In this document: positions 1 through 64,000 of the stretch, in pieces
Position numbering within the stretch: position 1 is the stretch's first letter
Layout: each line of letters opens with the position of its first letter
Source: an uncultured Gammaproteobacteria bacterium
GTDB taxonomy: Bacteria; Patescibacteriota; Patescibacteriia; Patescibacteriales; GWE2-39-37
Direction of reading: 5' to 3'
Assembly: GCA_964443495.1 (NCBI GenBank)
Contig: CAYUCS010000001.1
Coordinates: 405,496 to 469,495, forward strand
Length of the DNA: 64,000 nt
Position numbers and translations under genes: made by a program
Notes under the pieces: generated by a model
What the model was told of the DNA's origin: nothing
The model's database searches: none
What the model saw: the letters and a program-made list of their open reading frames with translations, nothing else

Positions 1-200
1 TCGGATTGTTTGTGGAAAGCGGCACGACTACGGCGCGCATTTTTCCGTTGAAGCAGAAACGAAGCGTACCTGAACTTATGGAAGGGGAAGAGAAGAACGC
101 TTTTTTGGTCAAAGTTAGCGAATGGTCAACTGCCGATGATGTCTTGAGGCAAAAGATAAGGTCAGGCATCCTGGCTTTAGACAAGCGAACCGAAAAATAG
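1..200 (+). CDS. 3' end of an unidentified CDS entering from upstream of the window
   Basis: Frame is open from the window edge to the TAG at 198-200. No recognisable motif in the visible 64 aa. Confidence 0.25.
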   Translation, partial: GLFVESGTTTARIFPLKQKRSVPELMEGEEKNAFLVKVSEWSTADDVLRQKIRSGILALDKRTEK

Positions 201-244
201 CGCGCCAGTCAGCGGGTTATTTTTAGTTTTTAGGCAAAACGTGC

Positions 245-250
245 TATAAT
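245..250 (+). promoter_or_regulatory. Candidate -10 hexamer (TATAAT) upstream of gap
   Basis: GTGCTATAAT at 241-250, 35 nt upstream of the gap ATG. The same xGxTATAAT form recurs upstream of several operons in this window. Confidence 0.35.
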
Positions 251-284
251 TATGAAACGATTATTAATCATTAGACAATAAATT

Positions 285-1292
285 ATGAATGTCGCCATCA
301 ATGGATTCGGCCGGATCGGCCGCGCCTCTTTCAAGGCTCTGCTTGAAAAAAAGAATATCAAAGTCGTTGCCATTAACGACTTGACCGACACCGAAACTTT
401 GGCTCATCTTTTGAAATATGATTCCTGCTATGGCATTTACGATAGGAAAGTCAGTCACACCAAGGATGCTATCTTGGTCGATGGCGTGCGCTACCCGGTT
501 TATGCCGTGAAGGACCCGACCCAGCTGCCCTGGAAAGCGTTGAAGGTCGATATGGTCATCGAATCCACTGGACGCTTCGTCAAGCAGGAGGAGGCGGGGA
601 TGCACCTGACCGCCGGTGCCAAGAAGGTCGTGATTTCCGCTCCGGCCAAAGGCGGCGACGTCAAGACGATCGTCTTGGGCGTGAATGAAGAGCAGCTGAC
701 CAAAGCTGATACGGTTTTCTCCATGGCTTCTTGCACCACCAACTGCCTAGCGCCGGTCACCTCGGTAATAGAGAAAGAGTTCGGCATCAAGAAGGCGATC
801 ATGACCACAGTCCATTCCTATACCGCCGACCAGAATCTGGTCGATGGGCCGCACAAGGACTTGCGCCGCGCCCGCGCCGCTGCCTTGAATATCGTCCCGA
901 CCTCGACCGGCGCAGCCATCGCCGTAGCCGAAACCATCCCCTCGCTCAAGGGCAACTTCGACGGCGGCGCTATGCGCGTCCCGACCCCGACTGGCTCGCT
1001 CTGCGACGTGGTCTATATCTTGAAGAAGAATGTCGATGCCGATATCGTGAATAAGGCAATCAAGGCCGCGACCAAATCACCGAAGCTCAAGAACGTCCTA
1101 GTGGCGACTGACGAGCCGATCGTCTCATCCGATATCGTCGGCAACCCGGCCAGCTCGATCGTCGACCTGTCCTTGACCAAGGTCCTGGGGGGCGACCTTC
1201 TGAAGATCGTTTCCTGGTACGACAACGAGTGGGGCTATTCCTGCCGCCTGGCCGATGTCTGCGAGATGGTGGGGAAGAAGAAATTAACATAG
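285..1292 (+). CDS. gap: Glyceraldehyde-3-phosphate dehydrogenase
   Basis: 335 aa. N-terminal NGFGRIGR dinucleotide-binding motif, catalytic ASCTTNCLAP motif and WYDNEWGYS near the C-terminus. Confidence 0.95.
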   Translation: MNVAINGFGRIGRASFKALLEKKNIKVVAINDLTDTETLAHLLKYDSCYGIYDRKVSHTKDAILVDGVRYPVYAVKDPTQLPWKALKVDMVIESTGRFVKQEEAGMHLTAGAKKVVISAPAKGGDVKTIVLGVNEEQLTKADTVFSMASCTTNCLAPVTSVIEKEFGIKKAIMTTVHSYTADQNLVDGPHKDLRRARAAALNIVPTSTGAAIAVAETIPSLKGNFDGGAMRVPTPTGSLCDVVYILKKNVDADIVNKAIKAATKSPKLKNVLVATDEPIVSSDIVGNPASSIVDLSLTKVLGGDLLKIVSWYDNEWGYSCRLADVCEMVGKKKLT

Positions 1293-1324
1293 TCCATCAC
1301 TCTGGTTGACGTTAAAATTGAAGC

Positions 1325-1630
1325 ATGGATAAAAATAAGTCACAAACAAAATTGTCACAAGTTGTTATTGCATCAATAATTTCGGCAATAGTTTTTGTTG
1401 CGTTAATGAGATGGTATATTTTATGGTTATTTGATGGGGTTCAGATTTACAGTGCTCTTGTCTTTATTTATCCTCGGGTCTGGGTGCCTCCATTGCTAAT
1501 GTTTATTTCGGTGCCAATTTCATTCGCCTCTATTTTTAAATGCAAGGATGAAACACTTAAAGTATTATCACTTCAATTATTGTTCGTTTCGTTGATGGTG
1601 GCCGGTGTTATTATTTTCAGCCCGTTCTAA
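1325..1630 (+). CDS. Small hypothetical membrane protein (3 predicted TM helices)
   Basis: 101-aa ORF with hydrophobic stretches, lying in a visibly AT-rich islet between gap and the hydrogenase operon. No recognisable motif. Confidence 0.4.
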   Translation: MDKNKSQTKLSQVVIASIISAIVFVALMRWYILWLFDGVQIYSALVFIYPRVWVPPLLMFISVPISFASIFKCKDETLKVLSLQLLFVSLMVAGVIIFSPF

Positions 1631-1652
1631 ATATATTAATTTTTGCATAGTA

Positions 1653-2705
1653 ATGGTAAGTATTATAGAAAAAATAAGAATAGCGAAATTGGTCGGACGG
1701 GGCGGCGCTGGGTTTCCAGTGGCTGATAAGTGGCAGATGGTATTCGATGCCAAGGGCGAGAAGAAATATGTGGTTTGCAATTGCTCTGAAGGTGAGCCTG
1801 GCCCGAAAAAGGATGGCTGGCTCATCTGGCATTACCCGGATCGGATCATCGACGGCATGCGTTTGGCGATCGAGTTTCTCGGGGCCGAGAAAGGTGTTTT
1901 TTATTTGAATCAGGAATACTACAAGAAGTATAAGAAGATATTGGAAGATGCGATTGCGGATAGCCGGGCGCCGATCGAGCTTTTTGCCAAGCCGCACGTA
2001 GCGGGCTATATCGGCGGGGAAGAAACCACAGTACTTAATGTCATTGAGGGCAAGCGAGCCGAGCCGCGCCTGCGTCCGCCATTTCCAGTGACTTCCGGAC
2101 TTTGGGACTGTCCGACTTTGGTGAACAATGTCGAAACTTTTTATAATGTCAGCTTGGTGGCGCGTGATGAGTTCAAGAATCTGCGCTATTACACCATCGG
2201 CGGCGACTGCCTGTACGAAGGAGTCTTCGGATTTCCGGCCGATATGAATGTGGGTGAGGTGCTTAAGCAGACTAATAATTATCCGAAGTACGATTTCTTC
2301 GTCCAGGTCGGAGGCGACGGCTCGGGCGAGGTCTGGTCGCAGAAGCAATTGGACAAGCCGGCTATCGGCGCCGGCTCCATCCGAGTCTATAGCCTTTCCA
2401 AATACAAGCCCAACGACCTTCTCAGGCAGTGGGTCAAATTTTTCAAGGACGAGTCTTGCGGCCAGTGCACCGCTTGCCGCGAGGGCACCTATCGGCTGGC
2501 AGAAATACTGGAAGAAGAGAAGCCTAATTGGCCGATGGTTGCCGATTTGCTGGCAAACCTGAACGACTCTGCTTTCTGCGGTCTGGGCAGTGCCGTGCCG
2601 ATTCCGGTGACGAGCTATATCAAGAATGTCCTGGCTGCCTATCCGGAGAGTAAGACCAATCTGCCGATGGGAGCCAAGAGGCTGATGACAAGCTGTTTTA
2701 ATTAA
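1653..2705 (+). CDS. NuoF/HoxF-like NAD(P)H-binding FMN/FeS flavoprotein (hydrogenase diaphorase subunit)
   Basis: Motifs: GRGGAGFP, CNCSEGEPGPKKDG, YIGGEETTVLNVIEG, ESCGQCTACREG plus FCGLG (N3-type 4Fe-4S). Start placed at the ATG at 1653 (MVSIIEK); the track start at 1605 would overlap the upstream ORF. Confidence 0.85.
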   Translation: MVSIIEKIRIAKLVGRGGAGFPVADKWQMVFDAKGEKKYVVCNCSEGEPGPKKDGWLIWHYPDRIIDGMRLAIEFLGAEKGVFYLNQEYYKKYKKILEDAIADSRAPIELFAKPHVAGYIGGEETTVLNVIEGKRAEPRLRPPFPVTSGLWDCPTLVNNVETFYNVSLVARDEFKNLRYYTIGGDCLYEGVFGFPADMNVGEVLKQTNNYPKYDFFVQVGGDGSGEVWSQKQLDKPAIGAGSIRVYSLSKYKPNDLLRQWVKFFKDESCGQCTACREGTYRLAEILEEEKPNWPMVADLLANLNDSAFCGLGSAVPIPVTSYIKNVLAAYPESKTNLPMGAKRLMTSCFN

Positions 2706-2714
2706 AATAATCAT

Positions 2715-3554
2715 ATGAGCCCAATTTATCGTCCTAAGACGCATCCTGTCAGGCGAGATGGCAAGCTGAGCGAATTCGAGCAGCTGCTCAAGGAATCGTT
2801 CAGGATTTACAAAGCAAAGTTCAACCTGGTCCTGCCGCTCGCTATCATCCTGATGATCAATTCATTGGTTCTGGCCGGCGCCAATTATTTCGTTTTCCGA
2901 GCGATCGGATTAAGGGCCGGGCTGAGCTCCGCCGCCGCCTTGCTTTTTTGGCTCGTCGTCGTGGCTTTGACCATATATGTATATTCGCTCTGCCAAGCCG
3001 CATTGTTGACAGCGCTCAGAGAGAAGGTTGCGCCGGAAATCAAGAAGCTGTTCAAGCACGCGAGAGTGATCGCGTTAGGTTATGCCAAGCTGTACGTTTA
3101 CGTACGCGCCTTGATCCTGATGTGGATGCTCCCGTTCATCGCCGCCATGGTCGCATTGCTGGCTAGGCATGGCCAGCCGTTCGGCTCTGACGCCGAGATA
3201 GTATCGACCGTTTCTTACGCGCTGCCATTGGCTATCCCGGGGCTCGTCTTCATCCTTCTTTATGCCTTTTCTTCATACGTCTTCGTATATGAAGGGGAGA
3301 CGATCGCTGAGTCGGTCAAGACGAGCAAGCGCATGGTCGGACGGTTTTTCTGGCCGCTCTTGGGCAAGTATTCCTTGCTGCTGCTTTTGAACTTGGCTGT
3401 CTATTACATCATCAATTGGGGAATCGGCTTCTTGCCGGGGGAGGCGGCCAAGCAGCTCTTGTCGCGCCTGTTCGACAGCTTGATCGGACCGGTCTACACG
3501 ATCTTCGGCTACCTATTGTATCAGGAAATCAAGGAAATTAAGACTGAAAAATAA
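2715..3554 (+). CDS. Hypothetical polytopic membrane protein embedded in the hydrogenase operon
   Basis: 279 aa with about 6 hydrophobic segments. Starts 10 nt after the previous stop, and its stop overlaps the next start (TAATG at 3552-3556). Confidence 0.6.
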   Translation: MSPIYRPKTHPVRRDGKLSEFEQLLKESFRIYKAKFNLVLPLAIILMINSLVLAGANYFVFRAIGLRAGLSSAAALLFWLVVVALTIYVYSLCQAALLTALREKVAPEIKKLFKHARVIALGYAKLYVYVRALILMWMLPFIAAMVALLARHGQPFGSDAEIVSTVSYALPLAIPGLVFILLYAFSSYVFVYEGETIAESVKTSKRMVGRFFWPLLGKYSLLLLLNLAVYYIINWGIGFLPGEAAKQLLSRLFDSLIGPVYTIFGYLLYQEIKEIKTEK

Positions 3555-5266
3555 TGCCTGAAAATAAGATCAATATCACGATTGATGGCAAGAAGGTCAG
3601 CTGCCTGCCGGGCCAGACCGTCCTTGAGGCGGCGGCGGCTAACGGCGTGGAAATCCCAAGCCTGTGCGAGCATCCTGATTTTCCGCACAAGGCAAATTGC
3701 CGGGTCTGCGTCGTGGAGGTCAAAGGACGGCGCAATCTCGCTACTTCGTGTTCGACGCCGGTGGCTGAGGGCATGGAAATCCAGACTAACTCTGACCGAG
3801 TCATCCGTTCCCGCAACCTTAATTTGGAGATGATTTTCGCCGAGCATATCGAGAAATGCGCGACCTGCGTCTGGCGTCTCAACTGCAAGCTTCTGGCCTA
3901 CTCGGCCAAGTACAAGATATTGTTGACGACCTTCAAGGATCGCAAGGCAAATCGGCTGACGTACAAGTTCGAGAATGCGGTCGAGCTGGACGGCGCTCAG
4001 TGCATCGATTGCCGCAACTGCGTCGATGCTTGTTCCAAGCTGCAGAAAATTAATTATCTCCAAGTCAAAGGCAAGGGCTCGGACCAGGAAATATGCCCGA
4101 CCGACGACAAGAATGTGGCTTGTATCCTGTGCGGCCAGTGCGCTGTGCATTGTCCGGTCAGTTCAGCTCAAGAGCAATATCATTATCAGGAAGTCCAGAA
4201 GATAATCAAGGAAGGGAAGAAGACGGTCGTCATCCAATTCGCCCCCTCGATCCGCGTTTCGATCGGCGAAGAGTTCAATTTGCCCTACGGCGCGATCGTG
4301 ACCGAGCAGATGGTCGAGGCGATGAAACTGCTGGGCTTCAATTATGTTTTTGATGTGAATTTCGCCGCCGACGTCACGACCATGGTCGAGGCGGGCGAGC
4401 TGATCGAGCGCATCAAGGATGGGGGCGCCATGCCGATGCTGACTTCGTGCTGCCCCGCTTGGGTGCGCTACGTCGAGTATTACCGCCCCGACTTGATTCC
4501 GAACTTGACTACTTCGCGTTCGCCGCAGATACACTTGGGCGGCATCATCAAGACTTTCTGGGCCGAACAGGCCAAGATAGATCCGAAAAATATCGTCGTC
4601 GTATCGGTCATGCCATGCACGGCCAAAAAATATGAAGCCGCCCGCGCTGAACTAAAGATCGGCGGCGACAACCCCGTCGATTACGTCCTGACCACGCGCG
4701 AGCTGGCATTCATGATCAAGACTGCCAATATCGATTTTTCCAAATTGAAAGGCGTCAAAGCCGACGAGCCTTTAGGCGAATACACTGGCGCGGCCGCGCT
4801 GTATGGAGGCTCTGGCGGCGTTATGGAATCGGCCTTGCGCACCGCCCAAGCCGTGATTTGCGGCGAGGACAGTCCGCTGTGCCATGACCGTCTGGAATTC
4901 TTGGACGCGCGCGGCCTCGATGGCATCAAAGAGGCGACGGTCGAGATGGGCCAACGCAAGCTGAGAGTAGCTGTCATCAATGGCATCGGCCATTGGAAGG
5001 ATTTCGAGCCGAGGCTCAAGGAGTTCGATTATATCGAGGTCATGTCGTGCCCGGGCGGCTGCATCGGCGGCGGCGGCGAGCCGATTCCGACGACCGATGC
5101 CATCCGCAAAGCACGAGCCCAGGCCCTGCTCAAGATCGATCGCGATATGCCGGTGCGCGAGGCGCACAAGAACCAAGGCGTCAAGAAAGTCCTGACCTGG
5201 CTCGAGCAGCGAGGCAAAAGCTTCGAGCACGGCGTCCTGCATACGAAATATATAAAAAGAAGATAG
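3554..5266 (+). CDS. hydA: [FeFe]-hydrogenase catalytic subunit with N-terminal 2Fe-2S and multiple 4Fe-4S domains
   Basis: H-cluster signatures TSCCPAW, MPCTAKKYE and EVMSCPGGCIGGGGEP. N-terminal plant-type ferredoxin-like domain, a HIEKCATCVWRLNC (NuoG/HoxU-like) motif, and two CxxCxxCxxxCP motifs. Confidence 0.9.
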   Translation: MPENKINITIDGKKVSCLPGQTVLEAAAANGVEIPSLCEHPDFPHKANCRVCVVEVKGRRNLATSCSTPVAEGMEIQTNSDRVIRSRNLNLEMIFAEHIEKCATCVWRLNCKLLAYSAKYKILLTTFKDRKANRLTYKFENAVELDGAQCIDCRNCVDACSKLQKINYLQVKGKGSDQEICPTDDKNVACILCGQCAVHCPVSSAQEQYHYQEVQKIIKEGKKTVVIQFAPSIRVSIGEEFNLPYGAIVTEQMVEAMKLLGFNYVFDVNFAADVTTMVEAGELIERIKDGGAMPMLTSCCPAWVRYVEYYRPDLIPNLTTSRSPQIHLGGIIKTFWAEQAKIDPKNIVVVSVMPCTAKKYEAARAELKIGGDNPVDYVLTTRELAFMIKTANIDFSKLKGVKADEPLGEYTGAAALYGGSGGVMESALRTAQAVICGEDSPLCHDRLEFLDARGLDGIKEATVEMGQRKLRVAVINGIGHWKDFEPRLKEFDYIEVMSCPGGCIGGGGEPIPTTDAIRKARAQALLKIDRDMPVREAHKNQGVKKVLTWLEQRGKSFEHGVLHTKYIKRR

Positions 5267-5267
5267 T

Positions 5268-5894
5268 ATGGATTATTTAAACGAAGAAGAGCCGGTTGGC
5301 AAGATCGGTGAAGATGAGCTTGAGGCCTTGGCCGAAGAGGAAGAGGCGTCTGGCGACGAGGGCGGAAGGGTCGAAGAGGAGGAGATGGAACGGGTAGATG
5401 CAAAAATCATGGCCTGGTTTCTGGGGTTATCGACAACTGCCATGTCCGTACCCTTGATCGTCCACCTGCAGCCGTTCAGCGGTCCCATCATCAATGCCGT
5501 CCTGATCCTGATACTGTTCATTGTCGGCATCCGCAGCGCTTTGGTCGTCGCTCTCATCCCTAGCCTGGTGGCCTTGGCCGGCGGTTTGCTGCCCGCCATT
5601 TTGGCACCGGCCGTACCGTTCATCATGCTCAGCAATGTGATATTCATAATTACCATCGATTGGTTCTATAATACGATCGTCGATCCGCAAAGGGGATATT
5701 GGACCGGAGTCCTGATCGGCGCTGGTCTGAAGTTCGCTTTCCTGCTAGCCTCGACTAGCGTCGTCTCGGGGTTGCTGCTTAAGCAGGAACTGGCGCCGAA
5801 GGTGGCGCAGATAATGAGCTGGCCGCAGTTCGCCACAGCCGTGGTCGGCGGCGCGATCGCTTGGATGGTCTTAAGATGGCTAAAGAAGATATAA
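5268..5894 (+). CDS. Hypothetical membrane protein with acidic N-terminal tail, embedded in the hydrogenase operon
   Basis: 208 aa with a highly acidic first ~45 aa (EEEPVGKIGEDELEALAEEEEASGDEG...) followed by about 5 TM segments. 1-nt gaps to both neighbouring genes. Confidence 0.6.
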   Translation: MDYLNEEEPVGKIGEDELEALAEEEEASGDEGGRVEEEEMERVDAKIMAWFLGLSTTAMSVPLIVHLQPFSGPIINAVLILILFIVGIRSALVVALIPSLVALAGGLLPAILAPAVPFIMLSNVIFIITIDWFYNTIVDPQRGYWTGVLIGAGLKFAFLLASTSVVSGLLLKQELAPKVAQIMSWPQFATAVVGGAIAWMVLRWLKKI

Positions 5895-5895
5895 T

Positions 5896-6366
5896 ATGGA
5901 TAATCAAAAGAAAAAAGTCGGAGTTTTTTCGATTACTTGCGACGAGGGCTGCAGCATCTATCTGATCGAGATTTTCAACAAGAAGCTGCTTGGGTGGTTG
6001 GAGAAGATGGAAATCAAGTACTTCCTGTCGATGAAGGACAAGGTCGAAATCAAGGATTTTGATATCGTGCTGATCGAAGGCGTCATATCCTCGGAGCGCG
6101 ACTTGCGCGAGGTAATAAAAATCCGCGAGAATACCAAGGTGTTGATCGCTATGGGCACCTGCGCCATGACCGCTTTCCCGTCGGGCCAGCGCAACAACTT
6201 CACTCCGGAGCAGCTTGAACGCATCCAGCCGAAGCTCAAGGAGTTCAGCTATTTGCCCAAGTGTTTGGCCCTGAAGGATGCGGTCAAGGTTGACGACAAC
6301 ATCCCGGGTTGCCCTATTGACGAGAAGAAATTCATCGAGGTATTCGAAAAATGGCTGAACATGTAG
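5896..6366 (+). CDS. [NiFe]-hydrogenase small subunit (group 3-like, NuoB/20-kDa fold)
   Basis: 156 aa. Cysteines sit in SITCDEGCS, MGTCAM and PGCP contexts typical of the proximal 4Fe-4S cluster of short group-3 small subunits. Lies directly upstream of the large subunit. Confidence 0.75.
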   Translation: MDNQKKKVGVFSITCDEGCSIYLIEIFNKKLLGWLEKMEIKYFLSMKDKVEIKDFDIVLIEGVISSERDLREVIKIRENTKVLIAMGTCAMTAFPSGQRNNFTPEQLERIQPKLKEFSYLPKCLALKDAVKVDDNIPGCPIDEKKFIEVFEKWLNM

Positions 6367-6386
6367 CGTGTAACACGTAACATGTA
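6360..6386. repeat. Left arm of ~27-bp imperfect inverted repeat flanking the four-helix-bundle cassette
   Basis: CATGTAGCGTGTAACACGTAACATGTA. It continues into three tandem YGTAACA heptamers (6369-6389) and pairs with the reverse complement of 6746-6772. Confidence 0.75.
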
Positions 6387-6393
6387 ACAATGT

Positions 6394-6738
6394 ATGAATA
6401 CTTATCATGATAAACTAAAGAAAATAATGGATGAATATGCTCATGGTGTTTATCGCGCAACAAAAACTTTTCCGAAAGAGGAGCTATTTGGGATAACTTC
6501 ACAAATTAGAAGATCGTCACTGTCTGTTGTGCTTAATTATGTTGAAGGTTATGCCAGAAGAAAGGGTGATAAGTGTAAGGTATATCAGAATTTTATGGAA
6601 ATTGCATACGGATCATTAAAAGAGTCAAAATATTTGTTGAATTTTTGTTTGGTTGAGGGATATATTAATAAAAATCAATTTGAACAGTTAAATGGTATGG
6701 CAGACCAAATCGGCGCCATGCTTTACAAAATTAATTAA
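6394..6738 (+). CDS. Four-helix-bundle protein (23S rRNA intervening-sequence protein family)
   Basis: 114 aa. The motifs ELFGITSQIRRSSLSVVLNYVEGYARR and AYGSLKESKYLLNF are characteristic of this family. The gene is markedly AT-richer than its flanks. Confidence 0.75.
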   Translation: MNTYHDKLKKIMDEYAHGVYRATKTFPKEELFGITSQIRRSSLSVVLNYVEGYARRKGDKCKVYQNFMEIAYGSLKESKYLLNFCLVEGYINKNQFEQLNGMADQIGAMLYKIN

Positions 6739-6745
6739 ATTTTGC

Positions 6746-6772
6746 TGCATGTTACACGTTACATGCTACATG
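6746..6772. repeat. Right arm of the inverted repeat flanking the four-helix-bundle cassette
   Basis: TGCATGTTACACGTTACATGCTACATG. Its reverse complement, CATGTAGCATGTAACGTGTAACATGCA, matches the left arm at about 24 of 27 positions. Confidence 0.75.
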
Positions 6773-6779
6773 AAATACT

Positions 6780-8075
6780 ATGCATACCTGTGATTTGAAC
6801 GTTAGCATCAACAAGCTTTCCAAGATAGAAGGCCATGCCGACCTGGATGTCGAAATCAAGGACGGCAAGGTGGTAAATGTCGATTTGCGCGTCATGGAGA
6901 ATCTGCGTTTTTTTGAGGAAGCCGTGAAGGGGCAATCGGCTTTGGCCGTGCCGACGCTCGTGTCTCGCATCTGCGGCACTTGCTCGATCGCCCACCTGAC
7001 TGCCTGCACTGAGGCGGTGGAAAAGACTCTGGGCATCAAGATTACGGAGCAGACGCTGGCGCTGCGCAAGCTGACCATGCACAGCCTGATGATCCGTGAC
7101 CATGCATTGCATCTGTATTTTTTCGTGGCGCCGGACCTGTTCGGCGTCGATTCAGCCCTAGACATTCCGGAGGAGCACAAGGAGCTGATCCATCAAGCGT
7201 TGCACATCAAGGAGGCGGGCAACAACCTTTCGACCTTGGTGGCCGGACGTTCGGTGCATGCGACTTACGAGATGGTCGGCGGCTTCAGCCACGTGCCGGA
7301 AAAGGAAAAGATCGCTCCGACCATCGAGGAGCTTCGAAGCATCCGGCCCATGGTCTTGGATCTCTGTGAGATTTTTTACAAATGCGACTGGGTGTTGAAG
7401 CGCAAGACCAATTTTGTCGCCTTGGCTACGGATGATTTCTCCTATCTCGAAGGCAGGATCAAGAGCTCGACCGGGGCCGTAATCGAGGAAAAGGATTATT
7501 GGGACCACTTGCACAAGGTGATCATTCCATATTCGCAGGCTTCGGGCTTCGAGTTCGAAGGCGAGGAATTCATGGTCGGCTCCCTGGCTCGGCTGAATCT
7601 GAACAAGGAGGCGCTCCATGCCGACACCAAGCGCGACGCCGCGAAATACCTGGAACTCTTTCCGTCTGATAATATTTATCACAACAACCTGGCCCAGGCC
7701 ATCGAGATACTGCATTCGATCGACCACTCGATCGAGCTCTTGCAGAAATACGATTTCAAGAAAGAGGAAATCGTCAAGCCGACCGTCATGGACGGCGAAG
7801 GCGTCGGCGTAATCGAAGCGCCTCGCGGGACGCTTTATTACTGGCTCGGAGTCAACGGCGGCAAAGTACGCTATGCCAATCTGATCATCCCGACGGCCCA
7901 GAACCTGGTGAATATGCGCGAAGACGTCCGCCAAGCCGTGATGAATATCTGCGCGATCGGGGGAGAGAAGGCGGAACTCGAAGAGCGTATCAGGAAGGAG
8001 ATGGAAAAGATGATCCGGGCTTACGACCCGTGCATGTCATGCGCTTCGCATTTCTTGAAAATCAATTGGAAATAA
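6780..8075 (+). CDS. [NiFe]-hydrogenase large subunit (group 3-like)
   Basis: 431 aa. N-terminal RICGTCSIAH and C-terminal DPCMSCASH nickel-binding cysteine pairs, with a short tail after the His consistent with endopeptidase processing. Confidence 0.9.
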   Translation: MHTCDLNVSINKLSKIEGHADLDVEIKDGKVVNVDLRVMENLRFFEEAVKGQSALAVPTLVSRICGTCSIAHLTACTEAVEKTLGIKITEQTLALRKLTMHSLMIRDHALHLYFFVAPDLFGVDSALDIPEEHKELIHQALHIKEAGNNLSTLVAGRSVHATYEMVGGFSHVPEKEKIAPTIEELRSIRPMVLDLCEIFYKCDWVLKRKTNFVALATDDFSYLEGRIKSSTGAVIEEKDYWDHLHKVIIPYSQASGFEFEGEEFMVGSLARLNLNKEALHADTKRDAAKYLELFPSDNIYHNNLAQAIEILHSIDHSIELLQKYDFKKEEIVKPTVMDGEGVGVIEAPRGTLYYWLGVNGGKVRYANLIIPTAQNLVNMREDVRQAVMNICAIGGEKAELEERIRKEMEKMIRAYDPCMSCASHFLKINWK

Positions 8076-8076
8076 G

Positions 8077-8104
8077 AAAACGCCCCGCTAGCCGGGGCGT
8101 TTTT
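8077..8104. terminator. Bidirectional rho-independent terminator between the hydrogenase operon and the convergent protease gene
   Basis: AAAA-CGCCCCG-CTAGC-CGGGGCG-TTTTT: a 7-bp GC stem flanked by an A-run and a T-run. Confidence 0.7.
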
Positions 8105-8489
8105 GTGAGAATTCTTTGATTTTCTTGGCTAACTGCTCGAAAACCTTGACGCTGTCGCCGCCGGCCGGCAGTCCGAAGATGGTAACTTTGTCGAGCAGCC
8201 CGATCTTGGAAAGGAGTTTCAGGTTGAAGCCGAGATCGAGGTCGTGCAGCGAGTAGTTGGGTGAACGCTCGATCTTGTCGAGGTCAGTCAGGACGACGAC
8301 TTCTTCCGGGCCGACTACGGTATCGATCAATATCAGCTCGCCGTTTTCCGGCCGGAGATTCTCGTTCGGATCCTGCCAGATGAAGTCGAATTGCGGAAAC
8401 GCCAGCTTCAAGGACGGCTCGAGGATCAGCGGCAGATTATCTTCAGCTAGAAGAGGGTTGCCAAAAAGATAAATGGTTGTTTTTTTCAT
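8088..8489 (-). CDS. Hydrogenase maturation endopeptidase (HycI/HoxW-like)
   Basis: 133 aa. Motifs FGNPLLAEDNLPL (GNxxxxDD-like), IDTV and SLHDLDL match the metal-ligand pattern of [NiFe] maturation proteases. Convergent with the large-subunit gene. Confidence 0.6.
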   Translation of the reverse strand: MKKTTIYLFGNPLLAEDNLPLILEPSLKLAFPQFDFIWQDPNENLRPENGELILIDTVVGPEEVVVLTDLDKIERSPNYSLHDLDLGFNLKLLSKIGLLDKVTIFGLPAGGDSVKVFEQLAKKIKEFSQKRPG

Positions 8490-8537
8490 AAGATAGTTGA
8501 AGGCTTTTGTGCGGTCGGAGTGCGTGCTGCTTGACCA

Positions 8538-8570
8538 TAAAAAACAAGGGCACTACGGTGGTAGCGCCCT
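8538..8570 (-). terminator. Rho-independent terminator (minus strand) after the 8584-8931 gene
   Basis: The minus strand reads AGGGCGCTACCACCGTAGTGCCCT followed by TGTTTTTTA. Confidence 0.6.
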
Positions 8571-8583
8571 CTGGGTGAGGATG

Positions 8584-8931
8584 TCAGGCAGCGAGCGCCT
8601 CCTCTTGGAACTTGATGCCGGGAAGCCCAGCTAGGCGGTTAAGCTCAAGAATCCTGTCTCGAAGCTTCACCTTGTCGCCGAAGAAATCCTCGATAACTTC
8701 CGAAGGTTCGGTCGAGGACGAAAAGGCGATGGCGTTGGAAAGCGTTTCCTTGAAAGCGTAAAAGCGCAACAGCCAGTTGTGTTCAGGGCTAAATGTTCCG
8801 GAGTTTGGAATGAGCGTTCCGTCAGGTCTGATAGAGACATCGAACGGGTAGAAGATGTGGCCAAGGGGCTTTCGAACGATGATTCCTCGATATGGGGTGC
8901 CTGCTAACAGCAAAGTACTTATTCTGCACAT
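8584..8931 (-). CDS. Hypothetical protein
   Basis: 115-aa ORF preceded on the minus strand by a strong Shine-Dalgarno (GGAGGAGGTGA, 6 nt before the ATG) and followed by its own terminator. No recognised motif. Confidence 0.55.
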   Translation of the reverse strand: MCRISTLLLAGTPYRGIIVRKPLGHIFYPFDVSIRPDGTLIPNSGTFSPEHNWLLRFYAFKETLSNAIAFSSSTEPSEVIEDFFGDKVKLRDRILELNRLAGLPGIKFQEEALAA

Positions 8932-9002
8932 GGGTGGTCACCTCCTCCTGGTGGATTTTCGTTAATCTTAACACGCTCTTAATCATTTGCCAATAAAGTG
9001 CT

Positions 9003-9031
9003 TTGACGGAACCGGTTTTATCCCTTATTAT
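9003..9031 (+). promoter_or_regulatory. Candidate sigma70-type promoter for cca
   Basis: TTGACG (9003-9008), 17-nt spacer, TATTAT (9026-9031). Confidence 0.4.
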
Positions 9032-9065
9032 AAGGTAGAAGGCCAGGTGACTGGCTAATATTAGT

Positions 9066-10541
9066 TTGAATATGGAAATACCTGGATTCGTCAGACAGAC
9101 GATCGGAAAATTGGAACAAGGCGGTTTCGAGGCTTATATAGTGGGCGGTTGCGTGCGTGATTTGCTACTGGGCAAGATACCGAAAGATTGGGACATTACG
9201 ACCAACGCGCGACCGGAACAAGTCTTGAACATCTTTGCCGACGGCAAGTATGAGAATGATTTCGGCACAGTCCTTTTGCCGATCAAGGATGAGAACGGGG
9301 AGACCTTGGAAGTCCTTGAAATTACGACATATCGGAGCGAGCAGGGCTATTCTGACAGGCGTCATCCGGACGAGGTGAGGTTCGAGGACGAGGTTGATAA
9401 GGATCTGGCGCGCCGCGATTTCACCATCAACGCGATGGCTCTTAAAATTTCAAATGGGAGCAAGGGTGCGGATTCTGAAGATGCTTATGAAGTGGTTGAT
9501 CTTTTCGGCGGCCAGAAGGATCTTGGCAAGCGGATAATCCGCGCGGTCGGCGAACCGGGCGATCGTTTCAGGGAGGATGCTTTGCGGCTGATGCGCGCGG
9601 TGAGATTCTCCTGCCAGCTCGGCTTCGCTATCGAGCCTAAGACGGAACGGGCCATGATCAAGATGGCGGGCGGCTTGAAGTTCATCGCCAACGAACGCAT
9701 CCATGATGAGCTGGTCAAGATCCTGGACTCGGACAGGCCTTACGAAGGCATAATGAAGCTTCATGAATTGAAAATGCTGCAATACGTCATGCCCGAGTTG
9801 GAGCGCGGCGTCGGCGTAGCTCAGAACAAGCACCACACTCACACCGTCTTTACCCACTGCGTCCTTTCATTGAAATATTGTCCTAGCAAGGATTGGCGCG
9901 TTCGTTTGGCGACTTTGCTGCATGACGTGGCCAAGCCGCAGACCAAGGCCATGAAGGACGGCGACGCCACTTTTTACAATCATGACTTCATCGGCGCCAA
10001 GGTGGTCAAGAAGATGATGTCCAGGTTGAAGTTTTCTAACGAAGATATCGAGAAAGTGACCAACCTGGTCAAGAATCACATGTTTTATTACAACGTCGAT
10101 GAGGTGACTGCAGCCGCGGTGCGCCGCTTGATCGTCAAGGTCGGCAAAGAGAACCTCAAGGATCTGATCGACCTGCGCATTGGCGATCGGCTCGGCTCCG
10201 GCGTTGCCAAAGCCAAGCCGTACAAGCTGCGGCACCTCGAGTATATGATCGAGAAAGTCAGCAATGATCCGATCTCTGTCAAGATGCTGAAGATTGACGG
10301 CAATGACCTGATGAACGACCTTGGCATCCCGCCTGGACCGAAAATCGGAGCGATTCTCGACACCCTGCTTTCAGAAGTCATCGAAGAGCCTGATCTTAAT
10401 ACCAAGGAATATCTGTCGTCGCGCAGCCATGAGTTATCGAAGCTTGATCTGGCTGAATTGCGCGAACGGGCCAAGGAAAAGATCGAAGAGAAGAAAATGG
10501 AAGACGATCAGGAGCTGAAAAAAGGATTCTGGGTCAAATAA
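9066..10541 (+). CDS. cca: CCA-adding tRNA nucleotidyltransferase with HD domain
   Basis: GGCVRDLLLG and DWDITT (class II nucleotidyltransferase head), RDFTINA, and an HD-domain LLHDVAKP. The start may instead be the ATG at 9072. Confidence 0.85.
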   Translation: MNMEIPGFVRQTIGKLEQGGFEAYIVGGCVRDLLLGKIPKDWDITTNARPEQVLNIFADGKYENDFGTVLLPIKDENGETLEVLEITTYRSEQGYSDRRHPDEVRFEDEVDKDLARRDFTINAMALKISNGSKGADSEDAYEVVDLFGGQKDLGKRIIRAVGEPGDRFREDALRLMRAVRFSCQLGFAIEPKTERAMIKMAGGLKFIANERIHDELVKILDSDRPYEGIMKLHELKMLQYVMPELERGVGVAQNKHHTHTVFTHCVLSLKYCPSKDWRVRLATLLHDVAKPQTKAMKDGDATFYNHDFIGAKVVKKMMSRLKFSNEDIEKVTNLVKNHMFYYNVDEVTAAAVRRLIVKVGKENLKDLIDLRIGDRLGSGVAKAKPYKLRHLEYMIEKVSNDPISVKMLKIDGNDLMNDLGIPPGPKIGAILDTLLSEVIEEPDLNTKEYLSSRSHELSKLDLAELRERAKEKIEEKKMEDDQELKKGFWVK

Positions 10542-10551
10542 CGATAATCAT

Positions 10552-11328
10552 ATGACAAAGAACATCAAGATTCTCGAACGCATCTATTTCGGCCTTCTGG
10601 TAATCATCTTGCTGTTGATTGTCTTTAATAGTTATTTCATCACCCATTCCTTTTCTCGTGAAACGATGACGAGCATCGTGCTGTCGCTCGGGCTATTCGC
10701 GGCCGCATATATCGTCTATAGCCTGTATCGCCGGGAAGTGTCCAAGAATCTTGAGGAGCTGGAGGTGCTTAAGATGGATAAGCTTGGCCTGGAAGAGAAG
10801 ATTGCCGAAGCCTTCCAATATATCGGGCAGCTGAATGTGCAGATCGAAGAAATCCGCTCGGTCTTCAGCGAGGTCAAGAAGTATCCAGAAAGCAAGAGCG
10901 AGTTGAAATATATCCTGGATTGGCTGGCGGATAAAGTCTTGGCCACTACGGATATACCTTGGATCTGCTTCAAGGTGGTGGAGCCGGCTGTTTCCAAGCT
11001 GTTGGCTGAGCACTGCAAGGTCAGGGGCAACAACCAGGGCCAATCTGCGCTGCGCCATGATGTCAATGTGCGCCAGCTGATTGACGGCACTTTGCCGGAG
11101 GGTTATACTTGTTTTGATTCCGGTCATGCGAATCTTGATTTCCGGGTGTACTGCGTGATGCCGAAACAGGAGCTGTCCAAAGAACAGCGGATGTTCATTA
11201 AGGCGATCATGAACCAGTTGGAAATGTTCTATCTGATTTTTACCAGCCTTACCCTTAACAAAAATCAGATTAACAAGCATGACGGCGGGCGAGCTGTCAG
11301 TCCTTCGCAGGAGCAAGAAGAGTCTTAG
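10552..11328 (+). CDS. Hypothetical membrane-anchored protein (two N-terminal TM helices, coiled coil)
   Basis: 258-aa ORF with normal coding composition. No recognised motif. Confidence 0.5.
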   Translation: MTKNIKILERIYFGLLVIILLLIVFNSYFITHSFSRETMTSIVLSLGLFAAAYIVYSLYRREVSKNLEELEVLKMDKLGLEEKIAEAFQYIGQLNVQIEEIRSVFSEVKKYPESKSELKYILDWLADKVLATTDIPWICFKVVEPAVSKLLAEHCKVRGNNQGQSALRHDVNVRQLIDGTLPEGYTCFDSGHANLDFRVYCVMPKQELSKEQRMFIKAIMNQLEMFYLIFTSLTLNKNQINKHDGGRAVSPSQEQEES

Positions 11329-11354
11329 TCCATATTAACTAAATAATATATAAT

Positions 11355-12044
11355 ATGCGGAAAATTTTTCCACTGTTAGTTTTGGCGCTGCTGGCAACTG
11401 CCGGTTGCAGTGCCGCCGATACTGCCACGACGCAGACCGACAACTATTATGCTGCCGATTCGGCGCCAGCCAAAGGCGCGGACACATCAAGCGATTCGCA
11501 AGAAATAATTAATGATACAACTATGGTTATCGATCGGACAAAATTTGAAGATCTGGCGAAAGAGTACAAGTATGCCGTACTCAAGACCAATCTGGGCGAC
11601 ATCGAAGTCGAGTTTTACGGCTCGGACTCGCCGAAGACCGTCAATAATTTCCTGAATCTGGCCAAGCTCGGCTTCTACGACGGCACCAAATTCCACCGCG
11701 TCATCAAGGATTTCATGATCCAGGGCGGCGATCCCAACTCCAAGTCGAGCGACTGGTCCACTCATGGAACCGGCGGACCTGATTACCGTTTCGAAGACGA
11801 GTTCAATAAGCATCCGCTGGTCCGCGGCAGCCTGGCTATGGCCAATGCCGGACCGAACACTAACGGCTCGCAATTCTTTATCGTGACCGCCCCCGCGACC
11901 TCCTGGTTGGATGGTAAGCACACTAATTTCGGCAAGATAACGAAAGGCATGGATGTCGTTGATAAGGTTGAGGGAGTCGAGACCAATCAGAACGATCATC
12001 CGCTGAGCGATGTCGTGATTGAAAAGATCGAACTGAAGAAATAA
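11355..12044 (+). CDS. Peptidyl-prolyl cis-trans isomerase, cyclophilin type, lipoprotein
   Basis: Lipobox LLATAGC. Cyclophilin motifs FHRVIKDFMIQGGDP and GSLAMANAGPNTNGSQFFI. Confidence 0.9.
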   Translation: MRKIFPLLVLALLATAGCSAADTATTQTDNYYAADSAPAKGADTSSDSQEIINDTTMVIDRTKFEDLAKEYKYAVLKTNLGDIEVEFYGSDSPKTVNNFLNLAKLGFYDGTKFHRVIKDFMIQGGDPNSKSSDWSTHGTGGPDYRFEDEFNKHPLVRGSLAMANAGPNTNGSQFFIVTAPATSWLDGKHTNFGKITKGMDVVDKVEGVETNQNDHPLSDVVIEKIELKK

Positions 12045-12061
12045 GCTTCGAGATAAAAAGA

Positions 12062-12094
12062 GCGGCCAGCCTCGTGATGAGGCTGGCCGTTTTG
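12062..12094. terminator. Bidirectional rho-independent terminator between convergent genes
   Basis: CGGCCAGCCTC-GTGAT-GAGGCTGGCCG followed by TTTTG and preceded by an A-run. Confidence 0.7.
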
Positions 12095-12096
12095 CG

Positions 12097-12444
12097 TTAG
12101 CGGCGAGGATCCATTATCCGCCGGTAGCTTCTTTCCATGAAGAAGAGCGCGGTCAACGCTGAGGGCAGTCCGTTTAGGAACCAACTGCTTGATTGTTCGG
12201 TCGTGATGTACTGGAGCACTTCCAGCTTTATGACAACCAAGGCGTTGATGATACCGAAGCAGGCGAAGCAAGCCACCATGCTCAAGAGCATACAGAAAAA
12301 AATTATCTTTTTCTTTTTCTTTGTCGCTCGGACAAGGCCGACGATCATGAACCTGACCGTCGCCGAGGCCATGAACCATCCGCCGAAAAAGGGCACTACT
12401 ATCAGTTTAAAGAACATCCACTTCGTCATTATCAGGTCGTTCAT
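12097..12444 (-). CDS. Hypothetical small membrane protein
   Basis: The minus-strand ORF is preferred over two overlapping plus-strand ORFs because AAGGAGGGG lies just upstream of the ATG at 12444 (MNDLIMTKW...). Hydrophobic segments plus a lysine-rich loop. Confidence 0.5.
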   Translation of the reverse strand: MNDLIMTKWMFFKLIVVPFFGGWFMASATVRFMIVGLVRATKKKKKIIFFCMLLSMVACFACFGIINALVVIKLEVLQYITTEQSSSWFLNGLPSALTALFFMERSYRRIMDPRR

Positions 12445-12608
12445 ATCCCCTCCTTGCTTGCTCGATTTCAATTGATGTGGTTGCTAGGATTAGCTATATT
12501 ATATTATTGCGAATTTGTCAAGGTATTTAATAATTTTTTTGCTAATATTAAATATATAATATTTATCCACTATTGCCTTAAAATCGATTAGGCTATAGAA
12601 TGTAAACC

Positions 12609-12953
12609 ATGGGAATAATTTTGAAATGGCTGACGCTGACAGCTTCCATAATGATTTCAGCTTACCTGATTCCGGGCGTGGTAATTGCCGGATTGTGGTC
12701 AGCTTTGATTCTGGCCGCAGTTTTGGGCTTGATCAATGTCCTGCTTAAGCCGATTTTGGTGGTCATTACTTTGCCGATCAATATTCTCACTCTGGGCCTG
12801 TTCACATTCGTGATCAATGCCTTGCTGATCCTCTTGGCGGGAACGATCGTCAAGGGCTTCGATGTCGGCGGATTCCTGAACGCCTTATTGTTCGGCATCT
12901 TGCTGTCAGTGGTGAACTTTATTCTCAGCAAGATTCTTGACCCTCTGAAATAA
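12609..12953 (+). CDS. Phage-holin-family-IV / DUF360-type small membrane protein
   Basis: 114 aa with 4 TM segments. LINVLLKPILVVITLPINILTLGLFTFVINALLI is typical of this family. Confidence 0.6.
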   Translation: MGIILKWLTLTASIMISAYLIPGVVIAGLWSALILAAVLGLINVLLKPILVVITLPINILTLGLFTFVINALLILLAGTIVKGFDVGGFLNALLFGILLSVVNFILSKILDPLK

Positions 12954-12959
12954 TTACCA

Positions 12960-13037
12960 CGGGCTGTGGTATAGTGGTATTACCTGCCTGCCGGCAGGCA
13001 GGCGCACGCGCGTGCGTTTCGATGGCGAGGGCCAGCA
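12960..13037 (+). pseudogene. Decayed tRNA-Pro copy: intact 5' half, 20-bp palindrome inserted, anticodon loop missing
   Basis: 12955-12983 is identical to 13061-13089, which covers the tRNA-Pro acceptor and D arm. After the palindrome comes GCACGCGCGTGCG (anticodon-stem halves with no loop) and a TTCGAT T-loop remnant. There is no matching 3' acceptor strand. Confidence 0.5.
12983..13002. repeat. Perfect 20-bp palindrome CCTGCCTGCCGGCAGGCAGG (copy 1)
   Basis: Exact self-complementary 20-mer, also present at 17782-17801. Immediately followed by a second perfect palindrome, CGCACGCGCGTGCG (13003-13016). Confidence 0.9.
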
Positions 13038-13065
13038 AATAGAAAAAGAAAATCAAAATCTACCA

Positions 13066-13136
13066 CGGGCTGTGGTATAGTGGTATTACGCACGCTTCGG
13101 GTGCGTGTAATCGCGGTTCGATTCCGCGCAGCCCGA
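13066..13136 (+). tRNA. tRNA-Pro (anticodon CGG)
   Basis: Manual cloverleaf: acceptor CGGGCTG/CAGCCCG, anticodon stem CACGC/GCGTG with loop TTCGGGT, T arm CGCGG-TTCGATT-CCGCG. No encoded CCA. Confidence 0.8.
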
Positions 13137-13137
13137 C

Positions 13138-14355
13138 ATGATAAGAAGATTTTGCGCGATAATATTTTTTTCGTCCAGCTTGATAGCGCCGCTTGCCGCG
13201 AGTGCCGATAGTTTGGCAACGCGTCTTTCGGGACGCATTCTCATCAATGTGCAAGGCAAGGGCGAGGCCTGGTATGTCAACCCGGCTGATTCGAAGCGCC
13301 ATTACCTTGGACGTCCGACCGACGCATTCAACGTCATGCGCCGTCTTGGCGTCGGTATCGCGGAAAATAATTTTCAGCAGATAGCGCAGGAGGGCATGCC
13401 GGTCGAGGGCAATAAAGAGCTTGCCAGGTCGCTTGCGGGCAAGATCGTTCTCCAAGTCGAACGCAACGGCGAGGCCTGGTACATCAATCCGGTCGATCTG
13501 AAGCGATATTATCTGGGTCGCCCGACTGACGCTTACGGCGTTATGCGGAAGCTGGGTTTGGGGGTCAGGCTCAAGGATCTCGCCTCCATACATAAGCAGG
13601 GCGCGAGCGAAGCGATCGACCGTTATTCGAACTATGAGCACAGGTCGGTCGCCTCCAAGAACGGCACCTTCCAGGCCGATATCGTTACGATCGACCTGGC
13701 GAACCCCGATTTGCGCATAGTTACGGACACCGCCGACAACTACAATTGCAAGACCGGTTGCAAGGCTAAGCCGCTCCTGGGATATGTCGAGAAACACCCG
13801 ACCGCCTTCGCTGCGGTCAATGGTACGTATTTCGACACGAGCGCCGAGAAGAAGAATTATTATTTTTTTCCGGTCTATAATACCGGTGAAGGAGTACTGA
13901 TCAATGATGATCAGCTGAAGTGGTGGACGACCGGACCGATGATGGCTTTCGATCAGAATAACAAGTTCTATTATTTCAAGGATAGCCGTGATTTCAAGAG
14001 CGTCGAATCGTTCGAATCGGCGTATGGCGTCAAGCTGCAGGCCGCCATCGGCAACAAGCCGCGCTTGATTGAGAATAAGATGAACGTCTTGATCGACTGG
14101 GAGGTTGATGCCAAGCAGCGTAATGGCCGCTCGACCAAGGGCGCGCTCGGCTACAAGGAAGGAAAGCTGTATGTGGTCAACGCTTATAAAGCTACGGTGC
14201 CGGATCTGGCCTGCGTCTTGCAGGCCTTGGGTATGGAGTATGCCATCAATCTTGACGGCGGCTATTCGACGGCACTGTTCTATAATGATGAGTTGATGGC
14301 CGGCCCGGGCCGTGACATTCCCAACGCGATCATATTTAAAACTAAGGATAAATGA
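13138..14355 (+). CDS. Secreted phosphodiester glycosidase-family (DUF2233/NAGPA-like) protein with two N-terminal ~55-aa repeats
   Basis: Signal peptide present. The C-terminal INLDGGYSTAL motif is typical of the family. The repeats are GEAWYVNPADSKRHYLGRPTDAFNVMRRLGVG and GEAWYINPVDLKRYYLGRPTDAYGVMRKLGLG. Confidence 0.55.
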   Translation: MIRRFCAIIFFSSSLIAPLAASADSLATRLSGRILINVQGKGEAWYVNPADSKRHYLGRPTDAFNVMRRLGVGIAENNFQQIAQEGMPVEGNKELARSLAGKIVLQVERNGEAWYINPVDLKRYYLGRPTDAYGVMRKLGLGVRLKDLASIHKQGASEAIDRYSNYEHRSVASKNGTFQADIVTIDLANPDLRIVTDTADNYNCKTGCKAKPLLGYVEKHPTAFAAVNGTYFDTSAEKKNYYFFPVYNTGEGVLINDDQLKWWTTGPMMAFDQNNKFYYFKDSRDFKSVESFESAYGVKLQAAIGNKPRLIENKMNVLIDWEVDAKQRNGRSTKGALGYKEGKLYVVNAYKATVPDLACVLQALGMEYAINLDGGYSTALFYNDELMAGPGRDIPNAIIFKTKDK

Positions 14356-14356
14356 A

Positions 14357-14647
14357 ATGTTTACCGAATTAGCCAAGGAGTTCAATGAGAAAGGGGAAGT
14401 CTATCTCCGTCTGAAAGTGCGGCCTGGCGCCCAGGCCACGGAGGCCCGTGGAGTGTTGGCTGGTGAAGATGGGGATACGATAAAGGTCGATGTTGCGGCC
14501 GCACCGGAGCAGGGCAAGGCTAATCTGGAATTGATCCGCTACTTGTCAGACTGGTTCGATGTCCGCAAGGAACAGGTCAAGGTCATCAGCGGGGCGGGGG
14601 ATAAATTAAAACTTGTTAAGATCTCAAAAGATCAAGTCAAAGGCTAA
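14357..14647 (+). CDS. DUF167 (YggU-like) protein
   Basis: LRLKVRPGA...KVDVAAAPEQGKANLELIRYLSDWF...VKVISGAGDKLKLVKI. Start taken at the ATG at 14357 to avoid overlap with the upstream gene. Confidence 0.7.
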   Translation: MFTELAKEFNEKGEVYLRLKVRPGAQATEARGVLAGEDGDTIKVDVAAAPEQGKANLELIRYLSDWFDVRKEQVKVISGAGDKLKLVKISKDQVKG

Positions 14648-14706
14648 ACTTGAATTACCAGGGCGATTAAATTTAAAATCAAAATCTAGTCTCTAGTTTC
14701 ATATAT

Positions 14707-15441
14707 ATGTTAGATTCTAAAAAAAATACGCAAAAAGTACCCGAACATGTCGCCATTATCATCGATGGCAACCGTCGTTGGGCCAAAGAACGGAACTTGC
14801 CGAGCTTCGAGGGGCACTACAAGGGCTATAAGAAAATGCAGGAAGCGCCCCAATGGTTTTTCAGCCGGGGCGTCAAGGTGCTGTCCATCTACGCCTTTTC
14901 GACCGAGAACTGGAATCGGGCAGCCGATGAGGTGAACTACCTGATGAAGCTCCTGAAGCAGGCCATCGAGGAGGAAATCGGCCTGGCCAACGAGCAAGGC
15001 TTCCGGATCGTCTTGTCCGGGCGCATCGCTGAGCTGCCAGGCGACCTGCCCGAGGCATGCCAAGAAGCGATGTCCAAGACCCAGGGCAACCGCAACGGAA
15101 CATTGAACATCTGTTTGAATTACGGCGGACGCCCGGAAATCATCGATGCTATCAAGAAGATGGTGCAGAACGGGGTGACTGAGGAACAGGTGCATGAAGG
15201 CATGCTCAAGAAATATTTCTACCAGCCGGACTTGCCTGATCCGGACATGATCGTCCGGACCTCGGGCGAGCAGCGCTTGTCCGGCTTCCTTTTGTGGCAG
15301 TCGGCCTACAGCGAGCTCGTCTTCCTTAAGAAATTTTGGCCGGATTTCGAGGAGCAGGACGCGGTCGGTTTGATAGAGGAATATAATAAGCGCGAACGTC
15401 GGTTCGGAGGCGACAGTACGCCAACGGCTACCAATGCCTGA
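14707..15441 (+). CDS. uppS: Undecaprenyl-diphosphate synthase (cis-isoprenyl transferase)
   Basis: HVAIIIDGNRRWA, FSTENWNR and RTSGEQRLSGFLLWQSAYSEL. Confidence 0.95.
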   Translation: MLDSKKNTQKVPEHVAIIIDGNRRWAKERNLPSFEGHYKGYKKMQEAPQWFFSRGVKVLSIYAFSTENWNRAADEVNYLMKLLKQAIEEEIGLANEQGFRIVLSGRIAELPGDLPEACQEAMSKTQGNRNGTLNICLNYGGRPEIIDAIKKMVQNGVTEEQVHEGMLKKYFYQPDLPDPDMIVRTSGEQRLSGFLLWQSAYSELVFLKKFWPDFEEQDAVGLIEEYNKRERRFGGDSTPTATNA

Positions 15442-16642
15442 ACATAATCAAAATTCACCGCTGGCTGACCGCATGCGACCGAAGACATTCGAGGGCTTCT
15501 TCGGGCAGGAGGACATAGTGGGCGAGGGCAAGCTCTTGAGGCAGGCGATCGAGACCGATCGGCTGCCTTCGATGATTTTCTGGGGTCCGCCCGGTTCGGG
15601 CAAGACCACGCTGGCTTATATCATCGCCCAGCAGACCAAGTCGCATTTCGTGCAGATCAGCGCCGTGACTAGCGGGGTCAAGGATTTGCGCCAGATCATC
15701 GAACAGGCGGCGGCAGATCGGGAAAAGGGAATCAGGACCATCCTCTTCATCGACGAGATCCATCGTTGGAACAAAGCGCAGCAGGACGGATTGCTGCCGC
15801 ACTTGGAAAAGGGCACGATCGTCCTGATCGGCGCCACGACCGAGAACCCGAGTTTCGAGGTGCGCGGCGCATTGCTGTCGCGCTGCCGCGTCTTCGTCCT
15901 GAAACAATTGGACGCGAACGATATCGCCGGCATAATCCGAGTCGCCCTGGCGGATAAAGAGCAGGGTTTGGGCAGGCAAAAAACAAGGATAAGCGACGAA
16001 GCTGTCTTGCGTATCGCCGAGCTGGCCAATGGCGACGCCCGCCGCGCCTTGAATGTGCTCGAGTACGCCGCAAGCGTCAGCAAGGATATCACGATCGAAA
16101 CGGTCAAAGAGGCCTTGCAGAAGTCCCATGTCTTTTACGACAAGAATGGAGAAGAGCACTACAACATAATTTCCGCGCTCCACAAATCGCTCAGGGGCTC
16201 TGATCCCGATGCCGCGCTTTATTGGCTGGCCCGGATGGTTGAGGCTGGCGAGGAGCCGCTTTACATCGCGCGGCGCTTGGTGCGTTTCGCCTCCGAAGAT
16301 GTCGGCTTGGCGAATTCGCGGGCGCTTGAGCAGGCGGTCGCAGCTTATCAGGCGTGCCATTTCATCGGCTTGCCGGAGTGCAACGTGATACTTGCGCAAG
16401 CGGTCGTATATCTGGCGAAGTGCCAGAAGTCGAACGAGCTATATGCCGCCTATAATCAGGCGGCAGCCGATGTGCGCCAGTATGGCAATCTGCCTGTGCC
16501 GCTGCACATCCGCAACGCCCCGACAAAACTGATGAAAGAATTGGATTACGGCAAGGGCTATAAGTATTCTCCTGATTACGGTTATAAGGAAGAGCAGGAG
16601 TATCTGCCGGACAAGTTGAAGGGCAGAAAATATCTGAAATAA
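15434..16642 (+). CDS. rarA: Replication-associated recombination protein A (AAA+ ATPase)
   Basis: Walker A GPPGSGKTTLA, Walker B ILFIDEIHRWNKAQQD, and the C-terminal MgsA-type region YDxxGEEHYNxISALHKSLRGSDPDAALYW. Confidence 0.9.
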   Translation: MPEHNQNSPLADRMRPKTFEGFFGQEDIVGEGKLLRQAIETDRLPSMIFWGPPGSGKTTLAYIIAQQTKSHFVQISAVTSGVKDLRQIIEQAAADREKGIRTILFIDEIHRWNKAQQDGLLPHLEKGTIVLIGATTENPSFEVRGALLSRCRVFVLKQLDANDIAGIIRVALADKEQGLGRQKTRISDEAVLRIAELANGDARRALNVLEYAASVSKDITIETVKEALQKSHVFYDKNGEEHYNIISALHKSLRGSDPDAALYWLARMVEAGEEPLYIARRLVRFASEDVGLANSRALEQAVAAYQACHFIGLPECNVILAQAVVYLAKCQKSNELYAAYNQAAADVRQYGNLPVPLHIRNAPTKLMKELDYGKGYKYSPDYGYKEEQEYLPDKLKGRKYLK

Positions 16643-16647
16643 AAAAA

Positions 16648-16676
16648 GCGCCGCCGGTTCGATACCGGCGGCTTTT
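16648..16676. terminator. Bidirectional rho-independent terminator
   Basis: A-run, then GCCGCCGGT-TCGAT-ACCGGCGGC, then TTTT, between the convergent rarA and DHDPS-family genes. Confidence 0.7.
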
Positions 16677-16684
16677 GATTGGTT

Positions 16685-17635
16685 TTAAATCAGGCAGTAG
16701 TGGCGGAGGATGAATTCGATCTGGAGGCGTTTTTCCGGCTCCATCGGGCAGAGCGGCGAGCGGAAACATTCGCTGAACTGGTTCGGGTAGATCATGGACA
16801 GGGCGGTCTTGAGCGGCAGAGGATTGATTTCGATCTCCATCGTCGCCATCAGCAGCTGCATCTCTTTGAAGGCTTTTTCTGCGTCGTCATAGCGCTCTTC
16901 GAGAAGCTGGGCGACCAGGTCTCTGATGCGCGGGAAAGCGAAATTGGCGATGACGGAGATGCCGCCGTCGGCACCGGCTCTCATGATGCGGTAGATGAAG
17001 CGGTCGTCACCGACCAGGACCGTAAAATCCGGCGGACGATCGGTGATGATTTTTTCGGCCTGGTCCGAATCGCCCGACGCCAGCTTGACCCCCTGGATAG
17101 TGCCTTCACGAGCCAGCTCCAGGATCGTTTCGGCATTGACATTGATGCCGGTGCGAGCGGGGTTGTCATACAGTATGATCGGGATTTCCTTCACTTCGCG
17201 CCTGATCGTGCGGTAGTGGTTCATGAGACCGCGCAGGGGCGGACGGATGTAATACGGCGTGACGACGAGCAACCCGTCGGCCTTGGCGAATTTGGCGGCG
17301 CGCGACAGCTCGATCGCTTCGATGGTGGAATTGGCCCCAGTGGCGGCCAAGACCGGAATCTTGCCTCCGGCGATCTTGACCGTTTCGGCGATCATTTTGA
17401 CATGTTCGGCGTAGTTGAGAGTCGGTGATTCTCCGGCCACATCGCAGGCGACCAGGAAATCAGGACCTTGTTCGACCAGACGTCGCAAATGGGTCTGGAA
17501 GGCGCTTAGGTTGATCTGCTCGGGGTACTCGATGGTGACTTTGCCCGGATCTGTCATGCGCTTGATCGGAGCGCCGCGATCGACGAACGGGGTGGGCAAG
17601 GTAACGCCAAGTCCTCGGAATTGTACTGTTTTCAT
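16685..17635 (-). CDS. Dihydrodipicolinate synthase/N-acetylneuraminate lyase-family class I aldolase
   Basis: 316 aa with GESPTL, TPYY and GVKLAS (Schiff-base lysine context). The overlapping plus-strand ORF 16679-17428 is treated as a shadow. Confidence 0.7.
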   Translation of the reverse strand: MKTVQFRGLGVTLPTPFVDRGAPIKRMTDPGKVTIEYPEQINLSAFQTHLRRLVEQGPDFLVACDVAGESPTLNYAEHVKMIAETVKIAGGKIPVLAATGANSTIEAIELSRAAKFAKADGLLVVTPYYIRPPLRGLMNHYRTIRREVKEIPIILYDNPARTGINVNAETILELAREGTIQGVKLASGDSDQAEKIITDRPPDFTVLVGDDRFIYRIMRAGADGGISVIANFAFPRIRDLVAQLLEERYDDAEKAFKEMQLLMATMEIEINPLPLKTALSMIYPNQFSECFRSPLCPMEPEKRLQIEFILRHYCLI

Positions 17636-17781
17636 GATGCCTCCTCGTGGCTTTTATAGTTTGCCTTTATTTTTACGGCTTGGTAAGGTACAATTAATAA
17701 TTGAAAGTCAAGATTAGCATATGGATATGTTTTAGGCAAGGCCTGATATTGGCCATTTTTCGAGAAATTTTCAATTTTCAA

Positions 17782-17801
17782 CCTGCCTGCCGGCAGGCAG
17801 G
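17782..17801. repeat. Perfect 20-bp palindrome CCTGCCTGCCGGCAGGCAGG (copy 2; palindrome extends to 24 bp, 17780-17803)
   Basis: Identical to 12983-13002. Sits in the 235-bp divergent intergenic region, flanked by AAATTTTCAAT at 17765-17775 and 17808-17818. Confidence 0.9.
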
Positions 17802-17870
17802 TTTCCTAAATTTTCAATGAAAATGCGATTCGGTTTGGAAATTAGAAGTTAGAAATTAAGAATAGATTTT

Positions 17871-19010
17871 ATGGATTACTATCAAAAATCGCTAGCGCTG
17901 CATAAGAAAAAGCGCGGCAAGATCGAAATAAGGTCCAAGGTGCCATTGAAAACCAAGGAGGATTTGTCCGTCGCCTACACGCCTGGCGTGGCTGAGGTCT
18001 GCCGGGCTATCGGCAAGGATGTGACCCAGTCCTGGCTTTTGACCAACCGTGCCAATCAGGTGGCCGTAGTATCTGACGGTACGGCCATTTTGGGATTGGG
18101 CGATCTTGGGCCCGAGGCGGCGATGCCGGTCATGGAGGGCAAGGCCATCATCTTCAAAGAGTTTGCCGGTATCGACGCGGTGCCGTTGTGCATCGATTCG
18201 ACCGTGCCGGAAGAAATAGTCAAATTCTGCAAGATGATCGCGCCAAGCTTTGCCGGAATCAATCTGGAAGACATCTCCGCACCGCGCTGCTTCGATATCC
18301 TGAAGCAGCTGGAAAAGGAATTGTCGATACCGGTATTCCATGACGATCAAGACGGGACGGCAATCGTCGTCTTGGCCGCCTTGATCAATGCCTGCCGCGT
18401 TACCGGCAAAGTAATGAAAGAATTGACCGTGGTGGTCAACGGCGCCGGTGCCGCGGGCATAGCCATCACCAAGCTGCTGCTGGAGCAGGGGGTCAAGGAT
18501 GCGATCCTGCTCGACTCTTCCGGCACCATCTATCGAGGCCGCCCGGGCATGAACGGCTTCAAGGTCGAGATTGCCAAGATTACCAACAGGAAAAAGGTCA
18601 AGGGCGGACTGAGCGAAGCCTTGGCCGGCGCCGATGTTTTTGTGGGCGTTTCAAAGGGCAATCTGGTTACCGAGAGCATGGTGCGAACCATGAATGAAAG
18701 CCCGATCATCTTCGCGATGGCTAATCCGGTTCCTGAAATAATGCCGGAGGCGGCCTATGCCGGAGGGGCCAGCATCGTCGGCACTGGACGCTCGGACCTG
18801 CCGAATCAGGTCAATAATGCTTTGGTCTTCCCAGGACTCTTTCGCGGCCTGCTCGACGGCAAGGCGCGAGGAGTTTCAACCAAGATGAAGCTGGCGGTCG
18901 CGGTCGCGGTCGCCTATACGGTCAAGCCGACCAAGGGCAAACTGCTGCCCGCCGTGACTGACAAGAAGGTGGTTAAGGCCATCCGTGACGTCGTAATAAA
19001 ATACAGCTGA
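17871..19010 (+). CDS. NAD(P)-dependent malic enzyme (short form)
   Basis: LSVAYTPGVAEVCRAI, VVSDGTAILGLGDLG, NLEDISAPRCF and VVNGAGAAG. Confidence 0.9.
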   Translation: MDYYQKSLALHKKKRGKIEIRSKVPLKTKEDLSVAYTPGVAEVCRAIGKDVTQSWLLTNRANQVAVVSDGTAILGLGDLGPEAAMPVMEGKAIIFKEFAGIDAVPLCIDSTVPEEIVKFCKMIAPSFAGINLEDISAPRCFDILKQLEKELSIPVFHDDQDGTAIVVLAALINACRVTGKVMKELTVVVNGAGAAGIAITKLLLEQGVKDAILLDSSGTIYRGRPGMNGFKVEIAKITNRKKVKGGLSEALAGADVFVGVSKGNLVTESMVRTMNESPIIFAMANPVPEIMPEAAYAGGASIVGTGRSDLPNQVNNALVFPGLFRGLLDGKARGVSTKMKLAVAVAVAYTVKPTKGKLLPAVTDKKVVKAIRDVVIKYS

Positions 19011-19012
19011 AT

Positions 19013-19555
19013 ATGAAAAAAATATTATTAATATTGCCGGCTGCGCTGATCGTCTTGGCTGGCTGCGGTTCTAACGGAAATAAGGAAGCAGCGGAGCAAG
19101 CGGCGCCAGTCAAGGTGTCCAAGCCGGTCGCGGTCGTGATAGCCCCATCGGACTTCGACGAGGCGGTTTTGGGCAAGGTCGAAGCACAACTGGCCCGTCA
19201 GAAGCTGGCTTATGAGCTGGTTACTATACAGGTCGGGAAATTCGTCGGACCGAACGGCCGAGAGGTCGAGGTCAAAAAAGCATCCTGGGAAGTCAAGCCG
19301 GATGATTACGGGGCGGTCGTATTCATCGGCGGCGCCGGCATGGGCGAGATTGCCAAGGATGATACTTTCGTATTCATGGCTCAGAAATTCGGCAAGTCCG
19401 GCAAGAAGCTGGTCGCTTTCGGCGAGGGCAACGAGGTGCTGCGCAACGCGGGCCTGCCCGACGCAGGACCCGCCCCCGAGCAGGCCCAATCTGCCGGCAG
19501 CCCGGGTAGCAGCGACTCTGAGATCTCGCAGATAATCGAATCGTTGACCGAATGA
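19013..19555 (+). CDS. Lipoprotein with weak DJ-1/PfpI-like features and no nucleophile cysteine
   Basis: Lipobox VLAGCG. AVVFIGGAGM resembles the DJ-1 motif, but the expected Cys position reads AFGEGNE. Confidence 0.3.
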   Translation: MKKILLILPAALIVLAGCGSNGNKEAAEQAAPVKVSKPVAVVIAPSDFDEAVLGKVEAQLARQKLAYELVTIQVGKFVGPNGREVEVKKASWEVKPDDYGAVVFIGGAGMGEIAKDDTFVFMAQKFGKSGKKLVAFGEGNEVLRNAGLPDAGPAPEQAQSAGSPGSSDSEISQIIESLTE

Positions 19556-20478
19556 GGCTGTTGCGCTGGGTAAAATTGCTCCACCTGGCTAGCTGGAGCC
19601 TTCTCGTCGCTAAGCTGCTGACCTCCGCCAGTCCAAGAATTCCGGATGTGGCCAGTTTCGCGTATGACGACAAGCTTGTTCACATGCTGCTGTTCGGCGG
19701 CTTGGTCTTTTTCTTGATCGAGGCGATCGAAGCCTGGTTCAGTCCACGCTATTGGCAGCTTGTCGGGCTGGCCTTGTCCTTCAGCATCGCATATGCGTTC
19801 TTGCTGGAGTACCTTCAGAATTTCATACCCGGAAGGACGGTTTCCGGATTCGACACCTTGGCAGGCGTTGCCGGTTCCGTGTTGGCTATCGTTGCCATAT
19901 ATTGGCTGGATTTCAGCGAGCTTCGCCGGCCGAAGCTGCTCTTGCAAGTCTGTTGCATCGGTTGCGGCGCTTATGTCTCGACCTTGCTGAAAAAAGATTA
20001 TCGCATCACTTTGTATTTCTATAATCCGAACATATACCCCGAAGCCGAATATCATAAGCGTTTGGCCGAGACTCGCAAGTTTGCCAGGAAGCTAGGCTTG
20101 AAATTGCTGGTCGGCAAGTACCATCACGCGCAGTGGCTGGAATCGGTCAAAGGTCATGAGATGGATCCCGAGAAAGGCGCCCGGTGCGTCATCTGCTATC
20201 GCGATCGTTTGACGGCAGCGGCCCAGGTGGCCAAACAGCTCAAGTTCCGATATTTCGCCTCGACCCTGACCATCAGCCCGCATAAGATGGCGTCCGCCAT
20301 CAGCCAGATCGGCAACGAACTCTCGAAAGAATATAAGGTCAAATTTTTGGACCGTGATTTCAAGAAGCAGGACGGCTTCAAAAAATCGGTCGAACTCTCG
20401 CGCGGCCTCGGGCTTTATAGGCAAGACTATTGCGGTTGCGAGTTCAGCCTGAGGGATCGTGATGCTCGAAAGGACTGA
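19552..20478 (+). CDS. queH: Fusion of a VanZ-like membrane domain with epoxyqueuosine reductase QueH (DUF208)
   Basis: N-terminal ~125 aa contain TM helices and DKLVHMLLFGGLVFF (VanZ-like). The C-terminal part has LLLQVCCIGCG, YFYNPNIYP, RCVICYRDRL and YRQDYCGCEFS (QueH). Confidence 0.8.
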   Translation: MRLLRWVKLLHLASWSLLVAKLLTSASPRIPDVASFAYDDKLVHMLLFGGLVFFLIEAIEAWFSPRYWQLVGLALSFSIAYAFLLEYLQNFIPGRTVSGFDTLAGVAGSVLAIVAIYWLDFSELRRPKLLLQVCCIGCGAYVSTLLKKDYRITLYFYNPNIYPEAEYHKRLAETRKFARKLGLKLLVGKYHHAQWLESVKGHEMDPEKGARCVICYRDRLTAAAQVAKQLKFRYFASTLTISPHKMASAISQIGNELSKEYKVKFLDRDFKKQDGFKKSVELSRGLGLYRQDYCGCEFSLRDRDARKD

Positions 20479-20479
20479 T

Positions 20480-20509
20480 TTGATATTGGGCACGCAATCG
20501 TGTTATAAT
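20480..20509 (+). promoter_or_regulatory. Candidate promoter
   Basis: TTGATA (20480-20485), 18-nt spacer, TG-T-TATAAT (20501-20509), about 30 nt upstream of the ATG at 20540. Confidence 0.4.
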
Positions 20510-20539
20510 AATATTGATTTAATCATTAGCGGGACAAAT

Positions 20540-20872
20540 ATGACCAAGGAACGATGGAATGATCTGGTCGGCCAGATCAAGGACAATTTCAGCGTCGAGG
20601 AAGAGGCTAAAGAGGAGCTGTCAGAGGAGGAGGGGGTCGGTAATCGCTATTTCGTGATTTTCAACGGCCCCTTGGGTCGTATGATGCTCGAGCTTATCGA
20701 ACGCCCGGTCATCTTGGATAAGAAGACCAAGTATTCGAACCGCATCGGTTCACAGACTCAAGTCGAGTATGTCTACAGCGAGGACGAGAACACCTACAAG
20801 ATGCACGCTTATCGCTGGGATGAGGCTGCTGATGATTGGCTGGAGATGGAAGCCGGTAAACTATCATTTTAA
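20540..20872 (+). CDS. Hypothetical acidic protein
   Basis: 110 aa counted from the internal ATG downstream of the candidate promoter. No recognised motif. Confidence 0.45.
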   Translation: MTKERWNDLVGQIKDNFSVEEEAKEELSEEEGVGNRYFVIFNGPLGRMMLELIERPVILDKKTKYSNRIGSQTQVEYVYSEDENTYKMHAYRWDEAADDWLEMEAGKLSF

Positions 20873-20891
20873 TAGCTCTTATCTTATCCTT

Positions 20892-23282
20892 ATGGACAAA
20901 GTCAAATCTTCATTCGTGAGCTGGCCAGCCTTGGTGTTGGCGCTTTTGTTTTTGGCTACCGGCTGCGCTTTGCCATGGGCGAAAAAGCCGCCCGTGGTCC
21001 AGCCACCCGCACCGAAAACCGAAAATAAGGCCACTACCACGGACATAGCGACCCAGTTGGCGGCACAGTCCAAGATCAAGAAATTCGCTAGCAAGGAAGA
21101 GCTCGTGGCTTTTCTTGAAGCCAGGCAGGACTCGCAGGCTTACAACGGCTTCAGCGGCGACATAATGATGAATCGCGGAGTCATGCGCGAATCGGCGACG
21201 GATCTGTTCGGCGGCAGCCCCGTCAAGTCCCTCGCCGCCCCGATGGCCAAATCGGATGCCGCCACCCAATCGTCAGGCGGCAGCGCCGATTATTCCAAAA
21301 CCAATATCCAGGTCGAGGGCGTAGATGAGGCCGACATCCTCAAGACCGACGGCCAGTACATCTATGCCTTGAATCGCCAGGAAATCGTTATTACCCTGGC
21401 CTATCCCGCGACCGACATCAAGGTAGTGAGCCGCCTCGCTTTCAAGGGACAGCCCCAGGAGCTCTACATCAGCGGCGATAAGCTGGTGGTTTTCGGCCAG
21501 TCATACGGCAACCAAGTAATGTCCGCACCGGCTGATTGCAAAGGGCAGGACTGCAAAGCGAGCGCCGAGATGCCGGATCGGACCATGCCAGTCATGCAGG
21601 GCCAGTTCACCTTCGTCAATGTTTACGATGTCAGCGACAAGGCCAAGCCGAAACTCGAGCGCGACATGGCGCTCGAGGGCTCATACGTCAACTCCCGCCT
21701 GATCGGTGATTATGTCTATCTGCTGACCAGCAAATACAGCTATGATTTTTCGCCGGAACCGCTGCCTCTGATCGTCCGTCAAGGCAAGGTTTCGCGCATG
21801 GAGATGCCCCCAGTCTATTATTTCGACATGCCCTATCAGTCATATAATTTCACCTCGGTTTCCGCAATCAACGTGAAGGACAGTTCGGCACAGGAGAAGA
21901 GCGAGATCTATCTCCTGTCCGGTACCCAGAATCTGTTCGTGTCGCAGGGTAATATCTATATAACTTACACCAAGTATTTGGACGAGAACCAGCTACGGAT
22001 GGAAGTAACGCGCGAGCTGCTGCTGCCCAAGCTGACCGAAACTGACCGGGGACGGATCGCCAAGATCGATGCGGCCGACGAGCAGGTGCTTTCCAAGCCG
22101 GAGAAGCTGAGCAAGGTCTATATGATCATCGCCCGCTATCTGATGTCGCTGGGGCAGAAGGAGCAGCAGCAGGTCGAAGAGCAGATTCAGCAAGCGGTCA
22201 AGAAGAAGTATGCCGATATCAGCAAGGAGCTTGAGAAGACGGTCATCCACAAGGTTGCCATCGCCGGAGACAAGATCGAGTATAAGACCGCAGCCGAAGT
22301 TCCTGGTTCGGTCCTGAACCAGTTCTCGATGGATGAACAGGACGGTTATTTCCGTATCGCCACTACCAAGAACCGCAATTGGTCCGGGCTGATTGAGGAA
22401 GAGGAAAGGGACTCTTACAGCAACCTGTACGTGCTCGACAAGGACATGAAACAGGTCGGATCGTTGGAGAATCTGGCTAAGGGCGAGCGCATCTATTCGG
22501 TCCGCTTCATGGGCAAGCGGGCCTATATGGTAACCTTCAAGCAGACCGACCCGCTGTTCGTAATCGACTTGTCGTCGCCGGCCGCGCCTAAGGTCTTGGG
22601 CGAATTGAAGATACCGGGCTTTTCAAACTATCTCCATCCGTACGACGAGAATACTTTGATCGGCTTCGGCAAGGATACGTCAGAAAATCAGTTCGGCGGC
22701 GTCATTGCCGGAGGGTTGAAGCTTTCGTTATTCGATGTCAGCCAAGTCGATAAGCCGGTCGAGTTGGATCACTATACGATGGGTGATCGCGGCAGCGATT
22801 CCATCGCCCTCAATGACCATCGCGCTTTCCTATTCTCTCGCGATAAGAATCTTTTAGTTGTCCCGGTTTCGCTCTATGAGTCGCCCAGCAAGATGGAGTG
22901 GGGCAAGTTCGTCTTCGGCGGCGTAGCCGTCTTCTCGATCGATGACAAGAAGTTCGTTCTTCGCGGCAAGATCGACCACTCCGACAAGGGCCAGCCTGGC
23001 GGCAATTATTATCTCGACGGCTATTCGTATTACGACAACAATGTCTTGCGGAGCCTCTATATCAAAGACGCGCTCTACACCTATTCGGCCCGGTACCTCA
23101 AGGCCAACAAATTGTCTGACTTGACTGAATTGAAGAAGCTGGGCTTCTCGCCTGAGAAGCCGGCAGTCGAGGCCACATCAACGGAAGCGGTGCCGCTGCC
23201 CGAAGACCAGGGCTTGCCTTTGGTTGCTCCTTCGGCTGGCCAGGGAAGCGTGCCCATGTTCAGAGGAAAACAAATTAAATAA
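20892..23282 (+). CDS. Secreted lipoprotein with beta-propeller domain (COG4880-like)
   Basis: Start placed at MDKVKSS... with lipobox LATGCA. TNIQVEGVDEADILKTDGQYIYAL, DPLFVIDLS and HPYDENTLIGFG are typical of this family. Confidence 0.6.
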   Translation: MDKVKSSFVSWPALVLALLFLATGCALPWAKKPPVVQPPAPKTENKATTTDIATQLAAQSKIKKFASKEELVAFLEARQDSQAYNGFSGDIMMNRGVMRESATDLFGGSPVKSLAAPMAKSDAATQSSGGSADYSKTNIQVEGVDEADILKTDGQYIYALNRQEIVITLAYPATDIKVVSRLAFKGQPQELYISGDKLVVFGQSYGNQVMSAPADCKGQDCKASAEMPDRTMPVMQGQFTFVNVYDVSDKAKPKLERDMALEGSYVNSRLIGDYVYLLTSKYSYDFSPEPLPLIVRQGKVSRMEMPPVYYFDMPYQSYNFTSVSAINVKDSSAQEKSEIYLLSGTQNLFVSQGNIYITYTKYLDENQLRMEVTRELLLPKLTETDRGRIAKIDAADEQVLSKPEKLSKVYMIIARYLMSLGQKEQQQVEEQIQQAVKKKYADISKELEKTVIHKVAIAGDKIEYKTAAEVPGSVLNQFSMDEQDGYFRIATTKNRNWSGLIEEEERDSYSNLYVLDKDMKQVGSLENLAKGERIYSVRFMGKRAYMVTFKQTDPLFVIDLSSPAAPKVLGELKIPGFSNYLHPYDENTLIGFGKDTSENQFGGVIAGGLKLSLFDVSQVDKPVELDHYTMGDRGSDSIALNDHRAFLFSRDKNLLVVPVSLYESPSKMEWGKFVFGGVAVFSIDDKKFVLRGKIDHSDKGQPGGNYYLDGYSYYDNNVLRSLYIKDALYTYSARYLKANKLSDLTELKKLGFSPEKPAVEATSTEAVPLPEDQGLPLVAPSAGQGSVPMFRGKQIK

Positions 23283-23287
23283 AACCT

Positions 23288-23704
23288 ATGTCTTCAAACG
23301 CAAAAATTTCAATCGCGACGATCCTGCTCATTTTCGCCTTCACTGGTTTGATTTCCTGGATCAGCTTCAATGCCCGGGCGCTCAATCAGATCGCCCGCGA
23401 CAATCAGCAAAAGAAGAGTCAGGTTGACCTGGTCAAGCTCGACGTCGAATACCGGCAGCATGCCAGGTCGATCGTCGCCAGATTGTCACAGATCGGCGAT
23501 AACGCAGCCGAACATCAAGTGGTTGAGCTCAGAAAGGAGCTTCTCGAGCTTTTCGTGCCTGGCAAATTCAAGCAGCTGCACGTCGAATTGGTATTCGCCA
23601 TGAATCAGCGCCTTGAGTCCATCCAGCGAGGCGATCAGGAGAAGAAGATGGCCAGTGAGAATGCGATTAATAAAGCGAAGACTGAATATTCCTGGCTGAA
23701 CTGA
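23288..23704 (+). CDS. Hypothetical N-terminally anchored protein
   Basis: 138-aa ORF with a single N-terminal TM helix and a helical remainder. Confidence 0.45.
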   Translation: MSSNAKISIATILLIFAFTGLISWISFNARALNQIARDNQQKKSQVDLVKLDVEYRQHARSIVARLSQIGDNAAEHQVVELRKELLELFVPGKFKQLHVELVFAMNQRLESIQRGDQEKKMASENAINKAKTEYSWLN

Positions 23705-23706
23705 CG

Positions 23707-24471
23707 ATGTACAACCGACTGCTCCCATTATTAGTATCATTAGCGGCTTTAGCTGGCCTAGAAACGCTGCTGGCTAATCACCGGCTGCTTTATGGCGCCG
23801 TAGCAGTTGTCAATATCGCCATGATCGCAGCCATCTGGCGCATGGCCAAAGACAGCTCGGTCAGCAAGGAGTGGTGGCATTTTTCGATAATGCCGGTGGT
23901 GTATTTTTCCAGCGTCGTGATGTACACGACCCTGCTCAGGTTGGAGGATCGCGTCCTGATCCAGTTCCTATATCTCTTTTCCGCGATGGTAATTTACCTG
24001 TATTTCCGCTTCAGTTACTATTTTCTTCTGCGCCCCATGGCCTACAAGGTTTCCTCGATCGAAAACTTGTCCAGTTACGCCAATTTTTTGAGCTTTTATT
24101 TCATTTCAGCCTCGCTATACGGTTTTCAGGCATTTTTGAAAATGTCGGCTTGGCCCCTCCTTTTAGGGCTGGCTGTCGCTTGCATTTTAATGATATATCA
24201 GCTATTCTGGGCTAGTAAAATAAGCTTCAAGTCTGGTGCTACTTATTTGTTCATAATCGCCGCTTGCCTGCTGGAATCGGCTTGGGCGCTTTCTTTTTGG
24301 CCCTTGAATTTCCACGTTGTCGGCTTAAGCCTGGCTATCGGCTATTATGTCTTGGCCAATCTGGCCCGTTTCAGCCTGTTGGGGCAGATTGATGGCCGTA
24401 GGATCAAATACAATCTCTGGTTTGCCGGTACGAGCTTGGCCCTGTTATGGCTCACTGCTCGCTGGCTCTAG
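23707..24471 (+). CDS. Hypothetical polytopic membrane protein
   Basis: 254 aa with about 8 hydrophobic segments. Starts 3 nt after the previous stop. Confidence 0.5.
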   Translation: MYNRLLPLLVSLAALAGLETLLANHRLLYGAVAVVNIAMIAAIWRMAKDSSVSKEWWHFSIMPVVYFSSVVMYTTLLRLEDRVLIQFLYLFSAMVIYLYFRFSYYFLLRPMAYKVSSIENLSSYANFLSFYFISASLYGFQAFLKMSAWPLLLGLAVACILMIYQLFWASKISFKSGATYLFIIAACLLESAWALSFWPLNFHVVGLSLAIGYYVLANLARFSLLGQIDGRRIKYNLWFAGTSLALLWLTARWL

Positions 24472-24492
24472 AAGCGGATAATTAGTAAATAA

Positions 24493-25620
24493 ATGAAAAT
24501 GGAAGGTACAAATTCAAAATCTTTGATGATCGCTGTCCTGATACTGGCGACCTTGCTAGGATTGGGTGGCGGAGTCGTGGGGCAATTGGTTTCACAATCA
24601 TATCTCATGGAATCTTACTTCGGCATCCCGGGAGTCAGCGAAATCAATTTTCCTAAGGACTCCCGTTCCAGCTTGGTCATCAGCGGGCCTAAAAAAGTGG
24701 TGGTGGAGCAGAATGACAAGGTTTACGAAACTGCCCAGTCGGTCAAGGGCAGTTTGGCCGGCATCTATTCTAAAAAAAGTTCGGACGCTCAAGCTTCGGT
24801 CATGGAGCAATATTATCGCCCCAGCGAATTGGCTGGCCAGGCGCTGGTCGTCAGTAGCGATGGCTGGCTGATTACCGATTTCAGGCCGGAAGGCGATGAT
24901 TGGGCCAAGTATGTGGTCGCAGCCAGCAATAAGGAGCTTTTTCAGCCTGATAAGCATATTTATGATAGCGTGTCGGGACTCACGTTCGTGCACGTTCCGG
25001 CCAAGAACCTCTCAGTCAGGAGCTTTGCCGACCCAGCCAATCTTCAAAGCGGCCAGATCGTGCTATCTGTCAATTGGCTGGGCGTAAATCAGGTCAACAT
25101 GATTTCCGATGTCCGCCGTTCTTCGGAGATTGTCAGCCAGACGGACAAATTCAATGAGGAGCTTGCATTGGCCGACAGGATAATCAAGGAAGCAGCCAGT
25201 CCGGTCGTGTTCAATCTAGCCGGTGAAATTGTCGGCTTCATCAATAACCAGGGCAAGGCTCTGCCGGCCACCCAGCTACGGAGCGCCGTTTCCAGCGTAC
25301 TCTTGAAGGGAAAGATCGAGAGGCCTTCGCTCGGCTTGTCATACATCAATTCCGGCAAGCTTATTCCTGATAAGTCCAAAGACTCGTTGCAGCGGCCCGC
25401 TCAGGGCGCGATCATCGTTAAGGGCAGCAATGAAGCTGAGCGTAAGATCGGCCTGAAGGAAGGTGATGTCATCACCCAGGCGGGTGCGGTGGTCATTTCC
25501 GATTCGATGCCGCTCAACGAAGCTTTGCAGTCCTTCAGGGTCGGCGACAAGATCGATCTGGTCTTCTGGCGTGACGGCAAACAGGATGAAGTATCCGTCA
25601 AGGCAAGTCTCTTGAAATAG
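24493..25620 (+). CDS. HtrA-like trypsin-fold plus PDZ protein that appears to lack the catalytic triad
   Basis: N-terminal anchor present. VVSSDGWLITDF occupies the place of SDGYIxTNxHV, PVVFNLAGEIVGF the place of GNSGGP, and the C-terminal region GLKEGDVITQAG...GDKIDLVFWRDGK is PDZ-like. Confidence 0.5.
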   Translation: MKMEGTNSKSLMIAVLILATLLGLGGGVVGQLVSQSYLMESYFGIPGVSEINFPKDSRSSLVISGPKKVVVEQNDKVYETAQSVKGSLAGIYSKKSSDAQASVMEQYYRPSELAGQALVVSSDGWLITDFRPEGDDWAKYVVAASNKELFQPDKHIYDSVSGLTFVHVPAKNLSVRSFADPANLQSGQIVLSVNWLGVNQVNMISDVRRSSEIVSQTDKFNEELALADRIIKEAASPVVFNLAGEIVGFINNQGKALPATQLRSAVSSVLLKGKIERPSLGLSYINSGKLIPDKSKDSLQRPAQGAIIVKGSNEAERKIGLKEGDVITQAGAVVISDSMPLNEALQSFRVGDKIDLVFWRDGKQDEVSVKASLLK

Positions 25621-25642
25621 CTAATCGTATGTCTGATATACG

Positions 25643-25668
25643 GAGGCGCCATCGTGGCGCCTCTTTTT
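25643..25668 (+). terminator. Rho-independent terminator
   Basis: GAGGCGCC-ATCGT-GGCGCCTC followed by TTTTT. Confidence 0.7.
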
Positions 25669-25684
25669 GTTTTGGCGGTAAATA

Positions 25685-25693
25685 TGGTATAAT
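25685..25693 (+). promoter_or_regulatory. Extended -10 element TGGTATAAT upstream of pgk
   Basis: Exact TGGTATAAT, 27 nt upstream of the pgk ATG. Confidence 0.45.
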
Positions 25694-25719
25694 AAGACCA
25701 TTAAATAATTTATACCCAT

Positions 25720-26907
25720 ATGCCGATCCGTTCTATGCGTCAGCTAAAAGATGTGGCTGGCAAAGTTGTTTTTTTACGCGTGGATTTCAACGTTCCTTTA
25801 GCTAACGGCAAGGTCAAGGAGGATTACAAGATAATTGCCGGATTGCCTACGATCAGGTTTTTGCTGAGATACAAAGCCAAGGTGGTGATTGCGACGCACC
25901 TCGGCGATCCTGGCGGCAAGAAGAGCAAAAAATTCACCACGGAGCCGGTGGCTAAAAGGCTGGAGAAACTTCTGGGACAGAAGGTCGTTTTCGTCAAAGA
26001 TTGCATCGGACCGAAAGTGGATAAGGCGGTTGCGGAACTCAAGCCGGGGCAGGTCGTATTCTTGGAGAATCTCCGTTATTATTCAGGCGAGGAAAAGGAT
26101 GACAGGCAATTCGCCAAGCAGCTCGCCCGTCCGGCAGACGTGTACATCAATAACGCTTTCGCCGTTTCTCATCGCGCCCATGCTTCAGTCAGCGCTATCA
26201 AGGCGCACCTGCCTTCGTATGCCGGTCTGCTGCTCGAACAGGAAGTCGCCAGTATCGAACGGGCTTTGAAGCCGAAAAAGCCGCTCGTAGTGGTTATCGG
26301 CGGCGCCAAGATCGGGACCAAGCTGCCGATCATCAAGAACTTTATTAAAAATGCATCTCAGATACTTGTCGGCGGGGCCGTGGCTAATGATTTCTTGCAA
26401 AGCCTAGGATATGAGGTCGGCAAATCGAAAGTTTCCGGCGATGCCAAGCTGGCTAAGCAGGCAATCTCCATGTACAAGAAGGCAGGGAATAAGAAGATTA
26501 TCTTGCCGCTCGACTTAGTGGTGTCAAAAAAGAAAGACGGCAAGGGGCATTTGGCAGTCAAAAGCGTCAGCATGGTGAGCAAGGATGATTATATTTACGA
26601 TATCGGGCCCAAGACGATCAGCTTTTATAGCCGCTATTTGAAACAGGCGAATACGATTGCTTGGAACGGTCCGATGGGCTGGTTCGAACAGGACAGCTTC
26701 AAGCATGGCACAGTCGCGCTTGCGCGAGTGATGGCTGCCAGGTCCAGCGGCCGCGCCTTCGGCGTCGTTGGCGGAGGTGAGACGGTCGAGGCTTTGAAGA
26801 TGGCCGGAATGTTCGACCAGGTCGATTGGGTTTCTACCGGCGGCGGCGCGATGCTCGATTTTTTGGCAGGCGAACCGATGCCCGGCCTGAAAGGATTAAT
26901 CAAATAG
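25720..26907 (+). CDS. pgk: Phosphoglycerate kinase
   Basis: RVDFNVPL, the ATHLGDP context, NAFAVSHRAHAS and STGGGAMLDFLAG. Confidence 0.95.
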   Translation: MPIRSMRQLKDVAGKVVFLRVDFNVPLANGKVKEDYKIIAGLPTIRFLLRYKAKVVIATHLGDPGGKKSKKFTTEPVAKRLEKLLGQKVVFVKDCIGPKVDKAVAELKPGQVVFLENLRYYSGEEKDDRQFAKQLARPADVYINNAFAVSHRAHASVSAIKAHLPSYAGLLLEQEVASIERALKPKKPLVVVIGGAKIGTKLPIIKNFIKNASQILVGGAVANDFLQSLGYEVGKSKVSGDAKLAKQAISMYKKAGNKKIILPLDLVVSKKKDGKGHLAVKSVSMVSKDDYIYDIGPKTISFYSRYLKQANTIAWNGPMGWFEQDSFKHGTVALARVMAARSSGRAFGVVGGGETVEALKMAGMFDQVDWVSTGGGAMLDFLAGEPMPGLKGLIK

Positions 26908-26913
26908 TCGGAT

Positions 26914-27459
26914 ATGTTCAATCTCCGCAACCAAAAATCAGGCTTCACTTTGATCGAGGTCTTGGTCGTTATCGCGATAATCGGTATCCTGTCCACTCTT
27001 GGCAACGCGGCATACTCCTATGCCAGGAACAAGGCCAAGTCGGTCAAGGCTGGTGCTGATGCGGAGCAGATAGAAAAGGCGATCAGCGTCATGGCCAACG
27101 ATACTTTGCTTTGGCCGGGCGGGCAAACGGTTGAAAAAGTCAATTTGGCGGCCGGTACGGAAATTTGTAATTATCCAGCCGATAATTGCGCGTATGATCT
27201 GGCTAATCCGTCTGCCGGACTGGTTGCCACAGACGGTTCATTCCTCGGATGGAACGGACCGTACATGTCCAGCATCCCCAAGGATCCTTGGGGCAACCAA
27301 TATTTTTTCGATACGCATTACCAGATCCAGCTCGACGGCTCGCCGTGTGACGGGGAGAGCACTTGCGTGCCGGCAGCAGTAGTCGGTTCTTACGGCCCGA
27401 ACGGTGTCGGCAACAGGCTGTATGATAGCGACGATATCATAAGGATAATGGCTAAATAA
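26914..27459 (+). CDS. Prepilin-type N-terminal domain protein, GspG-like pseudopilin/pilin
   Basis: Prepilin signal MFNLRNQKSG|FTLIEVLVVIAIIGIL with E at +5. PKDPWGNQYFF resembles the GspG signature. Confidence 0.8.
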   Translation: MFNLRNQKSGFTLIEVLVVIAIIGILSTLGNAAYSYARNKAKSVKAGADAEQIEKAISVMANDTLLWPGGQTVEKVNLAAGTEICNYPADNCAYDLANPSAGLVATDGSFLGWNGPYMSSIPKDPWGNQYFFDTHYQIQLDGSPCDGESTCVPAAVVGSYGPNGVGNRLYDSDDIIRIMAK

Positions 27460-27474
27460 ATAAATTCAATAATT

Positions 27475-28776
27475 ATGGCTAAAATCGATAAAATCCACGC
27501 CCGGGAGATATTGGATTCGCGCGGCAACCCAACGGTTGAAACCAAGGTCTATCTCTCTGACGGTACCGTAGCCAAGGCTAGCGTGCCTTCGGGCGCTTCT
27601 ACCGGGGTTCATGAAGCTTGGGAGCTGCGCGACGGTGATAAGCAGCGTTATGAAGGCCAGGGAGTTTTGCAGGCCGTGAAGAATGTAAATGAATCCATCA
27701 GCAAGGCCGTGATCGGGATGGAGGCCGATGATCAGGAGGCGCTCGATCACGCCATGATAAAATTAGATGGCACAGAGAATAAATCGAAGCTTGGCGCCAA
27801 CGCCATACTTAGCGTTTCCCTGGCTTGCGCCAGGGCAGCGGCAATGTCACGGAAGCAGGAACTCTATGCCTATCTGGCTGAAAGCTTCAGTTTTTCGAAG
27901 GATTACCGCCTGCCAACGCCGTCATTCAATATCTTTAACGGCGGCAAGCATGCCGATACCAACCTTGATTTCCAAGAGTTCATGATCCTTCCCTTGAGCC
28001 AGGTCAGTTTCAAGGAGAAAGTGAGGATGGGGTCGGAGATCTTCCATAGCCTGGGCCGCGTGCTTAAATCTGCCGGTTTCGATACCGATGTCGGCAACGA
28101 GGGCGGCTACGCCCCGGATATCGTTTCCAGCATCCAAGCCATCGAGTTGATCGTGGCTTCGATGATCAAAGCCGGGTACAAGCCGGGCAAAGAGATCGGA
28201 CTTGGCATCGATGTCGGTTCATCGCAACTATTCAATCCGGAGACGGGCAAATACATCTTCAAGCTGGACCAGGCGACTTTTTCCAATAGCACCTTGGTCG
28301 GCCTCTATCACGAGTGGTGGCGCAAGTTCCCGATAATCTCGATCGAGGACGGCTTGGCTGAAGACGATTGGGCTGGCTGGCGCGATCTGACCAAGGAGCT
28401 GGGCGGCGAAATGCTTCTGATCGGCGACGACTTGTTCGTGACCAATACGGCCCGTTTGCGCAAGGGCATCAAGGAAAAGGTGGCCAATGCTATCCTGATC
28501 AAAGTCAATCAGGTCGGCACCCTGACCGAAACCATCGAGTGCATCAAATTAGCCCAGAAGCATAAGTACAAGATCATGGTCTCGCACCGTTCCGGCGAGA
28601 CTTCGGACGATTTCATCGCCGACCTGGCGGTGGCGGTCGGAGCCGAATACATCAAGTCCGGCTCACTGTCTCGCAGCGAGCGTTTAGCCAAGTATAATCG
28701 TTTGATGGAAATCGAAGATATCATCGAATCGCAAACCAAACCAAAGACAAAACATGCAAAAGTTAAAAGTAAGTAA
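27475..28776 (+). CDS. eno: Enolase
   Basis: ILDSRGNPTVE, SGASTG, IKVNQVGTLTET and SHRSGETSD. Confidence 0.95.
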   Translation: MAKIDKIHAREILDSRGNPTVETKVYLSDGTVAKASVPSGASTGVHEAWELRDGDKQRYEGQGVLQAVKNVNESISKAVIGMEADDQEALDHAMIKLDGTENKSKLGANAILSVSLACARAAAMSRKQELYAYLAESFSFSKDYRLPTPSFNIFNGGKHADTNLDFQEFMILPLSQVSFKEKVRMGSEIFHSLGRVLKSAGFDTDVGNEGGYAPDIVSSIQAIELIVASMIKAGYKPGKEIGLGIDVGSSQLFNPETGKYIFKLDQATFSNSTLVGLYHEWWRKFPIISIEDGLAEDDWAGWRDLTKELGGEMLLIGDDLFVTNTARLRKGIKEKVANAILIKVNQVGTLTETIECIKLAQKHKYKIMVSHRSGETSDDFIADLAVAVGAEYIKSGSLSRSERLAKYNRLMEIEDIIESQTKPKTKHAKVKSK

Positions 28777-30334
28777 GCCGACTATTCTCGTCATACTTGA
28801 CGGCTGGGGTATTGATCAGGCGAATCGCGGAAACGCAATCACTTTGTCAAAGACTCCGAATCTTAATTACCTCTTAAAGAACTATCCCAGCACGCAGCTG
28901 GGCGCTTCGGGGCGTTTTGTCGGTCTGCCGAACGGCCAAGACGGCAACAGCGAGGCTGGCCACATGAACCTCGGGGCCGGTCGCATCGCCGAGCAGGATG
29001 CTGTCCGCATCAGCCGCAACATAACCAACGGCACTTTTTTCAAGAATCCGGCTTTTCTCGAAGCAGTCAATCACGCCAAGGAGAACGGCGGCAACGTCCA
29101 TCTGATGGGCATGCTCGGGAACAATATGACAGCTCACAGCGATCCTGATCACCTGCTGGCCCTGATTGCCTTCTTGAAAAAAGAGGGGGTGCAAAGGATC
29201 AATCTGCATCTTTTCACGGATGGCCGCGATTCGCCTAAGTATGCCGCCATAAAGCTGATGCGCCAGCTTGAGAAGTCATTTACCGGCGTTGAAACTATCA
29301 ATACGGTCATGGGCCGCTTTTACGCCATGGACCGCAAGAAAGTCTGGCAGCGGACCGAGATGGCGTACAATGTCTTGGTCGAAGGCGGCTGCGAGGCTGC
29401 TGAGTGCCGCTGGTCATTGAATCCGGAAGAGGCGATTACCGAAGCTTATAATCGCGGCGAGAGCGATGAATTCATCCTGCCGTACATCATCGGACGTCCA
29501 GGCAAGCCTTATCCTCGCATTGCTGACGGAGACAGCGTCATTTTCTTCAACTTGCGTTCCGACCGCGCTCGACAGCTGGCTAAAGCCTTCGTCCAGCCGA
29601 ATTTCAACGAGTTGAATCCGGGATCGTTCAAGCGGCGGGTCGTTTTCAAGAACTTGTGCTTCGTGGCCATGACCGACTTCGGTCCGGATTTGGATAGCAT
29701 TCTTTCGGCATTTCCGAGTCCTGACCTGACTGATACCTTGCCGATGCAGCTTAAGGAGAGAAGTCAGCTGTATATCGCTGAAACCGAAAAATATGCGCAC
29801 GTCACATACTTTTTCAATGGCGGATATTCCGATCCGGTCGCGGGTGAATCACGGATCCTGGTGCCGTCGCCGGATGTCCGGTCTTATGATGAAACGCCGG
29901 AAATGAGCTCAAAGGAGTTGGTCAAGGAAGTCGTCAGCAACCTGAAAAAGAAGAAATTCGATTTCACTGCCTTGAATTTCGCCGCACCGGACATGATCGG
30001 CCACACCGGAAATCTTGAGGCGGCGATCAAATGCTGCGAAGCCGTCGATGGCTATGTCGGCAAGCTGGTCGAGGCGTACCACAAAATCGGCGGCACGCTC
30101 ATTATTACGGCTGACCATGGCAATATCGAGCGCATGATCAATCTCCAGACCGGCGAGATAGACACCGAGCACACCACCAACCCCGTGCCGTTCATCTTGG
30201 TCAACCAAGAATTAAGGAATCGGGCAAAGCTTCGTAACGATGGCGTACTGGGCGATGTGGCTCCGACTATCCTGGACCTGTTCGGACTCCCGCTACCTAA
30301 GGCGATGGCCCGTAAAAGCTTATTGTTAAGATAA
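28754..30334 (+). CDS. gpmI: 2,3-bisphosphoglycerate-independent phosphoglycerate mutase, paralog 1 (more divergent)
   Basis: ILDGWG, GNSEAGHMNLGAGR, FTDGRDSP, TEKYAHVTYFFNGG, PDMIGHTG and TADHGN. Overlaps eno by 23 nt. Confidence 0.85.
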   Translation: MQKLKVSKPTILVILDGWGIDQANRGNAITLSKTPNLNYLLKNYPSTQLGASGRFVGLPNGQDGNSEAGHMNLGAGRIAEQDAVRISRNITNGTFFKNPAFLEAVNHAKENGGNVHLMGMLGNNMTAHSDPDHLLALIAFLKKEGVQRINLHLFTDGRDSPKYAAIKLMRQLEKSFTGVETINTVMGRFYAMDRKKVWQRTEMAYNVLVEGGCEAAECRWSLNPEEAITEAYNRGESDEFILPYIIGRPGKPYPRIADGDSVIFFNLRSDRARQLAKAFVQPNFNELNPGSFKRRVVFKNLCFVAMTDFGPDLDSILSAFPSPDLTDTLPMQLKERSQLYIAETEKYAHVTYFFNGGYSDPVAGESRILVPSPDVRSYDETPEMSSKELVKEVVSNLKKKKFDFTALNFAAPDMIGHTGNLEAAIKCCEAVDGYVGKLVEAYHKIGGTLIITADHGNIERMINLQTGEIDTEHTTNPVPFILVNQELRNRAKLRNDGVLGDVAPTILDLFGLPLPKAMARKSLLLR

Positions 30335-30337
30335 TAT

Positions 30338-31936
30338 ATGTTAAGCAAAGATCAGCAATTAAAGAAACCGAAACCCGTCGTCTTGGCCGTTCTTGACGGT
30401 TGGGGTATCGTGCAGCCTTACAGCGGCAACGCTATCAGCCAGGCTAACATTCCGACCATGAAGGAACTGATCGCCAAATATCCTGCCATGACCATCCGTG
30501 CCTCCGGCGAGGCGGTCGGATTGCCCTGGGGCAAGGATGGCAACAGCGAGGTCGGCCATCTGAATCTGGGCATGGGCCGGATCATGTATCAGGATCTGCC
30601 TAGGATCAATAAATCGATAAATGACAACAGTTTCTATCAGAATCAAGCCCTGATCGATGCGATCAAGCACGTCAAGAGCAATAGTTCCAAACTCCATGTC
30701 ATGGGACTGGTTTCGAACGGAGGCGTCCATGCCTCTATCGAGCATCTGCAGGCCTTGCTCGTACTGGCGAAGGAACAGGGAGTGGAGCAGGTTTATATCC
30801 ACGCCATCCTGGACGGCAGGGATACGCCCTATAACAGCGGTTTGAATTATCTTAAGGATATCACCCGCACGATCGCCGAATACGGTGTCGGCAAGATCGC
30901 TACCATATCCGGACGCTTCTACCCTATGGATCGAGACAATCATTGGGATCGCATCGAGAAAGCTTATCTCGCGATGACCGCGGGTCAGGGCAATAAGGCC
31001 AGTGATCCGGTCATGGCCATCGAGGATAGCTATGGCAAGAAAATATACGATGAGGAATTCGTGCCCACGGTTATCGAACAGGGAGGCAAGCCGGTCGGCT
31101 TGGTCGAGCAAGGCGATTCATTGATATTTTTCAATTACCGTCCCGATCGCGCCAGGCAGATTACTAAGGCCTTTGCCTTGCCGAGCTTCGACAAATTCAG
31201 CCGTCCCAAATATCTGACAGACCTGCTCTTCGTTTGCTTTACTGAGTATGAGAAAGATATTCCGGTCGAGGTAGCCTTTCCTCCTGAAGAGATCAAGGAT
31301 ACGTTGGGTGAAATCATTGCCAATGCCGGATTGAAACAGCTGCGAATCGCCGAAACCGAGAAGTACGCCCATGTCACATATTTTTTCAATGGCGGCAGGG
31401 AAACCAAATCGGAGGGCGAAACGCATGATCTCGTGCCTTCGCCGCCGGTGCCTAGTTATGACATGAAGCCGGAAATGTCGGCCTTCGAGGTGACTGACAA
31501 GCTTATCAAGGCTATCAATGAAGATCTCTATGATTTCATCCTGGTAAACTTTGCTAACGCTGACATGGTCGGGCATACTGGAAATATCCGAGCCACAAGT
31601 CAGGCATGCGAGGCGGTCGATAAATGCGTCAAGCGCCTGGTCGATGCCGTGCTGCCGAAGGGCGGAGTGATAATGATTACGGCTGATCACGGCAACGCCG
31701 AGGCCAAGTTTAACATGCAGACTGGCAGCATCTCGAAAGAACATACCGCCAACCCCGTTCCATTCATTATCGTGGGCAAAGAATTCGAGGGCCGACGGAT
31801 CGGCGGCCAAGACGCGTTCGGCGGCGACTTAAGCCTTGTCCAGCCGCAGGGAATCCTGTCCGACGTCGCTCCGACCGTCTTGCGCATATTGGGATTAGAG
31901 AAGCCAGAAGCGATGACCGGCAGGTCACTGGTCTGA
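30338..31936 (+). CDS. gpmI: 2,3-bisphosphoglycerate-independent phosphoglycerate mutase, paralog 2
   Basis: VLDGWG, GNSEVGHLNLGMGR, NGGVHAS, ILDGRDTP, TEKYAHVTYFFNGG, NFANADMVGHTG and TADHGN. Confidence 0.9.
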   Translation: MLSKDQQLKKPKPVVLAVLDGWGIVQPYSGNAISQANIPTMKELIAKYPAMTIRASGEAVGLPWGKDGNSEVGHLNLGMGRIMYQDLPRINKSINDNSFYQNQALIDAIKHVKSNSSKLHVMGLVSNGGVHASIEHLQALLVLAKEQGVEQVYIHAILDGRDTPYNSGLNYLKDITRTIAEYGVGKIATISGRFYPMDRDNHWDRIEKAYLAMTAGQGNKASDPVMAIEDSYGKKIYDEEFVPTVIEQGGKPVGLVEQGDSLIFFNYRPDRARQITKAFALPSFDKFSRPKYLTDLLFVCFTEYEKDIPVEVAFPPEEIKDTLGEIIANAGLKQLRIAETEKYAHVTYFFNGGRETKSEGETHDLVPSPPVPSYDMKPEMSAFEVTDKLIKAINEDLYDFILVNFANADMVGHTGNIRATSQACEAVDKCVKRLVDAVLPKGGVIMITADHGNAEAKFNMQTGSISKEHTANPVPFIIVGKEFEGRRIGGQDAFGGDLSLVQPQGILSDVAPTVLRILGLEKPEAMTGRSLV

Positions 31937-31941
31937 CATTT

Positions 31942-34900
31942 TTGCATAAATATTTTATGACTAGCAAAGCGGAAAAATTATTCATCCTCCCGGTTACGGC
32001 CTTGTTAGCCCTCTGCATCGGCTGGGCCATCGCCGCCCCTTCGCCGGACGCCATCGGCGTCCGCGTCGCCCCTAACCCCAAGCATTACTCCGCCGCCCGC
32101 TGGTACCAGACCCAGGGGTTCAAAGGCTCCCCTCAGGCCCTCATCGTCGACGGCTACGAAGCCATCCGCGACGGCCGCACCGTCTACATCGACGTGGCCA
32201 ACGTGGTCGAGGCGGCCCCGGCCAACAACGAGCTCTCGACCAACGACCAATTCTTCACCAATATCTTCATCATCTCCTACAACCAGGACGCCGAGAAGGC
32301 CACCGAGGACATCTTCGGCCAGATCCTGGCCAATTGGAAGTTCAACAACAACATCCTCAAGGCCGGCGCCTGCAGCCAGACGGCCACCCAATCCTGCACC
32401 TATCCCCCTGCCTGCATCGCTCCCGACTGCCCGACCTGCGCCAAGGACGAATACTGCGTCAGCTCCCATGAGGTCTCGGTCCGCGACACCAAGCGCCTCG
32501 CCGACCTCGCCGACCTGAACGACCTGCTCGATGCCTACAAGGCCAAGAACGGCGGCCTCTGTCCCAAGCTCGAATCCGGCTCCTACCTCCCGAACAAATC
32601 CGTCTCCACCTGGCCCTCCTGGCAGGAGACCCTAGGCAAGGCCCTGGGCGCCAACCTGCCGTTCGACCCCATCAACAAGATGGGCGCCTGCGCCGGGTTC
32701 AACGCCAAGACCTGCTGGAACGAGGCCACCCGCGCCTTCGCCGATCCCACCCCGGCCGACGCCAACTTCGACCTGCCTGACGGCAGCCGGGCGTATGTCT
32801 ACATGTCCAGTCCCGACGGCAGAAGCTGCGGCTTTTTCGTCACTACCGAGTCCGGCCTCATCTGTAATGCCGCGGGCACTTGCACGGTCGGGAATAATCT
32901 GGGGACGCCTAATCCTTTTTCCGTTTTGCCTGGCGCGATCGTTTCCGTCGGCGGCGCTACGAATACTCCGCCAACCCTCGTTTGCGGCAGCATGTCTTCT
33001 TTTCCCAAGGATCCATTTGGCGGCTTCGTTTCCGCTTTTGATATCGATCGCGATCCGATCAGCGGCTGGCAGGTCGAGCCGCTTGCGCCGGCTAATTGGG
33101 CCGCCTGGCAGGCGGCAGGCTGGGTTTGGCAGGGCGGACAAACAGGTTTGGTCTTTGCCAATACGGCCGTAGCCAATCAGAAAAAGCTTACGGCCCAGCA
33201 AGGAGGAAACACCGGCAATTATCAAGTCCGTGTCACCGTGTCGGATGGCAGCGCGACTTCAAGCAAGATATGCAACGTTTCCATGGGCGCCTCCTTGCCC
33301 ATAATCCAGGCCTTGAACGTCAAGGTCAAGGCTGGAAATATGGCCACGACTACGATTTTCGGTTACGAGACCAACAAGAACTACGGCCTATCATTTACAT
33401 TCACTGGCGATAGCGGCGGAGGGCCGATCGCCAATTTCTTGACATGCACCTCAACTAGCCCGATCCTGGGCGAACCTGACGGAAAATACAATTGCTACAT
33501 CAACCAGAAAATAACCTATCAGCCGGGGGTCTATAACGTGACAGTAACTGGCATCGACACTCAGGGGGATACGGCCATGACCAGTTTCATTTTCGATATT
33601 ACGAACACGCCGCCCCGGGTTGACGCCGTGGTTTGTGATCCGGTCATACGCGCGTTAGGTGGCTACTCTTGTACTATCACCGGCGTTGATGATGAGGGCA
33701 ACGCGATTACTAACTATTCGGTGGTCAATCTGCCTCCTGGACTGGCCGTCTCCACCGCCGGAAATGTCGGCACCATCAGCGGCATTCCAGCCCTTGTCGG
33801 CGCCGGTCCGCATAATCTGTCGATTACTGCAACCGACGAATATGGCTTCACCGGTCCTGCCACTACTTTCAACTTGCAAGTCAATAATTTCTGCGGCGAT
33901 AATGTCCGCCAGCAGCCAAACACCGAAGGAGCAGGCGGCTCGCCTGCCGGAACGGAGCAATGCGACGGTACGGACGGAGTGGCGGCCAACCCGCCGCTGA
34001 GCAATGCCGGGCGCCAGTATGGCTGCACCACCGTCGGCACCAACGTCCAATTGACCGGCAACCAATTCACCGGAACCGATGCCTCTTGCGGCCTTGCCGG
34101 ACCGAATGTCACCGGATCATGCAACGGGGCCTTTTGGACCTATAATTTAGTCACGCCCGCCGTCAGCCAATTTTATCTCACGGTTGAAACCAGCAATTGG
34201 GGCACCTCGCCTTACGGTTCGCTCGAGGCTTTCGCGCCTGCCGGCGGCGAGGAAAACGTCTGCCCGCAGGCAGGCGTCCAGCATCATGTCCGCGTGCTGG
34301 TAGACGGCAATTACAAGGGCGAGTTCTGCGCCAATGCCGTCGCCCCAGGCGGCGCCAATGTCTTCAGCAATGTCGCCCTCGGGGCCCTGTTCGGCGGCAA
34401 TCATGTCTTGCGCCTCGAATGGGACAACGACTGGACGTACAACCCGGATGCTATTTGGGGAACGGCCGATGATGCTGATTCGAATATTAAGATTTATACT
34501 ATCAAAGCCGAGGACAAGCCATGTCCTGAGGGCGGCAACTGCGCCGGAACCTGCATGCAGTTCGGCGGCTATTGCGGCGACGGCATCGTCCAGGCCGAAT
34601 ACAACGAGAACTGCGAGGATGCGATCACCGATTCGGCGCAGCGATGCGGCATCCTGAATTCGAACACTATCCTTGACTCGGATGGCAGCGCTTTCGATTG
34701 CACGACCCTGTCGAACAACACTATCGGCCAGACAGGCATCGACAGCCTTTATACTGCTCTTTGCGACTCCTGCCAGATCGGCTGCCAAGCCGACCCGAAC
34801 AGGAACAAGTTGGGCATGGGCTGCTATCTGGGACAAGCCAGCCCGAACGCAGCCCCGCCGGCCGGCTCGTGCCAGAAGGGCGTCTGGGTCTGCCAAGCCA

Positions 34901-35409
34901 ATGCGATGATATGTCAGGACGTCTTTCCGTCGCCTAAATTCGATTATTGCTGCGCGGGCCAGGATAACCTTATCAAGACCAATGCTATCGGGCCCTTCAC
35001 GATCGTCAGGGCGGATGCCAGTGATTTGACCGTGCCTTCGTTCACGGGCGTATATGCGAACGTGGGCACCACCTTCAATTATTATAATTGCGACCAAGTC
35101 TGCCAAAAGGTGGGCAAGGTCTGCATCGGCGTCGGCTTGAATGACCACACCGCCAATGCCTGCAAATCGATAGTGCATGATGTCGGCGGCGCTTGCAGCT
35201 GTTCTAACGGCATCAACCAATACGATGACGATTGCAAGTCTAAGTTCAGTCTGGCCGGCGCCAGTACGGTCGTGTCGTTAGCCGCCGCTGACTGGGGTTA
35301 TGCCTGGGACTGGGTGTTCGGTTACTTGGGCGTCTGCAATGACTGCTCAGCCATCGGCGGATTGAGCCAGTGGTATCATGTGGGCGAAACGGCCTGTTAT
35401 TGCCAATAG
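31942..35409 (+). CDS. Large secreted cysteine-rich surface protein (Ig-like and cysteine-rich repeat regions)
   Basis: 1155 aa with a signal peptide. Contains a putative Ig-like segment (VVNLPPGLAVSTAGNVGTISGIP...LSITATDEYG) and CGDN.../CGDGIVQAEYNENCED cysteine-rich repeats. Minus-strand ORFs over it are shadows. Confidence 0.7.
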   Translation: MHKYFMTSKAEKLFILPVTALLALCIGWAIAAPSPDAIGVRVAPNPKHYSAARWYQTQGFKGSPQALIVDGYEAIRDGRTVYIDVANVVEAAPANNELSTNDQFFTNIFIISYNQDAEKATEDIFGQILANWKFNNNILKAGACSQTATQSCTYPPACIAPDCPTCAKDEYCVSSHEVSVRDTKRLADLADLNDLLDAYKAKNGGLCPKLESGSYLPNKSVSTWPSWQETLGKALGANLPFDPINKMGACAGFNAKTCWNEATRAFADPTPADANFDLPDGSRAYVYMSSPDGRSCGFFVTTESGLICNAAGTCTVGNNLGTPNPFSVLPGAIVSVGGATNTPPTLVCGSMSSFPKDPFGGFVSAFDIDRDPISGWQVEPLAPANWAAWQAAGWVWQGGQTGLVFANTAVANQKKLTAQQGGNTGNYQVRVTVSDGSATSSKICNVSMGASLPIIQALNVKVKAGNMATTTIFGYETNKNYGLSFTFTGDSGGGPIANFLTCTSTSPILGEPDGKYNCYINQKITYQPGVYNVTVTGIDTQGDTAMTSFIFDITNTPPRVDAVVCDPVIRALGGYSCTITGVDDEGNAITNYSVVNLPPGLAVSTAGNVGTISGIPALVGAGPHNLSITATDEYGFTGPATTFNLQVNNFCGDNVRQQPNTEGAGGSPAGTEQCDGTDGVAANPPLSNAGRQYGCTTVGTNVQLTGNQFTGTDASCGLAGPNVTGSCNGAFWTYNLVTPAVSQFYLTVETSNWGTSPYGSLEAFAPAGGEENVCPQAGVQHHVRVLVDGNYKGEFCANAVAPGGANVFSNVALGALFGGNHVLRLEWDNDWTYNPDAIWGTADDADSNIKIYTIKAEDKPCPEGGNCAGTCMQFGGYCGDGIVQAEYNENCEDAITDSAQRCGILNSNTILDSDGSAFDCTTLSNNTIGQTGIDSLYTALCDSCQIGCQADPNRNKLGMGCYLGQASPNAAPPAGSCQKGVWVCQANAMICQDVFPSPKFDYCCAGQDNLIKTNAIGPFTIVRADASDLTVPSFTGVYANVGTTFNYYNCDQVCQKVGKVCIGVGLNDHTANACKSIVHDVGGACSCSNGINQYDDDCKSKFSLAGASTVVSLAAADWGYAWDWVFGYLGVCNDCSAIGGLSQWYHVGETACYCQ
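32005..32820 (+). other. Intragenic high-GC3 segment (compositional outlier) in the 5' quarter of the 31942-35409 gene
   Basis: By eye, about nine codons in ten end in C or G: aac/gac/ttc/atc/tac are used almost to the exclusion of aat/gat/ttt/att/tat. Usage reverts abruptly near 32815. Confidence 0.7.
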
Positions 35410-35415
35410 AAATAT

Positions 35416-37059
35416 ATGGAAAAAAATAAGAAAATCATAATTGCCGGGTCGGTCGCGGTCGTCGTGCTCCTGGCTTGGCTTACTTATTATCTTGCCAGCC
35501 ATAATGCGCCGGAAGGGGCCGTTGTGCCGCCGGCCGGCACCTCCACGCCGCCGACAGCCGTCGTGCCGCTGACGAAGCCGGCGAAAGTGCCGATCCAGAT
35601 GGCTGAAGCGAAGCAGCCGTCTCTGGAAGATTGTGCCAAACTTGACGACAAAGCCAAGCAGGATTGCGTCAACAGATTCCGCGCCAGCCAAGCCTTCCTC
35701 TCTCGCGACCCTCGCAAGTGCCTCGAAGTCGATGATTATACGTTGCGCAACCAATGCCTTTACAACAGCCTGGCGCCCCTCAAGAAGGCGGATGATTGCG
35801 AGCGAATCGCAGACAAGAACTTCCGCGAACGCTGCGAGGAGGACATCGGCATGACGGTCCAGGGGGCTGATTATTGCAATAATTTCGATGATGAACCGAG
35901 CGAGAAACAGGAATGCGTCGATCGCGTGACGGCCATCGAAGCCTCCAAGCGGGGCGATATCCAGGCGTGCGCGGGCATCAAGACTCTTGAGTACAGCTTT
36001 TTGTGCGAGATAAATTCGATGAGACGCAACGGCAATGTTTGCGAGGAAATAAAGGACATGAAAAAGAAGAATTTGTGCATTTCCCGAGTGGACTTTTCCA
36101 AGGCGAAGACCAAGGATGATTGCGACAAGCTGCCGGATGAAACGTACAAGAAGGTCTGCAATAACGTCCTCGGAACCACCTTGGATGACAAGACGCCTTT
36201 CGATTCCGACGGCGACGGACTCAATGATTACCGCGAGCTTTGGATCAGTACCGATCCGTTCAATCCGGATTCCGACGGCGACGGCCTCAATGATAATGCC
36301 GAGTACAACGTCAATTTTACCGATCCAGCCGATCCTGACTCGGATGATGACGGAATCAAGGATGGCGCCGAGATCGCGAGGGGGACCAATCCGAAAATAC
36401 CCAATGCGCTTACTGCCAATAAGGTCGACACGGATGAGGACGGCCTGTTGAACAAGGACGAAGTCCGGTGGGGCACCAATGCCGCGAATGCGGACACCGA
36501 CGGTGATGGCGTCATGGACGGGACCGAGATCGGCGATGCGACCGACCCGCTGGGGCCGGGCTGGAAGCAGGATTCCGACAAGGATGGCCTTATAGATGCC
36601 GATGAGAAATTTTACAAGACAGATCCGCTCAATGCCGATTCCGATGGCGACAAGGCTAAGGACGGCAGCGAAGTCAAGTCCGGCAGCGATCCGCTCGGCA
36701 AGGGCTTGATGGATTTCGATCAGGACGGTTTGAGCGACGGCGAAGAGGCGAAGAAAGGTACCAATCCGGCGCTGAAAGACAGCAACGGCGATGGCATCAG
36801 CGATTCCGAGTCGCTGCGCCGGAAAATCGATCCGATCAGCGATGATCCTGATAAGGACGGCCTTTCGAACGCCTTTGAAATAAAAATCAAGACCGACCCC
36901 TTCAGTCCTGATTCCGATAAGGATGGACTGAATGATTTTGACGAGGCGGAAAAATATCACACCGACCCGCTTAAGAGAGATACTGACGGCGACGGCTTCG
37001 GCGATCATGATGAGATAAAGAAAGGGTTCAATCCGCTTTCGAAGATAAATAAGAAATAA
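35416..37059 (+). CDS. Membrane-anchored protein with an array of thrombospondin-type-3-like calcium-binding repeats
   Basis: N-terminal TM helix. About 12 or more motifs of the DSDGDGLND / DTDGDGVMD / DSDKDGLID type lie between roughly 36190 and 37010. The 553-aa minus-strand ORF is a shadow of the GAY-rich repeats. Confidence 0.75.
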   Translation: MEKNKKIIIAGSVAVVVLLAWLTYYLASHNAPEGAVVPPAGTSTPPTAVVPLTKPAKVPIQMAEAKQPSLEDCAKLDDKAKQDCVNRFRASQAFLSRDPRKCLEVDDYTLRNQCLYNSLAPLKKADDCERIADKNFRERCEEDIGMTVQGADYCNNFDDEPSEKQECVDRVTAIEASKRGDIQACAGIKTLEYSFLCEINSMRRNGNVCEEIKDMKKKNLCISRVDFSKAKTKDDCDKLPDETYKKVCNNVLGTTLDDKTPFDSDGDGLNDYRELWISTDPFNPDSDGDGLNDNAEYNVNFTDPADPDSDDDGIKDGAEIARGTNPKIPNALTANKVDTDEDGLLNKDEVRWGTNAANADTDGDGVMDGTEIGDATDPLGPGWKQDSDKDGLIDADEKFYKTDPLNADSDGDKAKDGSEVKSGSDPLGKGLMDFDQDGLSDGEEAKKGTNPALKDSNGDGISDSESLRRKIDPISDDPDKDGLSNAFEIKIKTDPFSPDSDKDGLNDFDEAEKYHTDPLKRDTDGDGFGDHDEIKKGFNPLSKINKK

Positions 37060-37107
37060 TCAGATCGGAGGGGGTGGGGCGTTGCCATCTGAGAATTAGC
37101 TAAAATT

Positions 37108-37995
37108 ATGCCTGAATTGCCAGAAGTCGAAACTATCGCCAGGGATCTGGATGGTTTTTTGGACGGGCTTACGATAATCGGATTCGACATCAAAAATCCT
37201 TTGGCTGGCCGTGAAAACGGTCAGCTGAATTTGCCGTTGGCGACGTTCAGGCAAAGGATCGTCGGCCAAACAGTCAAGGCAGTTCGCCGCCGCGCCAAAA
37301 CCATAGTTTTAGAGCTCGATCGTGATTTTTTGCTGATACACCTGAAAATGACCGGGCAGCTGGTTTACCGGTCTTGTCATGACGCAGCCTGCGATACGGT
37401 GGCTGGCGGCCACCCGATTATCGGGGTGGGCAATGAATTGCCAAATAAGTTCACCAGGGCGGTCTTCGCTTTTGCAGGCGGCTCGCACCTTTATTTCAAT
37501 GACGTGCGACGTTTCGGTTGGCTGAAGCTCTTGACACCGCAAGAGCAGGCAGCTTACGAGAGCGCCTTGGGGAGAGAACCATTGGGCAAGGATTTCACTC
37601 TCGATTATTTCGCCAGCTCGATAGGCAAAAAAAAGAACTCGACTATCAAGCAAGCCATCTTGGAGCAGAAATATTTTGTCGGCATCGGTAATATCTATGC
37701 CGACGAGTCTTTGTTTGCGGCCAAGATAAAGCCTGGCCGCAAGGTGTCCAGCCTGAAAGACGCGGAAGTCGGTCTGCTGTGGCAGGAAGTCATAAAGGTG
37801 TTGAAGCTGGCCATCAAGCATCGCGGAACGTCGTTCAATGATTATCGTGACGCCAAGGGCGACCGGGGCAATTTCGTGAAGCTGCTCAAGGCTTATGGCC
37901 GAGCCGGCCAGCCTTGCCTGACCTGCGGCCGCCCGCTTTCCAAAACCAGGATCGGCGGACGGGGCACGGTCTGGTGCGACCATTGCCAGAAGTGA
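37108..37995 (+). CDS. mutM: Formamidopyrimidine-DNA glycosylase
   Basis: N-terminal MPELPEVE, an H2TH region, and the C-terminal zinc finger CLTCGRPL...WCDHCQ. Confidence 0.9.
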   Translation: MPELPEVETIARDLDGFLDGLTIIGFDIKNPLAGRENGQLNLPLATFRQRIVGQTVKAVRRRAKTIVLELDRDFLLIHLKMTGQLVYRSCHDAACDTVAGGHPIIGVGNELPNKFTRAVFAFAGGSHLYFNDVRRFGWLKLLTPQEQAAYESALGREPLGKDFTLDYFASSIGKKKNSTIKQAILEQKYFVGIGNIYADESLFAAKIKPGRKVSSLKDAEVGLLWQEVIKVLKLAIKHRGTSFNDYRDAKGDRGNFVKLLKAYGRAGQPCLTCGRPLSKTRIGGRGTVWCDHCQK

Positions 37996-37997
37996 TT

Positions 37998-38025
37998 TTG
38001 CCTGTCAGGTCAAACGTGGTATAAT
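37998..38025 (+). promoter_or_regulatory. Candidate promoter of the signalling block
   Basis: TTGCCT (37998-38003), 16-nt spacer, TATAAT (38020-38025) with an upstream TGG. Only about 10 nt before the first ATG, so a very short leader is implied. Confidence 0.45.
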
Positions 38026-38035
38026 AATATTGATT

Positions 38036-39916
38036 ATGCCATCAAACAAGGAGCGGAAAAAAAATTTCTGTTGCGACTACTCACAGCTGATCAGCTCTGC
38101 AGCTGTGATTTTTGTAGTTTTGGATCGCAATGCCAGAGTCGTCGAACTAAATCAGTTCGCGCGCAGCTTCCTGGGGTACGAAAACGATGAAATTCTGGGG
38201 CTCGATTGGTTCGAAACCTGCGTGCCCGATAGCAAGGAAATCAAGAAGGATTTCAAAGCCATTGTCGGCGGCAAGTCCGCTCCGCCTCCGTTTTTCAAGG
38301 GCAAGGTGGTCGCGAAAGACGGCCGCGTGAGAACGGTCAGCTGGGTGACAACTTTCATCAAGGACTCGAGCGGACGGATCGAATATGATATCAATCTCGG
38401 CTATGACGTAACTGAAGCGGAGGCCGAGGAGAGGCGCCATATCGCCACGACCCGGCTGATGGACTCCATTTTTCACACCTCGCCTCAGGCTATCATGTCA
38501 ATCGATCGGAATATTGTCGTAGATAACTGGAACGAGTCGGCCGAACGGATTTTCGGCTATTCCAGGAAGGAGGTCTTAGGCAAGATTTCCCCCACCGTCC
38601 CCAAGGGTTCATATGAGGCGGTCAAAAAGATGTATGCCAAGGTCTTTGACAAGGGCGAAAGCCTGAGTTATGAGGGGTTGCGCAAGCGGCGGGACGGCAC
38701 TGATGTGCATGTCGCAGCTTATGCCGGGCCGATCAGGGATGACTCCGGCAAAGTGATCGGCGCGATGGTTCTGGTCGAAGATATCACTAAGCACAAGCAA
38801 ATCGAGAAGACCAATGCATATTTGCGCCAGGGCATCGAGAAATCGGACAGCGCCATCTTTCTGACCGACAATCAAGGAAAAATCACTTACGTCAATCCCG
38901 CTTTCGAAGCGCTTTACGGCTATAGCTCTTCGGAGGCGGTCGGCAAGACATCGAGATTCATCAAATCTGACAGGCAGAGCGATAAGGAATATGATGCCCG
39001 CTGGCGCTCGCTCATGTCGGGGAAGAATGTCGCCGGAGAGATATATAATAAGGCTAAAGACGGCCGAGAGGTCATTGTCGCCAATTCGACCAACGCTGTC
39101 ATTGACGATTACGGCAGTATCATCGGATTCATTGCCATTCAGCACGACATGACAGATGACGTCAACAGTAAGAAGAAGTTGGTTGAGCTGACCGAATTGA
39201 ATCAGCGAATCATCGATAGTTCGCCCTTGGGCATATTCATCCTTGATCGGGATGGCGTAATCGAGTATGTGAACGATAAGATGCTCGAGATTTCCGCCAG
39301 TCCCAAGGAAAAGCTGATCGGCTACAACTTGCTGAGTAACGAGAATTACATCCGACTCGGCTTGAGCCGGCGGATCATGGACTCCATCCATCAAGGAACT
39401 TCTTTCGAAACGGAGCCGATGAAATATCGCTCGCTTTTCGGCAAGAAAGAGACGTACCGCATCTTTTCCGGAGCTCCGATCAAGTCTTCAGACGGAAAAT
39501 CAAGCAAGGTTCTGATTACTATCAGGGATGTCTCTGAGTTGGTCAGCCACAATGAGGAACTCGAACGGTTCAATAGTTTGATGGTGGGCAGGGAACTCAA
39601 GATGGTGGAATTGAAAAGCCAGGTCCATCAGCTCAAGAGCCGGCTGGCCAGCATTGAATCGAAGAAAAAGCAGGAGTTTGTCTTGCCGTCGTTCGTCTCT
39701 GACGAAACTGCCGCCGTGCAGCTCGACGAGCTCGTGCAGGCCATCGATCGTGTTATTGGCGACTACGGAAAATTCTTTTCCGCGGACTTGCCTGAGTCGG
39801 AGCTCTGGTTCTTGGAGAAATACCAGATCCGCCATTCGATCAGGAATTTGATCAATATGAATATCGAATCGAAAAAATCATTAGCAAGTTTGGTAAAAAA
39901 GCATGAAAGATCATAA
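38036..39916 (+). CDS. Four-PAS-domain sensor protein with C-terminal coiled coil and no recognisable output domain
   Basis: Four PAS-like cores (VLDRNARVVELNQFARSFLGY, SIDRNIVVDNWNESAERIFGY, LTDNQGKITYVNPAFEALYGY, ILDRDGVIEYVNDKMLEISAS), then GRELKMVELK. No HisKA, GGDEF or HTH motif. Alternative TTG start at 38030. Confidence 0.75.
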   Translation: MPSNKERKKNFCCDYSQLISSAAVIFVVLDRNARVVELNQFARSFLGYENDEILGLDWFETCVPDSKEIKKDFKAIVGGKSAPPPFFKGKVVAKDGRVRTVSWVTTFIKDSSGRIEYDINLGYDVTEAEAEERRHIATTRLMDSIFHTSPQAIMSIDRNIVVDNWNESAERIFGYSRKEVLGKISPTVPKGSYEAVKKMYAKVFDKGESLSYEGLRKRRDGTDVHVAAYAGPIRDDSGKVIGAMVLVEDITKHKQIEKTNAYLRQGIEKSDSAIFLTDNQGKITYVNPAFEALYGYSSSEAVGKTSRFIKSDRQSDKEYDARWRSLMSGKNVAGEIYNKAKDGREVIVANSTNAVIDDYGSIIGFIAIQHDMTDDVNSKKKLVELTELNQRIIDSSPLGIFILDRDGVIEYVNDKMLEISASPKEKLIGYNLLSNENYIRLGLSRRIMDSIHQGTSFETEPMKYRSLFGKKETYRIFSGAPIKSSDGKSSKVLITIRDVSELVSHNEELERFNSLMVGRELKMVELKSQVHQLKSRLASIESKKKQEFVLPSFVSDETAAVQLDELVQAIDRVIGDYGKFFSADLPESELWFLEKYQIRHSIRNLINMNIESKKSLASLVKKHERS

Positions 39917-40091
39917 TCTGGCCGACGCTGTCGGCAAGCTGATCCAGTCGGAGAAAGACATCCGTTCCAAATGCCAACGGTTGCTCGCATCAAGCAATGA
40001 CGAGTCGGAAATCTCGGCTTACGAGGCGGTCATAAGGTCTAAGGATCGGTGCATCTTGGAGTTGAACAAGATTTTTGAGCTGCTGAGTTAA
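39903..40091 (+). CDS. Small hypothetical helical protein
   Basis: 62-aa ORF overlapping the PAS gene end by 14 nt. No motif. Confidence 0.3.
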   Translation: MKDHNLADAVGKLIQSEKDIRSKCQRLLASSNDESEISAYEAVIRSKDRCILELNKIFELLS

Positions 40092-40103
40092 TAAATAAAA
40101 GAT

Positions 40104-41324
40104 ATGAAGAAAATTTTGCTGGGAATCATGGCGCTAGGGGCGATTATCGTAAGCTTGTTTTATCTGGCTTTGTTTTTCGGCGGTTCCTTGTCGGAGACAG
40201 CGATTGAAACGCCAGGAGTCAGCGACACGGCCATCATGATCGGCACTTCGTTGCCGATGACCGGACACGTCAGCTTCTTCTCCGAGTATTATTTCGGCGG
40301 ACAGGCTTTTTTCGACAAGGTGAACGATGAGGGCGGGGTCCATGGTCGCAAGATCAGGGTCAAGGTCTATGACGACCAGTATGACCCGGCCAAAACCGTG
40401 GCCAACACCCAGCGCCTGATAAGCCAGGATAAGGTTTTTGCATTATTCAATTACGTCGGCACGCCGACTGGCATCAAGGCTTTGCCATTGATTAATGAGG
40501 CTAAGATACCCTTGGTCGGCATTGGCACGGGGGCGGACGTTTTTCGCAATCCGGTCCAGCCTTATGTCTTCAATCTGAGGGCGTCATACCACCAAGAGGC
40601 GGGGGCGTTCATTAAGGGCGTGGTTGAAGATCTTAAGATGACCAAGGTGGCGGTTTTCTACCAGTTCGATGACTACGGCTTCGACGGCCTGAAGGGCGCT
40701 GAGATCGCCTTGGCCGGATACGGCCTGAAGCCGGTCGTCACTGCCAGCTACCAACGCGGCAGCCTGGATGTCGAAGCTGCTGCCGAGGCTGTTAGAAAAT
40801 CCGGCGCCGAGGCTGTTTTTATGGTCAGCGTCTACGCTCCAGCCAGCAAGTTCATCAAGCTTGTCAGGTCCAAGGATTATAATCCGATTTTCGGGAACCT
40901 GTCTTTCGTGGGTTCGGAGGCCTTGGCAAAGGAACTGGGGACTGCCGGCGACGGGGTGGTGGTGACGCAAGTCGTGCCGCCTCAAGCGGACAAGAACATC
41001 CTGGTTGGCGTCGATGAATATGTCGCGGTCTTGAAGAAATATTACCCGGAAAAGACACCTACCTTCAGCGGACTTGAAGGGTATCTAGACGCCGAAATAA
41101 TGACCGAGGGGTTGGAGCGTGCCGGGCCTGACTTGACGCGGGGGAAATTCATCCGATCGCTGGAGTCGATCCGCAAGTATTCCCTGAATATCGCCTCGAC
41201 GGTCAATTTCAGCGAAAAGAACCACCAAGGAATGAGTCGGATTTACCTGACTTATATCAAGGATGGCAAGTTCGTCCTGTTCACGGATTGGCAGGAGGCC
41301 TTGAACGAAAAAGATTCAAAATAA
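40104..41324 (+). CDS. Periplasmic-binding-protein type I solute-binding protein (branched-chain amino acid/LivK-like)
   Basis: N-terminal anchor present. IGTSLPMTGHVSFFSEYYFGGQAFFDKVNDEGGVHGRKI, YDDQYDP and FNYVGTPT match the family pattern. Confidence 0.75.
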   Translation: MKKILLGIMALGAIIVSLFYLALFFGGSLSETAIETPGVSDTAIMIGTSLPMTGHVSFFSEYYFGGQAFFDKVNDEGGVHGRKIRVKVYDDQYDPAKTVANTQRLISQDKVFALFNYVGTPTGIKALPLINEAKIPLVGIGTGADVFRNPVQPYVFNLRASYHQEAGAFIKGVVEDLKMTKVAVFYQFDDYGFDGLKGAEIALAGYGLKPVVTASYQRGSLDVEAAAEAVRKSGAEAVFMVSVYAPASKFIKLVRSKDYNPIFGNLSFVGSEALAKELGTAGDGVVVTQVVPPQADKNILVGVDEYVAVLKKYYPEKTPTFSGLEGYLDAEIMTEGLERAGPDLTRGKFIRSLESIRKYSLNIASTVNFSEKNHQGMSRIYLTYIKDGKFVLFTDWQEALNEKDSK

Positions 41325-42271
41325 TGCACTCACTCAAAGACAAGATACTGCTTTATATACTCTTGCCGGTAGCCTTGGTGTTCGTCGGATTCCTGTTTTT
41401 CAATTTGAGCATCAAATCAGTGATCGATAACCATTTCAGGGAGCACGCCGATGAAGAGGCCTTGAAGATGGCCCACCTGGCAAAGGACGCGATTTTGCTC
41501 GGCGACAAGGATAAGCTTTTGCAGATCATCTTCGACGAGAAGTATCTGACCAAGGGCATCTCCTATTTTGCGGTGTATGACAAGGAGGGCAAGCTTTTGG
41601 CAGACACGAGCTTGGGCCGAGAGGCGACGAACCCGGTCTTTTTCCAGCCGGTCGATACCTCGCACGTTCCGGCTTATCGCAAGGACGGCAAAGTCATTTA
41701 CATCGACAAGCGCGACACGCAATTGGGCCAAGGCATCGTCGTTCAACCCGAGGGTAAGATAGAGTACGTGAAGCAGCAGCGTTATATCGAAGATAGCGGA
41801 GATTACCGCTATTATCTGACCGACATCCCGGTCCATGCCGGCCTTTACGACATCGGGATGATCAGGATCATATTCAATTTCAGCGAATTGACAGATGAAT
41901 TGGGCGGCATGAACAAACTGGTCTTCATTTTCGGTATCGTTTTCTTCGTGGTCTTGATTTATCTGTCGGGACACTTATCCAGATCGCTTCTTGCTCCTAT
42001 CAAGAGCCTGACTAGAGTCGCCCAGGAATATGCCACCGGCAATTTCGACTCCTTCGTCCAGGTCTCGACCCTGGATGAGGTCGGTGATTTGGCGGTCACT
42101 TTCAATATGATGAAAAGCAATCTTGAGGAGAGCCGCAAAAAACTGTTGGATGAGAAAAAGGCCGTCGAGGCCAAGGCGAACGAGCTCGAGGCCTGGCAGA
42201 AGACGGCCGTGGCACGCGAGCTCAAAATGGTCGAGCTCAAGAACAGGATCAAAGAGCTTGAGTCAAAATAA
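41324..42271 (+). CDS. Membrane sensor with extracytoplasmic domain and HAMP domain, ending in a coiled coil with no kinase domain
   Basis: Start overlaps the solute-binding-protein stop (TAATG). Two TM helices. HAMP region LAPIKSLTRVAQEYATGNFDSFVQVSTLDEVGDLAVTFNMM. C-terminal ARELKMVELK motif. Confidence 0.7.
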   Translation: MHSLKDKILLYILLPVALVFVGFLFFNLSIKSVIDNHFREHADEEALKMAHLAKDAILLGDKDKLLQIIFDEKYLTKGISYFAVYDKEGKLLADTSLGREATNPVFFQPVDTSHVPAYRKDGKVIYIDKRDTQLGQGIVVQPEGKIEYVKQQRYIEDSGDYRYYLTDIPVHAGLYDIGMIRIIFNFSELTDELGGMNKLVFIFGIVFFVVLIYLSGHLSRSLLAPIKSLTRVAQEYATGNFDSFVQVSTLDEVGDLAVTFNMMKSNLEESRKKLLDEKKAVEAKANELEAWQKTAVARELKMVELKNRIKELESK

Positions 42272-42293
42272 CTAATCATTAAATACAAAAAAC

Positions 42294-42788
42294 ATGCAGA
42301 GCTTAAGCGAAAAGCTTATCTGGCCCGTCCTAAGGATCGTCTTGGGGTGGTATTTTTTCTGGCCTTTCATTGACAAGGTTTTCGGCCTCGGATTCAACAC
42401 CCCTGCTGGCAAGGCCTGGATCGACGGAGTTTCGCCGACGTACGGCTTCTTGGCCAAGGCGACCAAGGGGCCGTTCGCCTCGTATTTCCAGGCTATGGCC
42501 GGCAGTCATTTTGTCGAGTGGCTATTCATGATCGGCTTGCTACTGATCGGTCTCAGCCTGATGTTGGGCGTGGCAATGCGCCTGGCCTGCTTTTCCGGCG
42601 CGACGATGATGGCGCTGATGTATCTGGCCGGTTCGATCTGGCCTCTGCATAATCCGTTCTTGGATGAGCACATCGTCAATGGCCTGCTGCTGATCGGCTT
42701 GTCCGGTACCGGAGCCAATATGCGTTTCGGCCTGGGCGCCGCTTGGTCAAAGGTCGGCCTGGTCAAGAGATTCCCATTCCTGCAATAA
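42294..42788 (+). CDS. DoxX-family membrane protein
   Basis: 164 aa with 4 TM segments and an RIVLGWYFFWPFIDKVFG-type N-terminus. Confidence 0.5.
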   Translation: MQSLSEKLIWPVLRIVLGWYFFWPFIDKVFGLGFNTPAGKAWIDGVSPTYGFLAKATKGPFASYFQAMAGSHFVEWLFMIGLLLIGLSLMLGVAMRLACFSGATMMALMYLAGSIWPLHNPFLDEHIVNGLLLIGLSGTGANMRFGLGAAWSKVGLVKRFPFLQ

Positions 42789-42799
42789 CATAACCTTTC

Positions 42800-44716
42800 A
42801 TGGACTTGGCGGAAATAACACAAAAGATCAGACGTAGGATATTCCCGGGTGAAAATTTACGGGAGATAGCCAATAATGAGATCCGGGATTTTTTCTTCTC
42901 GGGGCTTTATCGGTTGGAATTCTTCCTGATGGGGGGCTTCGCATTTGTCATGCTTTTTTGCACTTATTTGATGACCGTGAACGGTTTTCTGGGGACTAAT
43001 GACAATGGGGCCATTACGGCGCTTTATACTTTTTTTGCCCTCCTTGGCATCTACTTTTTCTGCAGCGACTTCGTCAAGCGCAAGCGGCTAGTGCCAGCCA
43101 AGATCCATTTTGTGATCGATTCGGTCGTCTTCTATCTGATGATGACCGGCATCGTCTTCTTGTCCGGTGGAATCCAGTCGCCGTTTGCCTTTCCGATGCT
43201 TTTTTTGATGGCCATTTCCGCGCCACTGTACGGCAACATGAAGTACGCTATCATTTTCGTGACTATTTCCTCGGGCACGTACCTTTGGTGGGCAGTGACC
43301 GGCGACGAGGTCGCGTCTGAGTTCTATGAGCACATTCTTGAGGCTGTTTCCTTGCTGACAGCGACAGTGGTTATAAAGAGCGAGATTAACCGCTTTTCCA
43401 GAAAAGCCGACGAGTACAAGCACCTGTCTAAAAGCAACGACGACTTGCTCGTCAAGATGAAAAACTACAGCATCTCGCTCGAGGCGACAGTCAAAAGCAA
43501 GACCGCCGAACTGTCCGACAGCCTTAAATTCGTCGAAGCGTCCAAAAGGGAGCTCGAAAACCAGCGCGCTGCTACCATGAATATACTCGATGACATAATC
43601 GAGGAAAGAAATGCTACCTCCTTTGAAAAAGACAAGCTTGGCGCAATCTTACAGAGCATCGGTGACGGCGTCATGGTCGTTGATGATAAAGGGGAAGTGA
43701 CCATCTGCAACAGGATAGCCGAGAAGATTACCGGCTATTCTTATGATGAGGTGGCCGGCAAGCATTATAATGATTTTTTCAAGCTCGTTTATGAGAAGGA
43801 TGGCAAACCGAATGACATAATCGCCAGGGTTTTCAAGACTAAGCGGATTGAAGAGTTGACTGATCACACCGTCCTGATCAAGAAGGACGGCAGCAAGGTT
43901 CCGGTCGCTGACTCGGCCGCGCCAATATTCAATAAGGCTGGCGATGTCGTCGGCTGCATCATTGTCTATCGCGACGTTACCCGCGATCGGGAAATCGACC
44001 GCCAGAAGTCCGAGTTCGTCTCAGTGGCTTCGCATCAGCTCCGTACGCCGCTGACCAGCATCAAGTGGTTCCTGGAAATGATGCTCGACGGCGATGCCGG
44101 CGTAGTGTCGGAAGAGCAGAAAGAGCTTTTGGAGCAGGTGTCGGAATCGACTGAGCGCATGATCGGCTTGGTAAATACCTTGCTTAACATCTCCCGTATC
44201 GAATCAGGGCGCGTCAAGGTCGATCCGCAACCGACCGACCTGAACCACTTGATCGAGGGTATCGTCCAGGAACAGTTGCCGATCGCTACTCAAAGGGGGG
44301 TTAGTTTGAAGGTGACCAAGCCCGAGCTGCCGACCATAAGCATCGATCAGAAATTGGTCCAGGAGGTTTTTGCCAATCTTCTGTCCAATGCTATAAAATA
44401 CACCCCGACCAAGGGCAAGGTCGCGCTCAAAGCCAAGATTGACGGGGAATATATCCAGTTCGCCATTTCCGATACCGGCATGGGCATCCCGGAAAAGGAC
44501 AAGGAGAAGATGTTCCATAAGTTCTTCCGTGCCGAGAATGCCGTGGTTCGGGAAACCGAGGGCAACGGCATGGGTCTTTACGTCTGCAAATCGATCGTCG
44601 AGCTTTCCGGCGGCCGGATCTGGTATGATTCGGTCGAGAACAAAGGCACGACTTTCTATTTTACCTTGCCTTTAAAAGGTAGTATAATGAGAGAAGGCGA
44701 AAAATCATTAGTTTAA
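42800..44716 (+). CDS. Sensor histidine kinase (polytopic N-terminus, PAS, HisKA, HATPase_c)
   Basis: About 6 TM segments. PAS core VVDDKGEVTICNRIAEKITGY, H-box SEFVSVASHQLRTPLTSI, N-box LLSNAIKYT, G-boxes DTGMGIP and GNGMGLY. Confidence 0.9.
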   Translation: MDLAEITQKIRRRIFPGENLREIANNEIRDFFFSGLYRLEFFLMGGFAFVMLFCTYLMTVNGFLGTNDNGAITALYTFFALLGIYFFCSDFVKRKRLVPAKIHFVIDSVVFYLMMTGIVFLSGGIQSPFAFPMLFLMAISAPLYGNMKYAIIFVTISSGTYLWWAVTGDEVASEFYEHILEAVSLLTATVVIKSEINRFSRKADEYKHLSKSNDDLLVKMKNYSISLEATVKSKTAELSDSLKFVEASKRELENQRAATMNILDDIIEERNATSFEKDKLGAILQSIGDGVMVVDDKGEVTICNRIAEKITGYSYDEVAGKHYNDFFKLVYEKDGKPNDIIARVFKTKRIEELTDHTVLIKKDGSKVPVADSAAPIFNKAGDVVGCIIVYRDVTRDREIDRQKSEFVSVASHQLRTPLTSIKWFLEMMLDGDAGVVSEEQKELLEQVSESTERMIGLVNTLLNISRIESGRVKVDPQPTDLNHLIEGIVQEQLPIATQRGVSLKVTKPELPTISIDQKLVQEVFANLLSNAIKYTPTKGKVALKAKIDGEYIQFAISDTGMGIPEKDKEKMFHKFFRAENAVVRETEGNGMGLYVCKSIVELSGGRIWYDSVENKGTTFYFTLPLKGSIMREGEKSLV

Positions 44717-44727
44717 ACGCATATTCC

Positions 44728-45105
44728 ATGAAAAAAACCATTTTGATCGTTGAAGACGAGAAGTCATTGCAACGCATTCTTTTCAAAAAGCTCCAGCAGG
44801 TCGAGAATTGGGATATTTTGCAAGCCTTCAATGGGCAGGAGGCCCTGGACTTGATCAAGAGGCGGAAAGTTGACCTGGTATTGCTTGATATTGTCATGCC
44901 AGTCATGGATGGCTTGACGTTGCTTCAGGAATTGAAGCAGTTGGACGAGTTGAGCAATAAGAAGGTTATCGTCCTGACCAATTCGGCCTCATTTGAGCAG
45001 GTTTTCCAAGAGAACGGCGTCAAATACCTGGTGAAGAGCAATCACACCCTGGATGACCTGATCACCCGCATTAGCGAAGAGATGGAGGAAATCGCTGAAA
45101 AATAA
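44728..45105 (+). CDS. Single-domain response regulator (CheY-like receiver)
   Basis: ILIVEDE, DLVLLDIVMPVMDG, VLTN and YLVKS. Confidence 0.85.
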   Translation: MKKTILIVEDEKSLQRILFKKLQQVENWDILQAFNGQEALDLIKRRKVDLVLLDIVMPVMDGLTLLQELKQLDELSNKKVIVLTNSASFEQVFQENGVKYLVKSNHTLDDLITRISEEMEEIAEK

Positions 45106-45133
45106 TAAAGCAAAGGGGGAGTAAATCACATCT

Positions 45134-45508
45134 ATGGAAACAATGAAGAAAATTGCTGTCGTCGAGGACGATAAGTTTTTGCGCAAGGTCTATGAAAGCA
45201 AATTGCCCAAGGAAGGCTTTTTAGTGGTTTCCGCCGGTGATGGCAAGTCCGGGCTTGAGCTCATTCGGAAGGAGAAGCCAGATTTGGTGCTTCTGGATTT
45301 GATCATGCCGATTATGACCGGATTCGAGGTGCTCGAGTCATTGAAGGCAGACACCAAATCGAAGATGCCGAAAGTGGTTGTCTTATCGAATCTGGGTCAG
45401 GACGAAGACATTGCTCGTTCCAAAGAGCTCGGTGCCTCCGATTTCCTGATCAAATCCAACCTGTCCATCAAAGAAATCGTAGAGAAGATCAAGCAATACT
45501 TAGCTTAA
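45134..45508 (+). CDS. Single-domain response regulator (CheY-like receiver)
   Basis: IAVVEDD, DLVLLDLIMPIMTG, VLSN and FLIKS. Confidence 0.85.
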   Translation: METMKKIAVVEDDKFLRKVYESKLPKEGFLVVSAGDGKSGLELIRKEKPDLVLLDLIMPIMTGFEVLESLKADTKSKMPKVVVLSNLGQDEDIARSKELGASDFLIKSNLSIKEIVEKIKQYLA

Positions 45509-45512
45509 GCCT

Positions 45513-45540
45513 TTGAGGTTTTGGCGTTTTGTGGTATAAT
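45513..45540 (+). promoter_or_regulatory. Candidate promoter of the major pilin gene
   Basis: TTGAGG (45513-45518), 16-nt spacer, TATAAT (45535-45540) preceded by TGTGG. Confidence 0.45.
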
Positions 45541-45584
45541 GTTGATAACTTATTTTATTTAAAATAACATTAACTCGCACAATT

Positions 45585-46283
45585 ATGAACAAACGTAACC
45601 GCACCCAAGGTTTTACGTTGCTTGAGCTCTTGATTGTCATTGCCATCATCGCCATCCTTTCGGTGATCCTGGTCTTGGTCTTGAACCCGGCAGAAACCTT
45701 GAAGAAATCGCGCGATGCCCAGCGTATCTCGGATTTGAACACTTTGAAGACGGCCATCGGCTTGGTAGTTACTGCCAGTACGACACCGTATCTTTCATCA
45801 GGAAACGCCAATTGTTTTGGTGCGGCGACACCGAAGGTTTTTTATAGCTCATCGGCTAACTTTGCTTGCGGTGCTGTGCCCGCAAACGTGCAGGGCATAG
45901 ATGCATCAACCACCCCGGCCTTGTCTGCCAACACTTGGTGTGCCACCACAACTGCTGCCAGTCTCGCTAATATTGACGGTACCGGTTGGATTCCATTGGC
46001 TTTCTCCTGGCTGCCGGGCGGTTCTCCGATTTCCAATCTGCCGCTCGACCCTTCGAACACGGTTACGGCCGCTGGTCCGGTCAATGCCGACTTGGTTTAC
46101 CGTTATGCCTGCCAGGCTGGCGTAATTTCAGCAAAGCCTAGTTACGTCTTTGAAATCGATGCGGCTCTGGAAAGCGCGGCATACACTTCCGATGACGATA
46201 AGCGCATCAAGGATGGCGGAGATAATGCCAGCCTGTACGAGGTTGGCACTGATTTGAAGCTGCTCGGATCTGGTATTTTCTAA
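45585..46283 (+). CDS. Type IV pilin (candidate major pilin)
   Basis: Prepilin signal MNKRNRTQG|FTLLELLIVIAIIAIL with E at +5. Has its own promoter and a strong terminator, consistent with a highly expressed monocistron. Confidence 0.85.
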   Translation: MNKRNRTQGFTLLELLIVIAIIAILSVILVLVLNPAETLKKSRDAQRISDLNTLKTAIGLVVTASTTPYLSSGNANCFGAATPKVFYSSSANFACGAVPANVQGIDASTTPALSANTWCATTTAASLANIDGTGWIPLAFSWLPGGSPISNLPLDPSNTVTAAGPVNADLVYRYACQAGVISAKPSYVFEIDAALESAAYTSDDDKRIKDGGDNASLYEVGTDLKLLGSGIF

Positions 46284-46295
46284 GGCATTTATTAA

Positions 46296-46325
46296 TAGCC
46301 CCCTCGAAAGAGGGGGCTATTTTTG
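46296..46325 (+). terminator. Rho-independent terminator after the pilin gene
   Basis: TAGCCCCCTC-GAAA-GAGGGGGCTA followed by TTTTT. Confidence 0.8.
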
Positions 46326-46332
46326 TTATAAT
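46324..46332 (+). promoter_or_regulatory. Extended -10 (TGTTATAAT) placed for a leaderless transcript
   Basis: TATAAT ends at 46332 and the A of the ATG is at 46339, 7 nt downstream. Confidence 0.4.
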
Positions 46333-46338
46333 TACCCT

Positions 46339-46989
46339 ATGCGAATATTGCTTGGGCAAGCACCCGTGTGGCTATTCTTTGTTTTGGAACTGGCATCATT
46401 GATGGTGGCAGGTTTTTATTATGCGAAGAGCCGGAGCGACCTAAAAGCGGTTTTTTACCGCCTGTTCTGGATCGTTTTAGCGCTTAAGCTATTAAAGCCG
46501 GCATTTTTTACTTGGTCGCAATGGTATGTCTGGCACGTTTCCAATCCTGATTTTTTATTGGCGCCATTGTCGCCGAATCTTAAGTTGCTTGGCTGGCTCG
46601 ATATCTTTTCTTTTCTCAAGGACGTTTCCGGCGGATATTTCATCTTTTATTCTTTCGGTCGCTTCTGGTTCGGCGTTTTGATCGCTTTGGCCGCAGCCAC
46701 CCTGTGGTGGCTGGTGCTTAAGCTTTTGGCCAAGAGGCGCCCAGAAGCGATGCGGCCAGAGGAGTTATCACTGGCTTGGATTACTGCAGCGATCGCAGGC
46801 TGGCCGGGATTCATCCTGTATGTCCCGATGTCATTGGGCTTCGCTGTTGCCGGCGTTCTTTATCTTACGGCGCGGAAAATCGACTCAAGACTGCCTATTG
46901 GTTGGCCCATGATAGCCGCCTCATTTTTAGTCGCAGTCGCCGGCACATTCCTGATCGGGCTGCTCGGGTTATCCGTGTATAAAATCTGA
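46339..46989 (+). CDS. Hypothetical polytopic membrane protein in the pilus cluster
   Basis: 216 aa with about 6 TM segments. Sits where a prepilin peptidase might be expected, but no GxGD or paired-Asp motifs were recognised. Confidence 0.5.
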   Translation: MRILLGQAPVWLFFVLELASLMVAGFYYAKSRSDLKAVFYRLFWIVLALKLLKPAFFTWSQWYVWHVSNPDFLLAPLSPNLKLLGWLDIFSFLKDVSGGYFIFYSFGRFWFGVLIALAAATLWWLVLKLLAKRRPEAMRPEELSLAWITAAIAGWPGFILYVPMSLGFAVAGVLYLTARKIDSRLPIGWPMIAASFLVAVAGTFLIGLLGLSVYKI

Positions 46990-47113
46990 AACTCCGCATG
47001 CGGCTTCATCGGAATTTGGCTGACATTCAAGTTTTTGCAATAGATATCCCCAGTATGGCTGGGATTAAGATTTTTGAATAGATATTTGCGCCAATAGCTG
47101 AGTTTTTTGATTT

Positions 47114-47141
47114 AAAACTGCTTGGTGGACAAGCAGTTTTT
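47114..47141 (+). terminator. Rho-independent terminator
   Basis: AAAACTGCTTG-GTGGA-CAAGCAGTTTT followed by T. Confidence 0.65.
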
Positions 47142-47145
47142 ATGT

Positions 47146-47151
47146 TATAAT
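47146..47151 (+). promoter_or_regulatory. Candidate -10 (TATAAT, preceded by TGT) for the pilB operon
   Basis: ATGTTATAAT at 47142-47151, immediately after the terminator. Confidence 0.4.
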
Positions 47152-47219
47152 GATACTAAGTTTTGACTTTTGGATTTTGATTTTTGACTTGAAACATCGT
47201 GCACATCAAGGAGGAAAAT

Positions 47220-48917
47220 TTGAAGCAGATCCTGCTCGATTCGGGGTTAGTCGATGAGGCCGCCTGGAAGAGCGCCAAGGAGGAGGCTGACAATGCCGGC
47301 CAACCGGTCGAGAGCGTCTTGATCAGCCGCGAGCTGGTTACCGACGATTATTTGACCGAGCTTTTAGAGCCATATTTCGGCGTGCCGTTGGCAAACCTGA
47401 AAAAGCAGAATATCGCCCAGGAAACGCTCAATCTGTTGCCGGAAAATTTCGCCAAGTCCCATGCTGTAGTCCTGTTTGACATCGACCGCGCAGCGGGCGT
47501 AGCCAAATTGGCCATGCGCGACCCGTTGGATTTCGACACGATCGGATTCGTTCGACTAAAGCTTGATTGCTGGGTCGAGCCGTACCTTGCCTCGCAGTCC
47601 GGAATCTCTTTCGGATTGCGCCAGTATAAGAAACAAGGCGGGCAGAATTTTTCCCAAGTCATCGAACAGAGCCTCAAGGAGGCTAATTCCTTGGCCGGAG
47701 ATACGGATGTCGGCAAGAAGGCGGAGGCGGTGCCGATCATTACCATTCTGGACAGCGTGCTGGAGAATGCAGCCGTTTCCGGAGCTTCTGACATCCACTT
47801 CGAGCCGATGGCCAAGAAGTTTCTGGTCCGCTATCGCGTCGATGGCGTGATGCAGGAAATTTTAAGCCTGCCTAAAGCGATGGCGCCGATACTTGTGGCG
47901 CGCGTAAAGATTCTGGCAGGCATGCAGATAGATGAGCACCGCACCCCTCAGGACGGGCGCTTCCGCTTCGAGCTCGAGAGCGGCGCCAAGGTGGATGTCC
48001 GCGTCAATTGCATGCCGATCCTTAACGGTGAGAAAGTCGAGATGCGCCTTCTGAAAAGCTCGACTAAGCCGTTGTCGCTCGGCGAGCTGGGGTTCAGCGA
48101 AGGCGATATTGCCACCATTGAAGACGAGATCAAGAAGACTCATGGCATGATCCTGGTTACCGGTCCGACCGGGCACGGCAAGACGACTACGCTTTATTCC
48201 ATCTTGCATATTCTCAATACGCCGAAAGTCAATATTACGACCATCGAGGACCCGATCGAATACGAGGTGGCGCGCTTGAACCAAACCCAGGTGAACGCCA
48301 AAGCGGGCATCACTTTTGCCAACGGCCTGCGCGCCCTCCTGCGCCAGAACCCGGACATCATCATGATCGGCGAGATCCGCGACAATGAAACTGTCGATAT
48401 CGCCATCCATTCCGCCTTGACCGGGCACCTGGTGCTTTCGACCATCCACACCAACGATGCGCCGTCGGCCATCCCTCGTTTGGCCGATATGGGCGCGGAA
48501 AATTTCCTTTTGGCCTCGACTTTGAACCTGGTCATCGCGCAGCGTTTAGTGCGTCGTATCTGCATTTCCTGCATCGAGTCGTACAAGCCGTCGCCGTCGG
48601 TCAAGAAGATGATTTCTGATCAGCTGGTCTCGCTTCATGGCAAGAAGATCGACAAGGAGATGATTCCCGATTCTATTTTCCGCGGCAAAGGCTGCAAAGT
48701 CTGCGGCGGTTCCGGTTTCACCGGCCAAGTCGGCATCTATGAAGTTCTTAAAGTCAATGAGGATATCCGCAAGCTGATCACGGACAAGGGTTCGTTGGAT
48801 GAGGTTAGGAAAGAGGCTGTAAGCCAGGGCATGGTCACCATGTTCGAGGACGGGCTGAAGAAAGTCGAGCAGGGAATCACTACTATCGAAGAGGTGCTGC
48901 GCGTCGTGCGCGAGTAA
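47220..48917 (+). CDS. pilB: Type IV pilus assembly ATPase PilB (GspE family)
   Basis: Walker A GPTGHGKTTT, Walker B DIIMIGEIRD, a His box, and the tetracysteine CISC...CKVCGGSG. Start moved to the TTG at 47220 because AAGGAGG (47208-47214) lies inside the track's GTG-started ORF (47199). Confidence 0.9.
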   Translation: MKQILLDSGLVDEAAWKSAKEEADNAGQPVESVLISRELVTDDYLTELLEPYFGVPLANLKKQNIAQETLNLLPENFAKSHAVVLFDIDRAAGVAKLAMRDPLDFDTIGFVRLKLDCWVEPYLASQSGISFGLRQYKKQGGQNFSQVIEQSLKEANSLAGDTDVGKKAEAVPIITILDSVLENAAVSGASDIHFEPMAKKFLVRYRVDGVMQEILSLPKAMAPILVARVKILAGMQIDEHRTPQDGRFRFELESGAKVDVRVNCMPILNGEKVEMRLLKSSTKPLSLGELGFSEGDIATIEDEIKKTHGMILVTGPTGHGKTTTLYSILHILNTPKVNITTIEDPIEYEVARLNQTQVNAKAGITFANGLRALLRQNPDIIMIGEIRDNETVDIAIHSALTGHLVLSTIHTNDAPSAIPRLADMGAENFLLASTLNLVIAQRLVRRICISCIESYKPSPSVKKMISDQLVSLHGKKIDKEMIPDSIFRGKGCKVCGGSGFTGQVGIYEVLKVNEDIRKLITDKGSLDEVRKEAVSQGMVTMFEDGLKKVEQGITTIEEVLRVVRE

Positions 48918-48921
48918 ACAT

Positions 48922-50139
48922 ATGGCTAGCTATATATACGAAGTCATCGATAAGAACGGCAAGACGATCAAGGGCGAATTGATCGCCGCTTCGCGCGACG
49001 AAGCCCTCGGCATGCTCGAGCGCCGGCACATGATGCCGGTAGAAGTTACGGAGAAGGGGGGTGTCGGGCGCAGCCTGTCGACAATCAATATCGGTTTTGA
49101 ACGCTTTGGCGCTTTGGACCGGATCATCTTGGTGCGCAACCTTTCGGTTACTCTCAAGGCCGGGCTGAGCCTGCTTGAGTCGATTGAAATACTGATTGCC
49201 GACTCGACCAAGAAGAAAACGCTAGATATTCTGTTGACTGCCAAGGCGTATTTGCAGAACGGACAAGACTTGTCGGCGGCTTTGGCCAAGTATCCTCGAT
49301 ATTTTCCGGCCATGTTCATCGGCATGGTCAGGGCGGGCGAGCTGTCAGGTCAGCTCGACAAGTCATTGGAAGAATTGTCGCAGCAGCTCTCGAAGGAATA
49401 CAGCTTGGCCAAGAAGGTGAAATCCGCCTTAGCCTACCCCATGATCCTCCTTGCCGCCTCGGCCGGCATCGTGGTCATGCTCATGACTTTCGTCCTGCCG
49501 CGTCTGGCTAAGACTTTTTCCCAGAGCCAGGTCAAGCTGCCGTGGCTGACCAGCGCTTTGATGTCGCTCAGCAAATTCATTACGTCGCATGTGTTCGTTG
49601 ATATCGCCTTTCTTGCGTTTCTCGGCTGGCTTTGGTGGTTCGTGCGCCAGACTGATCGTGGTCGCAATCTGCTCGCTGAGATCCTGTTTTCCATTCCGGC
49701 GGCCCGCAATCTGGTCAAGAAGATCATCCTGGTCAGGCTTACCAGGACGCTTGGCAGCTTGCTTTCAAGCGCTATGTCGATTACCGAATCGTTGGAGCTC
49801 GTTTCCAAAGTCATCAATAATCGGCGCTATCAGTCGGCGCTGGATAAGGCCTTGCAGGATGTCAAGAACGGCAGCCCGATTTCCAATGTTTTTCGAGACC
49901 ATGCCGAGCTGTTCCCGCGATTCCTGACCAGCCTGGTAACGGTCGGGGAAAAGACCGGTACCATCGACCAGGTATTGAAGACCTTCGCCGACTTCTATGA
50001 CGAAGAAGTTGACAATGCCTTGAAGGATCTAGCTACCTTCCTTGAACCGGTCCTGCTGTTGCTGATGGGCATCATCGTCGGCGTGATCGCCCTAGCCATC
50101 CTGTTGCCGATTTATCAACTGGTGGGTAATTTCGTCTGA
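48922..50139 (+). CDS. pilC: Type IV pilus platform protein PilC (GspF family)
   Basis: 405 aa with two GspF-type repeats, 3 TM segments and the C-terminal LEPVLLLLMGIIVG motif. Confidence 0.9.
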   Translation: MASYIYEVIDKNGKTIKGELIAASRDEALGMLERRHMMPVEVTEKGGVGRSLSTINIGFERFGALDRIILVRNLSVTLKAGLSLLESIEILIADSTKKKTLDILLTAKAYLQNGQDLSAALAKYPRYFPAMFIGMVRAGELSGQLDKSLEELSQQLSKEYSLAKKVKSALAYPMILLAASAGIVVMLMTFVLPRLAKTFSQSQVKLPWLTSALMSLSKFITSHVFVDIAFLAFLGWLWWFVRQTDRGRNLLAEILFSIPAARNLVKKIILVRLTRTLGSLLSSAMSITESLELVSKVINNRRYQSALDKALQDVKNGSPISNVFRDHAELFPRFLTSLVTVGEKTGTIDQVLKTFADFYDEEVDNALKDLATFLEPVLLLLMGIIVGVIALAILLPIYQLVGNFV

Positions 50140-50140
50140 T

Positions 50141-50614
50141 ATGCCGGAATACCAAGCGTCGCAAAGAGGTTTTACCTTGTTGGAACTGCTGTTAGCGATA
50201 GCAGTTTTATTGCTTTTGACGGTGGCAGCGAGGGAGTTGTTCGCTGGCTATATCAGGAACAACGACCTTGACTCGTCGGCCAGGGCGCTGGCTTCGGACC
50301 TGGCATACGCCCGCGACAGGGCAATGGCCGGTGGCAATGATTACAATTGGGGCGTGCGCTTAGTCAACCAGGCTGCAGCGCCCGATTATTACGAGATATT
50401 CGCCAGTCCATCCGATTATTCAAGCGCCAGCACGAGCATCAAGAAGAGTGTTTATTTTCCTAACGCGGTCGGTTTCAGCGATCCAGCCAGCGGAGCCAGC
50501 AAAGATGTGATTTTTTCCCGTCTTGTCGGCACGACCACTGCCACAACTACGTCATTGGCCAACCTGACATCGTCCATGACGATTTCCGTCAGCCCTAACG
50601 GCCTTGTCTATTGA
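50141..50614 (+). CDS. Minor pilin / pseudopilin (prepilin-type N-terminus)
   Basis: MPEYQASQRG|FTLLELLLAIAVLLLL with E at +5. Confidence 0.75.
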   Translation: MPEYQASQRGFTLLELLLAIAVLLLLTVAARELFAGYIRNNDLDSSARALASDLAYARDRAMAGGNDYNWGVRLVNQAAAPDYYEIFASPSDYSSASTSIKKSVYFPNAVGFSDPASGASKDVIFSRLVGTTTATTTSLANLTSSMTISVSPNGLVY

Positions 50615-50618
50615 ATAT

Positions 50619-51272
50619 ATGGGAATGAAGATGATAAAAATGCCGATCGATCTGCGTGACCAGCGAGGACAGCTCCTTCTCGAGATGCTCTTGCTGATCG
50701 GGGTTATCGTGATGGTTGGCGGCCTGGTTTCGCAAATAACGTATGCCAGCCTAACGGCCAACAAGTCATCAAGCCTTAAGAGCGCAGCCGAAGGATTGGC
50801 TGATGAGGAGTTTGCCGGCGTGACGGCTGCCACGTACGCCAAGTGGCACAACCTGTATAACCTGACCAAGTCTTCCAGTAGCCATTATTATGTTTCCCAG
50901 GTGGCTGGCGCTTGGCAGATAAATTCAGGCGACGAGACGCTGAGCCTTAATGGAACTACGTTTACAAGGTATTTTTATATATCGAACGTTTGTCGCGATG
51001 ACGCGACGAAAGCTATCGTGGCAACATCCGGAGTGCCGCCATGCACGGCAGGCAATAGCGATGACCCTTCGACGCAGAAGGTTACGGTCCATGTCGGCTG
51101 GGACGGCGGCACGATCTCAAAAAGCGAACATCTGACGCGTTGGCGAAACCTGTTGTGCCAGCAGTCGAGCTGGTCAGCGACGTCATCCGCCACTTCCACT
51201 TGCGCCGGCACGGATTACGGTTCAAGCACGAACATTGAGGCGTCGAGCAGCATTATCCTGCAATCTAATTGA
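50619..51272 (+). CDS. Minor pilin-like protein with atypical prepilin signal
   Basis: ...DLRDQRG|QLLLEMLLLIGVIV with Q at +1 and E at +5. Start set at the first ATG (50619); the track's TTG at 50604 is an alternative. Confidence 0.6.
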   Translation: MGMKMIKMPIDLRDQRGQLLLEMLLLIGVIVMVGGLVSQITYASLTANKSSSLKSAAEGLADEEFAGVTAATYAKWHNLYNLTKSSSSHYYVSQVAGAWQINSGDETLSLNGTTFTRYFYISNVCRDDATKAIVATSGVPPCTAGNSDDPSTQKVTVHVGWDGGTISKSEHLTRWRNLLCQQSSWSATSSATSTCAGTDYGSSTNIEASSSIILQSN

Positions 51273-51275
51273 TAT

Positions 51276-52199
51276 ATGGCTAACGACAAGAAAACAAAAG
51301 GCAGAATCACCATGGCGGCGGCTTTTTTGCTAGTGTCCGCCATCTCGGCATTCGCCGGGTGGTCCTTTGCCGCGCAAAAGCCCGCTGCCAAGACTCAGCA
51401 GGGTGCTTACCTCAGCCCGATAAATAATTTCATCGACAAGGGCGACTTGATAGTCAACATCCAGCCCCTTCGTGACAAGATGCAGGAAATAGGCGCAGAT
51501 CCGAACATTTCGGTGTATTTCGAGTTTCTGAACACGGGTGCCAATATCGCCGTGAACAAGGACACCGAATTCTGGCCGGCCAGCTTGATGAAAATCCCGA
51601 TAGCCATGGCCGTAATGAAGAAGATCGAGAACGGGGAATGGAGGATGTCCAATGAACTGATCCTGCTCGAGCAGGACAAGGACAGCCACTTCGGCGATCT
51701 TTACAAGTCATCGGCTAACAGCCGCTTCACGATCGAGAAGCTGCTTGACGAGATGCTTATCGAATCGGACAACACGGCTCGGACGATATTCATGCGCAAT
51801 CTGGAAAAAAGCGATATCGAAGAAGTCTTGAACCATCTGGGCATCGAGGACATCTTCAATACCGACCAGCAGGTCAGCACGAAAAAGTATTCGATATTTT
51901 GGCGTGCACTCTACACATCGAGCTATCTGTCGCCGGAGCATTCCGATCGGCTCATAAGAATCATGGCCAAGTCCGTCTCCAGCGAATATCTCGCTAGTGG
52001 CCTGCCTCAAGAAACCGAATTCAGCCATAAGATCGGAGTAATATACGATAGCAAGATCTATGCCGACTCCGGCATCGTTTACCTTCCCAAGCGCCCATAC
52101 ATCCTGACAGTGATGGTTAACGGCAAGGATAAGGAAGCGGCTGAAAAAATAATGTCTGACATATCGAAGACGGTGTATGAATATATTGCCAGCTACTAA
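51276..52199 (+). CDS. Class A beta-lactamase-like serine hydrolase (membrane anchored)
   Basis: SxxK as ASLMK, SDN as ESDNTA, and a KTG-like HKIG. N-terminal anchor present. Confidence 0.6.
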   Translation: MANDKKTKGRITMAAAFLLVSAISAFAGWSFAAQKPAAKTQQGAYLSPINNFIDKGDLIVNIQPLRDKMQEIGADPNISVYFEFLNTGANIAVNKDTEFWPASLMKIPIAMAVMKKIENGEWRMSNELILLEQDKDSHFGDLYKSSANSRFTIEKLLDEMLIESDNTARTIFMRNLEKSDIEEVLNHLGIEDIFNTDQQVSTKKYSIFWRALYTSSYLSPEHSDRLIRIMAKSVSSEYLASGLPQETEFSHKIGVIYDSKIYADSGIVYLPKRPYILTVMVNGKDKEAAEKIMSDISKTVYEYIASY

Positions 52200-55100
52200 C
52201 AATCGGAAACGCAAGCTAAGGATCGGGCTGCTGCTTTTTTCGCTGCTTTTTTCGCTTTTGCCTTTCGATGCCTTGGTGCGAGTGATCAAGGATAGCAATG
52301 TCGTCGATGTGTCATACGTCGGCAAGCGCGCCGAAACGGCTCTTACCGGACTTGAAACCAAGAACGCCGAGGCCGCCCTCCCCCAATTCACCCCCACTTC
52401 CGGCTGGGTGGCGACCGGCACGGCCGTGGCCAATTCCGCCACCAACGTCGGCTCATATCGCGGCGCCGTGGCTTCGGATAACGTTTTCTGGTCACTCAAC
52501 AGCACGGCGGTCGGTCTCAACTTCGGCGTCAATGTCGGCAATTTCGCCCTGAACAACGCCAACAAGATAATTGTCACTACGGAGACGGCCAATGTGACTA
52601 CCGCAAGGCAATACTATATCCAAGTCTGCGATTGGACCAGCTCGATCGGGGTCAATAATGCCGCCGATGCCAACTGTACCGGTGGCGGCTGGCGCACCAT
52701 CAATAATCCGAAAGGCACCGCCTTTGCCGAGACGGCTGACACCTCGCGCACCTTCGAGCTGTTCAACGGCTATTTCTCGACCGGCACGGCATCGGGCACG
52801 CCGATCGATACGCCGCTATCAAACTTCGCCACCAGCTCGGTCGGACTGAGATTGCGTTTCTATTCGACCTCGACCGCGGTCGTCCAGTTCAACCTGGATC
52901 GCGTCCAAGTCGAATCCGCCATAGATCCGGTGTATTATCCTGCCGGCACCAACAATATCGCGCCATTCAACGGCGCGCATACGGGGGTTTATGCCGACAC
53001 CTTCGCCAATCAAAATGGCACCGTACGCCATCGCGTGACCAACACGGCCGGCAACGCCCTTAATTTCTACTATTCCTTCAAGGATGTCCGCACCTACGAA
53101 GGGGCCAACACGCTTTTCGTCAATTATCTCGGCGGCTACGTTTCTGCCACGACCCTGACTTACAATCTCGGCATCTACAATTTCCAGACCACGACCTGGG
53201 AGCCGCTCAGCCCTAACGCCATCACCGCTTCCGGAGCCAATGCCGACCAGACCAATTATTTTGCCAAGAACTCAAATACCATCAGCGACTATATTTCCGG
53301 CGGGGAAGTACGCATCCGCATCTATTCTGCCGTGACCGGCACCCAGACGTTGAGCACTAACACGATATACGTGACGCTTGGATCGACTAACACTGATGTG
53401 GCCCTGTCCGAGGTCTCTTTCGGACAGAATGTCGCCACGACCAGCGCCACCTCGACCGCCACCATCCTGGCTACCACCACCGCCTCCAACATTGACAGCT
53501 GGAAGCAGCTGACCTGCCTGAACAACACCGCCCCTTGCGCCACCACGCCTTACGCCTCTGATTGGGCCGGTACTTGGAATACGAACTATTCGGCCGCCGC
53601 TAATGTCTCGGTGCCGATCACGCCGCCGGCCAACGCCCAGGTGACCGGCATCCGTTACGCCGCCCGCTTCCGCAGCAACGTCACGACCAATACCGTACAG
53701 CTCGGCCTTAGGGATTTTTCCGGATTGACCGGCACGACCGGCGGCTGGATCGGCGTCGGTTCGACCAACGCCTTGACTACTTTCACTTTCACCGAAGGCA
53801 TCTACCAGACCAATCCCGACGATTATATCGATACTACCAACAACATCGCTAATATGCGCCTCCGCACCTCGGCCTCGACTGTCACCAGCGCCGTCACCCG
53901 CGATTGGGACTTCGCTTTTTTGAGTATCAGGTGGGTGGAGAAGACTAATGATACAGTGACAATCATGCCCCAATTCACCCCCACTTCCGGCTGGGTGGCG
54001 ACCGGCACGGCCGTGGCCAATTCCGCCACCAACGTCGGCTCATATCGCGGCGCCGTGGCTTCGGATAACGTTTTCTGGTCACTCAACAGCACGGCGGTCG
54101 GTCTCAACTTCGGCGTCAATGTCGGCAATTTCGCCCTGAACAACGCCAACAAGATAATTGTCACTACGGAGACGGCCAATGTGACTACCGCAAGGCAATA
54201 CTATATCCAAGTCTGCGATTGGACCAGCTCGATCGGGGTCAATAATGCCGCCGATGCCAACTGTACCGGTGGCGGCTGGCGCACCATCAATAATCCGAAA
54301 GGCACCGCCTTTGCCGAGACGGCTGACACCTCGCGCACCTTCGAGCTGTTCAACGGCTATTTCTCGACCGGCACGGCATCGGGCACGCCGATCGATACGC
54401 CGCTATCAAACTTCGCCACCAGCTCGGTCGGACTGAGATTGCGTTTCTATTCGACCTCGACCGCGGTCGTCCAGTTCAACCTGGATCGCGTCCAAGTCGA
54501 ATCCGCCATAGATCCGGTGTATTATCCTGCCGGCACCAACAATATCGCGCCATTCAACGGCGCGCATACGGGGGTTTATGCCGACACCTTCGCCAATCAA
54601 AATGGCACCGTACGCCATCGCGTGACCAACACGGCCGGCAACGCCCTTAATTTCTACTATTCCTTCAAGGATGTCCGCACCTACGAAGGGGCCAACACGC
54701 TTTTCGTCAATTATCTCGGCGGCTACGTTTCTGCCACGACCCTGACTTACAATCTCGGCATCTACAATTTCCAGACCACGACCTGGGAGCCGCTCAGCCC
54801 TAACGCCATCACCGCTTCCGGAGCCAATGCCGACCAGACCAATTATTTTGCCAAGAACTCAAATACCATCAGCGACTATATTTCCGGCGGGGAAGTACGC
54901 ATCCGCATCTATTCTGCCGTGACCGGCACCCAGACGTTGAGCACTAACACGATATACGTGACGCTTGGATCGACTAACACTGATGTGGCCCTGTCCGAGG
55001 TCTCTTTCGGACAGAATGTCGCCACGACCAGCGCCACCTCGACCGCCACCATCCTGGCTACCACCACCGCCTCCAACATTGACAGCTGGAAGCAGCTGAC

Positions 55101-57654
55101 CTGCCTGAACAACACCGCCCCTTGCGCCACCACGCCTTACGCCTCTGATTGGGCCGGTACTTGGAATACGAACTATTCGGCCGCCGCTAATGTCTCGGTG
55201 CCGATCACGCCGCCGGCCAACGCCCAGGTGACCGGCATCCGTTACGCCGCCCGCTTCCGCAGCAACGTCACGACCAATACCGTACAGCTCGGCCTTAGGG
55301 ATTTTTCCGGATTGACCGGCACGACCGGCGGCTGGATCGGCGTCGGTTCGACCAACGCCTTGACTACTTTCACTTTCACCGAAGGCATCTACCAGACCAA
55401 TCCCGACGATTATATCGATACTACCAACAACATCGCTAATATGCGCCTCCGCACCTCGGCCTCGACTGTCACCAGCGCCGTCACCCGCGATTGGGACTTC
55501 GCTTTTTTGAGTATCAGGTGGGTGGAAAATGGCGGCGGTGCGGCAGCTCCGTCTATTTCCGGGTATACCAACTCTACGGAATCGGCCTTGAATTATTCCG
55601 CCTCTTGTACTGATTGCGGCGCTCGCATCGGTCCTGGCGCCACATATCTGCAGACCATCGTTATTACTGGAACGGGCTTCGGCGCTGATCCTGGTGCTGG
55701 TAACCGCGACTCCGCTACGAATCGGATCGAAATCGTCGGACCTACCTCGACCACATTGATTGCTGATGGCAACGTAACCGCTTGGTCTGACACTTCGATA
55801 ACGATTACGACGGATACTTCGGTTACGGGCAATGCAGATGCTGATTGGGGCGAAAATTTCGGCGGTTCTAGCGCTTTGCGGATAACGGCCGGAGGTCAGG
55901 CCAGCAATGCTTTGAATTTTTATATTTTCCCGCAAGTTACTACCTTGACTGCGCCGACAGCGGTCGCTGATGCCGCCAGGGAATATGCTCCCGGCGATTC
56001 CGACGGCGTAATCACTTTGAATGGGACCCGTTTCGGCTCAAGTTCGGTCGGTGGCTGGGTGCGCGTCCTTGGGTGCGATGCTTCTACCTGTTCCAGCCCT
56101 TCGGGCTCAGCTACTACGACTGCCTGGTCCAATACTTCGATTACCGTCCAGATTCCGACAATTATCGCTGACAACGCATATACCGGCAGTGTCGTCATGC
56201 AGCAGGGCGAAGGCGGCGTAGGGCTTCAGCATATTTATACCGCTTCGGGTTTCCGCATCCTGCCACGCGTATCCGGCTTTAATCCGTCAAGCGGGGCTGT
56301 CGGCGATGCGGTTACGGCTAATGGAAATCATCTTTGCCAGAATGGCGGCAGTTGCCCCGCCGCTTTCGGTGCAAGCGACAAGATTGTCTTCACATCCGGT
56401 GTCGATGCTACGGTATTTACCAGTTGGTCCGATACGGCAATCCAGACAGCTGTCCCTGCCGGCGCCGCAACCGGCATGGCCACTACGACCTCGAACGGTT
56501 ATGCTTCGAACGCAATGAGTTTTACGGTCGTAACTTCGACACCAAGCGACCCTTCAGGCCTTGGCCAGTTCAAGGATTCAGGATTGACTGAAAATATCGG
56601 CGTCGGCGGCATTGCCAGCGCCACGCCTGTTTACCTGGTTATGTCGATGCAAGCTGCGGTCTCTGGCGGCACGCTTTATCCTCAAATCGAGTACAAAGCT
56701 GTCGGTTCCGCCTTTGTCTGCGGCGCGGGAGCTTGCGGTAGCGCTACCGAAGGCACTGGCGTAGCCGGTCCGGGGCCGGTCGATTGCGGTCAGACAGGAA
56801 ATAATTGCGCCATCGCTTTGTCATTGGCTGATAATAACTATCACTGGCAAGCCAGGGTGCGTCACCGCAAAAACGGCGTCGACTACTATAGCGCCTGGGT
56901 CAGCTTCGGCGGCAACGCGGAATCAGCCAATGACTTCGTCATCCACGTGACGGCACCGGTCATCAGCGCTGTCGCCTCTTCCACTACTGCCAATTCGGCG
57001 ACCGTCACATGGACAACCGACGAACTCGCCACTAGCCGGGTTCAGTATAATCTGACCGGTTCGTTCGTCAGCGATTGCGCGACTAACAATGACTGCACCG
57101 CGCTTGATGCCAGCCTGGTCACCAATCATTCGGTTGATGTAAGCGGTCTTGCATCGACTACTCCGTATTATTTCCGCGTTCGCTCGATCGATTCGGCCGG
57201 AAACGAATCCATCTCTTCTAATTACATCCTTACTACCGGCGGCGCAGCCCAAGTGGCGGTAAGCGGCGATCTTATCTCGGCGGTTTTTGACACCGCCAGC
57301 TCGTCCGATGGTCCGGCATATAATTCCATAATGTGGCAAGGAGTGCTGGCAGGGGCGGGCCAGAATGAAGGCAAGGTCAGGTTCCAGCTAGCAGCATCGG
57401 ATTGTTCTAACGGCGCTACGAATTACCCGACCTGTTCGGTCGGGTCATGGTCATACATCGGCGGCACCACCTGCGCGGCCGGAGATTGGTATGATCCGGG
57501 CGGGCCGGATATTCCGGCAGAAATCGGCTGCTTCGCGAGTTTCAATAACAAACGTTATTATCGCTATAAGCTGCAGATCTGTTCCGGAGATTGCGCCGCA
57601 AGAGGAACATCTTCCCCTCGTGTCGATGAGGTGGTCGTAAACTATAGCCCATAA
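52177..57654 (+). CDS. Giant surface protein (candidate adhesin) with duplicated 529-aa module, IPT/TIG-like repeats and an Fn3-like domain
   Basis: 1825 aa with an N-terminal signal/anchor and Thr/Asn/Ser/Ala-rich modules. C-terminal region has ITGTGFG... and VITLNGTRFG... (IPT-like) and SATVTWTTDELATSRVQY...YYFRVRSIDSAGNES (Fn3-like). Confidence 0.8.
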   Translation: MNILPATNNRKRKLRIGLLLFSLLFSLLPFDALVRVIKDSNVVDVSYVGKRAETALTGLETKNAEAALPQFTPTSGWVATGTAVANSATNVGSYRGAVASDNVFWSLNSTAVGLNFGVNVGNFALNNANKIIVTTETANVTTARQYYIQVCDWTSSIGVNNAADANCTGGGWRTINNPKGTAFAETADTSRTFELFNGYFSTGTASGTPIDTPLSNFATSSVGLRLRFYSTSTAVVQFNLDRVQVESAIDPVYYPAGTNNIAPFNGAHTGVYADTFANQNGTVRHRVTNTAGNALNFYYSFKDVRTYEGANTLFVNYLGGYVSATTLTYNLGIYNFQTTTWEPLSPNAITASGANADQTNYFAKNSNTISDYISGGEVRIRIYSAVTGTQTLSTNTIYVTLGSTNTDVALSEVSFGQNVATTSATSTATILATTTASNIDSWKQLTCLNNTAPCATTPYASDWAGTWNTNYSAAANVSVPITPPANAQVTGIRYAARFRSNVTTNTVQLGLRDFSGLTGTTGGWIGVGSTNALTTFTFTEGIYQTNPDDYIDTTNNIANMRLRTSASTVTSAVTRDWDFAFLSIRWVEKTNDTVTIMPQFTPTSGWVATGTAVANSATNVGSYRGAVASDNVFWSLNSTAVGLNFGVNVGNFALNNANKIIVTTETANVTTARQYYIQVCDWTSSIGVNNAADANCTGGGWRTINNPKGTAFAETADTSRTFELFNGYFSTGTASGTPIDTPLSNFATSSVGLRLRFYSTSTAVVQFNLDRVQVESAIDPVYYPAGTNNIAPFNGAHTGVYADTFANQNGTVRHRVTNTAGNALNFYYSFKDVRTYEGANTLFVNYLGGYVSATTLTYNLGIYNFQTTTWEPLSPNAITASGANADQTNYFAKNSNTISDYISGGEVRIRIYSAVTGTQTLSTNTIYVTLGSTNTDVALSEVSFGQNVATTSATSTATILATTTASNIDSWKQLTCLNNTAPCATTPYASDWAGTWNTNYSAAANVSVPITPPANAQVTGIRYAARFRSNVTTNTVQLGLRDFSGLTGTTGGWIGVGSTNALTTFTFTEGIYQTNPDDYIDTTNNIANMRLRTSASTVTSAVTRDWDFAFLSIRWVENGGGAAAPSISGYTNSTESALNYSASCTDCGARIGPGATYLQTIVITGTGFGADPGAGNRDSATNRIEIVGPTSTTLIADGNVTAWSDTSITITTDTSVTGNADADWGENFGGSSALRITAGGQASNALNFYIFPQVTTLTAPTAVADAAREYAPGDSDGVITLNGTRFGSSSVGGWVRVLGCDASTCSSPSGSATTTAWSNTSITVQIPTIIADNAYTGSVVMQQGEGGVGLQHIYTASGFRILPRVSGFNPSSGAVGDAVTANGNHLCQNGGSCPAAFGASDKIVFTSGVDATVFTSWSDTAIQTAVPAGAATGMATTTSNGYASNAMSFTVVTSTPSDPSGLGQFKDSGLTENIGVGGIASATPVYLVMSMQAAVSGGTLYPQIEYKAVGSAFVCGAGACGSATEGTGVAGPGPVDCGQTGNNCAIALSLADNNYHWQARVRHRKNGVDYYSAWVSFGGNAESANDFVIHVTAPVISAVASSTTANSATVTWTTDELATSRVQYNLTGSFVSDCATNNDCTALDASLVTNHSVDVSGLASTTPYYFRVRSIDSAGNESISSNYILTTGGAAQVAVSGDLISAVFDTASSSDGPAYNSIMWQGVLAGAGQNEGKVRFQLAASDCSNGATNYPTCSVGSWSYIGGTTCAAGDWYDPGGPDIPAEIGCFASFNNKRYYRYKLQICSGDCAARGTSSPRVDEVVVNYSP
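52381..53939 (+). repeat. Tandem duplication, copy 1 (1559 bp)
   Basis: Identical to 53968-55526 (offset 1587 bp) as far as I can read. The main-frame translation and three off-frame ORF pairs are identical at this offset. Confidence 0.9.
53968..55526 (+). repeat. Tandem duplication, copy 2 (1559 bp)
   Basis: See copy 1. The copies are joined by a 28-bp linker (53940-53967) that keeps the reading frame. Confidence 0.9.
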
Positions 57655-57658
57655 AATT

Positions 57659-58327
57659 ATGCAGAAAATCAAGATAAAAAAACTGTTGGCCATCTTGGCG
57701 GCGATACTTTTCCTGGCCGGCGTTCTAGTGTTCGTTCAGAGCCGCACGTTCAGGCGCCTTGCGCCCATGTTGACAGGAGGTAGGGTCATCGAAGAGGACT
57801 TGTCGATTCCCGACCTTAAGAACGCCAATGGAATCGATGGACGATCGCTGAATGCAAGTCCTTATCTGACCCCGTTGGCGCCTAAGTCTGCCAGCGAGAG
57901 GGTTGTCATTCCTTTGGCAAAGCTGACGCTGAAACAGGGCTTGCTTCTGTCGCAAGCAAATGCCGGCAATTGGTCAAGCGATGCAAAATTGATTTATGCC
58001 AAATCGTTCGGCGCCGTGACGCTAGATGGCAAATCCAGTCAGTGGCTTTATGTTTTCGGCTCAGAAAGGAAGGAGTCTGCTTCAGGAATCGTGGTCAGGG
58101 GTGACAAGGTGATTGCGGAGTTGGAGCTAGCGACTAGCGAATACGGGCACGAGCTTCCTAGAGAGTGGCTCGATGCCAAAGAGCATATATCGAGCTTGGC
58201 CGCTTCTCCTGATTTTGCCGAGCGGTCTATCGGGGGCTTGTCGCTTTATTATAATGAGGATAGCGGCGCTTGGTCTTTCGGCATCGCCTTGGATAAGGGG
58301 CAGAGCGTTTCAGCGCCATTGAAATGA
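57659..58327 (+). CDS. Hypothetical N-terminally anchored protein in the pilus cluster
   Basis: 222-aa ORF with a single TM helix. No motif. Confidence 0.5.
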   Translation: MQKIKIKKLLAILAAILFLAGVLVFVQSRTFRRLAPMLTGGRVIEEDLSIPDLKNANGIDGRSLNASPYLTPLAPKSASERVVIPLAKLTLKQGLLLSQANAGNWSSDAKLIYAKSFGAVTLDGKSSQWLYVFGSERKESASGIVVRGDKVIAELELATSEYGHELPREWLDAKEHISSLAASPDFAERSIGGLSLYYNEDSGAWSFGIALDKGQSVSAPLK

Positions 58328-58863
58328 TGAGCAAATACCATTTGAAAAAAAACGAAGGATTCACGCTTCTCGAAGTGCTTGTCTATACCGCGCTTCTTGC
58401 CGGCGTGGCCACGATCTTAACTAACGCAATCTTGATGTTGTCGCGCAGCCGCGGTCAAACCATCGCGAAAACGGAAACCAACCAGAATCTGAGATTCGCG
58501 GTCGAGAAGATTGAGCGCGACATTTCGGCATCTTCCACCTTGGTTACCCCAGCCTCTGCCGGAGCTACGAGCAGTTCATTGGTCTTGGCAAATTCGGGCA
58601 CGAACATAACCTATTGCGTTGCTGGAAGCCGTTTAAGGCGGCAGGCTGGAGGAGCGTGCGACGATGCGTCAGAACCGATAACCGGAAGCTCGACCAGCAT
58701 GACTTCCGCGCTTTTCACCCGGCTAGAGAATAGCAGCGCTGATTTCGGCAAGAAGATAATATCGCTTGAAGTCAGGCTCAGCGCTAGCTCGACCAGCGTT
58801 TCTCCTGATTGGCAGTATGGCCAAAGCATCAGGACTTCCTTTGATTTTCACCAGGATTTTTAG
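58324..58863 (+). CDS. Minor pilin (prepilin-type N-terminus)
   Basis: MMSKYHLKKNEG|FTLLEVLVYTALLAGV with E at +5. 4-nt overlap with the upstream gene. Confidence 0.75.
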   Translation: MMSKYHLKKNEGFTLLEVLVYTALLAGVATILTNAILMLSRSRGQTIAKTETNQNLRFAVEKIERDISASSTLVTPASAGATSSSLVLANSGTNITYCVAGSRLRRQAGGACDDASEPITGSSTSMTSALFTRLENSSADFGKKIISLEVRLSASSTSVSPDWQYGQSIRTSFDFHQDF

Positions 58864-58865
58864 CT

Positions 58866-59282
58866 ATGAAAATAATCAAACAACAATCCGGAGTCGCGGC
58901 CATGCCAGTAATTTTCGCCATGCTCGTGCTTATCATAGGCTTGAGCCTCCTTACGGCCAGTTTGAGCGGCAATGAACAAGTCTCAAGCGCTGATGCTGCC
59001 GAGTCCGATCGGGCCCTTGCCGCGGCCGAATTCGGCGCCAAAGATGCCTTGTTGAGGGTGGCGAGGAATAAGGGGTATTCAGCGTCATATTCGGTATCGG
59101 TTACAGATAACGGCTGTATCGCGCCGATCAGGGGTTGCGCGACGATAACGATAGATGATCAGTCCAATCCCAAGACCATCGATTCTGTCGGGCAAGTCGG
59201 AGAATTGATCCGCAAGATCGTGGTCAAGGCTTACCTTGATAGCAATGGCAAAATTCTTAATTATAGTTGGCAGGACAACTAA
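58866..59282 (+). CDS. PilX-like minor pilin candidate
   Basis: The N-terminus QQSG|VAAMPVIFAMLVLIIGLSLL resembles PilX N-terminal domains; it lacks E at +5. Confidence 0.4.
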   Translation: MKIIKQQSGVAAMPVIFAMLVLIIGLSLLTASLSGNEQVSSADAAESDRALAAAEFGAKDALLRVARNKGYSASYSVSVTDNGCIAPIRGCATITIDDQSNPKTIDSVGQVGELIRKIVVKAYLDSNGKILNYSWQDN

Positions 59283-59286
59283 CCAG

Positions 59287-59328
59287 CACACTAAAAAAGC
59301 CGCGCACTGGCGCGGCTTTTTTAGTGTG
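59287..59328. terminator. Bidirectional terminator (42-bp near-perfect palindrome) where the two arms of the pilus cluster converge
   Basis: CACACTAAAAAAGCCGCGC-ACTG-GCGCGGCTTTTTTAGTGTG. Confidence 0.8.
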
Positions 59329-59333
59329 AAGCA

Positions 59334-59972
59334 TTATCTTTCCCCGATAATTATTTCGATGTCATAAGCGCTGGTAACGGCAGCTGCTTCAGTTAGCGGG
59401 TCGTATCGGGCAGAAACGGCTTGTTTGATCGACTCGATCAAGCCGGGGTCGAGCGAATCCTTGTATCGGATGATCGTCTGCTTTAGGGGCGGCGGCAGGT
59501 TGCCTGTCTTGTAGTCCGCGGCGACCACGGACGAAAGGGAAGCTTTCAGTTTTCCTGCCAGTCCGGCCTTTTTCGTGCTATTGGCTATCATGATGATGGG
59601 TTGCCGGTCGGGTTGTGCCGAGATGTCGGAATGCGTCGTGGAGGCAGCAGCAGTCGAAGTCGGTGCGGCATCGTTAGCCGGCGTCGTAATGATGGCAGGC
59701 GGCGTATTTGAAGCGTTTTCGGTGTCAGGCGTAGAAGTGGCGAGCTTAAGTTTTCCAGCTAGGCGTTGGTAGGCTGCCAGATCCAATGACGTAGTAACGC
59801 TTTCAGTTTCTGGCGAAGCCTGACCGAAGCTCCGGTTTATTTCCTTGGCCAGGAATTTGCTTACGGAAATGAAAACGAGCAAGGAGGCCAACGCGTATAC
59901 GCTGAAAATAAGCGCGTAGCGCCAGTGCCAAAGCGAGCTGTTCTTTAATTTATTCAACTCTATTTTCTGCAT
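59334..59972 (-). CDS. Hypothetical membrane-anchored protein with possible LytR_C-like C-terminal domain
   Basis: 212 aa with one TM helix and a low-complexity T/A/P linker. The C-terminal IMIANSTKKAGLAGKLKASL...IIRYKD resembles LytR C-terminal domains. Confidence 0.35.
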   Translation of the reverse strand: MQKIELNKLKNSSLWHWRYALIFSVYALASLLVFISVSKFLAKEINRSFGQASPETESVTTSLDLAAYQRLAGKLKLATSTPDTENASNTPPAIITTPANDAAPTSTAAASTTHSDISAQPDRQPIIMIANSTKKAGLAGKLKASLSSVVAADYKTGNLPPPLKQTIIRYKDSLDPGLIESIKQAVSARYDPLTEAAAVTSAYDIEIIIGER

Positions 59973-60519
59973 AAAAATGACCGTTCAAGGTGATAGATGA
60001 GTTATCGTTCCAACCGCTGCCGGAAGCGCTTTTGAAGGAAAAGCCGTCAACGCTGAAAAAATATGGCAGAGCTTCAAGTTCAGCCAAGAATTTTTGGAAA
60101 TTGCCGATGGTGGCGTTGCCAAGGTCGGCTTTCAGGTCGATGCGGTAGAGCGGCGAAGCGTAAAGCGTCTTGTCGGTCGGCTGAGGGCCGGAAACGGTGA
60201 TGGATGATGATATTCCGTATTTCTGCGCCGCGCTGCTGATAGCGTCGGTTACCGGAGCAAGGTTGCTGGCCGCAGGAATCGCTTCTTTTAGTTCGGCATC
60301 GAAATTCTTGACCTGGCTGATCTGGGCCGCAAGCCTGCTCTCGGAATCAGATTGCGCCTTCAAAAGCGTGAGCATCATTTTTTTCTGCTCGTTGTCATTG
60401 TTGATCTTTTTTATCTTGCCGGCGTAGCTGTTCCCGATCAGGAAGGAAGCGATAACCAAGGGCGATAGCCAGGCTAAGCTTAGGAGCAGCTGTTTTTGTA
60501 TGGGTGTGAGTTTTTTCAT
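59950..60519 (-). CDS. PilO-like pilus assembly protein
   Basis: 189 aa: N-terminal TM helix, coiled coil, then an alpha/beta C-terminal domain. Positioned directly after the PilM/N gene with a 4-nt overlap. Confidence 0.5.
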   Translation of the reverse strand: MKKLTPIQKQLLLSLAWLSPLVIASFLIGNSYAGKIKKINNDNEQKKMMLTLLKAQSDSESRLAAQISQVKNFDAELKEAIPAASNLAPVTDAISSAAQKYGISSSITVSGPQPTDKTLYASPLYRIDLKADLGNATIGNFQKFLAELEALPYFFSVDGFSFKSASGSGWNDNSSITLNGHFYAENRVE

Positions 60520-61967
60520 CGTTTTGCGTAAGGCGTCGGATCCGTCAACGTAAGGGGAAAATTGAAGGGTATGTCGGTCCGTTTAGCCAAGTTGTCCAGC
60601 GGCAATGGCGTTGGCGCGAACATGCCTGATTCGTTCAAGGTTCTGATGAAGGCGTTCAGGTCGCCGCGGGTCTTGGCAGTGCCGATAAGCCCGATCGGCT
60701 GATTGGTCGTGGCAATCGCAAGGGAAGAGATGGTGATGCCTTGCGGAATGATTTTCTCTATGTCGCTCACAAGGCGGCTGTAGTCAGTCTGCTCTTGGAT
60801 CATGGCGTCGGTCTGGGTTAAGGCTTGGTTAAGCTCCCTGGCACGGTTTTGCATCTCGAATACGCTGTCGCGGCCGGCTTGGCCGGCATACGTCTCGACC
60901 TGCTGCCCGGTGATGGCCTGCAGGCGGTTCATCAGCATCCAGGCACCGAAGAAGACCGCTATGAAAAATACCGACAACGCGGCTGTAAGCTTGGTTAGGA
61001 ACGATATGAATGAAATAGCCTTCTGATGCTCGTAGATGTCTTCGGTGCCGAGAGCCATCAGGCTGACCTGCTTGTCATTTTCTCGTGGCACCAGCCCTCT
61101 TTGGGCGGCCCCGATAGCAGCGGCCCATTCCGGGGCAGCTGTGAGCTGCTCCGCTCCGATGATCGATGAAAGGGTGATGGCGGTGTTTTGCAAGCCGGTC
61201 TTGTAGCTTTCAGCGGCGTCGCCGATGACAGCCAGTTGCTTGACATCATAGCGTTCGGTTCGGGCATAGTCGGCAAAATGCTTGATTGCGGATTCGATTC
61301 CCGCCTTATTCCTTGAAGCTTCCGGCTCAGAATACGACGTGACCGGGGTGCCGTTGTCGACCAGCGAAACCGTGAAGCCATGTTGGCCGATGTCGGCCAG
61401 GATGTAGGCTTGATCAACCTGTCCTGACAAGAAACGGCTGGCCGAAAGCTGATGGAATTCGACAGCTACCAGTTCGATGCCAGCTCTGGCAAAGAGCGCT
61501 ATGATATTATCGATTTTGTCTTTGGCTGTGGCCACGACCAGGACTCGTCGCTTGGCCGAGCCATCCTGCTTGGGCAGCGGCTGCCAGTCGTAGTATGACT
61601 GTTCCGGCGGCAACGGCAACTGGAAATGCGCCATCAGATCGATCGATTCCTCGATCTTGTATTCTTCAAGGTCGGCAGGGAACTCGATAATCTTGTAGTA
61701 AAGGAAGTCCGAAGGCAGAGTAAGGATGGCCAATTGGGTCAGCTTGCGGGTTTTTGCCGCCAGATTGGCGATACTCTGCGCCAGCCCGTCAGGATTGTTT
61801 ATCTTGCTGCCGGCAAGATCGCCCTGGGCAAGCGGTTCAAGCAGCGCCCGGTTGAGCGCTACGGATGATTTTTTGCCTTGCTTAAGCAAAACGAAACGCA
61901 AAGCCGCATCCGAAAGTTCGATACCGGCGATGGGTTCAGGCTTGATTAGGATATTGGGCCAATGCAT
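60516..61967 (-). CDS. PilM-PilN fusion (actin-like ATPase fold, TM helix, PilN-like region)
   Basis: 483 aa. The N-terminal ~320 aa have PilM-like blocks (IAGIELSDAALRFVLL, LTLPSDFLYYKIIEFP, ILADIGQHGFTVSLV), followed by TM helix LSVFFIAVFFGAWMLM and a coiled coil. Confidence 0.55.
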   Translation of the reverse strand: MHWPNILIKPEPIAGIELSDAALRFVLLKQGKKSSVALNRALLEPLAQGDLAGSKINNPDGLAQSIANLAAKTRKLTQLAILTLPSDFLYYKIIEFPADLEEYKIEESIDLMAHFQLPLPPEQSYYDWQPLPKQDGSAKRRVLVVATAKDKIDNIIALFARAGIELVAVEFHQLSASRFLSGQVDQAYILADIGQHGFTVSLVDNGTPVTSYSEPEASRNKAGIESAIKHFADYARTERYDVKQLAVIGDAAESYKTGLQNTAITLSSIIGAEQLTAAPEWAAAIGAAQRGLVPRENDKQVSLMALGTEDIYEHQKAISFISFLTKLTAALSVFFIAVFFGAWMLMNRLQAITGQQVETYAGQAGRDSVFEMQNRARELNQALTQTDAMIQEQTDYSRLVSDIEKIIPQGITISSLAIATTNQPIGLIGTAKTRGDLNAFIRTLNESGMFAPTPLPLDNLAKRTDIPFNFPLTLTDPTPYAKR

Positions 61968-61994
61968 TGATTGCTGATTGTGAATAGTTATTAT

Positions 61995-62003
61995 ATTATA
62001 CCA
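61995..62003 (-). promoter_or_regulatory. Extended -10 TGGTATAAT (minus strand) for the pilM/N-pilO unit
   Basis: The reverse complement of 61995-62003 reads TGGTATAAT, about 28 nt upstream of the pilM/N ATG. Confidence 0.45.
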
Positions 62004-62037
62004 TAAAAATAACCGATCGTGCTAGAATCGGTTATTT
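62003..62037 (-). terminator. Terminator-like hairpin (minus strand) after the DUF212 gene
   Basis: AAATAACCGAT, a 9-nt loop, then ATCGGTTATTT: an 11-bp stem with a U-rich 3' side on the minus strand. Confidence 0.5.
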
Positions 62038-62046
62038 CGAATAAAT

Positions 62047-62056
62047 GTGGTATAAT
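62047..62056 (+). promoter_or_regulatory. Consensus-looking extended -10 (TGTGGTATAAT) on the plus strand, pointing antisense into the DUF212 gene
   Basis: Same TGGTATAAT form as the other operon promoters in the window, but no plus-strand gene starts until uppP at 62511. Confidence 0.3.
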
Positions 62057-62061
62057 TACGC

Positions 62062-62496
62062 CTAGGCGACAAGGTAGTGGCTCAGCAAGCTGACCGATAG
62101 TCCGATCAAGCTGCCGACAGCCACCTGGGCCGGGGTGTGGCCGATTTTTTCCAAGAGTTCGGGATATTTGTAATCCAGCACCTTGTCGTCTTTCAGGTCC
62201 TTGACTAAGATGTTCAATACTTTGCCATGTTGGCCGAGATACCGCCTGATGCCGACCGCATCTCGGAGTACCAGGATCGTCAAGACGACGCAAACGGCGA
62301 AAAGGGGATCTTGGATGCCGAGTTCGAGTCCGACAGTGGTCATGAGGGAGACCATCAGGGCGGAATGACCAGAGGGCATGCCTGAGTAGGCTACCATGTT
62401 GGTGACGCCGGCCTTGAGGTGGTTGGCGCTGATGAAAAATTTGGACGCTTGGGCGATAGCTGCTGCGACCAATGGGGTGAGCAGGATTTGATACAT
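62062..62496 (-). CDS. Divergent PAP2-family protein (DUF212, acid phosphatase/vanadium haloperoxidase-related)
   Basis: 144 aa with AAAIAQASKF and SGMPSGHSALMVSL motifs. Confidence 0.8.
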   Translation of the reverse strand: MYQILLTPLVAAAIAQASKFFISANHLKAGVTNMVAYSGMPSGHSALMVSLMTTVGLELGIQDPLFAVCVVLTILVLRDAVGIRRYLGQHGKVLNILVKDLKDDKVLDYKYPELLEKIGHTPAQVAVGSLIGLSVSLLSHYLVA

Positions 62497-62510
62497 AATA
62501 ATTATTTTAT

Positions 62511-63329
62511 ATGGAATATTTTAGCGCGATTATTTTCGGCGTGGTCCAGGGAGTGACGGAGTTCTTGCCAGTCTCAAGCTCCGGCCACCTCTTGATCCTT
62601 CATCGACTGCTGGTTTTGCCGGTGCAAGACGAAATCGCCTTCGATGTGGCTTTGCACCTGGCTACGTTCGTGGCGGTGTTGTGGTTCTTTCGCAAGGATG
62701 TAGCTTCCTTGGCCTGGCGCTGGCTGCGAAGCTTCCGTTATTTGCCGGGCAGCCTGACCGACCTGAGCTGGTTGATCATTTTCGCCACCATTCCCGCCGG
62801 TTTGGCCGGGGTGCTTTGGGAGGATACGATAGAAACGACTTTTCGCTCGCCTTTGCTGGTCGCGTTCATGCTGGTATTGGTGGGCGTCCTATTCATCGTG
62901 GTCGAACGCGTGGGCAAGCAATCGCAGGAACTGAGCCAGCTTACCTTCCGGCAAGCCATGATAATCGGACTATCGCAGGCAATCGCCCTTATTCCCGGGA
63001 CATCGAGAAGCGGTATTACCACTATATCAGGAATGGGCTTGAATTTGAAGAGAACCGCCGCGATACGTTTCTCCTTCCTCCTTTCTTTGCCGATTATCGC
63101 GGGCGCTGCCATCAAGAAGATTCCTTATCTTTTCGAGGCGGACTTGCAGCCGCATGAGTGGGCCGTTACGGGCTTGGCCTTCGCTGCCGCTGCCGCTTCC
63201 GGGTGGCTGGCCATCGCCGTACTCCTGCGCTTTACCCAGAAGCATAGCTTGCGCGCCTTCGCTTATTATCGTTTTGCCTTGGCCTTTGTCATTTTGGCCC
63301 TGATTATGCTATCGAATGTCTTTAATTAG
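62511..63329 (+). CDS. uppP: Undecaprenyl-diphosphate phosphatase
   Basis: GVVQGVTEFLPVSSSGHL and PGTSRSGITI-type (PGTSRSGITT) motifs. Confidence 0.95.
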   Translation: MEYFSAIIFGVVQGVTEFLPVSSSGHLLILHRLLVLPVQDEIAFDVALHLATFVAVLWFFRKDVASLAWRWLRSFRYLPGSLTDLSWLIIFATIPAGLAGVLWEDTIETTFRSPLLVAFMLVLVGVLFIVVERVGKQSQELSQLTFRQAMIIGLSQAIALIPGTSRSGITTISGMGLNLKRTAAIRFSFLLSLPIIAGAAIKKIPYLFEADLQPHEWAVTGLAFAAAAASGWLAIAVLLRFTQKHSLRAFAYYRFALAFVILALIMLSNVFN

Positions 63330-63942
63330 CCGCTTAATCGAAGACGATACTTTGCGCAGCCCGGCGATAATCGCGGCGATGCGAAAGATCCGGCGTGAGG
63401 ATTTTTTGCCCGCAGCGAACAGGCACATGGCTGAAATAGACCAGGCACTGCCCATCGGCTTCAATCAGACGAACTCCCAGCCCACGACGGTTGCCATCAT
63501 GCTCGAGCTTCTGCAACCAGCTCCGGGCGACCGGGTGCTGGACGTCGGCAGCGGTTCGGGTTGGACCGCCGCTTTGCTGGCGGAATTGGCCAAGCCTGGC
63601 CGAGTTCTGGGCGTGGAAATCATCCCGGAGTTAGCCAGAACAGCCCAGGAAAACGTCTCGAAATATCATTCGGAAGAAAGCGTTCGGATAATATGCGCCG
63701 ACGTCAACTCCGGTTTGCCCGAAGGTGCTGTTTTTGATAAGATTATGATAGCGGCAGCCGCGCCGGAGGTGCCGGCGGCCATATTGGACCGCCTTGCGCC
63801 GAACGGCTGGCTGGTAGCGCCAGTCGGCCGCATCGATGCCGACCAGGACCTTGTCCTGATCGAAAAGAAACTTGATGGTACCTATGCTGAACGGCGTTGG
63901 CCGGGCTTCCGTTTCGTACCGCTAATAAATCCAAAATCATGA
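63316..63942 (+). CDS. pcm: Protein-L-isoaspartate O-methyltransferase
   Basis: RREDFLP, the SAM-binding motif VLDVGSGSGWTAALLAEL, and LVAPVG. Confidence 0.85.
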   Translation: MSLISRLIEDDTLRSPAIIAAMRKIRREDFLPAANRHMAEIDQALPIGFNQTNSQPTTVAIMLELLQPAPGDRVLDVGSGSGWTAALLAELAKPGRVLGVEIIPELARTAQENVSKYHSEESVRIICADVNSGLPEGAVFDKIMIAAAAPEVPAAILDRLAPNGWLVAPVGRIDADQDLVLIEKKLDGTYAERRWPGFRFVPLINPKS

Positions 63943-64000
63943 AATTAATCATCCTCGCCGGCGGTTCAGGCACGCGCCTGTGGCCGCTTTCAAAAAAGAA
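63939..64000 (+). CDS. 5' end of a sugar-phosphate nucleotidyltransferase (ManC/RmlA-type), truncated by the window edge
   Basis: MKLIILAGGSGTRLWPLSKK. ATGA overlap with the pcm stop. Confidence 0.6.
   Translation, partial: MKLIILAGGSGTRLWPLSKK

Follow-up and report, generated by a model that had tools for sequence, protein, structure and literature searches.

A bacterial operon pairing a predicted [FeFe]-hydrogenase with a minimal [NiFe]-hydrogenase, and the case for a possible shared iron-sulfur wire

The GAPDH-headed operon described here lies in a 64,000-nucleotide stretch of DNA (the window, analysed at its full length) and encodes what appear to be an intact [FeFe]-hydrogenase and a stripped-down [NiFe]-hydrogenase. 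The operon consists of two cassettes, each of which is also found alone among the approximately 180 related loci that were compared. Cassette 1 would specify a non-bifurcating NADH-linked [FeFe]-hydrogenase composed of a minimal HydB and an M3 HydA, with two accessory membrane proteins, and cassette 2 a minimal [NiFe]-hydrogenase composed of a small subunit (SSU) restricted to the proximal cluster, a large subunit (LSU) and an endopeptidase. For the arrangement in which the cassettes are linked, we propose, with a probability of about 0.5, that the FeS wire of HydA serves both active sites. The novelty lies in a bacterial operon of this composition, archaeal hybrids being already known, and relatives with a decayed H-cluster site and an intact FeS wire hint that the two can work as one enzyme.

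Organization of the operon

The host is a member of Candidatus Falkowbacteria, a groundwater bacterium with a tiny genome. An earlier note on this DNA had claimed a mixed [FeFe]/[NiFe] gene cluster, and rechecking of the open reading frames, junctions and motifs showed the cluster to be real (Table 1). The same-strand junctions from the NuoF-like gene to the SSU gene measure 9, -1, 1 and 1 nt, that is, a 9-nt gap before TM279, a 1-nt overlap (TAATG) between TM279 and HydA, and a 1-nt gap on either side of TM208. These tight junctions, together with a strong hairpin after the LSU gene and no convincing internal terminator within the operon, make co-transcription of the operon genes plausible, as had been proposed. 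The hairpin is predicted to be a bidirectional terminator between the LSU gene and the convergent protease gene, closing the operon. In related loci the cluster likewise begins with GAPDH, the glycolytic step that makes NADH; its gene is found directly 5′ of NuoF-HydA in L086, L088, L010, L092, L170 and L176, and directly 5′ of the [NiFe] SSU in L012, L034 and L050.

Table 1. Features of the operon and its borders, in window coordinates
Feature	Position	Strand	Length and basis
GAPDH	285..1292	+	Pfam Gp_dh_N + Gp_dh_C; conserved cluster head
Small membrane ORF	1325..1630	+	101 aa; Pfam DUF2768 E = 1.4e-5
Minimal NuoF/HydB-like flavoprotein	1653..2705	+	350 aa; Pfam Complex1_51K 8e-34, NADH_4Fe-4S 5e-17
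TM279, polytopic, UPF0259/GPDPase_memb/DUF4013 type	2715..3554	+	Pfam DUF4013 E = 0.0026
HydA, M3-type group A [FeFe]-hydrogenase (predicted)	3554..5266	+	Pfam, TIGR02512, motifs
TM208, ECF-transporter S-component-like ('HymD'-like)	5268..5894	+	PF12822 on homologues; synteny
SSU, minimal [NiFe] small subunit, HyhS-like	5896..6366	+	156 aa; Pfam Oxidored_q6
IVP gene, four-helix bundle (23S rRNA IVP/Avd-like)	6394..6738	+	114 aa; Pfam 23S_rRNA_IVP 6.5e-26, TIGR02436
LSU, [NiFe] large subunit, group-3b-like	6780..8075	+	Pfam NiFeSe_Hases; motifs
Palindromic GC-rich hairpin, putative terminator	8077..8103	.	A-run + T-run flanks; AAAACGCCCCGCTAGCCGGGGCGTTTTT
Probable large-subunit maturation endopeptidase, divergent HycI/HybD-like	8088..8489	-	synteny, aligned metal ligands

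The hydrogenase genes listed in the earlier note all stand, and the IVP gene between SSU and LSU had been overlooked. This gene has a GC content of 0.32 and is flanked by imperfect inverted repeats (6360-6389 and 6743-6772) whose arms are 83-86% complementary; it is missing in the 94%-identical relative L086 and is present at the SSU/LSU junction of L174, L030 and L034 also. Probably it represents a mobile element inserted here, not a hydrogenase component. The small membrane ORF after GAPDH, with a GC content of 0.35 against 0.49-0.56 in its neighbours, is absent from L086, where the GAPDH-NuoF gap is 21 nt, and appears to be an insertion specific to the window genome.

The [FeFe]-hydrogenase cassette

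HydA matches the Pfam families Fer2_4, NADH-G_4Fe-4S_3, Fe_hyd_lg_C (1.2e-85) and Fe_hyd_SSU, and scores 445.6 bits against TIGR02512, the NCBIfam model for [FeFe] group A (cut-off 405.95) and 651 bits against the A6 model, under 765. The protein is organized into FS2, His-ligated FS4C, FS4B, FS4A and H-cluster domains followed by a fused small-subunit-like C-terminus. All three H-cluster signatures reported for the 570-aa product were confirmed, the FS2/FS4C/FS4B/FS4A ligands are complete, and the second-sphere residues E279, E282, R286, C299, M353, K358 and M497 are kept, so that HydA is predicted to be an intact M3 group A enzyme. Among solved structures it is closest to T. kivui HydA1 (8a6t, E = 1.8e-146). 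A match to the HoxU model (E = 9e-37) bears out the HoxU/NuoG-like N-terminus, in the HoxU position, that had been attributed to it.

The NuoF-like protein carries the motifs GRGGAGF, EGEPG and CGQCTAC...C and is predicted to bind FMN and one N3/B1-type [4Fe-4S] cluster and to have an NAD(H) site. It aligns to the core of T. maritima HydB only (7p5h_B, 184-547); compared with bifurcating HydB it lacks the N-terminal 2Fe-2S and C-terminal ferredoxin domains, and no HydC/NuoE is encoded in the cluster. The loss of clusters B2-B5 and of HydC marks non-bifurcating homologues, which supports a non-bifurcating, NADH-only chemistry, as does the conserved position of GAPDH upstream, and HydB-HydA is presumed to be specific for NADH. 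The protein is indeed the sole flavoprotein of the cluster. Its interpretation as an orphan Hox-type partner has to be abandoned. Synteny assigns it to the [FeFe] module as HydB, with NuoF directly 5′ of HydA in most of the related loci for which enough upstream sequence is available.

The two membrane proteins that had been called unknown can both be related to described families. TM279 homologues match UPF0259 (15 of 24) and GPDPase_memb (five), and a gene in its position, giving a NuoF-TM-HydA arrangement, is found in L086, L170 and L176; TM279 thus appears to be an accessory of the [FeFe] module confined to one lineage. TM208 has an acidic N-terminus followed by six TM helices. The ECF_trnsprt family PF12822 is matched by 24 of its 25 homologues (best E = 3.8e-10) and by the window protein itself at E = 0.26 only; source names among the homologues include 'HymD', 'riboflavin transporter' and 'iron hydrogenase'. 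An AF2 model shows six helices at a pLDDT of 69, and the top Foldseek matches, TmRibU and CbiM, are not significant. TM208-type proteins accompany NuoF-HydA without [NiFe] genes in L090, L095, L096 and L170. The protein is therefore a predicted accessory of the [FeFe] module, where it may supply flavin if a role in flavin uptake applies.

The [NiFe]-hydrogenase cassette

The [NiFe] small-subunit cysteines and both large-subunit motif pairs previously read from the sequence are present. In the SSU, C15, C19, C89 and C139 fit a single proximal [4Fe-4S] cluster; C89 and C139 never vary among 71 aligned homologues (152-181 aa), and conservation of C15 is 92%. The SSU aligns with residues ~1-150 only of 3b/3c small subunits (256-308 aa) and in this respect resembles HoxY and the 179-aa HydS of A. 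mobile, with which it also aligns. A subunit cut down to this domain should need an FeS partner, and in the solved enzymes with such an SSU (5xf9, 7t2r) it is docked on a HoxU/HydA-type FeS protein (PMC8880783). The LSU contains the motifs RICGTCSIAH and DPCMSCASH, the latter followed by a 7-residue C-terminal extension. Its best NCBIfam matches, ShyA and HydA, each fall under the equivalog cut-off, and the nearest solved relative is the alpha subunit of sulfhydrogenase I (9nez, E = 2.6e-65).

The product of the convergent gene is probably the [NiFe] large-subunit endopeptidase. Synteny supports the HycI/HoxW-like assignment made earlier, the gene being convergent with LSU in 65 of 79 related loci, as do its residues: G10, N11, D17, D56, H82, D83 and D85 are invariant, and D17, D56 and H82 align with the metal ligands of E. 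coli HybD and HycI in a colinear hhalign alignment (P about 0.035). Precomputed HycI matches exist for three homologues, graded '(weak)' for those of L174 and L176 and '(faint)' for that of L175; the Pfam HycI match of the window protein is itself weak (E = 0.14), and neither profile nor fold searches of the PDB were informative.

Separable cassettes and recurrent linkage

The [FeFe] cassette has the order NuoF-(TM)-HydA-ECF-S, and L090, L095, L096, L099 and L170 have NuoF-HydA-ECF-S but no [NiFe] genes. Of the 20 CPR species loci that could be determined, SSU-LSU-protease is solitary in about 17; it is solitary, too, in all 48 DPANN and Nitrososphaerales loci, none of which has an FeS/flavin partner nearby. 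In Falkowbacteria RIFOXYA2_FULL_47_19 the two cassettes are on separate contigs (L171, L015). The window shares the linked order, NuoF-HydA-(0 to 2 genes)-SSU-LSU with a convergent protease, with L086/87, L088/89, L010, L007, L033, L174, L175 and L176, and the gene-order comparison called for earlier thus shows it to recur in at least nine lineages. The linked loci have an LSU 65 to 94% identical to that of the window and gaps down to 8-50 nt, and they are dispersed over the CPR LSU tree. The genes between HydA and SSU vary (ECF-S, NUDIX, EamA plus DUF6390, methyltransferase, TM1266-like), and no SSU or LSU alignment column splits linked from unlinked loci after multiple-testing correction.

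Some linked relatives encode a HydA that is degenerate at catalytic positions. L010 HydA carries A230S, S232V, R286N, C299S, M353A, K358Q and M497R and scores 346 bits against TIGR02512, under the 406 cut-off; identity to the window protein falls to 42% in its H-domain but stays at 64% in its FeS domain, as in other relatives, and every FeS ligand and the NuoF partner are intact. L007 (S232Y, M353S, M497L) and, in part, L088 (C299S) show the same combination of catalytic change with retained FeS ligands and NuoF; L174 carries A230V and P231S. Changes at C299, M353, K358 and M497 are absent from about 115 other CPR HydA relatives. Loss of catalytic residues with all FeS ligands kept is thus seen only in HydA linked to [NiFe], in a sample that is small and phylogenetically non-independent. 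The pattern, clearest in L010, is consistent with HydA serving the [NiFe] module as a HoxU-like wire. Both active sites of the window are intact, and the argument from degeneracy is therefore borrowed from its relatives.

Discussion

The operon genes would be co-transcribed with GAPDH, and glycolytic NADH would be re-oxidized to H2, or the reverse. In the linked arrangement a Y-shaped FeS wire in HydA would feed both active sites. Electrons would pass from NADH through FMN and B1/N3 of HydB to FS2 and on to a junction at FS4B, from which one arm would lead through FS4A to the H-cluster and the other through the His-ligated FS4C to the SSU proximal cluster and [NiFe]. The SSU is assumed to dock physically on HydA and FS4C to be the equivalent of cluster A3. 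Physical coupling of the two modules is plausible, and they may form a dual-site complex.

A substantial possibility, although one we hold below even odds, is that the locus, and perhaps a transcript, is common to two hydrogenases that work independently, in a hydrogen-metabolism island behind GAPDH. HydAB would be NADH-linked, the [NiFe] dimer would use another partner such as a soluble ferredoxin, and adjacency would reflect co-regulation and mobility of the [NiFe] cassette with no shared complex. The separability of the cassettes, also within one genome, agrees with this, as do the diverse settings of the [NiFe] cassette (after GreA, LexA, TrmB, GAPDH or CCA-PPIase-holin), the same truncated SSU in loci of Nitrososphaerales and DPANN that have no HydA, the lack of a linked-locus signature in SSU/LSU, the varied genes between HydA and SSU, and the L009 neighbourhood, where HydE/HydG and Hyp-type genes fit a general 'hydrogenase island'. 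Left unexplained, however, are the intact NuoF and FeS ligands of L010 beside a decayed 2Fe-subsite environment and the restriction of catalytic-position substitutions to [NiFe]-linked HydA, and a single-cluster SSU has no characterised stand-alone precedent.

The earlier note had gone further, suggesting one dual-active-site complex for which the 279-aa and 208-aa proteins could provide a membrane tether. Both genes do lie inside the operon at junctions of 9, -1 and 1 nt, the arrangement is kept in L086 and L176, and in the relative L009 the SSU ORF is extended by a hydrophobic stretch at its N-terminus. Nonetheless, homologues of TM208 are transport proteins of the ECF S-component type that accompany NuoF-HydA without [NiFe] genes, the linked operons L088, L010 and L175 lack both membrane genes, and no cofactor-binding or docking domain was detected in either protein. 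The membrane proteins follow the [FeFe] module and so are unlikely to tether a joint complex, and the full model is very unlikely. Slighter still is the chance that one module is not a working enzyme here, being instead an H2 sensor, or a cassette that was acquired recently or is decaying. The IVP insertion splits SSU from LSU, and the 64-kb window yielded no hypA-F, hydEFG or ferredoxin genes; many archaea with active [FeFe] enzymes have no recognizable maturases, so that maturation is generally uncertain (PMC11216029). Yet the window is less than one-tenth of the genome, its contig being at least 772 kb, and in related CPR loci, the linked L010 among them, Hyp genes flank the [NiFe] cassette. 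Ligands and second-sphere residues are complete at both active sites, and both proteins are 94-95% identical to their L086 counterparts, without frameshifts.

The pairing has precedents, and the earlier claim that nothing characterised is so composed has to be qualified. In archaea, [FeFe]/[NiFe] hybrid clusters of groups F/G have been described (Greening 2024), with biochemistry on the [FeFe] part (PMC11216029). The structurally solved NiFe-HydABCSL (Feng 2022) feeds its SL module through cluster A3, and the position of the H-cluster is on a separate A4/A5 arm (PMC8880783); with these arms separate, the architecture permits one HydA to serve both sites.

Organization of the operon

An earlier note on this DNA had set out an operon that runs from a NuoF-like flavoprotein (HydB) and an [FeFe]-hydrogenase (HydA) to the small and large subunits (SSU and LSU) of a [NiFe]-hydrogenase, with two membrane proteins (TM279 and TM208) embedded among them. 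Its gene coordinates were borne out by the ORF list and a check of the junctions (see Table), and its observations as a whole were confirmed, but they need corrections such as the addition of a 114-aa gene, unmentioned there, that separates the SSU and LSU genes. Promoter-like and terminator-like matches inside the operon occurred at about chance level in a scan; they bear neither way on internal transcription units, and with matches at this level co-transcription of the operon is likely. Related loci that were compared with the window carry L-handles, and are called linked where NuoF-HydA adjoins the [NiFe] SSU-LSU pair and unlinked where the [NiFe] cassette occurs without HydA.

Table. Features of the hydrogenase operon in the window, and HydA genes of linked loci with changed residues (positions prefixed by the locus handle)
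Feature	Position	Length	Remarks
NuoF-like	1653-2705	350 aa	from ORF list and junction check
Membrane protein TM279	2715-3554	279 aa	9-nt gap after NuoF-like gene
HydA	3554-5266	570 aa	overlaps TM279 gene by 1 nt
Membrane protein TM208	5268-5894	208 aa	1-nt gap after HydA
[NiFe] SSU	5896-6366	156 aa	1-nt gap after TM208 gene
Four-helix-bundle / 23S_rRNA_IVP / Avd-like gene	6394-6738	114 aa	family match 23S_rRNA_IVP, TIGR02436
[NiFe] LSU	6780-8075	431 aa	114-aa IVP gene between SSU and LSU
Palindromic hairpin with A and T runs	8077-8103		end of operon
Convergent 133-aa gene	8088-8489	133 aa	3' of LSU
L010 HydA	L010:2666-4363		A230S, S232V, R286N, C299S, M353A, K358Q, M497R
L088 HydA	L088:7737-9485		C299S
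L007 HydA	L007:58-1008		S232Y, M353S, M497L, C-terminus truncated
L174 HydA	L174:828-2606		A230V, P231S

The 114-aa IVP gene has a GC content of 0.32, as against 0.49-0.56 in its neighbour genes, is flanked by imperfect inverted repeats (6360-6389 and 6743-6772), and is missing from the closest relative, the 94%-identical locus L086. On these grounds it was rejected as a hydrogenase subunit, and is read as a putative mobile insertion that forms no part of the enzyme. With its repeats, the element spans 6360-6772, exactly between the SSU and LSU genes. Three other lineages also have an IVP gene at this junction (L174:4790-5107, L030:340-663 and L034:1202-1417), so that either the site has taken insertions more than once or the gene has been lost repeatedly. 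In the mRNA, the flanking repeats could pair into a stem of the RNase III type.

Upstream of the operon, GAPDH and the NuoF-like gene are separated by an inserted 101-aa ORF for a small hydrophobic protein (1325-1630; GC 0.35, with a weak match to DUF2768), which is likewise missing from L086. Glycolytic genes cluster round the hydrogenase region; they include GAPDH at 285 and, after enolase and PGK, a pair of neighbouring paralogues for cofactor-independent phosphoglycerate mutase (28754-30334 and 30338-31936), the pair being identified by eye from translations. Elsewhere in the window, an exact 1,559-bp tandem duplication (52381-53939 and 53968-55526, with a period of 1,587 bp) sits within an ORF for a surface protein of 1,825 aa (52177-57654); it is a domain duplication of very recent date or else an artefact of assembly.

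The [FeFe] module

The window HydA is a complete M3 group A [FeFe]-hydrogenase; among solved structures, HydA1 from the HydABC enzyme of T. kivui is nearest to it (8a6t, 1.8e-146). It scores 445.6 bits on TIGR02512 (cut-off 405.95) and matches Fe_hyd_lg_C with E = 1.2e-85. H-cluster motifs L1-L3 (TSCCPAW, MPCTAKKYE and EVMSCPGGCIGGGGEP), the H-cluster cysteines C300, C355, C499 and C503, and the second-sphere residues E279, E282, R286, C299, M353, K358 and M497 are all retained, with no difference between the string of key residues and the family consensus. The ligands of the N-terminal clusters FS2, FS4C, FS4B and FS4A (C38/49/52/66, H98/C102/105/111, C150/153/156/160 and C190/193/196/200) are invariant, and together with the TIGR02512 score, the motifs and the second sphere they place the protein in group A. 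The NCBIfam model for 'group A6' (NF040763) is the best scorer for this HydA at 651.4 bits, which is under its cut-off of 765, and residues 7-208 match the HoxU model with 126.7 bits against a cut-off of 333.

The NuoF-like protein retains the FMN, NAD(H) and N3/B1 motifs, aligns solely to the core (184-547) of T. maritima HydB (7p5h_B), and is without the extra HydB clusters (B2-B5). A NuoE/HydC-like gene was found neither in the operon, nor in the window, nor in linked relatives. Non-bifurcating HydB homologues lack B2-B5 (Schut et al. 2022, PMC9304861), and by this criterion the missing clusters and the missing NuoE/HydC gene would mark the window protein as a non-bifurcating, NADH-only homologue. 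NuoF lies directly upstream of HydA in most related loci with enough upstream sequence, canonical A3 enzymes included, and the flavoprotein is therefore part of the [FeFe] module. A metagenome scan with the HydA profile gave mostly generic group A3 enzymes of about 40% identity among the matches listed, along with at least five CPR-like loci, and among the same listed matches NuoF-HydA adjacency is general. Maturase genes were not found within the 64-kb window.

With regard to the membrane proteins, 24 of 25 TM208 homologues match ECF_trnsprt (PF12822; best E = 3.8e-10), the window TM208 itself giving E = 0.26, and their source names include 'ECF transporter S component', 'riboflavin transporter', '[Fe] hydrogenase HymD subunit' and 'iron hydrogenase'. 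An alignment-based model of TM208 has six TM helices, with RibU and CbiM as the top fold matches, neither of them significant; an NCBIfam scan and a PDB profile search with TM208 gave no match, no EcfA or EcfT gene was seen in the window's translated ORFs read by eye, and no relevant open paper on 'HymD' was found. The ECF-like TM208 may supply flavin. TM279 belongs to the UPF0259/GPDPase_memb/DUF4013 group, and its slot between NuoF and HydA is also filled in L086, L170 and L176.

The earlier note had suggested that these two proteins could tether a joint [FeFe]/[NiFe] complex to the membrane. This proposal is rejected, because TM208 homologues adjoin NuoF-HydA in loci without [NiFe] genes (L090, L095, L096, L099, L115 and L170) and because TM279 and TM208 are both missing from the linked operons L088, L010 and L175. 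From this distribution, both proteins are predicted to be accessories of the [FeFe] module and not anchors of a joint complex. The linked operon L176 has, between HydA and an ECF-S-like gene, a 90-aa TM1266-like gene (L176:6667-6939; PF21699), of a family that is annotated as a putative iron-only hydrogenase system regulator. An uncharacterised protein of 4-6 TM helices is associated with archaeal group A enzymes (Greening et al. 2024, PMC11216029).

The [NiFe] subunits and their probable endopeptidase

The window LSU is most like the alpha subunit of group 3b sulfhydrogenase (SHI; 9nez, E = 2.6e-65), scoring 265 bits for ShyA, and its weaker matches are, in order, MvhA, HydL of A. mobile (E = 9e-43) and HoxH (5xf9_D, E = 1.6e-38). 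Of the 3b/3c small subunits, the SSU aligns with only the first ~150 residues, and so its architecture, which is without the medial and distal cluster domain, is like that of HoxY and A. mobile HydS, each with one cluster. Its proximal-cluster cysteines are shared by 71 homologues of 152-181 aa. In locus L009, the SSU ORF (L009:3753-4406) is longer at its N-terminus by ~60 aa that include two hydrophobic segments; this part may anchor the protein in the membrane, or the ORF may be over-extended.

The 133-aa protein is probably a divergent endopeptidase of the HycI/HybD type. Its gene converges on the LSU gene in 65 of 79 loci, and its residues D17, D56 and H82 are invariant and align with the Glu/Asp-Asp-His metal triad of HybD and HycI. 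The window protein matches Pfam PF01750 (HycI) with E = 0.14 and 12.4 bits, under the cut-off of 23, and of the precomputed HycI matches of its homologues, those in L174 and L176 carry the label '(weak)' and that in L175 the label '(faint)'. No match came from a PDB profile search, and at a pLDDT of 52 for the single-sequence AF2 model the Foldseek matches are meaningless.

A protein family with a HypC-like C-terminal segment adjoins the [NiFe] cassette in 32 loci, most of them archaeal (for example, L033:2752-3492, L065:10329-10850 and L174:3649-4272; the CPR members, in L033 and L174, match DUF6390), and is possibly a cassette-specific maturation chaperone.

Linked and unlinked loci

Both LSU and HydA have their closest relatives in Candidatus Falkowbacteria and further Patescibacteria. 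In species-representative genomes, 80 loci were found by a profile scan, and the window proteins were mapped onto these and onto loci from an exact look-up. The conserved unit round the LSU consists of SSU, LSU and the convergent endopeptidase, and LSU identity to the window is 64-81% in CPR loci and 51-59% in DPANN and Nitrososphaerales loci. The minimal cassette, with an SSU of ~150-180 aa, is common to CPR (L001-L034) and to DPANN and Nitrososphaerales (L035-L085). Its frequent neighbours are HypD, HypE, the C-terminal part of HypF and a HypC-like gene; no FeS/flavin or beta/gamma partner of the cassette was found among the neighbour gene families shared across loci.

Of about 20 CPR species loci in which this can be determined, only 3 have HydA in the 3 kb upstream of the [NiFe] cassette, and the truncated SSU also occurs in lineages whose loci show no HydA. 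In Falkowbacteria RIFOXYA2_FULL_47_19, one contig carries GAPDH-NuoF-TM-HydA-ECF-S-...-CCA-PPIase, SSU-LSU is on another, and the place of the window's [NiFe] cassette is taken by a ferredoxin and a histidine kinase within a GAPDH...CCA-PPIase backbone that is syntenic with the window. The linked gene order nonetheless recurs (the window, L086/87, L088/89, L010, L007, L033, L174, L175 and L176), and linked loci are dispersed among unlinked ones in a neighbour-joining tree of the LSU. The genes between HydA and SSU differ among linked loci. No residue column specific to linked loci survives multiple-testing correction, the best P values being 0.006 for the SSU (157 columns) and 0.0013 for the LSU (468 columns).

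One locus, L009, has a HypC-HydE fusion followed by HydG, both between GAPDH and the [NiFe] SSU-LSU genes (L009:1070-3743). The fusion contains a HupF_HypC domain (residues 1-66, E = 6e-16) and scores 271 bits on the HydE equivalog model, above the cut-off of 254.6, and HydG scores 569 bits; a maturase for [FeFe] enzymes thus carries a chaperone domain of the [NiFe] pathway, and its gene adjoins structural genes of a [NiFe] enzyme.

Decay of HydA in linked relatives

The HydA residue alignment comprised HydA of the linked loci and 120 CPR relatives. Changes at C299, M353, K358 and M497 occur only in HydA linked to [NiFe] genes, and in none of about 115 other CPR relatives. The residues changed in L010 (seven of them), L088, L007 and L174 are otherwise invariant. 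Such decayed cases are few, and the FeS ligands are intact in all four of the changed proteins listed (see Table). In locus L010, the FeS domain is 64% identical to the window (62-63% in other relatives) and the H-domain 42% (62-65% in others); all four H-cluster cysteines are retained, the TIGR02512 score of 346 bits is under the cut-off of 406, and the NuoF partner is intact. Since the diaphorase and the FeS wire are conserved, the 2Fe site is decayed and SSU-LSU follows directly, HydA and NuoF of L010 are most simply read as parts of a putative NAD-linked [NiFe] enzyme in which HydA would stand in for HoxU. Such a route is geometrically reasonable in light of the solved NiFe-HydABCSL of Acetomicrobium mobile (Feng et al. 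2022, PMC8880783; Schut et al. 2022, PMC9304861), where SL feeds via the A3 arm of the Y-shaped HydA array and the H-cluster position is on a different arm, A4/A5.

One coupled system or two enzymes

The interpretation in the earlier note was supported in part. Its proposal that the [FeFe] and [NiFe] modules share a diaphorase or form a joint complex has a probability of roughly one half: it gains from the recurrence of the linked order and from the decay of linked HydA, and loses from the separability of the cassettes and the want of any linked-specific SSU or LSU column. The main alternative is that two independent enzymes are encoded side by side, a serious possibility which we place somewhat under even odds. 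Against a joint complex speak the separable cassettes, the truncated SSU in lineages with no HydA at the locus, the variable genes between HydA and SSU, the failure of any SSU or LSU column to separate linked from unlinked loci after correction, the two intact active sites of the window and the small number of degenerate HydA proteins. That the adjacency is more than accident is suggested by one gene order that recurs across linked loci scattered through the LSU tree, and by changes at C299, M353, K358 and M497 that are confined to linked HydA. With both active sites intact in the window, the argument for coupling rests on homology. If the modules are independent, the operon is an unusual yet ordinary co-location of two known enzyme types.

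An evolutionary link between [FeFe] HydABC, Hox-type enzymes, NiFe-HydABCSL and, ultimately, the NADH module of complex I is inferred from their shared Y-shaped FeS wiring, and to our knowledge living intermediates of the transition between the [FeFe], Hox and NiFe-HydABCSL forms are scarce. A bolder extension of the coupled reading, held tentatively and for now rather doubtful, is that CPR bacteria of the Falkowbacteria group have a true two-active-site, NADH-linked hydrogenase, in which the M3 [FeFe]-hydrogenase would double as a Y-shaped, HoxU-like wire for a minimal [NiFe] dimer, and that their lineages keep stages of a hand-over from [FeFe]-HydAB to a Hox/NiFe-HydABCSL state. Both sites would be intact at the first stage (the window, L086, L175 and L176), the proton-relay cysteine lost at the second (L088), and the H-domain fully degenerate with the FeS wire kept at the third (L010 and L007). 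If this is true, an operon with both sites intact and relatives that keep the wire while the H-cluster decays would be directly comparable transition stages in bacteria, and 'hybrid hydrogenases', until now reported from archaea, would reach the Candidate Phyla Radiation. At four proteins (350 + 570 + 156 + 431 aa), the system is unusually small, which suits structural and biochemical tests of whether two H2 catalysts can share one diaphorase.

Comparison with known hydrogenase systems

No described CPR [FeFe]/[NiFe] operon was found in the literature, which is weak evidence given the limited coverage of the searchable literature, and nothing specific was found on the minimal [NiFe] clade. The window differs in defining features from every known system considered. 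The archaeal hybrids of group F/G [FeFe] with group 3f/3g [NiFe] enzymes, for which a joint complex has been proposed from AlphaFold models (Greening et al. 2024, Cell, PMC11216029), likewise have an [FeFe] catalytic subunit, a NuoF-like diaphorase and group 3 [NiFe] subunits in one contiguous cluster, and in group G the SSU is unfused and downstream of HydA, as in the window. However, group F is defined by a HydA-HyhS fusion, whereas HydA and SSU of the window are separate and 629 nt apart; the archaeal clusters have HydC (NuoE-like), a HydD conduit and a bifurcating-type HydB, all of which the window lacks; and their HydA is a deep lineage outside groups A-E, ~25% identical to CrHydA1, unlike the prototypical group A M3 HydA of this CPR bacterium. 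In fusion, HydB/HydC/HydD complement and HydA lineage (PMC11216029), the window thus stands apart from these hybrids.

In NiFe-HydABCSL of A. mobile (Bfu type 3), too, a NuoF-like HydB and the NiFe SL module flank a Y-shaped FeS protein of the HydA type, and HydS has a single cluster like the window SSU, the one defining feature in common. Its HydA has lost the H-cluster motif that the window retains, and it bifurcates with HydC and B2-B5, so that the window falls outside this type. The window LSU is nearer to group 3b (E = 2.6e-65) than to its HydL (E = 9e-43). Bifurcation is not expected of the window enzyme, since its HydB is minimal and HydC is absent; by the same two features, B2-B5 and HydC (PMC9304861), it is not a bifurcating HydABC (group A3 / Bfu type 1). 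Locus L010, with its degenerate H-domain, looks like a possible step towards the NiFe-HydABCSL state.

The wiring logic of group 3d HoxEFUYH/HoxFUYH enzymes (e.g. PDB 5xf9) is the same, from a NuoF-like through a HoxU-like protein to a single-cluster SSU and a [NiFe] LSU. In the window, a full [FeFe]-hydrogenase takes the HoxU position, HoxE is missing, the sequences of LSU and SSU resemble 3b/3c more closely than HoxH/HoxY, and all Hox equivalog scores are under their cut-offs, which leaves it outside group 3d. The alpha subunit of group 3b sulfhydrogenases (Pyrococcus/Thermococcus SHI and SHII) is the best match of the window LSU, and 'group 3b' is the label that surveys usually give to its CPR and DPANN relatives. 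Group 3b enzymes have four subunits (alpha, beta, gamma and delta) with a three-cluster delta, of which the window SSU covers the first ~150 residues; neither the window nor the 4 kb around the cassette in any of 79 loci showed a beta/gamma (HydB/HydG) homologue, and window scores are far under the equivalog cut-offs. The CPR, DPANN and Nitrososphaerales enzymes called 'group 3b' are thus two-subunit enzymes without the defining beta/gamma partners.

Non-bifurcating, NADH-dependent [FeFe]-hydrogenases (Syntrophomonas wolfei Hyd1ABC type, 'group A6') and hymABCD-type clusters combine an M3 HydA with a NuoF-like subunit that has no bifurcation clusters, as does the window, and the polytopic membrane protein alongside is called 'HymD' in some sources; the window differs in having no NuoE-like subunit, an A6 score below the cut-off and [NiFe] genes in the same operon. 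Taken together, the operon is a bacterial variation on the hybrid hydrogenases described in recent work, and by analogy with these enzymes its nearest counterpart in function would be an NADH-dependent HydAB that does not bifurcate and to which a Hox-like [NiFe] branch is attached.

Follow-up and report, generated by a model that had tools for sequence, protein, structure and literature searches.

Between the genes for the small and the large subunit of a [NiFe] hydrogenase, a genome of the candidate phyla radiation (CPR) carries a short, AT-rich insert with a single foreign gene. How can a streamlined genome accommodate such a guest, or parasite, of 413 bp between two subunits that are both needed for assembly of the enzyme? 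A prediction made from the letters of this DNA alone had proposed that the insert may be a mobile cassette akin to the intervening sequences (IVSs) of rRNA genes, but residing in an mRNA, where its flanking repeats would form a long stem. Here, this locus is analyzed within the stretch of 64,000 nucleotides in which it lies (the window) and compared with related loci.

The hydrogenase operon and the enclosed gene

The product of the gene upstream of the insert finds its top NCBIfam matches in sulfhydrogenase delta subunits, and the close relatives of the large subunit, encoded downstream, bear the name Candidatus Falkowbacteria (CPR). The features of the locus are listed in Table 1. The start of the large subunit (ATGCATAC..., with the ATG at 6780) is kept in all relatives. 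The C-terminus of the small subunit reads ...L-N-M-stop in the window and ...L-N-A/Q-stop in relatives, and the last codon and the TAG stop codon (6364-6366) are contained in the first left-arm heptamer. Hence, the left arm indeed starts on the stop codon of the small subunit, as had been predicted, and the right arm ends just before the ATG of the large subunit, at a distance of 7 nt rather than the 8 nt given originally. The 7 nt in between are similar to their counterparts at the empty sites of relatives, i.e., AAACCC, AAATCTT and AAACACT.

Table 1. Features of the hydrogenase locus, in positions of the window
Feature	Position	Strand	Basis or remarks
[NiFe] hydrogenase small (delta) subunit, group 3b type	5896..6366	+	ORF; PF01058, E = 2.4e-19
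Left arm	6360..6389	+	C + ATGTAGC GTGTAAC ACGTAAC ATGTAAC + A
IVP gene, 114 aa, filling the hairpin loop	6394..6738	+	PF05635, TIGR02436, predicted structure
Right arm, inverted copy of left arm	6743..6772	+	T + GCTGCAT GTTACAC GTTACAT GCTACAT + G
Remnant of original intergenic spacer, AAATACT	6773..6779	+	Identical in cassette-bearing L001
[NiFe] hydrogenase large (alpha) subunit, group 3b type	6780..8075	+	PF00374, E = 7.2e-37; sulfhydrogenase alpha, 265 bits

The insert (6360-6772) contains one gene, whose product belongs to the PF05635/TIGR02436 family and is called IVP here. The composition of the cassette is foreign to its surroundings: its GC content is 0.30-0.34 versus a mean of 0.53 (sd 0.045) in the window, and GC3 is 0.27 for the IVP gene versus 0.73-0.74, in agreement with the AT-richness noted earlier for the enclosed gene. 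The 64-kb window contains no rRNA, and the cassette is flanked by the hydrogenase subunit genes.

The assignment of the IVP to the four-helix-bundle family known from IVSs of 23S rRNA, also part of the original prediction, is firmly supported by matches to PF05635 (91.1 bits, E = 6.5e-26, with a cut-off of 33.8) and TIGR02436 (91.5 bits, with a cut-off of 24). An AlphaFold model shows a four-helix bundle with a pLDDT of 95. It superimposes on Xcc0516 (2GSC) with a TM score of 0.87 and an rmsd of 0.9 A and on BT_0352 (2RLD) with TM scores of 0.82-0.86, at a protein identity of 29-30% to these two, and on Avd (4DWL) with a TM score of 0.77 at a sequence identity of ~11%. To our knowledge, two crystal structures are available for the S23p/IVP family, which comprises thousands of members, and a function of the family is known solely in diversity-generating retroelements (DGRs). 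Compared with the orthologue at locus L001, the gene has a dN/dS of 0.025 at a dS of 1.13, which is comparable with the values for the hydrogenase subunits and, hence, indicates that the IVP is a functional protein under strong purifying selection.

Tandem heptamers, empty sites and related loci

Each arm consists of four tandem heptamers with the consensus RYGTARC, and the two arms are mutually inverted. The heptamers of the left arm are ATGTAGC (6361-6367), GTGTAAC (6368-6374), ACGTAAC (6375-6381) and ATGTAAC (6382-6388), and those of the right arm are GCTGCAT (6744-6750), GTTACAC (6751-6757), GTTACAT (6758-6764) and GCTACAT (6765-6771). Thus, the tandem heptamers were recognized correctly in the original prediction, but their number per arm had been put at three. 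Stop triplets in the left arm start at 6364, 6371, 6378 and 6385, and their 7-nt spacing places them in all three reading frames. An inverted-repeat search returned a repeat of 44 nt at 75% identity with a 21-nt core at 86%. The two 27-mers that had been estimated to be complementary at about 24 positions are identical at 23 of them, and 25 can pair in RNA when G-U pairs are counted. The window arms are not chance repeats. Within the 64 kb, the arm 21-mer occurs in the two arms only (0 expected), all five occurrences of the GTAAC-type motif lie within the arms (0.25 expected), and no stretch other than the left arm attains a lag-7 identity of 17/21. No other copies of the IVP protein (tblastn) or of the arm motif were found in the window, and no repeats besides the arms were detected.

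When the segment 6340-6790 was folded as RNA, the arms paired in the MFE structure as well as in the centroid one (z-score -2.57), and the energy of the arm-arm duplex was calculated to be -38.3 kcal/mol. Thus, the long stem that the arms had been proposed to form in the hydrogenase mRNA is also found in the predicted fold.

The cassette is recognizable as an insert by comparison with relatives. In 8 of 12 relatives of the hydrogenase, with 67-81% identity in the large subunit, the small- and large-subunit genes are adjacent with a stop-to-ATG spacer of 4-25 nt, and four of the closest relatives (94-98% identity at the amino-acid level, 80-88% at the nucleotide level) are devoid of the IVP gene and have spacers of 17-39 nt. 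Overall, the hydrogenase genes of nearly all relatives are 4-39 nt apart without a cassette, and the empty sites that one would look for in the case of an insertion are, therefore, available. An orthologous cassette is present at the hydrogenase junction of L001 and L002, which represent one sister lineage, and in L001 the gene is accompanied by the arms. Judged by the identity of the flanks, L001 and L002 are not the nearest relatives of the window, so that the distribution requires no fewer than two gains or losses. The distant relative L020 also has a cassette at this junction, but with another IVP (34% identity) and other heptamer arms. The junction also harbors other small hairpin inserts in L010, L016 and L017 and solo heptamer arrays in L101, L103 and L104, among which L101 and L104, with arrays but no gene, belong to the closest relatives. 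Gains and losses of the cassette occur on the time scale of species divergence.

To see how general this organization is, 73 non-redundant CPR loci with IVP genes were surveyed. With 0.46 and 0.52, the self-identity at lag 7 in the two flanks exceeded the background of ~0.27; it was accompanied by a peak at lag 14, and the array length had its mode at four units. Within a locus, the left arm had 4.9 7-mers in common with the reverse-complemented right arm, versus 1.5 between loci, a value reached in none of 2000 permutations, whilst sharing in the direct orientation amounted to only 0.74 7-mers. In 55 of 71 loci, the MFE fold joined both flanks by 12 or more base pairs; the median was 19 pairs versus 6-8 in controls. 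The heptamer logo was W-T-R-W-A-A-C, with an A at position 5 in 98% and a C at position 7 in 96%. Hence, inverted heptamer arms are a feature of the family in CPR and not peculiar to the window. None of the 14 gene-poor CPR loci was located in rRNA according to an Rfam scan, and all others are flanked on either side by protein-coding ORFs. Carriage by phages was considered and rejected, as no relatives were found among viral contigs.

Heptamer arrays are also found away from IVP genes, where most of them are solo arrays rather than hairpins. Such gene-less arrays occur in L012-L016, which were retrieved by their hydrogenase genes and hold no IVP gene. The window arms are members of a general class of tandem-heptamer arrays that resembles the cyanobacterial STRR and also occurs without a gene, a relationship that had escaped the original prediction.

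The same design is encountered in other phyla. Among 15 non-CPR loci, lag-7 arrays were detected in 9 upstream and 11 downstream flanks versus 3 of 179 control windows. In Xanthomonas, an IVP gene of the XCC0516 type is located between accB and accC and has 30-nt arms of four GGGAATC units each with 83% complementarity; this cassette is GC-rich like its host, and its heptamers are without stop codons. On cyanobacterial plasmids, IVP genes are flanked by STRR-type heptamer arrays; in L109, the IVP gene is antisense to its neighbors. A link to rRNA is provided by plasmid AZO_p2 of Azospirillum lipoferum (L119), where the IVP gene is located inside a 23S rRNA gene (RF02541, 790 bits) between arms of ~5 inverted tandem heptamers per side with a duplex energy of -64 kcal/mol, a single example in rRNA. 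The heptamers differ between lineages (RYGTARC, ATGAAAC, GGGAATC, AGGGAAC, TAGGGTG and CAGAGGA), whereas the arms of one element use the same variant. Thus, the gene-in-hairpin design, found from rRNA to operons of distant bacteria, looks like one widespread and hitherto unrecognized kind of element. In the literature searched, largely that outside subscription journals, no link between IVP genes and heptamer or STRR arrays was found.

Stop triplets were considered as a general purpose of the heptamers. Read inward, 42 left and 32 right arms of the 73 CPR loci contained stops in all three frames within 35 nt; read outward, the numbers were 8 and 13, respectively. However, this purpose was rejected, as the heptamers of Xanthomonas, cyanobacteria and Azospirillum are mostly without stop triplets.

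The proposed stem in the host transcript and its alternatives

An own promoter and terminator for the IVP gene were searched for and rejected: there is no promoter-like site between the small-subunit gene and the start of the IVP gene and no terminator-like site on the + strand of the cassette, and the one promoter-like match within the cassette (6637-6666) is within chance expectation. Therefore, the cassette would be transcribed within the hydrogenase mRNA. In the CPR survey, the IVP gene shared the orientation of the upstream gene at 59 of 64 loci, that of the downstream gene at 64 of 70, and that of both at 50 of 61. Together with the empty sites, the family-wide design and the arms of the Azospirillum rRNA IVS, this co-orientation makes a foreign hairpin cassette of the IVS type, living in an operon mRNA, a well-supported interpretation of the sequence data, and in this respect the original prediction has held up well.

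In the reading we favor, which we give a probability of about 0.6, the cassette is an insert of the IVS kind whose arrays form a stem in the host mRNA that loops out the foreign gene. The arrays would pair into a stem of ~28 bp, extending from the stop codon of the small subunit to 7 nt before the start of the large subunit. The stem would loop out the whole IVP gene and bring the two host genes back together, and this may be what makes the insertion tolerable; indeed, the presence of the cassette between two subunits that are both required for assembly, in a streamlined CPR genome, implies that its neutralization at the RNA level is built in. Probably, one of two things would then happen. The stem may be cut as in rRNA, yielding separate messages for the IVP and the subunits. 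Alternatively, the ribosome that finishes the small subunit may open the stem, and translation of the large subunit would stay coupled. Rather than uncouple the subunits, as had been suggested originally, the stem may just as well keep them coupled, since it would be melted by a ribosome arriving at the stop codon at its base. The heptamer make-up would permit pairing in several registers and repair by slippage, and the arrays may additionally be bound by the IVP protein, presumably a pentamer. Processing of the stem by RNase III, as was originally suggested, would be analogous to the excision shown for rRNA IVSs; no RNase III signature was detected in the 64-kb window.

Several findings speak against this reading, among them the solo arrays away from IVP genes and at the junction in L101 and L104, the direct orientation of the flanking arrays in L116, the antisense position of the IVP gene in L109, and the absence of an RNase III signature from the window and of a target-site duplication from the insertion site. 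A comparison of the window with L001 for compensatory changes was uninformative, as the chimeric duplexes (-40 and -42 kcal/mol) were as stable as the cognate ones (-38 and -36 kcal/mol); in terms of duplex energy, the arms of the window, L001 and L003 are interchangeable. In the survey, the arms were ~81% complementary, and the heptamer motif, rather than individual base pairs, looks conserved. Consistently, a test for wobble asymmetry, which selection for a stem in the sense strand would produce, was flat, with 88 sense-compatible changes, 86 antisense-compatible changes and 144 transversions in 1640 aligned positions. The arrays may, therefore, first of all be RNA- or DNA-binding sites for their own pentameric protein, with the stem as a side effect. 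Such binding, which is compatible with stem formation, might serve self-regulation, protect or mark the element, or help it to spread. The use of a lineage-specific heptamer in both arms of one element fits this possibility, as do the arrays in direct rather than inverted orientation that flank the IVP gene of Pseudanabaena (L116), and the fact that the structural relative Avd is a pentamer in an RNA-protein complex (8UB7). Furthermore, IVP arms are more similar to arrays on the same contig (0.231) than to those on other contigs (0.134), a difference reached in 0 of 2000 permutations, but this likeness can be explained by local duplication, as in L031. Arrays of 4-5 units are typical, and the structures 2GSC and 2RLD, with five chains each, are pentamers, a correspondence that is numerology so far. 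Considering also how common solo and ORF-less arrays are, including those in the IVP-less loci L012-L016, binding as the primary role of the arrays is a tentative alternative, which we hold to be appreciably less probable than the looping-out of the gene by the stem.

The cassette could also be a non-autonomous, MITE-like DNA transposon with a passenger gene, whose terminal inverted repeats are recognized by a transposase from another locus, with no part for the RNA stem. The inverted repeats, the foreign composition, the presence/absence polymorphism among close relatives and the other hairpin inserts at the same junction (L010, L016 and L017) are all in line with this idea, and so is the finding of related cassettes, with 80-84% nucleotide identity, in unrelated flanks. 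However, comparison with the empty sites revealed no target-site duplication, with the reservation that the overlap between the stop codon and the first heptamer blurs the boundaries by a few nt, and no transposase is encoded in or next to the cassette, neither here nor in the surveyed loci. Near-identical cassettes at different sites, a sign of recent transposition, were not encountered, as the related ones at unrelated sites do not exceed the identity just mentioned, whereas identical cassettes in diverged strains occupy the same site, which resembles homologous recombination through the flanks. Also, the bias in orientation toward the host transcript (59/64) is not expected for cut-and-paste transposition of an element with symmetrical ends unless there is extra selection, and the arms shift in length and register by whole heptamers, even among orthologues. 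Thus, transposition of this kind is unlikely to explain the cassette.

Even less probable is that the repeats are neutral slippage products in AT-rich spacers around an ordinary accessory gene and that their symmetry is coincidental or without function. In favor of slippage, the copy number of the arrays varies by whole units, and solo arrays are found at the junction (L101, L103 and L104) and at positions 17835 and 47159 of the window. But the inverted symmetry is family-wide and locus-specific, as the permutations described above demonstrate, and the design persists in Xanthomonas, which is GC-rich, as well as within a 23S rRNA gene. Moreover, the arms of the window and L001 have diverged by ~27-30% in a manual count, which is roughly half of the synonymous divergence of the enclosed gene (pS 0.58). 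Finally, that the IVP is the Avd of a DGR can practically be dismissed, since, in spite of the similar fold, its scores for bAvd (PF22296, 28.8 bits) and NF033474 (23.3 bits) are far under the curated cut-offs (40 and 80 bits, respectively), its sequence has little in common with that of Avd, and its neighbors are hydrogenase and unrelated genes without a reverse transcriptase or template and variable repeats.

The STRR repeats of cyanobacteria have been unexplained for 35 years, and the IVSs with an IVP gene have likewise awaited an explanation since the early 1990s. The hydrogenase locus and its relatives suggest that the IVP family, the IVSs and the STRR are the same thing, which makes this long-open question testable. 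Going further, and with considerable reservation, one may speculate that PF05635 proteins and tandem-heptamer arrays constitute one ancient system spanning the phyla, in which the pentamer recognizes the arrays of its own lineage inside host transcripts; a gene between inverted arrays would be the "autonomous" form, and gene-less arrays or hairpins the "non-autonomous" ones. If true, this would cover the protein-coding rRNA IVSs and the cyanobacterial STRR, including the hairpins between hupS and hupL, as well as thousands of genes for a "four helix bundle protein" between subunit genes such as accB/accC, gatC/gatA, nrdB/nrdA and those for the small and large hydrogenase subunits. In that case, the "association" with CRISPR-Cas operons (cmr2/cmr3, cas6/cas4) reported for IVP genes would reflect hitch-hiking and not function. 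More generally, IVP genes in operons, cas operons included, may be inserted passengers rather than partners of their neighbors.

Comparison with known systems

Avd of DGRs is a homologous four-helix bundle, which forms a pentamer and is part of an RNA-protein complex (4DWL, 8UB7), but, as discussed above, the IVP lacks the other components of these systems. In another respect, the arrays are reminiscent of REPINs and their RAYTs: both consist of a short intergenic repeat that is present as hairpins and as single units, with a gene flanked by inverted copies and with a repeat "dialect" that is specific for the genome. However, RAYT is an HUH transposase with known chemistry, whereas the IVP is a helical bundle of 114 aa without a recognizable catalytic site, and REPINs are single palindromes rather than tandem heptamer arrays. 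This likeness is best considered a functional analogy.

XCC0516 and BT_0352 share the fold of the IVP (see above), and the XCC0516-type gene resides, like the one described here, in a hairpin cassette between the genes for two subunits of one enzyme. It differs from the window cassette in its host-like, GC-rich composition and its stop-free heptamers.

Cyanobacterial STRR hairpins are notably present in the hupS-hupL spacer of the uptake [NiFe] hydrogenase (PMC2670836). Thus, like the window arms, they are tandem 7-bp repeats, capable of forming a hairpin, in the spacer between the genes for a small and a large [NiFe] hydrogenase subunit. Their function is still unknown, but roles in transcript stability or translational coupling have been proposed (PMC2670836). 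They contain no gene, in contrast to the cassette, and belong to filamentous cyanobacteria and a group 2 hydrogenase rather than to CPR and group 3b; gene-less arrays like the STRR are, however, present at the same junction in L101 and L104.

Together with the STRR hairpins, the protein-coding IVSs in the 23S rRNA of Leptospira, Coxiella burnetii, Brucella and Azospirillum come closest to the cassette, with which they share a length of ~400-450 nt, a single PF05635/S23p ORF in the sense orientation and their carriage within a host transcript. IVP ORFs have also been found in inserts in the 16S and 23S rRNA of CPR (PMC11270868). The IVS of Coxiella measures 428-444 nt and contains an S23p ORF, enclosed by terminal inverted repeats that form a 28-bp stem, which is cut in its middle by RNase III (PMC4990558). 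In Azospirillum (L119), the likeness extends to the inverted tandem-heptamer arms. Whereas the ORF in the Coxiella IVS is thought not to be translated (PMC4990558), the IVP in the window is under strong purifying selection. The host is an rRNA in one case and the intergenic spacer of a protein-coding operon mRNA in the other.

Anatomy of the cassette and its surroundings

The original prediction placed an AT-rich cassette bounded by inverted repeats between the genes for the small and large subunits of the [NiFe] hydrogenase, which was borne out by repeat finding, GC content and coordinates. The arms are inverted repeats over 44 nt at 75% identity, with a 21-nt core at 86%, and the GC content of the cassette (6360-6772) is 0.30-0.34 vs. 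a window mean of 0.53. The arms do consist of tandem heptamers, of the form RYGTARC when read inward; there are four per arm rather than the three initially counted. The 21-mer of the arms is found nowhere else in the 64 kb (0 expected), all five occurrences of the arm motif in the window (0.25 expected) fall within the arms, and 17/21 identity at a lag of 7 is reached in the window by the left arm only. When the proposed folding was carried out, the arms paired in the MFE as well as in the centroid structure (z = -2.57), with an arm duplex energy of -38 kcal/mol.

Positions of features in the window, and heptamers flanking IVP genes on cyanobacterial plasmids
Feature	Position	Strand	Description
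Small-subunit ORF	5896-6366	+	TAG stop at 6364-6366, within first heptamer of left arm
Left arm	6360-6389	+	CATGTAGCGTGTAACACGTAACATGTAACA; bounds AT-rich block
IVP ORF	6394-6738	+	Matches PF05635 and TIGR02436
Right arm	6743-6772	+	TGCTGCATGTTACACGTTACATGCTACATG; bounds AT-rich block
Large-subunit start	ATG at 6780	+	ORF reading
Array	17835-17863		TTAGAAA type; leader just upstream of ATG at 17871
Array	47159-47190		TTTTGAC type; leader just upstream of GTG at ~47199
IVP flanks, plasmid L109			TAGGGAG/TCCCTAC
IVP flanks, plasmid L110			AGGGAAC/GTTCCCT
IVP flanks, plasmids L111 and L115			TAGGGTG/CACCCTA
IVP flanks, plasmid L118			AAGGGAA/TTCCCTT
IVP flanks, plasmid L112			GGTGACA/CTGTCAC; between cas6 and cas4

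As anticipated, the enclosed gene belongs to the four-helix-bundle family of rRNA intervening sequences (IVS). Its product, IVP, matches PF05635 (E = 6.5e-26) and TIGR02436 (91.5 bits) and has a predicted structure of four helices (pLDDT 95); this model superposes on Xcc0516 (TM 0.87), BT_0352 and, more distantly, the accessory protein Avd of diversity-generating retroelements (DGRs).

The gene neighborhood (1605-8489) is unusual, with a NuoF-like gene, a gene for a 279-aa unknown protein, a [FeFe]-hydrogenase-like gene (3554-5266), a gene (5268-5894) for a 208-aa unknown protein that has hydrophobic segments and is acidic at its N-terminus, the small- and large-subunit genes of the [NiFe] group-3b hydrogenase, and a convergent 133-aa ORF without family match, in that order, which is kept in the close relatives L101-L103. 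A second sharply AT-rich island (1301-1700, GC 0.34) contains a 101-aa ORF (1325-1630, +), the product of which resembles a small membrane protein. This ORF is squeezed in between the NuoF-like gene (1605-2705) and a GAPDH-like gene (285-1292); no heptamer arms were seen around this island. Elsewhere, the first ~27 nt of the tRNA-Pro(cgg) gene (13066-13137) are duplicated ~105 nt upstream (12957-12985), which, judged by sequence, may have been left behind when something integrated at this tRNA gene. The duplicate is directly followed by the 20-nt perfect palindrome CCTGCCTGCCGGCAGGCAGG (12983-13002). A further copy (17782-17801), making two in the window against 0 expected, is embedded between AATTTTC heptamer-like repeats, and the palindrome may be a dispersed repeat of the host genome.

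Gain and loss at the hydrogenase junction

The host is Candidatus Falkowbacteria (CPR), a name borne by its near relatives; an NCBI protein is 100% identical to its large subunit. The suggested search for empty sites was successful at two distances. Among 12 genomes with a 67-81% identical large subunit, eight have adjacent subunit genes, 4-25 nt apart, without the cassette, three have unrelated hairpin inserts of ~100 nt at the junction, and in one, L020, the junction is occupied by another IVP gene, 34% identical, between different heptamer arms (TTGTAGG type). The gene is also absent from the junction in all four closer relatives, L101-L104 (94-98% aa, 80-88% nt identity): the junction is occupied by solo tandem heptamers in L101 and L104 (TAGAAAT/TTAAAAT, 4-6 units) and by two TAATTTA units in L103, and it is vacant in L102. 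An orthologous cassette is present at loci L001 and L002 (IVP 95% aa, 86% nt identical). Flank identities are star-like, and because the closest relative of the window is not the cassette-bearing L001, the cassette must have been gained or lost at least twice. The cassette is an insertion that comes and goes.

The unrelated hairpin inserts of ~100 nt at this junction are those of the CPR genomes L010 (2380-2480), L017 (2400-2495) and L016 (2405-2500). The insert in L017 reads TGTCATCCCG...CGGGATGACA, that in L010 is similar, and that in L016 consists of ACGAATA-type repeats. In general, this junction appears to be a place where small structured inserts can land.

The IVP is under selection, with a dN/dS of 0.025 at a dS of 1.13 between the window and L001, similar to the hydrogenase genes. 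Its GC3 is 0.27-0.33 in both hosts (window 6394-6738, L001 1816-2160) vs. 0.68-0.74 in host genes, despite a synonymous divergence of over one substitution per site between the two copies. This composition could reflect selection for AT-richness or else separate acquisition of the two cassettes. Among the strains of loci L089, L094, L098, and L100, the IVP ORF and ~110 nt upstream are 100% identical, further flanks are only 81-94% identical, and the right arm differs at five positions; by its sequence, this block resembles the trace of recent recombination or of a sweep including the cassette.

Heptamer arrays with and without the gene

The nearest 120 homologues with a source name are all CPR proteins annotated as "four helix bundle protein." One is encoded between gatC and gatA in a cassette with outer ends as in the window, CATGTAGC...GCTACATG. 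For a wider survey, 80 metagenome loci were fetched by protein similarity and hence blindly with respect to flanks; among the 73 non-redundant ones, inverted heptamer flanks proved to be family-wide. Identity peaks sharply at lags 7 and 14 in both flanks. Within a locus, the left flank shares 4.9 7-mers with the reverse-complemented right flank vs. 1.5 between loci (reached in 0/2000 permutations), and only 0.74 in direct orientation. The anchored heptamer logo is W-T-R-W-A-A-C, array length has its mode at four units, and the flanks are paired by at least 12 bp in the MFE fold of 55/71 loci. The gene is codirectional with its upstream neighbor in 59/64 loci and with both neighbors in 50/61, and neither a promoter-like site ahead of the window's IVP gene nor a terminator-like site on its strand was found; therefore, the cassette would ride on host transcripts. 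None of 14 gene-poor CPR loci was located in rRNA.

The design extends beyond the CPR. A search with the stretch of Xcc0516 shown in the PDB alignment located the Xanthomonas gene between accB and accC, with arms of 30 nt (83% complementary, four GGGAATC heptamers), the left one beginning 3 nt past the accB stop and the right one abutting the accC ATG. Lag-7 identity of at least 16/21 was found in 9/15 upstream and 11/15 downstream non-CPR flanks vs. 3/179 control windows. Exceptions are L109, where the gene is antisense to its neighbors, L120 and L121, with a short right arm, and L116 (Pseudanabaena), where AAAGCTA x14 upstream (434-543) and AAAGCCA x9 downstream (904-1010) are in direct orientation, the clearest departure from the inverted-arm rule. 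Heptamer-flanked IVP genes also lie between cas6 and cas4 (Anabaena 90, Pseudanabaena) and between cmr2 and cmr3 (Picosynechococcus) (L112, L114, and L116). IVP genes within cas operons have been interpreted as a functional association (PMC3936711, PMC10910872); the published 23S_rRNA_IVP-CRISPR-Cas association may instead reflect cassette insertion into operons.

Similar arrays occur without the gene. A lag-7 scan of the CPR loci gave 236 raw hits in 298 kb, overlapping hits being counted separately, with half lying at a distance from IVP genes; after merging, these distant hits amount to 85 arrays, most of them solo and a few forming gene-less hairpins. IVP arms resemble other arrays of their own contig more than those of other contigs, and the TTAGAAA type in the window is that of the solo arrays at the L101/L104 hydrogenase junction. 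For the 7-bp STRR hairpins between hupS and hupL of filamentous cyanobacteria, a role in transcript stabilization or translational coupling has been proposed (PMC2670836). In a pilin-like gene cluster (L031), a (CATGAAA)n...(TTTCAAG)n hairpin is present at every junction, one of them holding an IVP gene. The pilin-like reading frames are open through the right-hand arrays (504-690 and 1523-1600), and ATGs spaced 7 nt apart give a start in every frame; prepilin leader peptides may thus be partly repeat-encoded.

Probable function of the arms and relation to rRNA intervening sequences

In the mRNA, the arms would form a stem, the base of which would bring the stop codon of the small-subunit gene together with the start region of the large-subunit gene. 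By analogy, this stem might be cut by RNase III, as is established for rRNA IVSs (PMC4990558). Alternatively, a ribosome finishing the small subunit could melt the stem and free the large-subunit start, which would keep the subunits coupled. No Shine-Dalgarno-like sequence was found in this start region, either in the window or in the relatives' empty sites. A purely RNA-structural reading is weakened by the lack of wobble bias among arm mismatches, the pairing of only ~81%, and the locus with direct arrays. In a less probable rival reading, the heptamers may be binding sites for a pentameric IVP, which would be compatible with the stem model; the related Avd sits in an RNA-protein complex. 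Less likely still are a trans-mobilized DNA transposon, neutral slippage, or that the gene is a DGR Avd.

IVP genes outside rRNA are already known, as annotations. In the literature covered, in which subscription journals were thinly represented, no paper was found that reports IVS architecture for them there, describes their arms as arrays of tandem heptamers, or unites STRR-type repeats with IVP genes, although an older mention is possible. The cassette has the ORF, the stem and the arm build of an IVP-bearing IVS; its location, a hydrogenase operon, is not that of an IVS. The predicted likeness to rRNA IVSs is supported by L119, an Azospirillum 23S rRNA gene (RF02541, 790 bits) containing an IVP gene in sense orientation. 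Its flanks consist of ~5 inverted heptamers per side (CAGAGGA CGGATGA ... / ... TCATCCG TCTTCTG), with an arm duplex energy of -64 kcal/mol. Thus, the classical protein-coding IVS and the hydrogenase-operon cassette are built alike, which is the strongest support for the idea of an IVS-like cassette.

Follow-up and report, generated by a model that had tools for sequence, protein, structure and literature searches.

An intragenic codon-usage step in a surface-protein gene of a Falkowbacteria-like bacterium and its probable relation to gene conversion between paralogues

Described systems and the present gene

Gene-conversion tracts rich in GC3 have been described in mammalian paralogue pairs such as BMP8A/B, DDX19A/B and TUBG1/2 as well as in histones and Hsp70, and elevated GC3 is a recognised mark of such tracts (PMC2720389). 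The gene studied here is located in a 64-kb stretch of DNA, referred to as the window, and its source is a Falkowbacteria-like CPR (candidate-phyla-radiation) bacterium. As in the described pairs, GC3 is higher in the part that evolves together with a paralogue, and the breakpoints are found where the composition changes. The present gene differs from the mammalian pairs in belonging to a CPR bacterium, in the great size of the effect (GC3 0.92 versus 0.68) and in having a second copy known from a metagenome contig alone; moreover, its tract strongly favours C at four-fold sites, a feature not predicted by GC-biased repair.

In bacteria, recombination has been linked to GC3, which is raised in recombining core genes, and GC-biased gene conversion has been put forward as a hypothesis (PMC4450053). 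The segment described below shares with those genes an excess of G- and C-ending codons, including codons that are not the commonest of the genome, and more W->S than S->W changes. That earlier study took a statistical approach at the level of whole genes and found modest differences, while the present case consists of one sharply bounded tract, which would result from ectopic (between-paralogue) rather than allelic exchange and which adds a bias for C over G. The effect of recombination on bacterial base composition is still argued mainly from genome-wide statistics; in this gene a mapped conversion tract and a rise in GC3 from 0.68 to 0.92 coincide within a few bases, a close orthologue lacks the jump, and mutation bias, biased repair and codon selection should be separable at the locus with population data.

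Concerted evolution and mosaicism are also known from bacterial surface-protein families, for example as gene conversion in antigen families of M. tuberculosis (PMC13061034). In both cases a multi-copy secreted or surface family is involved and homologous segments are copied between members, giving mosaics; here, in contrast, the homogenised part is a conserved N-terminal domain with a codon signature of its own, and antigenic variation is not implied. The family and its N-terminal domain are uncharacterised. Finally, the segment departs locally in GC3 and codon use like "alien", horizontally transferred DNA, but its affinity is that of the remaining gene, GC1 and GC2 are unchanged and there is no known donor; a compositional island inside a gene need not signal foreign DNA.

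The gene, its N-terminal domain and the codon-usage step

The gene (31957..35409, forward strand) encodes a putative secreted, cysteine-rich surface protein of 1150 aa, as judged from the ORF, the sequence and syntenic full-length orthologues. The original prediction gave 1155 aa, which corresponds to the ORF from an in-frame TTG at 31942; the reading frame holds but the likely start is the ATG at 31957, since the orthologues P0100 (88% aa identity) and P0101 (63%) both begin at the equivalent ATG. The second iPGM gene ends 20 nt upstream. Exact protein look-ups with the translations from both start codons and with this iPGM gave no match. The partner gene directly downstream (35416..37059, forward strand) probably encodes a thrombospondin-type-3-repeat (Ca-binding repeat) protein, an assignment resting on partial NCBIfam matches to CglD/MtsD repeats, with scores far under the cut-offs, and on related loci: TSP3_bac genes are located downstream of orthologues or paralogues in L004, L005, L012, L013 and L014, and most, not all, of the large family members are followed by such a partner.

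The first 26 codons (31957..32034, forward strand) probably encode a Sec signal peptide, MTSKAEKLFILPVTALLALCIGWAIA|AP, read from the translation with the cleavage site (AIA|AP) judged by eye. According to the third-base string the composition of its first ~17 codons is ordinary. In the body of the protein a He_PIG (putative Ig) domain was identified at 33649..33885 on the forward strand (Pfam PF05345, 34.1 bits against a cut-off of 24, aa 570–648 of the TTG-start translation), outside the biased segment.

Ahead of this body the gene encodes a conserved N-terminal alpha/beta domain (32014..32871, forward strand), found by AF2 modelling (pLDDT 90.3, pTM 0.87) and by a cluster search. With E<=1e-10 as the limit this search gave 1298 representative clusters, and in nearly every one the match lies at residues ~25–300. 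Foldseek gave no PDB match at E<0.1 and no Pfam or NCBIfam model was found for the domain. The impression that its relatives are mostly stand-alone proteins of ~300 aa is misleading, as the majority are the N-terminal ends of large proteins or else fragments. The domain had been proposed to be an exchangeable tip, and the opposite is the case: it is the conserved N-terminal handle in ~1300 representative clusters of large CPR proteins, whose variation lies in the C-terminal parts. This uncharacterised domain, common to more than 1000 clusters of large CPR surface proteins, would evolve in concert between family members, which matters for annotation and assembly because contigs break, or may mis-join, at the domain.

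When analysing the codon usage along the gene a sharp step was found. A module saturated with C-ending codons (GC3 0.92, C3 0.70) is located at 32009..32790 on the forward strand, corresponding to codons ~19–279 of the 1150-aa gene. Comparing the stretch 32011–32792 with the remaining gene, GC3 is 0.916 versus 0.675 (Fisher p 9e-17) and C3 0.701 versus 0.449 (p 7e-13), and in sliding profiles GC3 stays at 0.86–0.96 and C3 at 0.66–0.74 over codons ~26–275, with values of ~0.6–0.7 and ~0.3–0.5, respectively, downstream. In the other 49 ORFs of the 64-kb stretch (1281 100-codon windows) GC3 is 0.69 +/- 0.06 with a maximum of 0.84 and C3 is 0.38 +/- 0.07 with a maximum of 0.60, and the top 23 100-codon windows for composition are all (23/23) situated inside the biased segment.

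The codon counts follow the same pattern, with AAC 17 times and AAT twice, GAC 15–17 times and GAT twice, TTC 9–10 times and ATC 14 times with neither TTT nor ATT, TAC 8 times and TAT once, and GCC 34–35 times out of 36–37. Beyond the step the T-ending codons return (AAT 36/68, GAT 28/53, TAT 20/32). At four-fold sites C reaches 0.78 and G 0.17 in the module against 0.49 and 0.24 in the remaining gene. The local GC content is 0.62–0.66 versus ~0.53 with a GC skew of -0.25, while GC1 (0.56 versus 0.51) and GC2 (0.48 versus 0.475) are nearly flat. The sharp intragenic switch, the near-exclusive use of C-ending two-fold codons, the reappearance of T-ending codons and the raised local GC had all been predicted, and each is borne out by these figures.

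The position of the edges needed adjusting. The best change-points for AT3 are at nt 31981 and 32793 (log-likelihood gain 39) and for C3 at nt 31981 and 32862 (gain 33). The bias was said to start after the signal peptide but begins at ~32009, inside it and ~8 codons before the probable cleavage site; the proposed break at 32815 is right in that the 3' edge is sharp, but this edge lies at ~32790 and is followed by a weakly C-rich shoulder (32793..32862, forward strand, C3 0.68 versus 0.56 in the orthologue), past the shared tract described below and still inside the folded N-terminal domain.

The step is absent from close orthologues. In the nearest one, P0100 of locus L004, which has the same synteny and a similar GC content, the N-terminal domain (GC3 0.65, C3 0.42) equals the remainder of its gene, and the orthologue in L005 shows no composition step either. 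As two syntenic full-length orthologues lack it, the bias appears to have arisen in the lineage of the window. A further relative without the bias is the P0107 locus, L015. A slight C3 enrichment of the N-terminal domain is seen in some relatives (L005a +0.09, L001 +0.08), and comparable C enrichment was not found in other genomes with several paralogues of the domain. The 88% orthologue was missed by a protein search using the N-terminal domain only and was found with a C-terminal query.

A tract shared with a non-orthologous family member

A similar module was identified at positions 1186–1968 of L008, a 3.4-kb metagenome contig carrying a different member of the family, which differs from the gene of the window in the start of its signal peptide and in its C-terminal body. 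Upstream the module is flanked by a P0106/P0107-type 3' end and a TSP3 gene, downstream by a P0108-type body, and both flanks have ordinary GC3 (0.55–0.67). In blastn the window and L008 share 91% identity over 32009–32909 and ~94% within the module; the identity climbs from <0.6 to 0.9–1.0 at 32002–32032 and drops at ~32776. Within the module dS is 0.21 (31 synonymous differences) and dN 0.019, giving a dN/dS of ~0.09, compared to a saturated dS and a dN of 0.51 outside 32009–32790. Non-preferred (rare) codons of the window are identical in L008 in 28 of 44 cases versus 9.3 expected by chance, and identical codons in total number 218 versus 183 expected. The likeness thus reflects descent of the nucleotide sequence and not convergent codon bias.

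The edges were also mapped with a four-taxon test, in which P0106, whose N-terminal domain is interrupted by a ~210-aa LamG insertion, served with this insert removed as an imperfect stand-in for the orthologue of L008. Between 32040 and 32766, 46 sites group the window with L008 and 6 follow orthology, while the flanks follow orthology, with 5 such sites at or before 32008 and 60 sites grouping the window with L004 from 32814. This places the 5' recombination breakpoint in the interval 32008..32040 (last orthologue-grouping site at 32008, first L008-grouping site at 32040) and the 3' breakpoint in 32766..32814 (last L008-grouping site at 32766, L004-grouping sites from 32814). The breakpoints match the composition step: identity to L008 begins at 32009, at the 5' edge, and the AT3 change-point at the 3' edge is 32793. 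Since one segment groups with the non-orthologous gene of L008 and its flanks group by orthology, the gene is a recombination mosaic, and since the informative sites switch where the composition changes, the step corresponds to both breakpoints of a gene-conversion tract in a paralogous family. That the protein is a mosaic formed by recombination had been suggested from the window itself, and the identity jump, the dS values and the informative sites all agree with this part of the prediction. In a tree of the N-terminal domain the window and L008 together adjoin P0100.

The biased region of the window is nested in a longer, more gradual C-rich region of L008, whose paralogue-specific shoulder is likewise C-rich, and this nesting fits the gene of the window being the recipient of already C-rich sequence. 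L009 represents a third, more divergent type of paralogue, in which C-richness is confined to the ~50 codons at the 5' end, the most conserved ones; it was considered as a clear partial conversion tract but was downgraded, having 4 concerted versus 5 orthology sites. Inside the window no second copy of the module was found by blastn or tblastn.

Taken together, gene conversion among family members combined with C-richness gained within the lineage is our favoured explanation of the module, with a probability of about 0.58. The conserved N-terminal domain, forming the first ~280 mature residues of this probably secreted surface protein, heads a large family with diverse C-terminal parts, and in the lineage of the window homologous recombination (gene conversion) would have exchanged a ~780-nt tract (32009–32790) between two or more non-orthologous members. 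The edges of the tract may be where nucleotide homology between family members ends, with the 5' limit inside the signal peptide and the 3' limit ~25 codons short of the end of the folded domain. Because C-ending codons saturate the exchanged version, the breakpoints would appear as an abrupt codon-usage switch in an otherwise ordinary gene. Both carriers of the module would be paralogues of one genome or species; it counts against the conversion reading that L008 is a metagenome contig and may come from another genome or be a repeat-induced chimera.

Origin of the C-richness and competing explanations

In the favoured explanation the composition was not brought in from a distant high-GC organism but would stem from a fixation bias, acting within the lineage, towards G/C-ending and especially C-ending codons, presumably GC-biased gene conversion, possibly together with selection for C-ending codons. 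When comparing the module with L004, 52 T->C and 7 C->T changes were found, and S->W changes affect 7.6% of sites versus ~27% in the remaining gene. Among replacements, 13 versus 5 in the module are towards GC-richer codons (two-sided p 0.10), compared to 32 versus 29 in the remaining gene. The raised GC3 and the excess of W->S over S->W fit biased gene conversion; the excess of C over G does not. GC-biased repair is expected to show no preference between G and C, yet G->C changes outnumber C->G changes in the module (15 versus 4, p 0.02) and four-fold sites are C-rich, and this counts against GC-biased conversion, as does the increase in GC3 of 0.24, far above the genome-scale effects reported for bacteria. 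Two further points weigh against the favoured explanation: other genomes with several paralogues of the domain lack a comparable enrichment, and the tract is nested in the longer C-rich region of L008. It is only tentatively suggested that ectopic conversion among copies of the N-terminal domain acted as a biased drive that brought C-ending codons close to saturation, in a genome whose codon bias is otherwise weak. If true, this drive would provide a single-locus, sharply bounded natural case of recombination-driven composition change in bacteria, and the preference for C over G would hint at a contribution from repair or selection that the standard model of GC-biased conversion leaves out.

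An import is the alternative that survives best, though we consider it unlikely: an unsampled close relative of higher GC would have evolved the C-rich N-terminal domain, which was brought in by homologous recombination and then spread among the family. The atypical composition and sharp edges, the wide GC range of the clade (0.41–0.55) and the nesting of the tract in a longer C-rich region of L008 are in line with such an event, and the module is unlike every gene in the window, its codon preferences departing from those of the genome for Asp, Asn, Tyr, Leu, Pro and Ser. Searches of genomes, metagenomes, viruses and proteins revealed no donor, however; a scan of GTDB genomes gave distant relatives only (34–38%), a viral scan gave no match, and within the databases searched no context of matching composition was found, the surroundings of the module being ordinary in GC3 in the window as well as in L008. 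The original prediction favoured a foreign donor of higher GC and asked whether the two halves of the protein have relatives from different lineages, but separate searches gave the same full-length Falkowbacteria orthologues for both. The module is as near to the sister-genome orthologue as the remaining gene is (aa identity to P0100 of 90% in the N-terminal domain and 87% elsewhere; dN to L004 0.055 and 0.083, respectively), and GC1 and GC2 are almost constant. Further, there is no reason for a tract from an orthologous donor gene to end exactly at the limit of homology between paralogues, and leftover A/T-ending codons are ~2x likelier where L004 has A/T, a difference that is not significant.

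Selection on translation is a less probable explanation, in which C-ending codons, read by G34 tRNAs, would have been selected for speed or accuracy in making the conserved and cysteine-rich N-terminal domain, independently of recombination. Codon selection accounts better than GC-biased repair for the predominance of C over G at four-fold sites and for the excess of G->C changes, CCG is kept at 33% of Pro codons with a tRNA-Pro(CGG) gene present in the window, mRNA folding is predicted, owing to the C-skew, not to exceed the strength seen in the remaining gene despite 65% GC, and the mild enrichments in L005a and L001 point in the same direction. Against this, the 88% orthologue, which belongs to the same operon, lacks the bias, the domain of L009 is not enriched past its 5' end, and the rare codons shared with L008 indicate descent and not convergence. 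The limits of the bias, from the signal peptide to ~25 residues short of where the fold ends, do not match those of the protein domain and thus track DNA homology. Nor do glycolytic genes have such a bias: the C-fraction for Asn, Asp and Tyr is 0.37–0.54 in gap, pgk, eno and the pilins compared to 0.89 in the module, so that among these genes and the orthologues no expression-linked codon bias of this kind was seen (there are no ribosomal-protein genes in the window). The prediction had likewise regarded selection on expression as a poor explanation, which agrees with the orthologues lacking the step and with no gene of the window, gap, pgk and eno included, using similar codons.

It is very improbable that the window contig, L008 or both are assembly chimeras joined through conserved k-mers of the N-terminal domain from co-occurring strains. 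The module is a multi-copy repeat at which contigs of relatives break (in L015 the contig stops 59 codons inside the following paralogue) and the 5' junction falls within sequence conserved across all family members, but at the protein level the gene is of a single orthologue type from end to end, the same C-rich sequence, 6% diverged, occurs in an independent assembly, the paralogue-specific flank of L008 is C-rich as well, and the source of the C-rich sequence would still need explaining.

A second function constraining the third positions, such as a gene that overlaps or runs antisense, the target of a diversity-generating retroelement (DGR) or a structured RNA/DNA element, is hardly credible, as the long antisense ORFs at 32005–32469 and 32632–33225 are an expected by-product of third positions without A and have low-complexity translations rich in Gly, Ala, Asp and Val, synonymous divergence from L008 continues under a sense-strand dN/dS of ~0.09, no other copy of the module is found in the window as a possible template repeat, and the imperfect 28-nt inverted repeat flanking the segment, with apparent covariation in L004, has p ~0.05–0.12 against shuffles, is not present in L005a or L008 and is probably due to chance. 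An overlapping antisense gene and an mRNA-structure effect were set aside on the low-complexity translations, the folding and the synonymous divergence, and a DGR target on the blastn and tblastn searches of the 64 kb.

A weak parallel to the bias of the module is found within the window itself. A gene of 1825 aa contains a perfect tandem duplication of 1559 nt with GC3 0.74 and C3 0.53, compared to 0.57 and 0.36 in its non-repeated part; G3 does not differ between the two, and the values fall at the end of the repeat.

Codon composition of the surface protein gene and its orthologues

The gene for the cysteine-rich secreted protein is read on the forward strand from a TTG at 31942 or, more likely, an ATG at 31957 to position 35409. 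When analysing its composition in windows of 50 codons, codons ~26–275 showed a GC3 (fraction of codons ending in G or C) of 0.86–0.96 and a C3 (fraction ending in C) of 0.66–0.74, while beyond codon ~275 the values go down to ~0.6–0.7 and ~0.3–0.5, respectively. Maximum-likelihood change-points placed the biased stretch at 31981–32793 by A/T-ending codons and at 31981–32862 by C-ending codons, and the C-rich segment (32009–32790, from here on referred to as the module) differs from the remainder of the gene in both GC3 (0.916 against 0.675, p 9e-17) and C3 (0.701 against 0.449, p 7e-13). Among the other 49 ORFs of the 64-kb window, none of 1281 windows of 100 codons exceeded a GC3 of 0.84 or a C3 of 0.60. 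The abrupt codon switch of the original prediction is thus borne out by codon counts, sliding GC3 and C3, change-points and Fisher tests, and its codon counts for the N-terminal stretch were correct. The bias was, however, said to follow the signal peptide, while the clean run of C-ending codons starts at ~32009, within it, and the preceding ~17 codons are of ordinary composition.

With the non-biased part of the protein as query, the search returned related full-length proteins of Candidatus Falkowbacteria, namely P0100 (1149 aa, 88% identity; locus L004 in a sister genome) and P0101 (63%; locus L005). The gene order pgk, pilin, eno, two iPGM genes, target gene and thrombospondin-type-3-repeat (TSP3) gene is common to the window and both loci; in L004 fpg follows directly, and in L005 the TSP3 gene and fpg are separated by another paralogue with the N-domain (1038 aa) and by a gene for 156 aa. 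The type IV pilin-like gene between pgk and eno (26914–27459) and the two tandem cofactor-independent phosphoglycerate mutase paralogues (28754–30334 and 30338–31936) are kept in both loci. No composition step was found in either orthologue; in the L004 gene GC3 is 0.65 both within and downstream of the N-domain, with C3 at 0.42 and 0.43, respectively. This dates the bias to after the divergence from the L004 lineage. Identity between the window protein and P0100 is 90% in the N-domain (32014–32871) and 87% in the remaining protein. At third positions, the module shows 52 T to C against 7 C to T changes relative to L004, while in the remainder of the gene the two directions are balanced (85 against 74). 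The sister genome has a compositional anomaly of its own in the L004 gene for a PAS sensor (16058–17938), with a GC of 0.40 and a GC3 of 0.44 next to neighbours at GC3 ~0.62, while its window counterpart (38030–39916) is ordinary (GC3 0.66).

A tract shared with another family member

A metagenome scan with the N-domain as query recovered L008, a 3.4-kb contig with a gene of different signal-peptide start and different body beyond the domain. Its N-domain is equally C-rich (GC3 0.91, C3 0.69) and has ~94% nucleotide identity to window 32009–32790, the identity rising from <0.6 to >0.9 between 31981 and 32032 and collapsing at ~32776–32790. Inside the module dS is 0.21 and dN 0.019, while the 100 codons after it have a dN of 0.51 and saturated synonymous sites. 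Since strong shared codon bias alone could inflate this identity, non-preferred codons were compared; 28 of the window's 44 are identical in L008 where 9.3 are expected, and the two nucleotide sequences therefore share descent.

In a four-taxon comparison of the window, L008 and the sister-genome genes P0100 and P0106 (LamG insert of P0106 removed), 46 sites within 32040–32766 group the window with L008. Sites pairing each gene with its counterpart in the sister genome occur 5 times up to 32008, 6 times inside the tract and 60 times from 32814 on. The recombination breakpoints and the composition step coincide. The flanks of L008 match other family members, with a P0106/P0107-type gene end (3') and a TSP3 gene upstream and a P0108-type body downstream. 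This short contig may be a repeat-induced chimera, but its gene-specific shoulder is also C-rich, which argues that the L008 gene truly has a C-rich N-domain. The recombination mosaic originally proposed is thus supported by the four-taxon sites, dS and shared non-preferred codons, while the higher-GC donor and the exchangeable tip proposed with it are not supported.

As to direction, the tree of N-domain sequences places window and L008 together beside P0100, which suggests the window gene's own type as the source of the tract; the C-rich region of L008 is longer on both sides than that of the window, which suggests the window gene as recipient. The C-rich segment is bracketed by a 28-nt inverted repeat (31964–31991 and 32902–32929) that is imperfect, with 75% complementarity. 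Its core reads CGGAAAAA/TTTTTCCG in the window and ATAGAAAAA/TTTTTCTAT at the equivalent sites of L004, a covariation-like pattern, each reaching only p ~0.05–0.12 against shuffles; the repeat is absent in L008 and L005a.

Source of the C-ending codons

Recombination-linked fixation bias is one possible source of this extreme composition and would drive the module towards G/C-ending codons. Conversion tracts are known to have raised GC3 (PMC2720389), and a link between recombination and GC3 has been reported in bacteria (PMC4450053). In the module, A/T to G/C changes are near-saturated, the reverse changes are 3.5 times less frequent than in the remainder of the gene, and amino-acid replacements lean to GC-richer codons. 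Fixation bias does not account for the excess of C over G (15 G to C against 4 C to G; 78% C at four-fold sites); selection for C-ending codons or some repair asymmetry is needed besides it. Ordinary translational selection on the module is opposed by the unbiased orthologue in the same operon, by a codon set found in no other window gene, glycolytic genes included, by codon choices for Asp, Asn, Tyr, Leu, Pro and Ser that are not the most frequent ones of the genome, and by L009, a third, more divergent paralogue type in which C-richness is confined to the most conserved 5' end. The foreign high-GC donor is not supported: both halves of the protein have the same relatives, GC1 and GC2 are almost unaltered, the flanks are ordinary in both known contexts of the module, no candidate donor appeared in any collection searched, and a tract from an orthologous gene is not expected to end at the limits of paralogue homology.

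The window contains a single tRNA gene, for tRNA-Pro(CGG) (13066–13137), and proline is the codon family least moved to C in the module, CCG being retained at 33%.

A second multi-copy segment lies in the gene for an 1825-aa pilus-operon protein (52177–57654), where 1559 nt are duplicated in tandem and in frame with 100% identity (52381–53939 and 53968–55526; period 1587 nt, 529 codons). The repeated unit has GC3 0.74 and C3 0.53 against 0.57 and 0.36 in the non-repeated part, with G3 unaltered and a drop at the repeat end; its GC3 is just slightly over the genome average, and this is possibly the same kind of shift, far milder than in the module. The repeat may have arisen only very recently, may be kept uniform by continuing homogenisation, or may be an artefact of the assembly.

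The N-domain and its family

The N-domain is confidently predicted as an alpha/beta domain (AF2 pLDDT 90, pTM 0.87); Foldseek gave no PDB fold match for the model and no Pfam or NCBIfam family matched. A full HMMER scan found the domain in ~1300 representative clusters (E<=1e-10), in almost all at residues ~25–300 of 500–1900-aa proteins and followed by varied C-terminal parts (He_PIG, LamG, VWA, NHL and others). It is thus a conserved N-terminal handle and not a variable tip, and may represent a new domain family of CPR surface proteins. The tract starts ~8 codons ahead of the site where the signal peptide is probably cleaved, and its other end falls ~25 residues short of the folded-domain end; its limits track how far the family members are homologous at the nucleotide level, rather than any boundary in the protein.

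In P0106 (L012, 10001–13684) and P0107 (L015, 10001–13087) a LamG (Laminin_G_3) insert of ~210 aa is situated mid-domain after the motif NWKFNNNI; L008 lacks it despite flanks resembling such genes. In related genomes the N-domain genes stand in arrays of two to four, most of them followed by a TSP3-repeat gene. Such partner genes, with partial CglD/MtsD-like repeats, were identified in the window (35416–37059), L004, L005, L012, L013 and L014, and the pairing suggests a two-component surface module.
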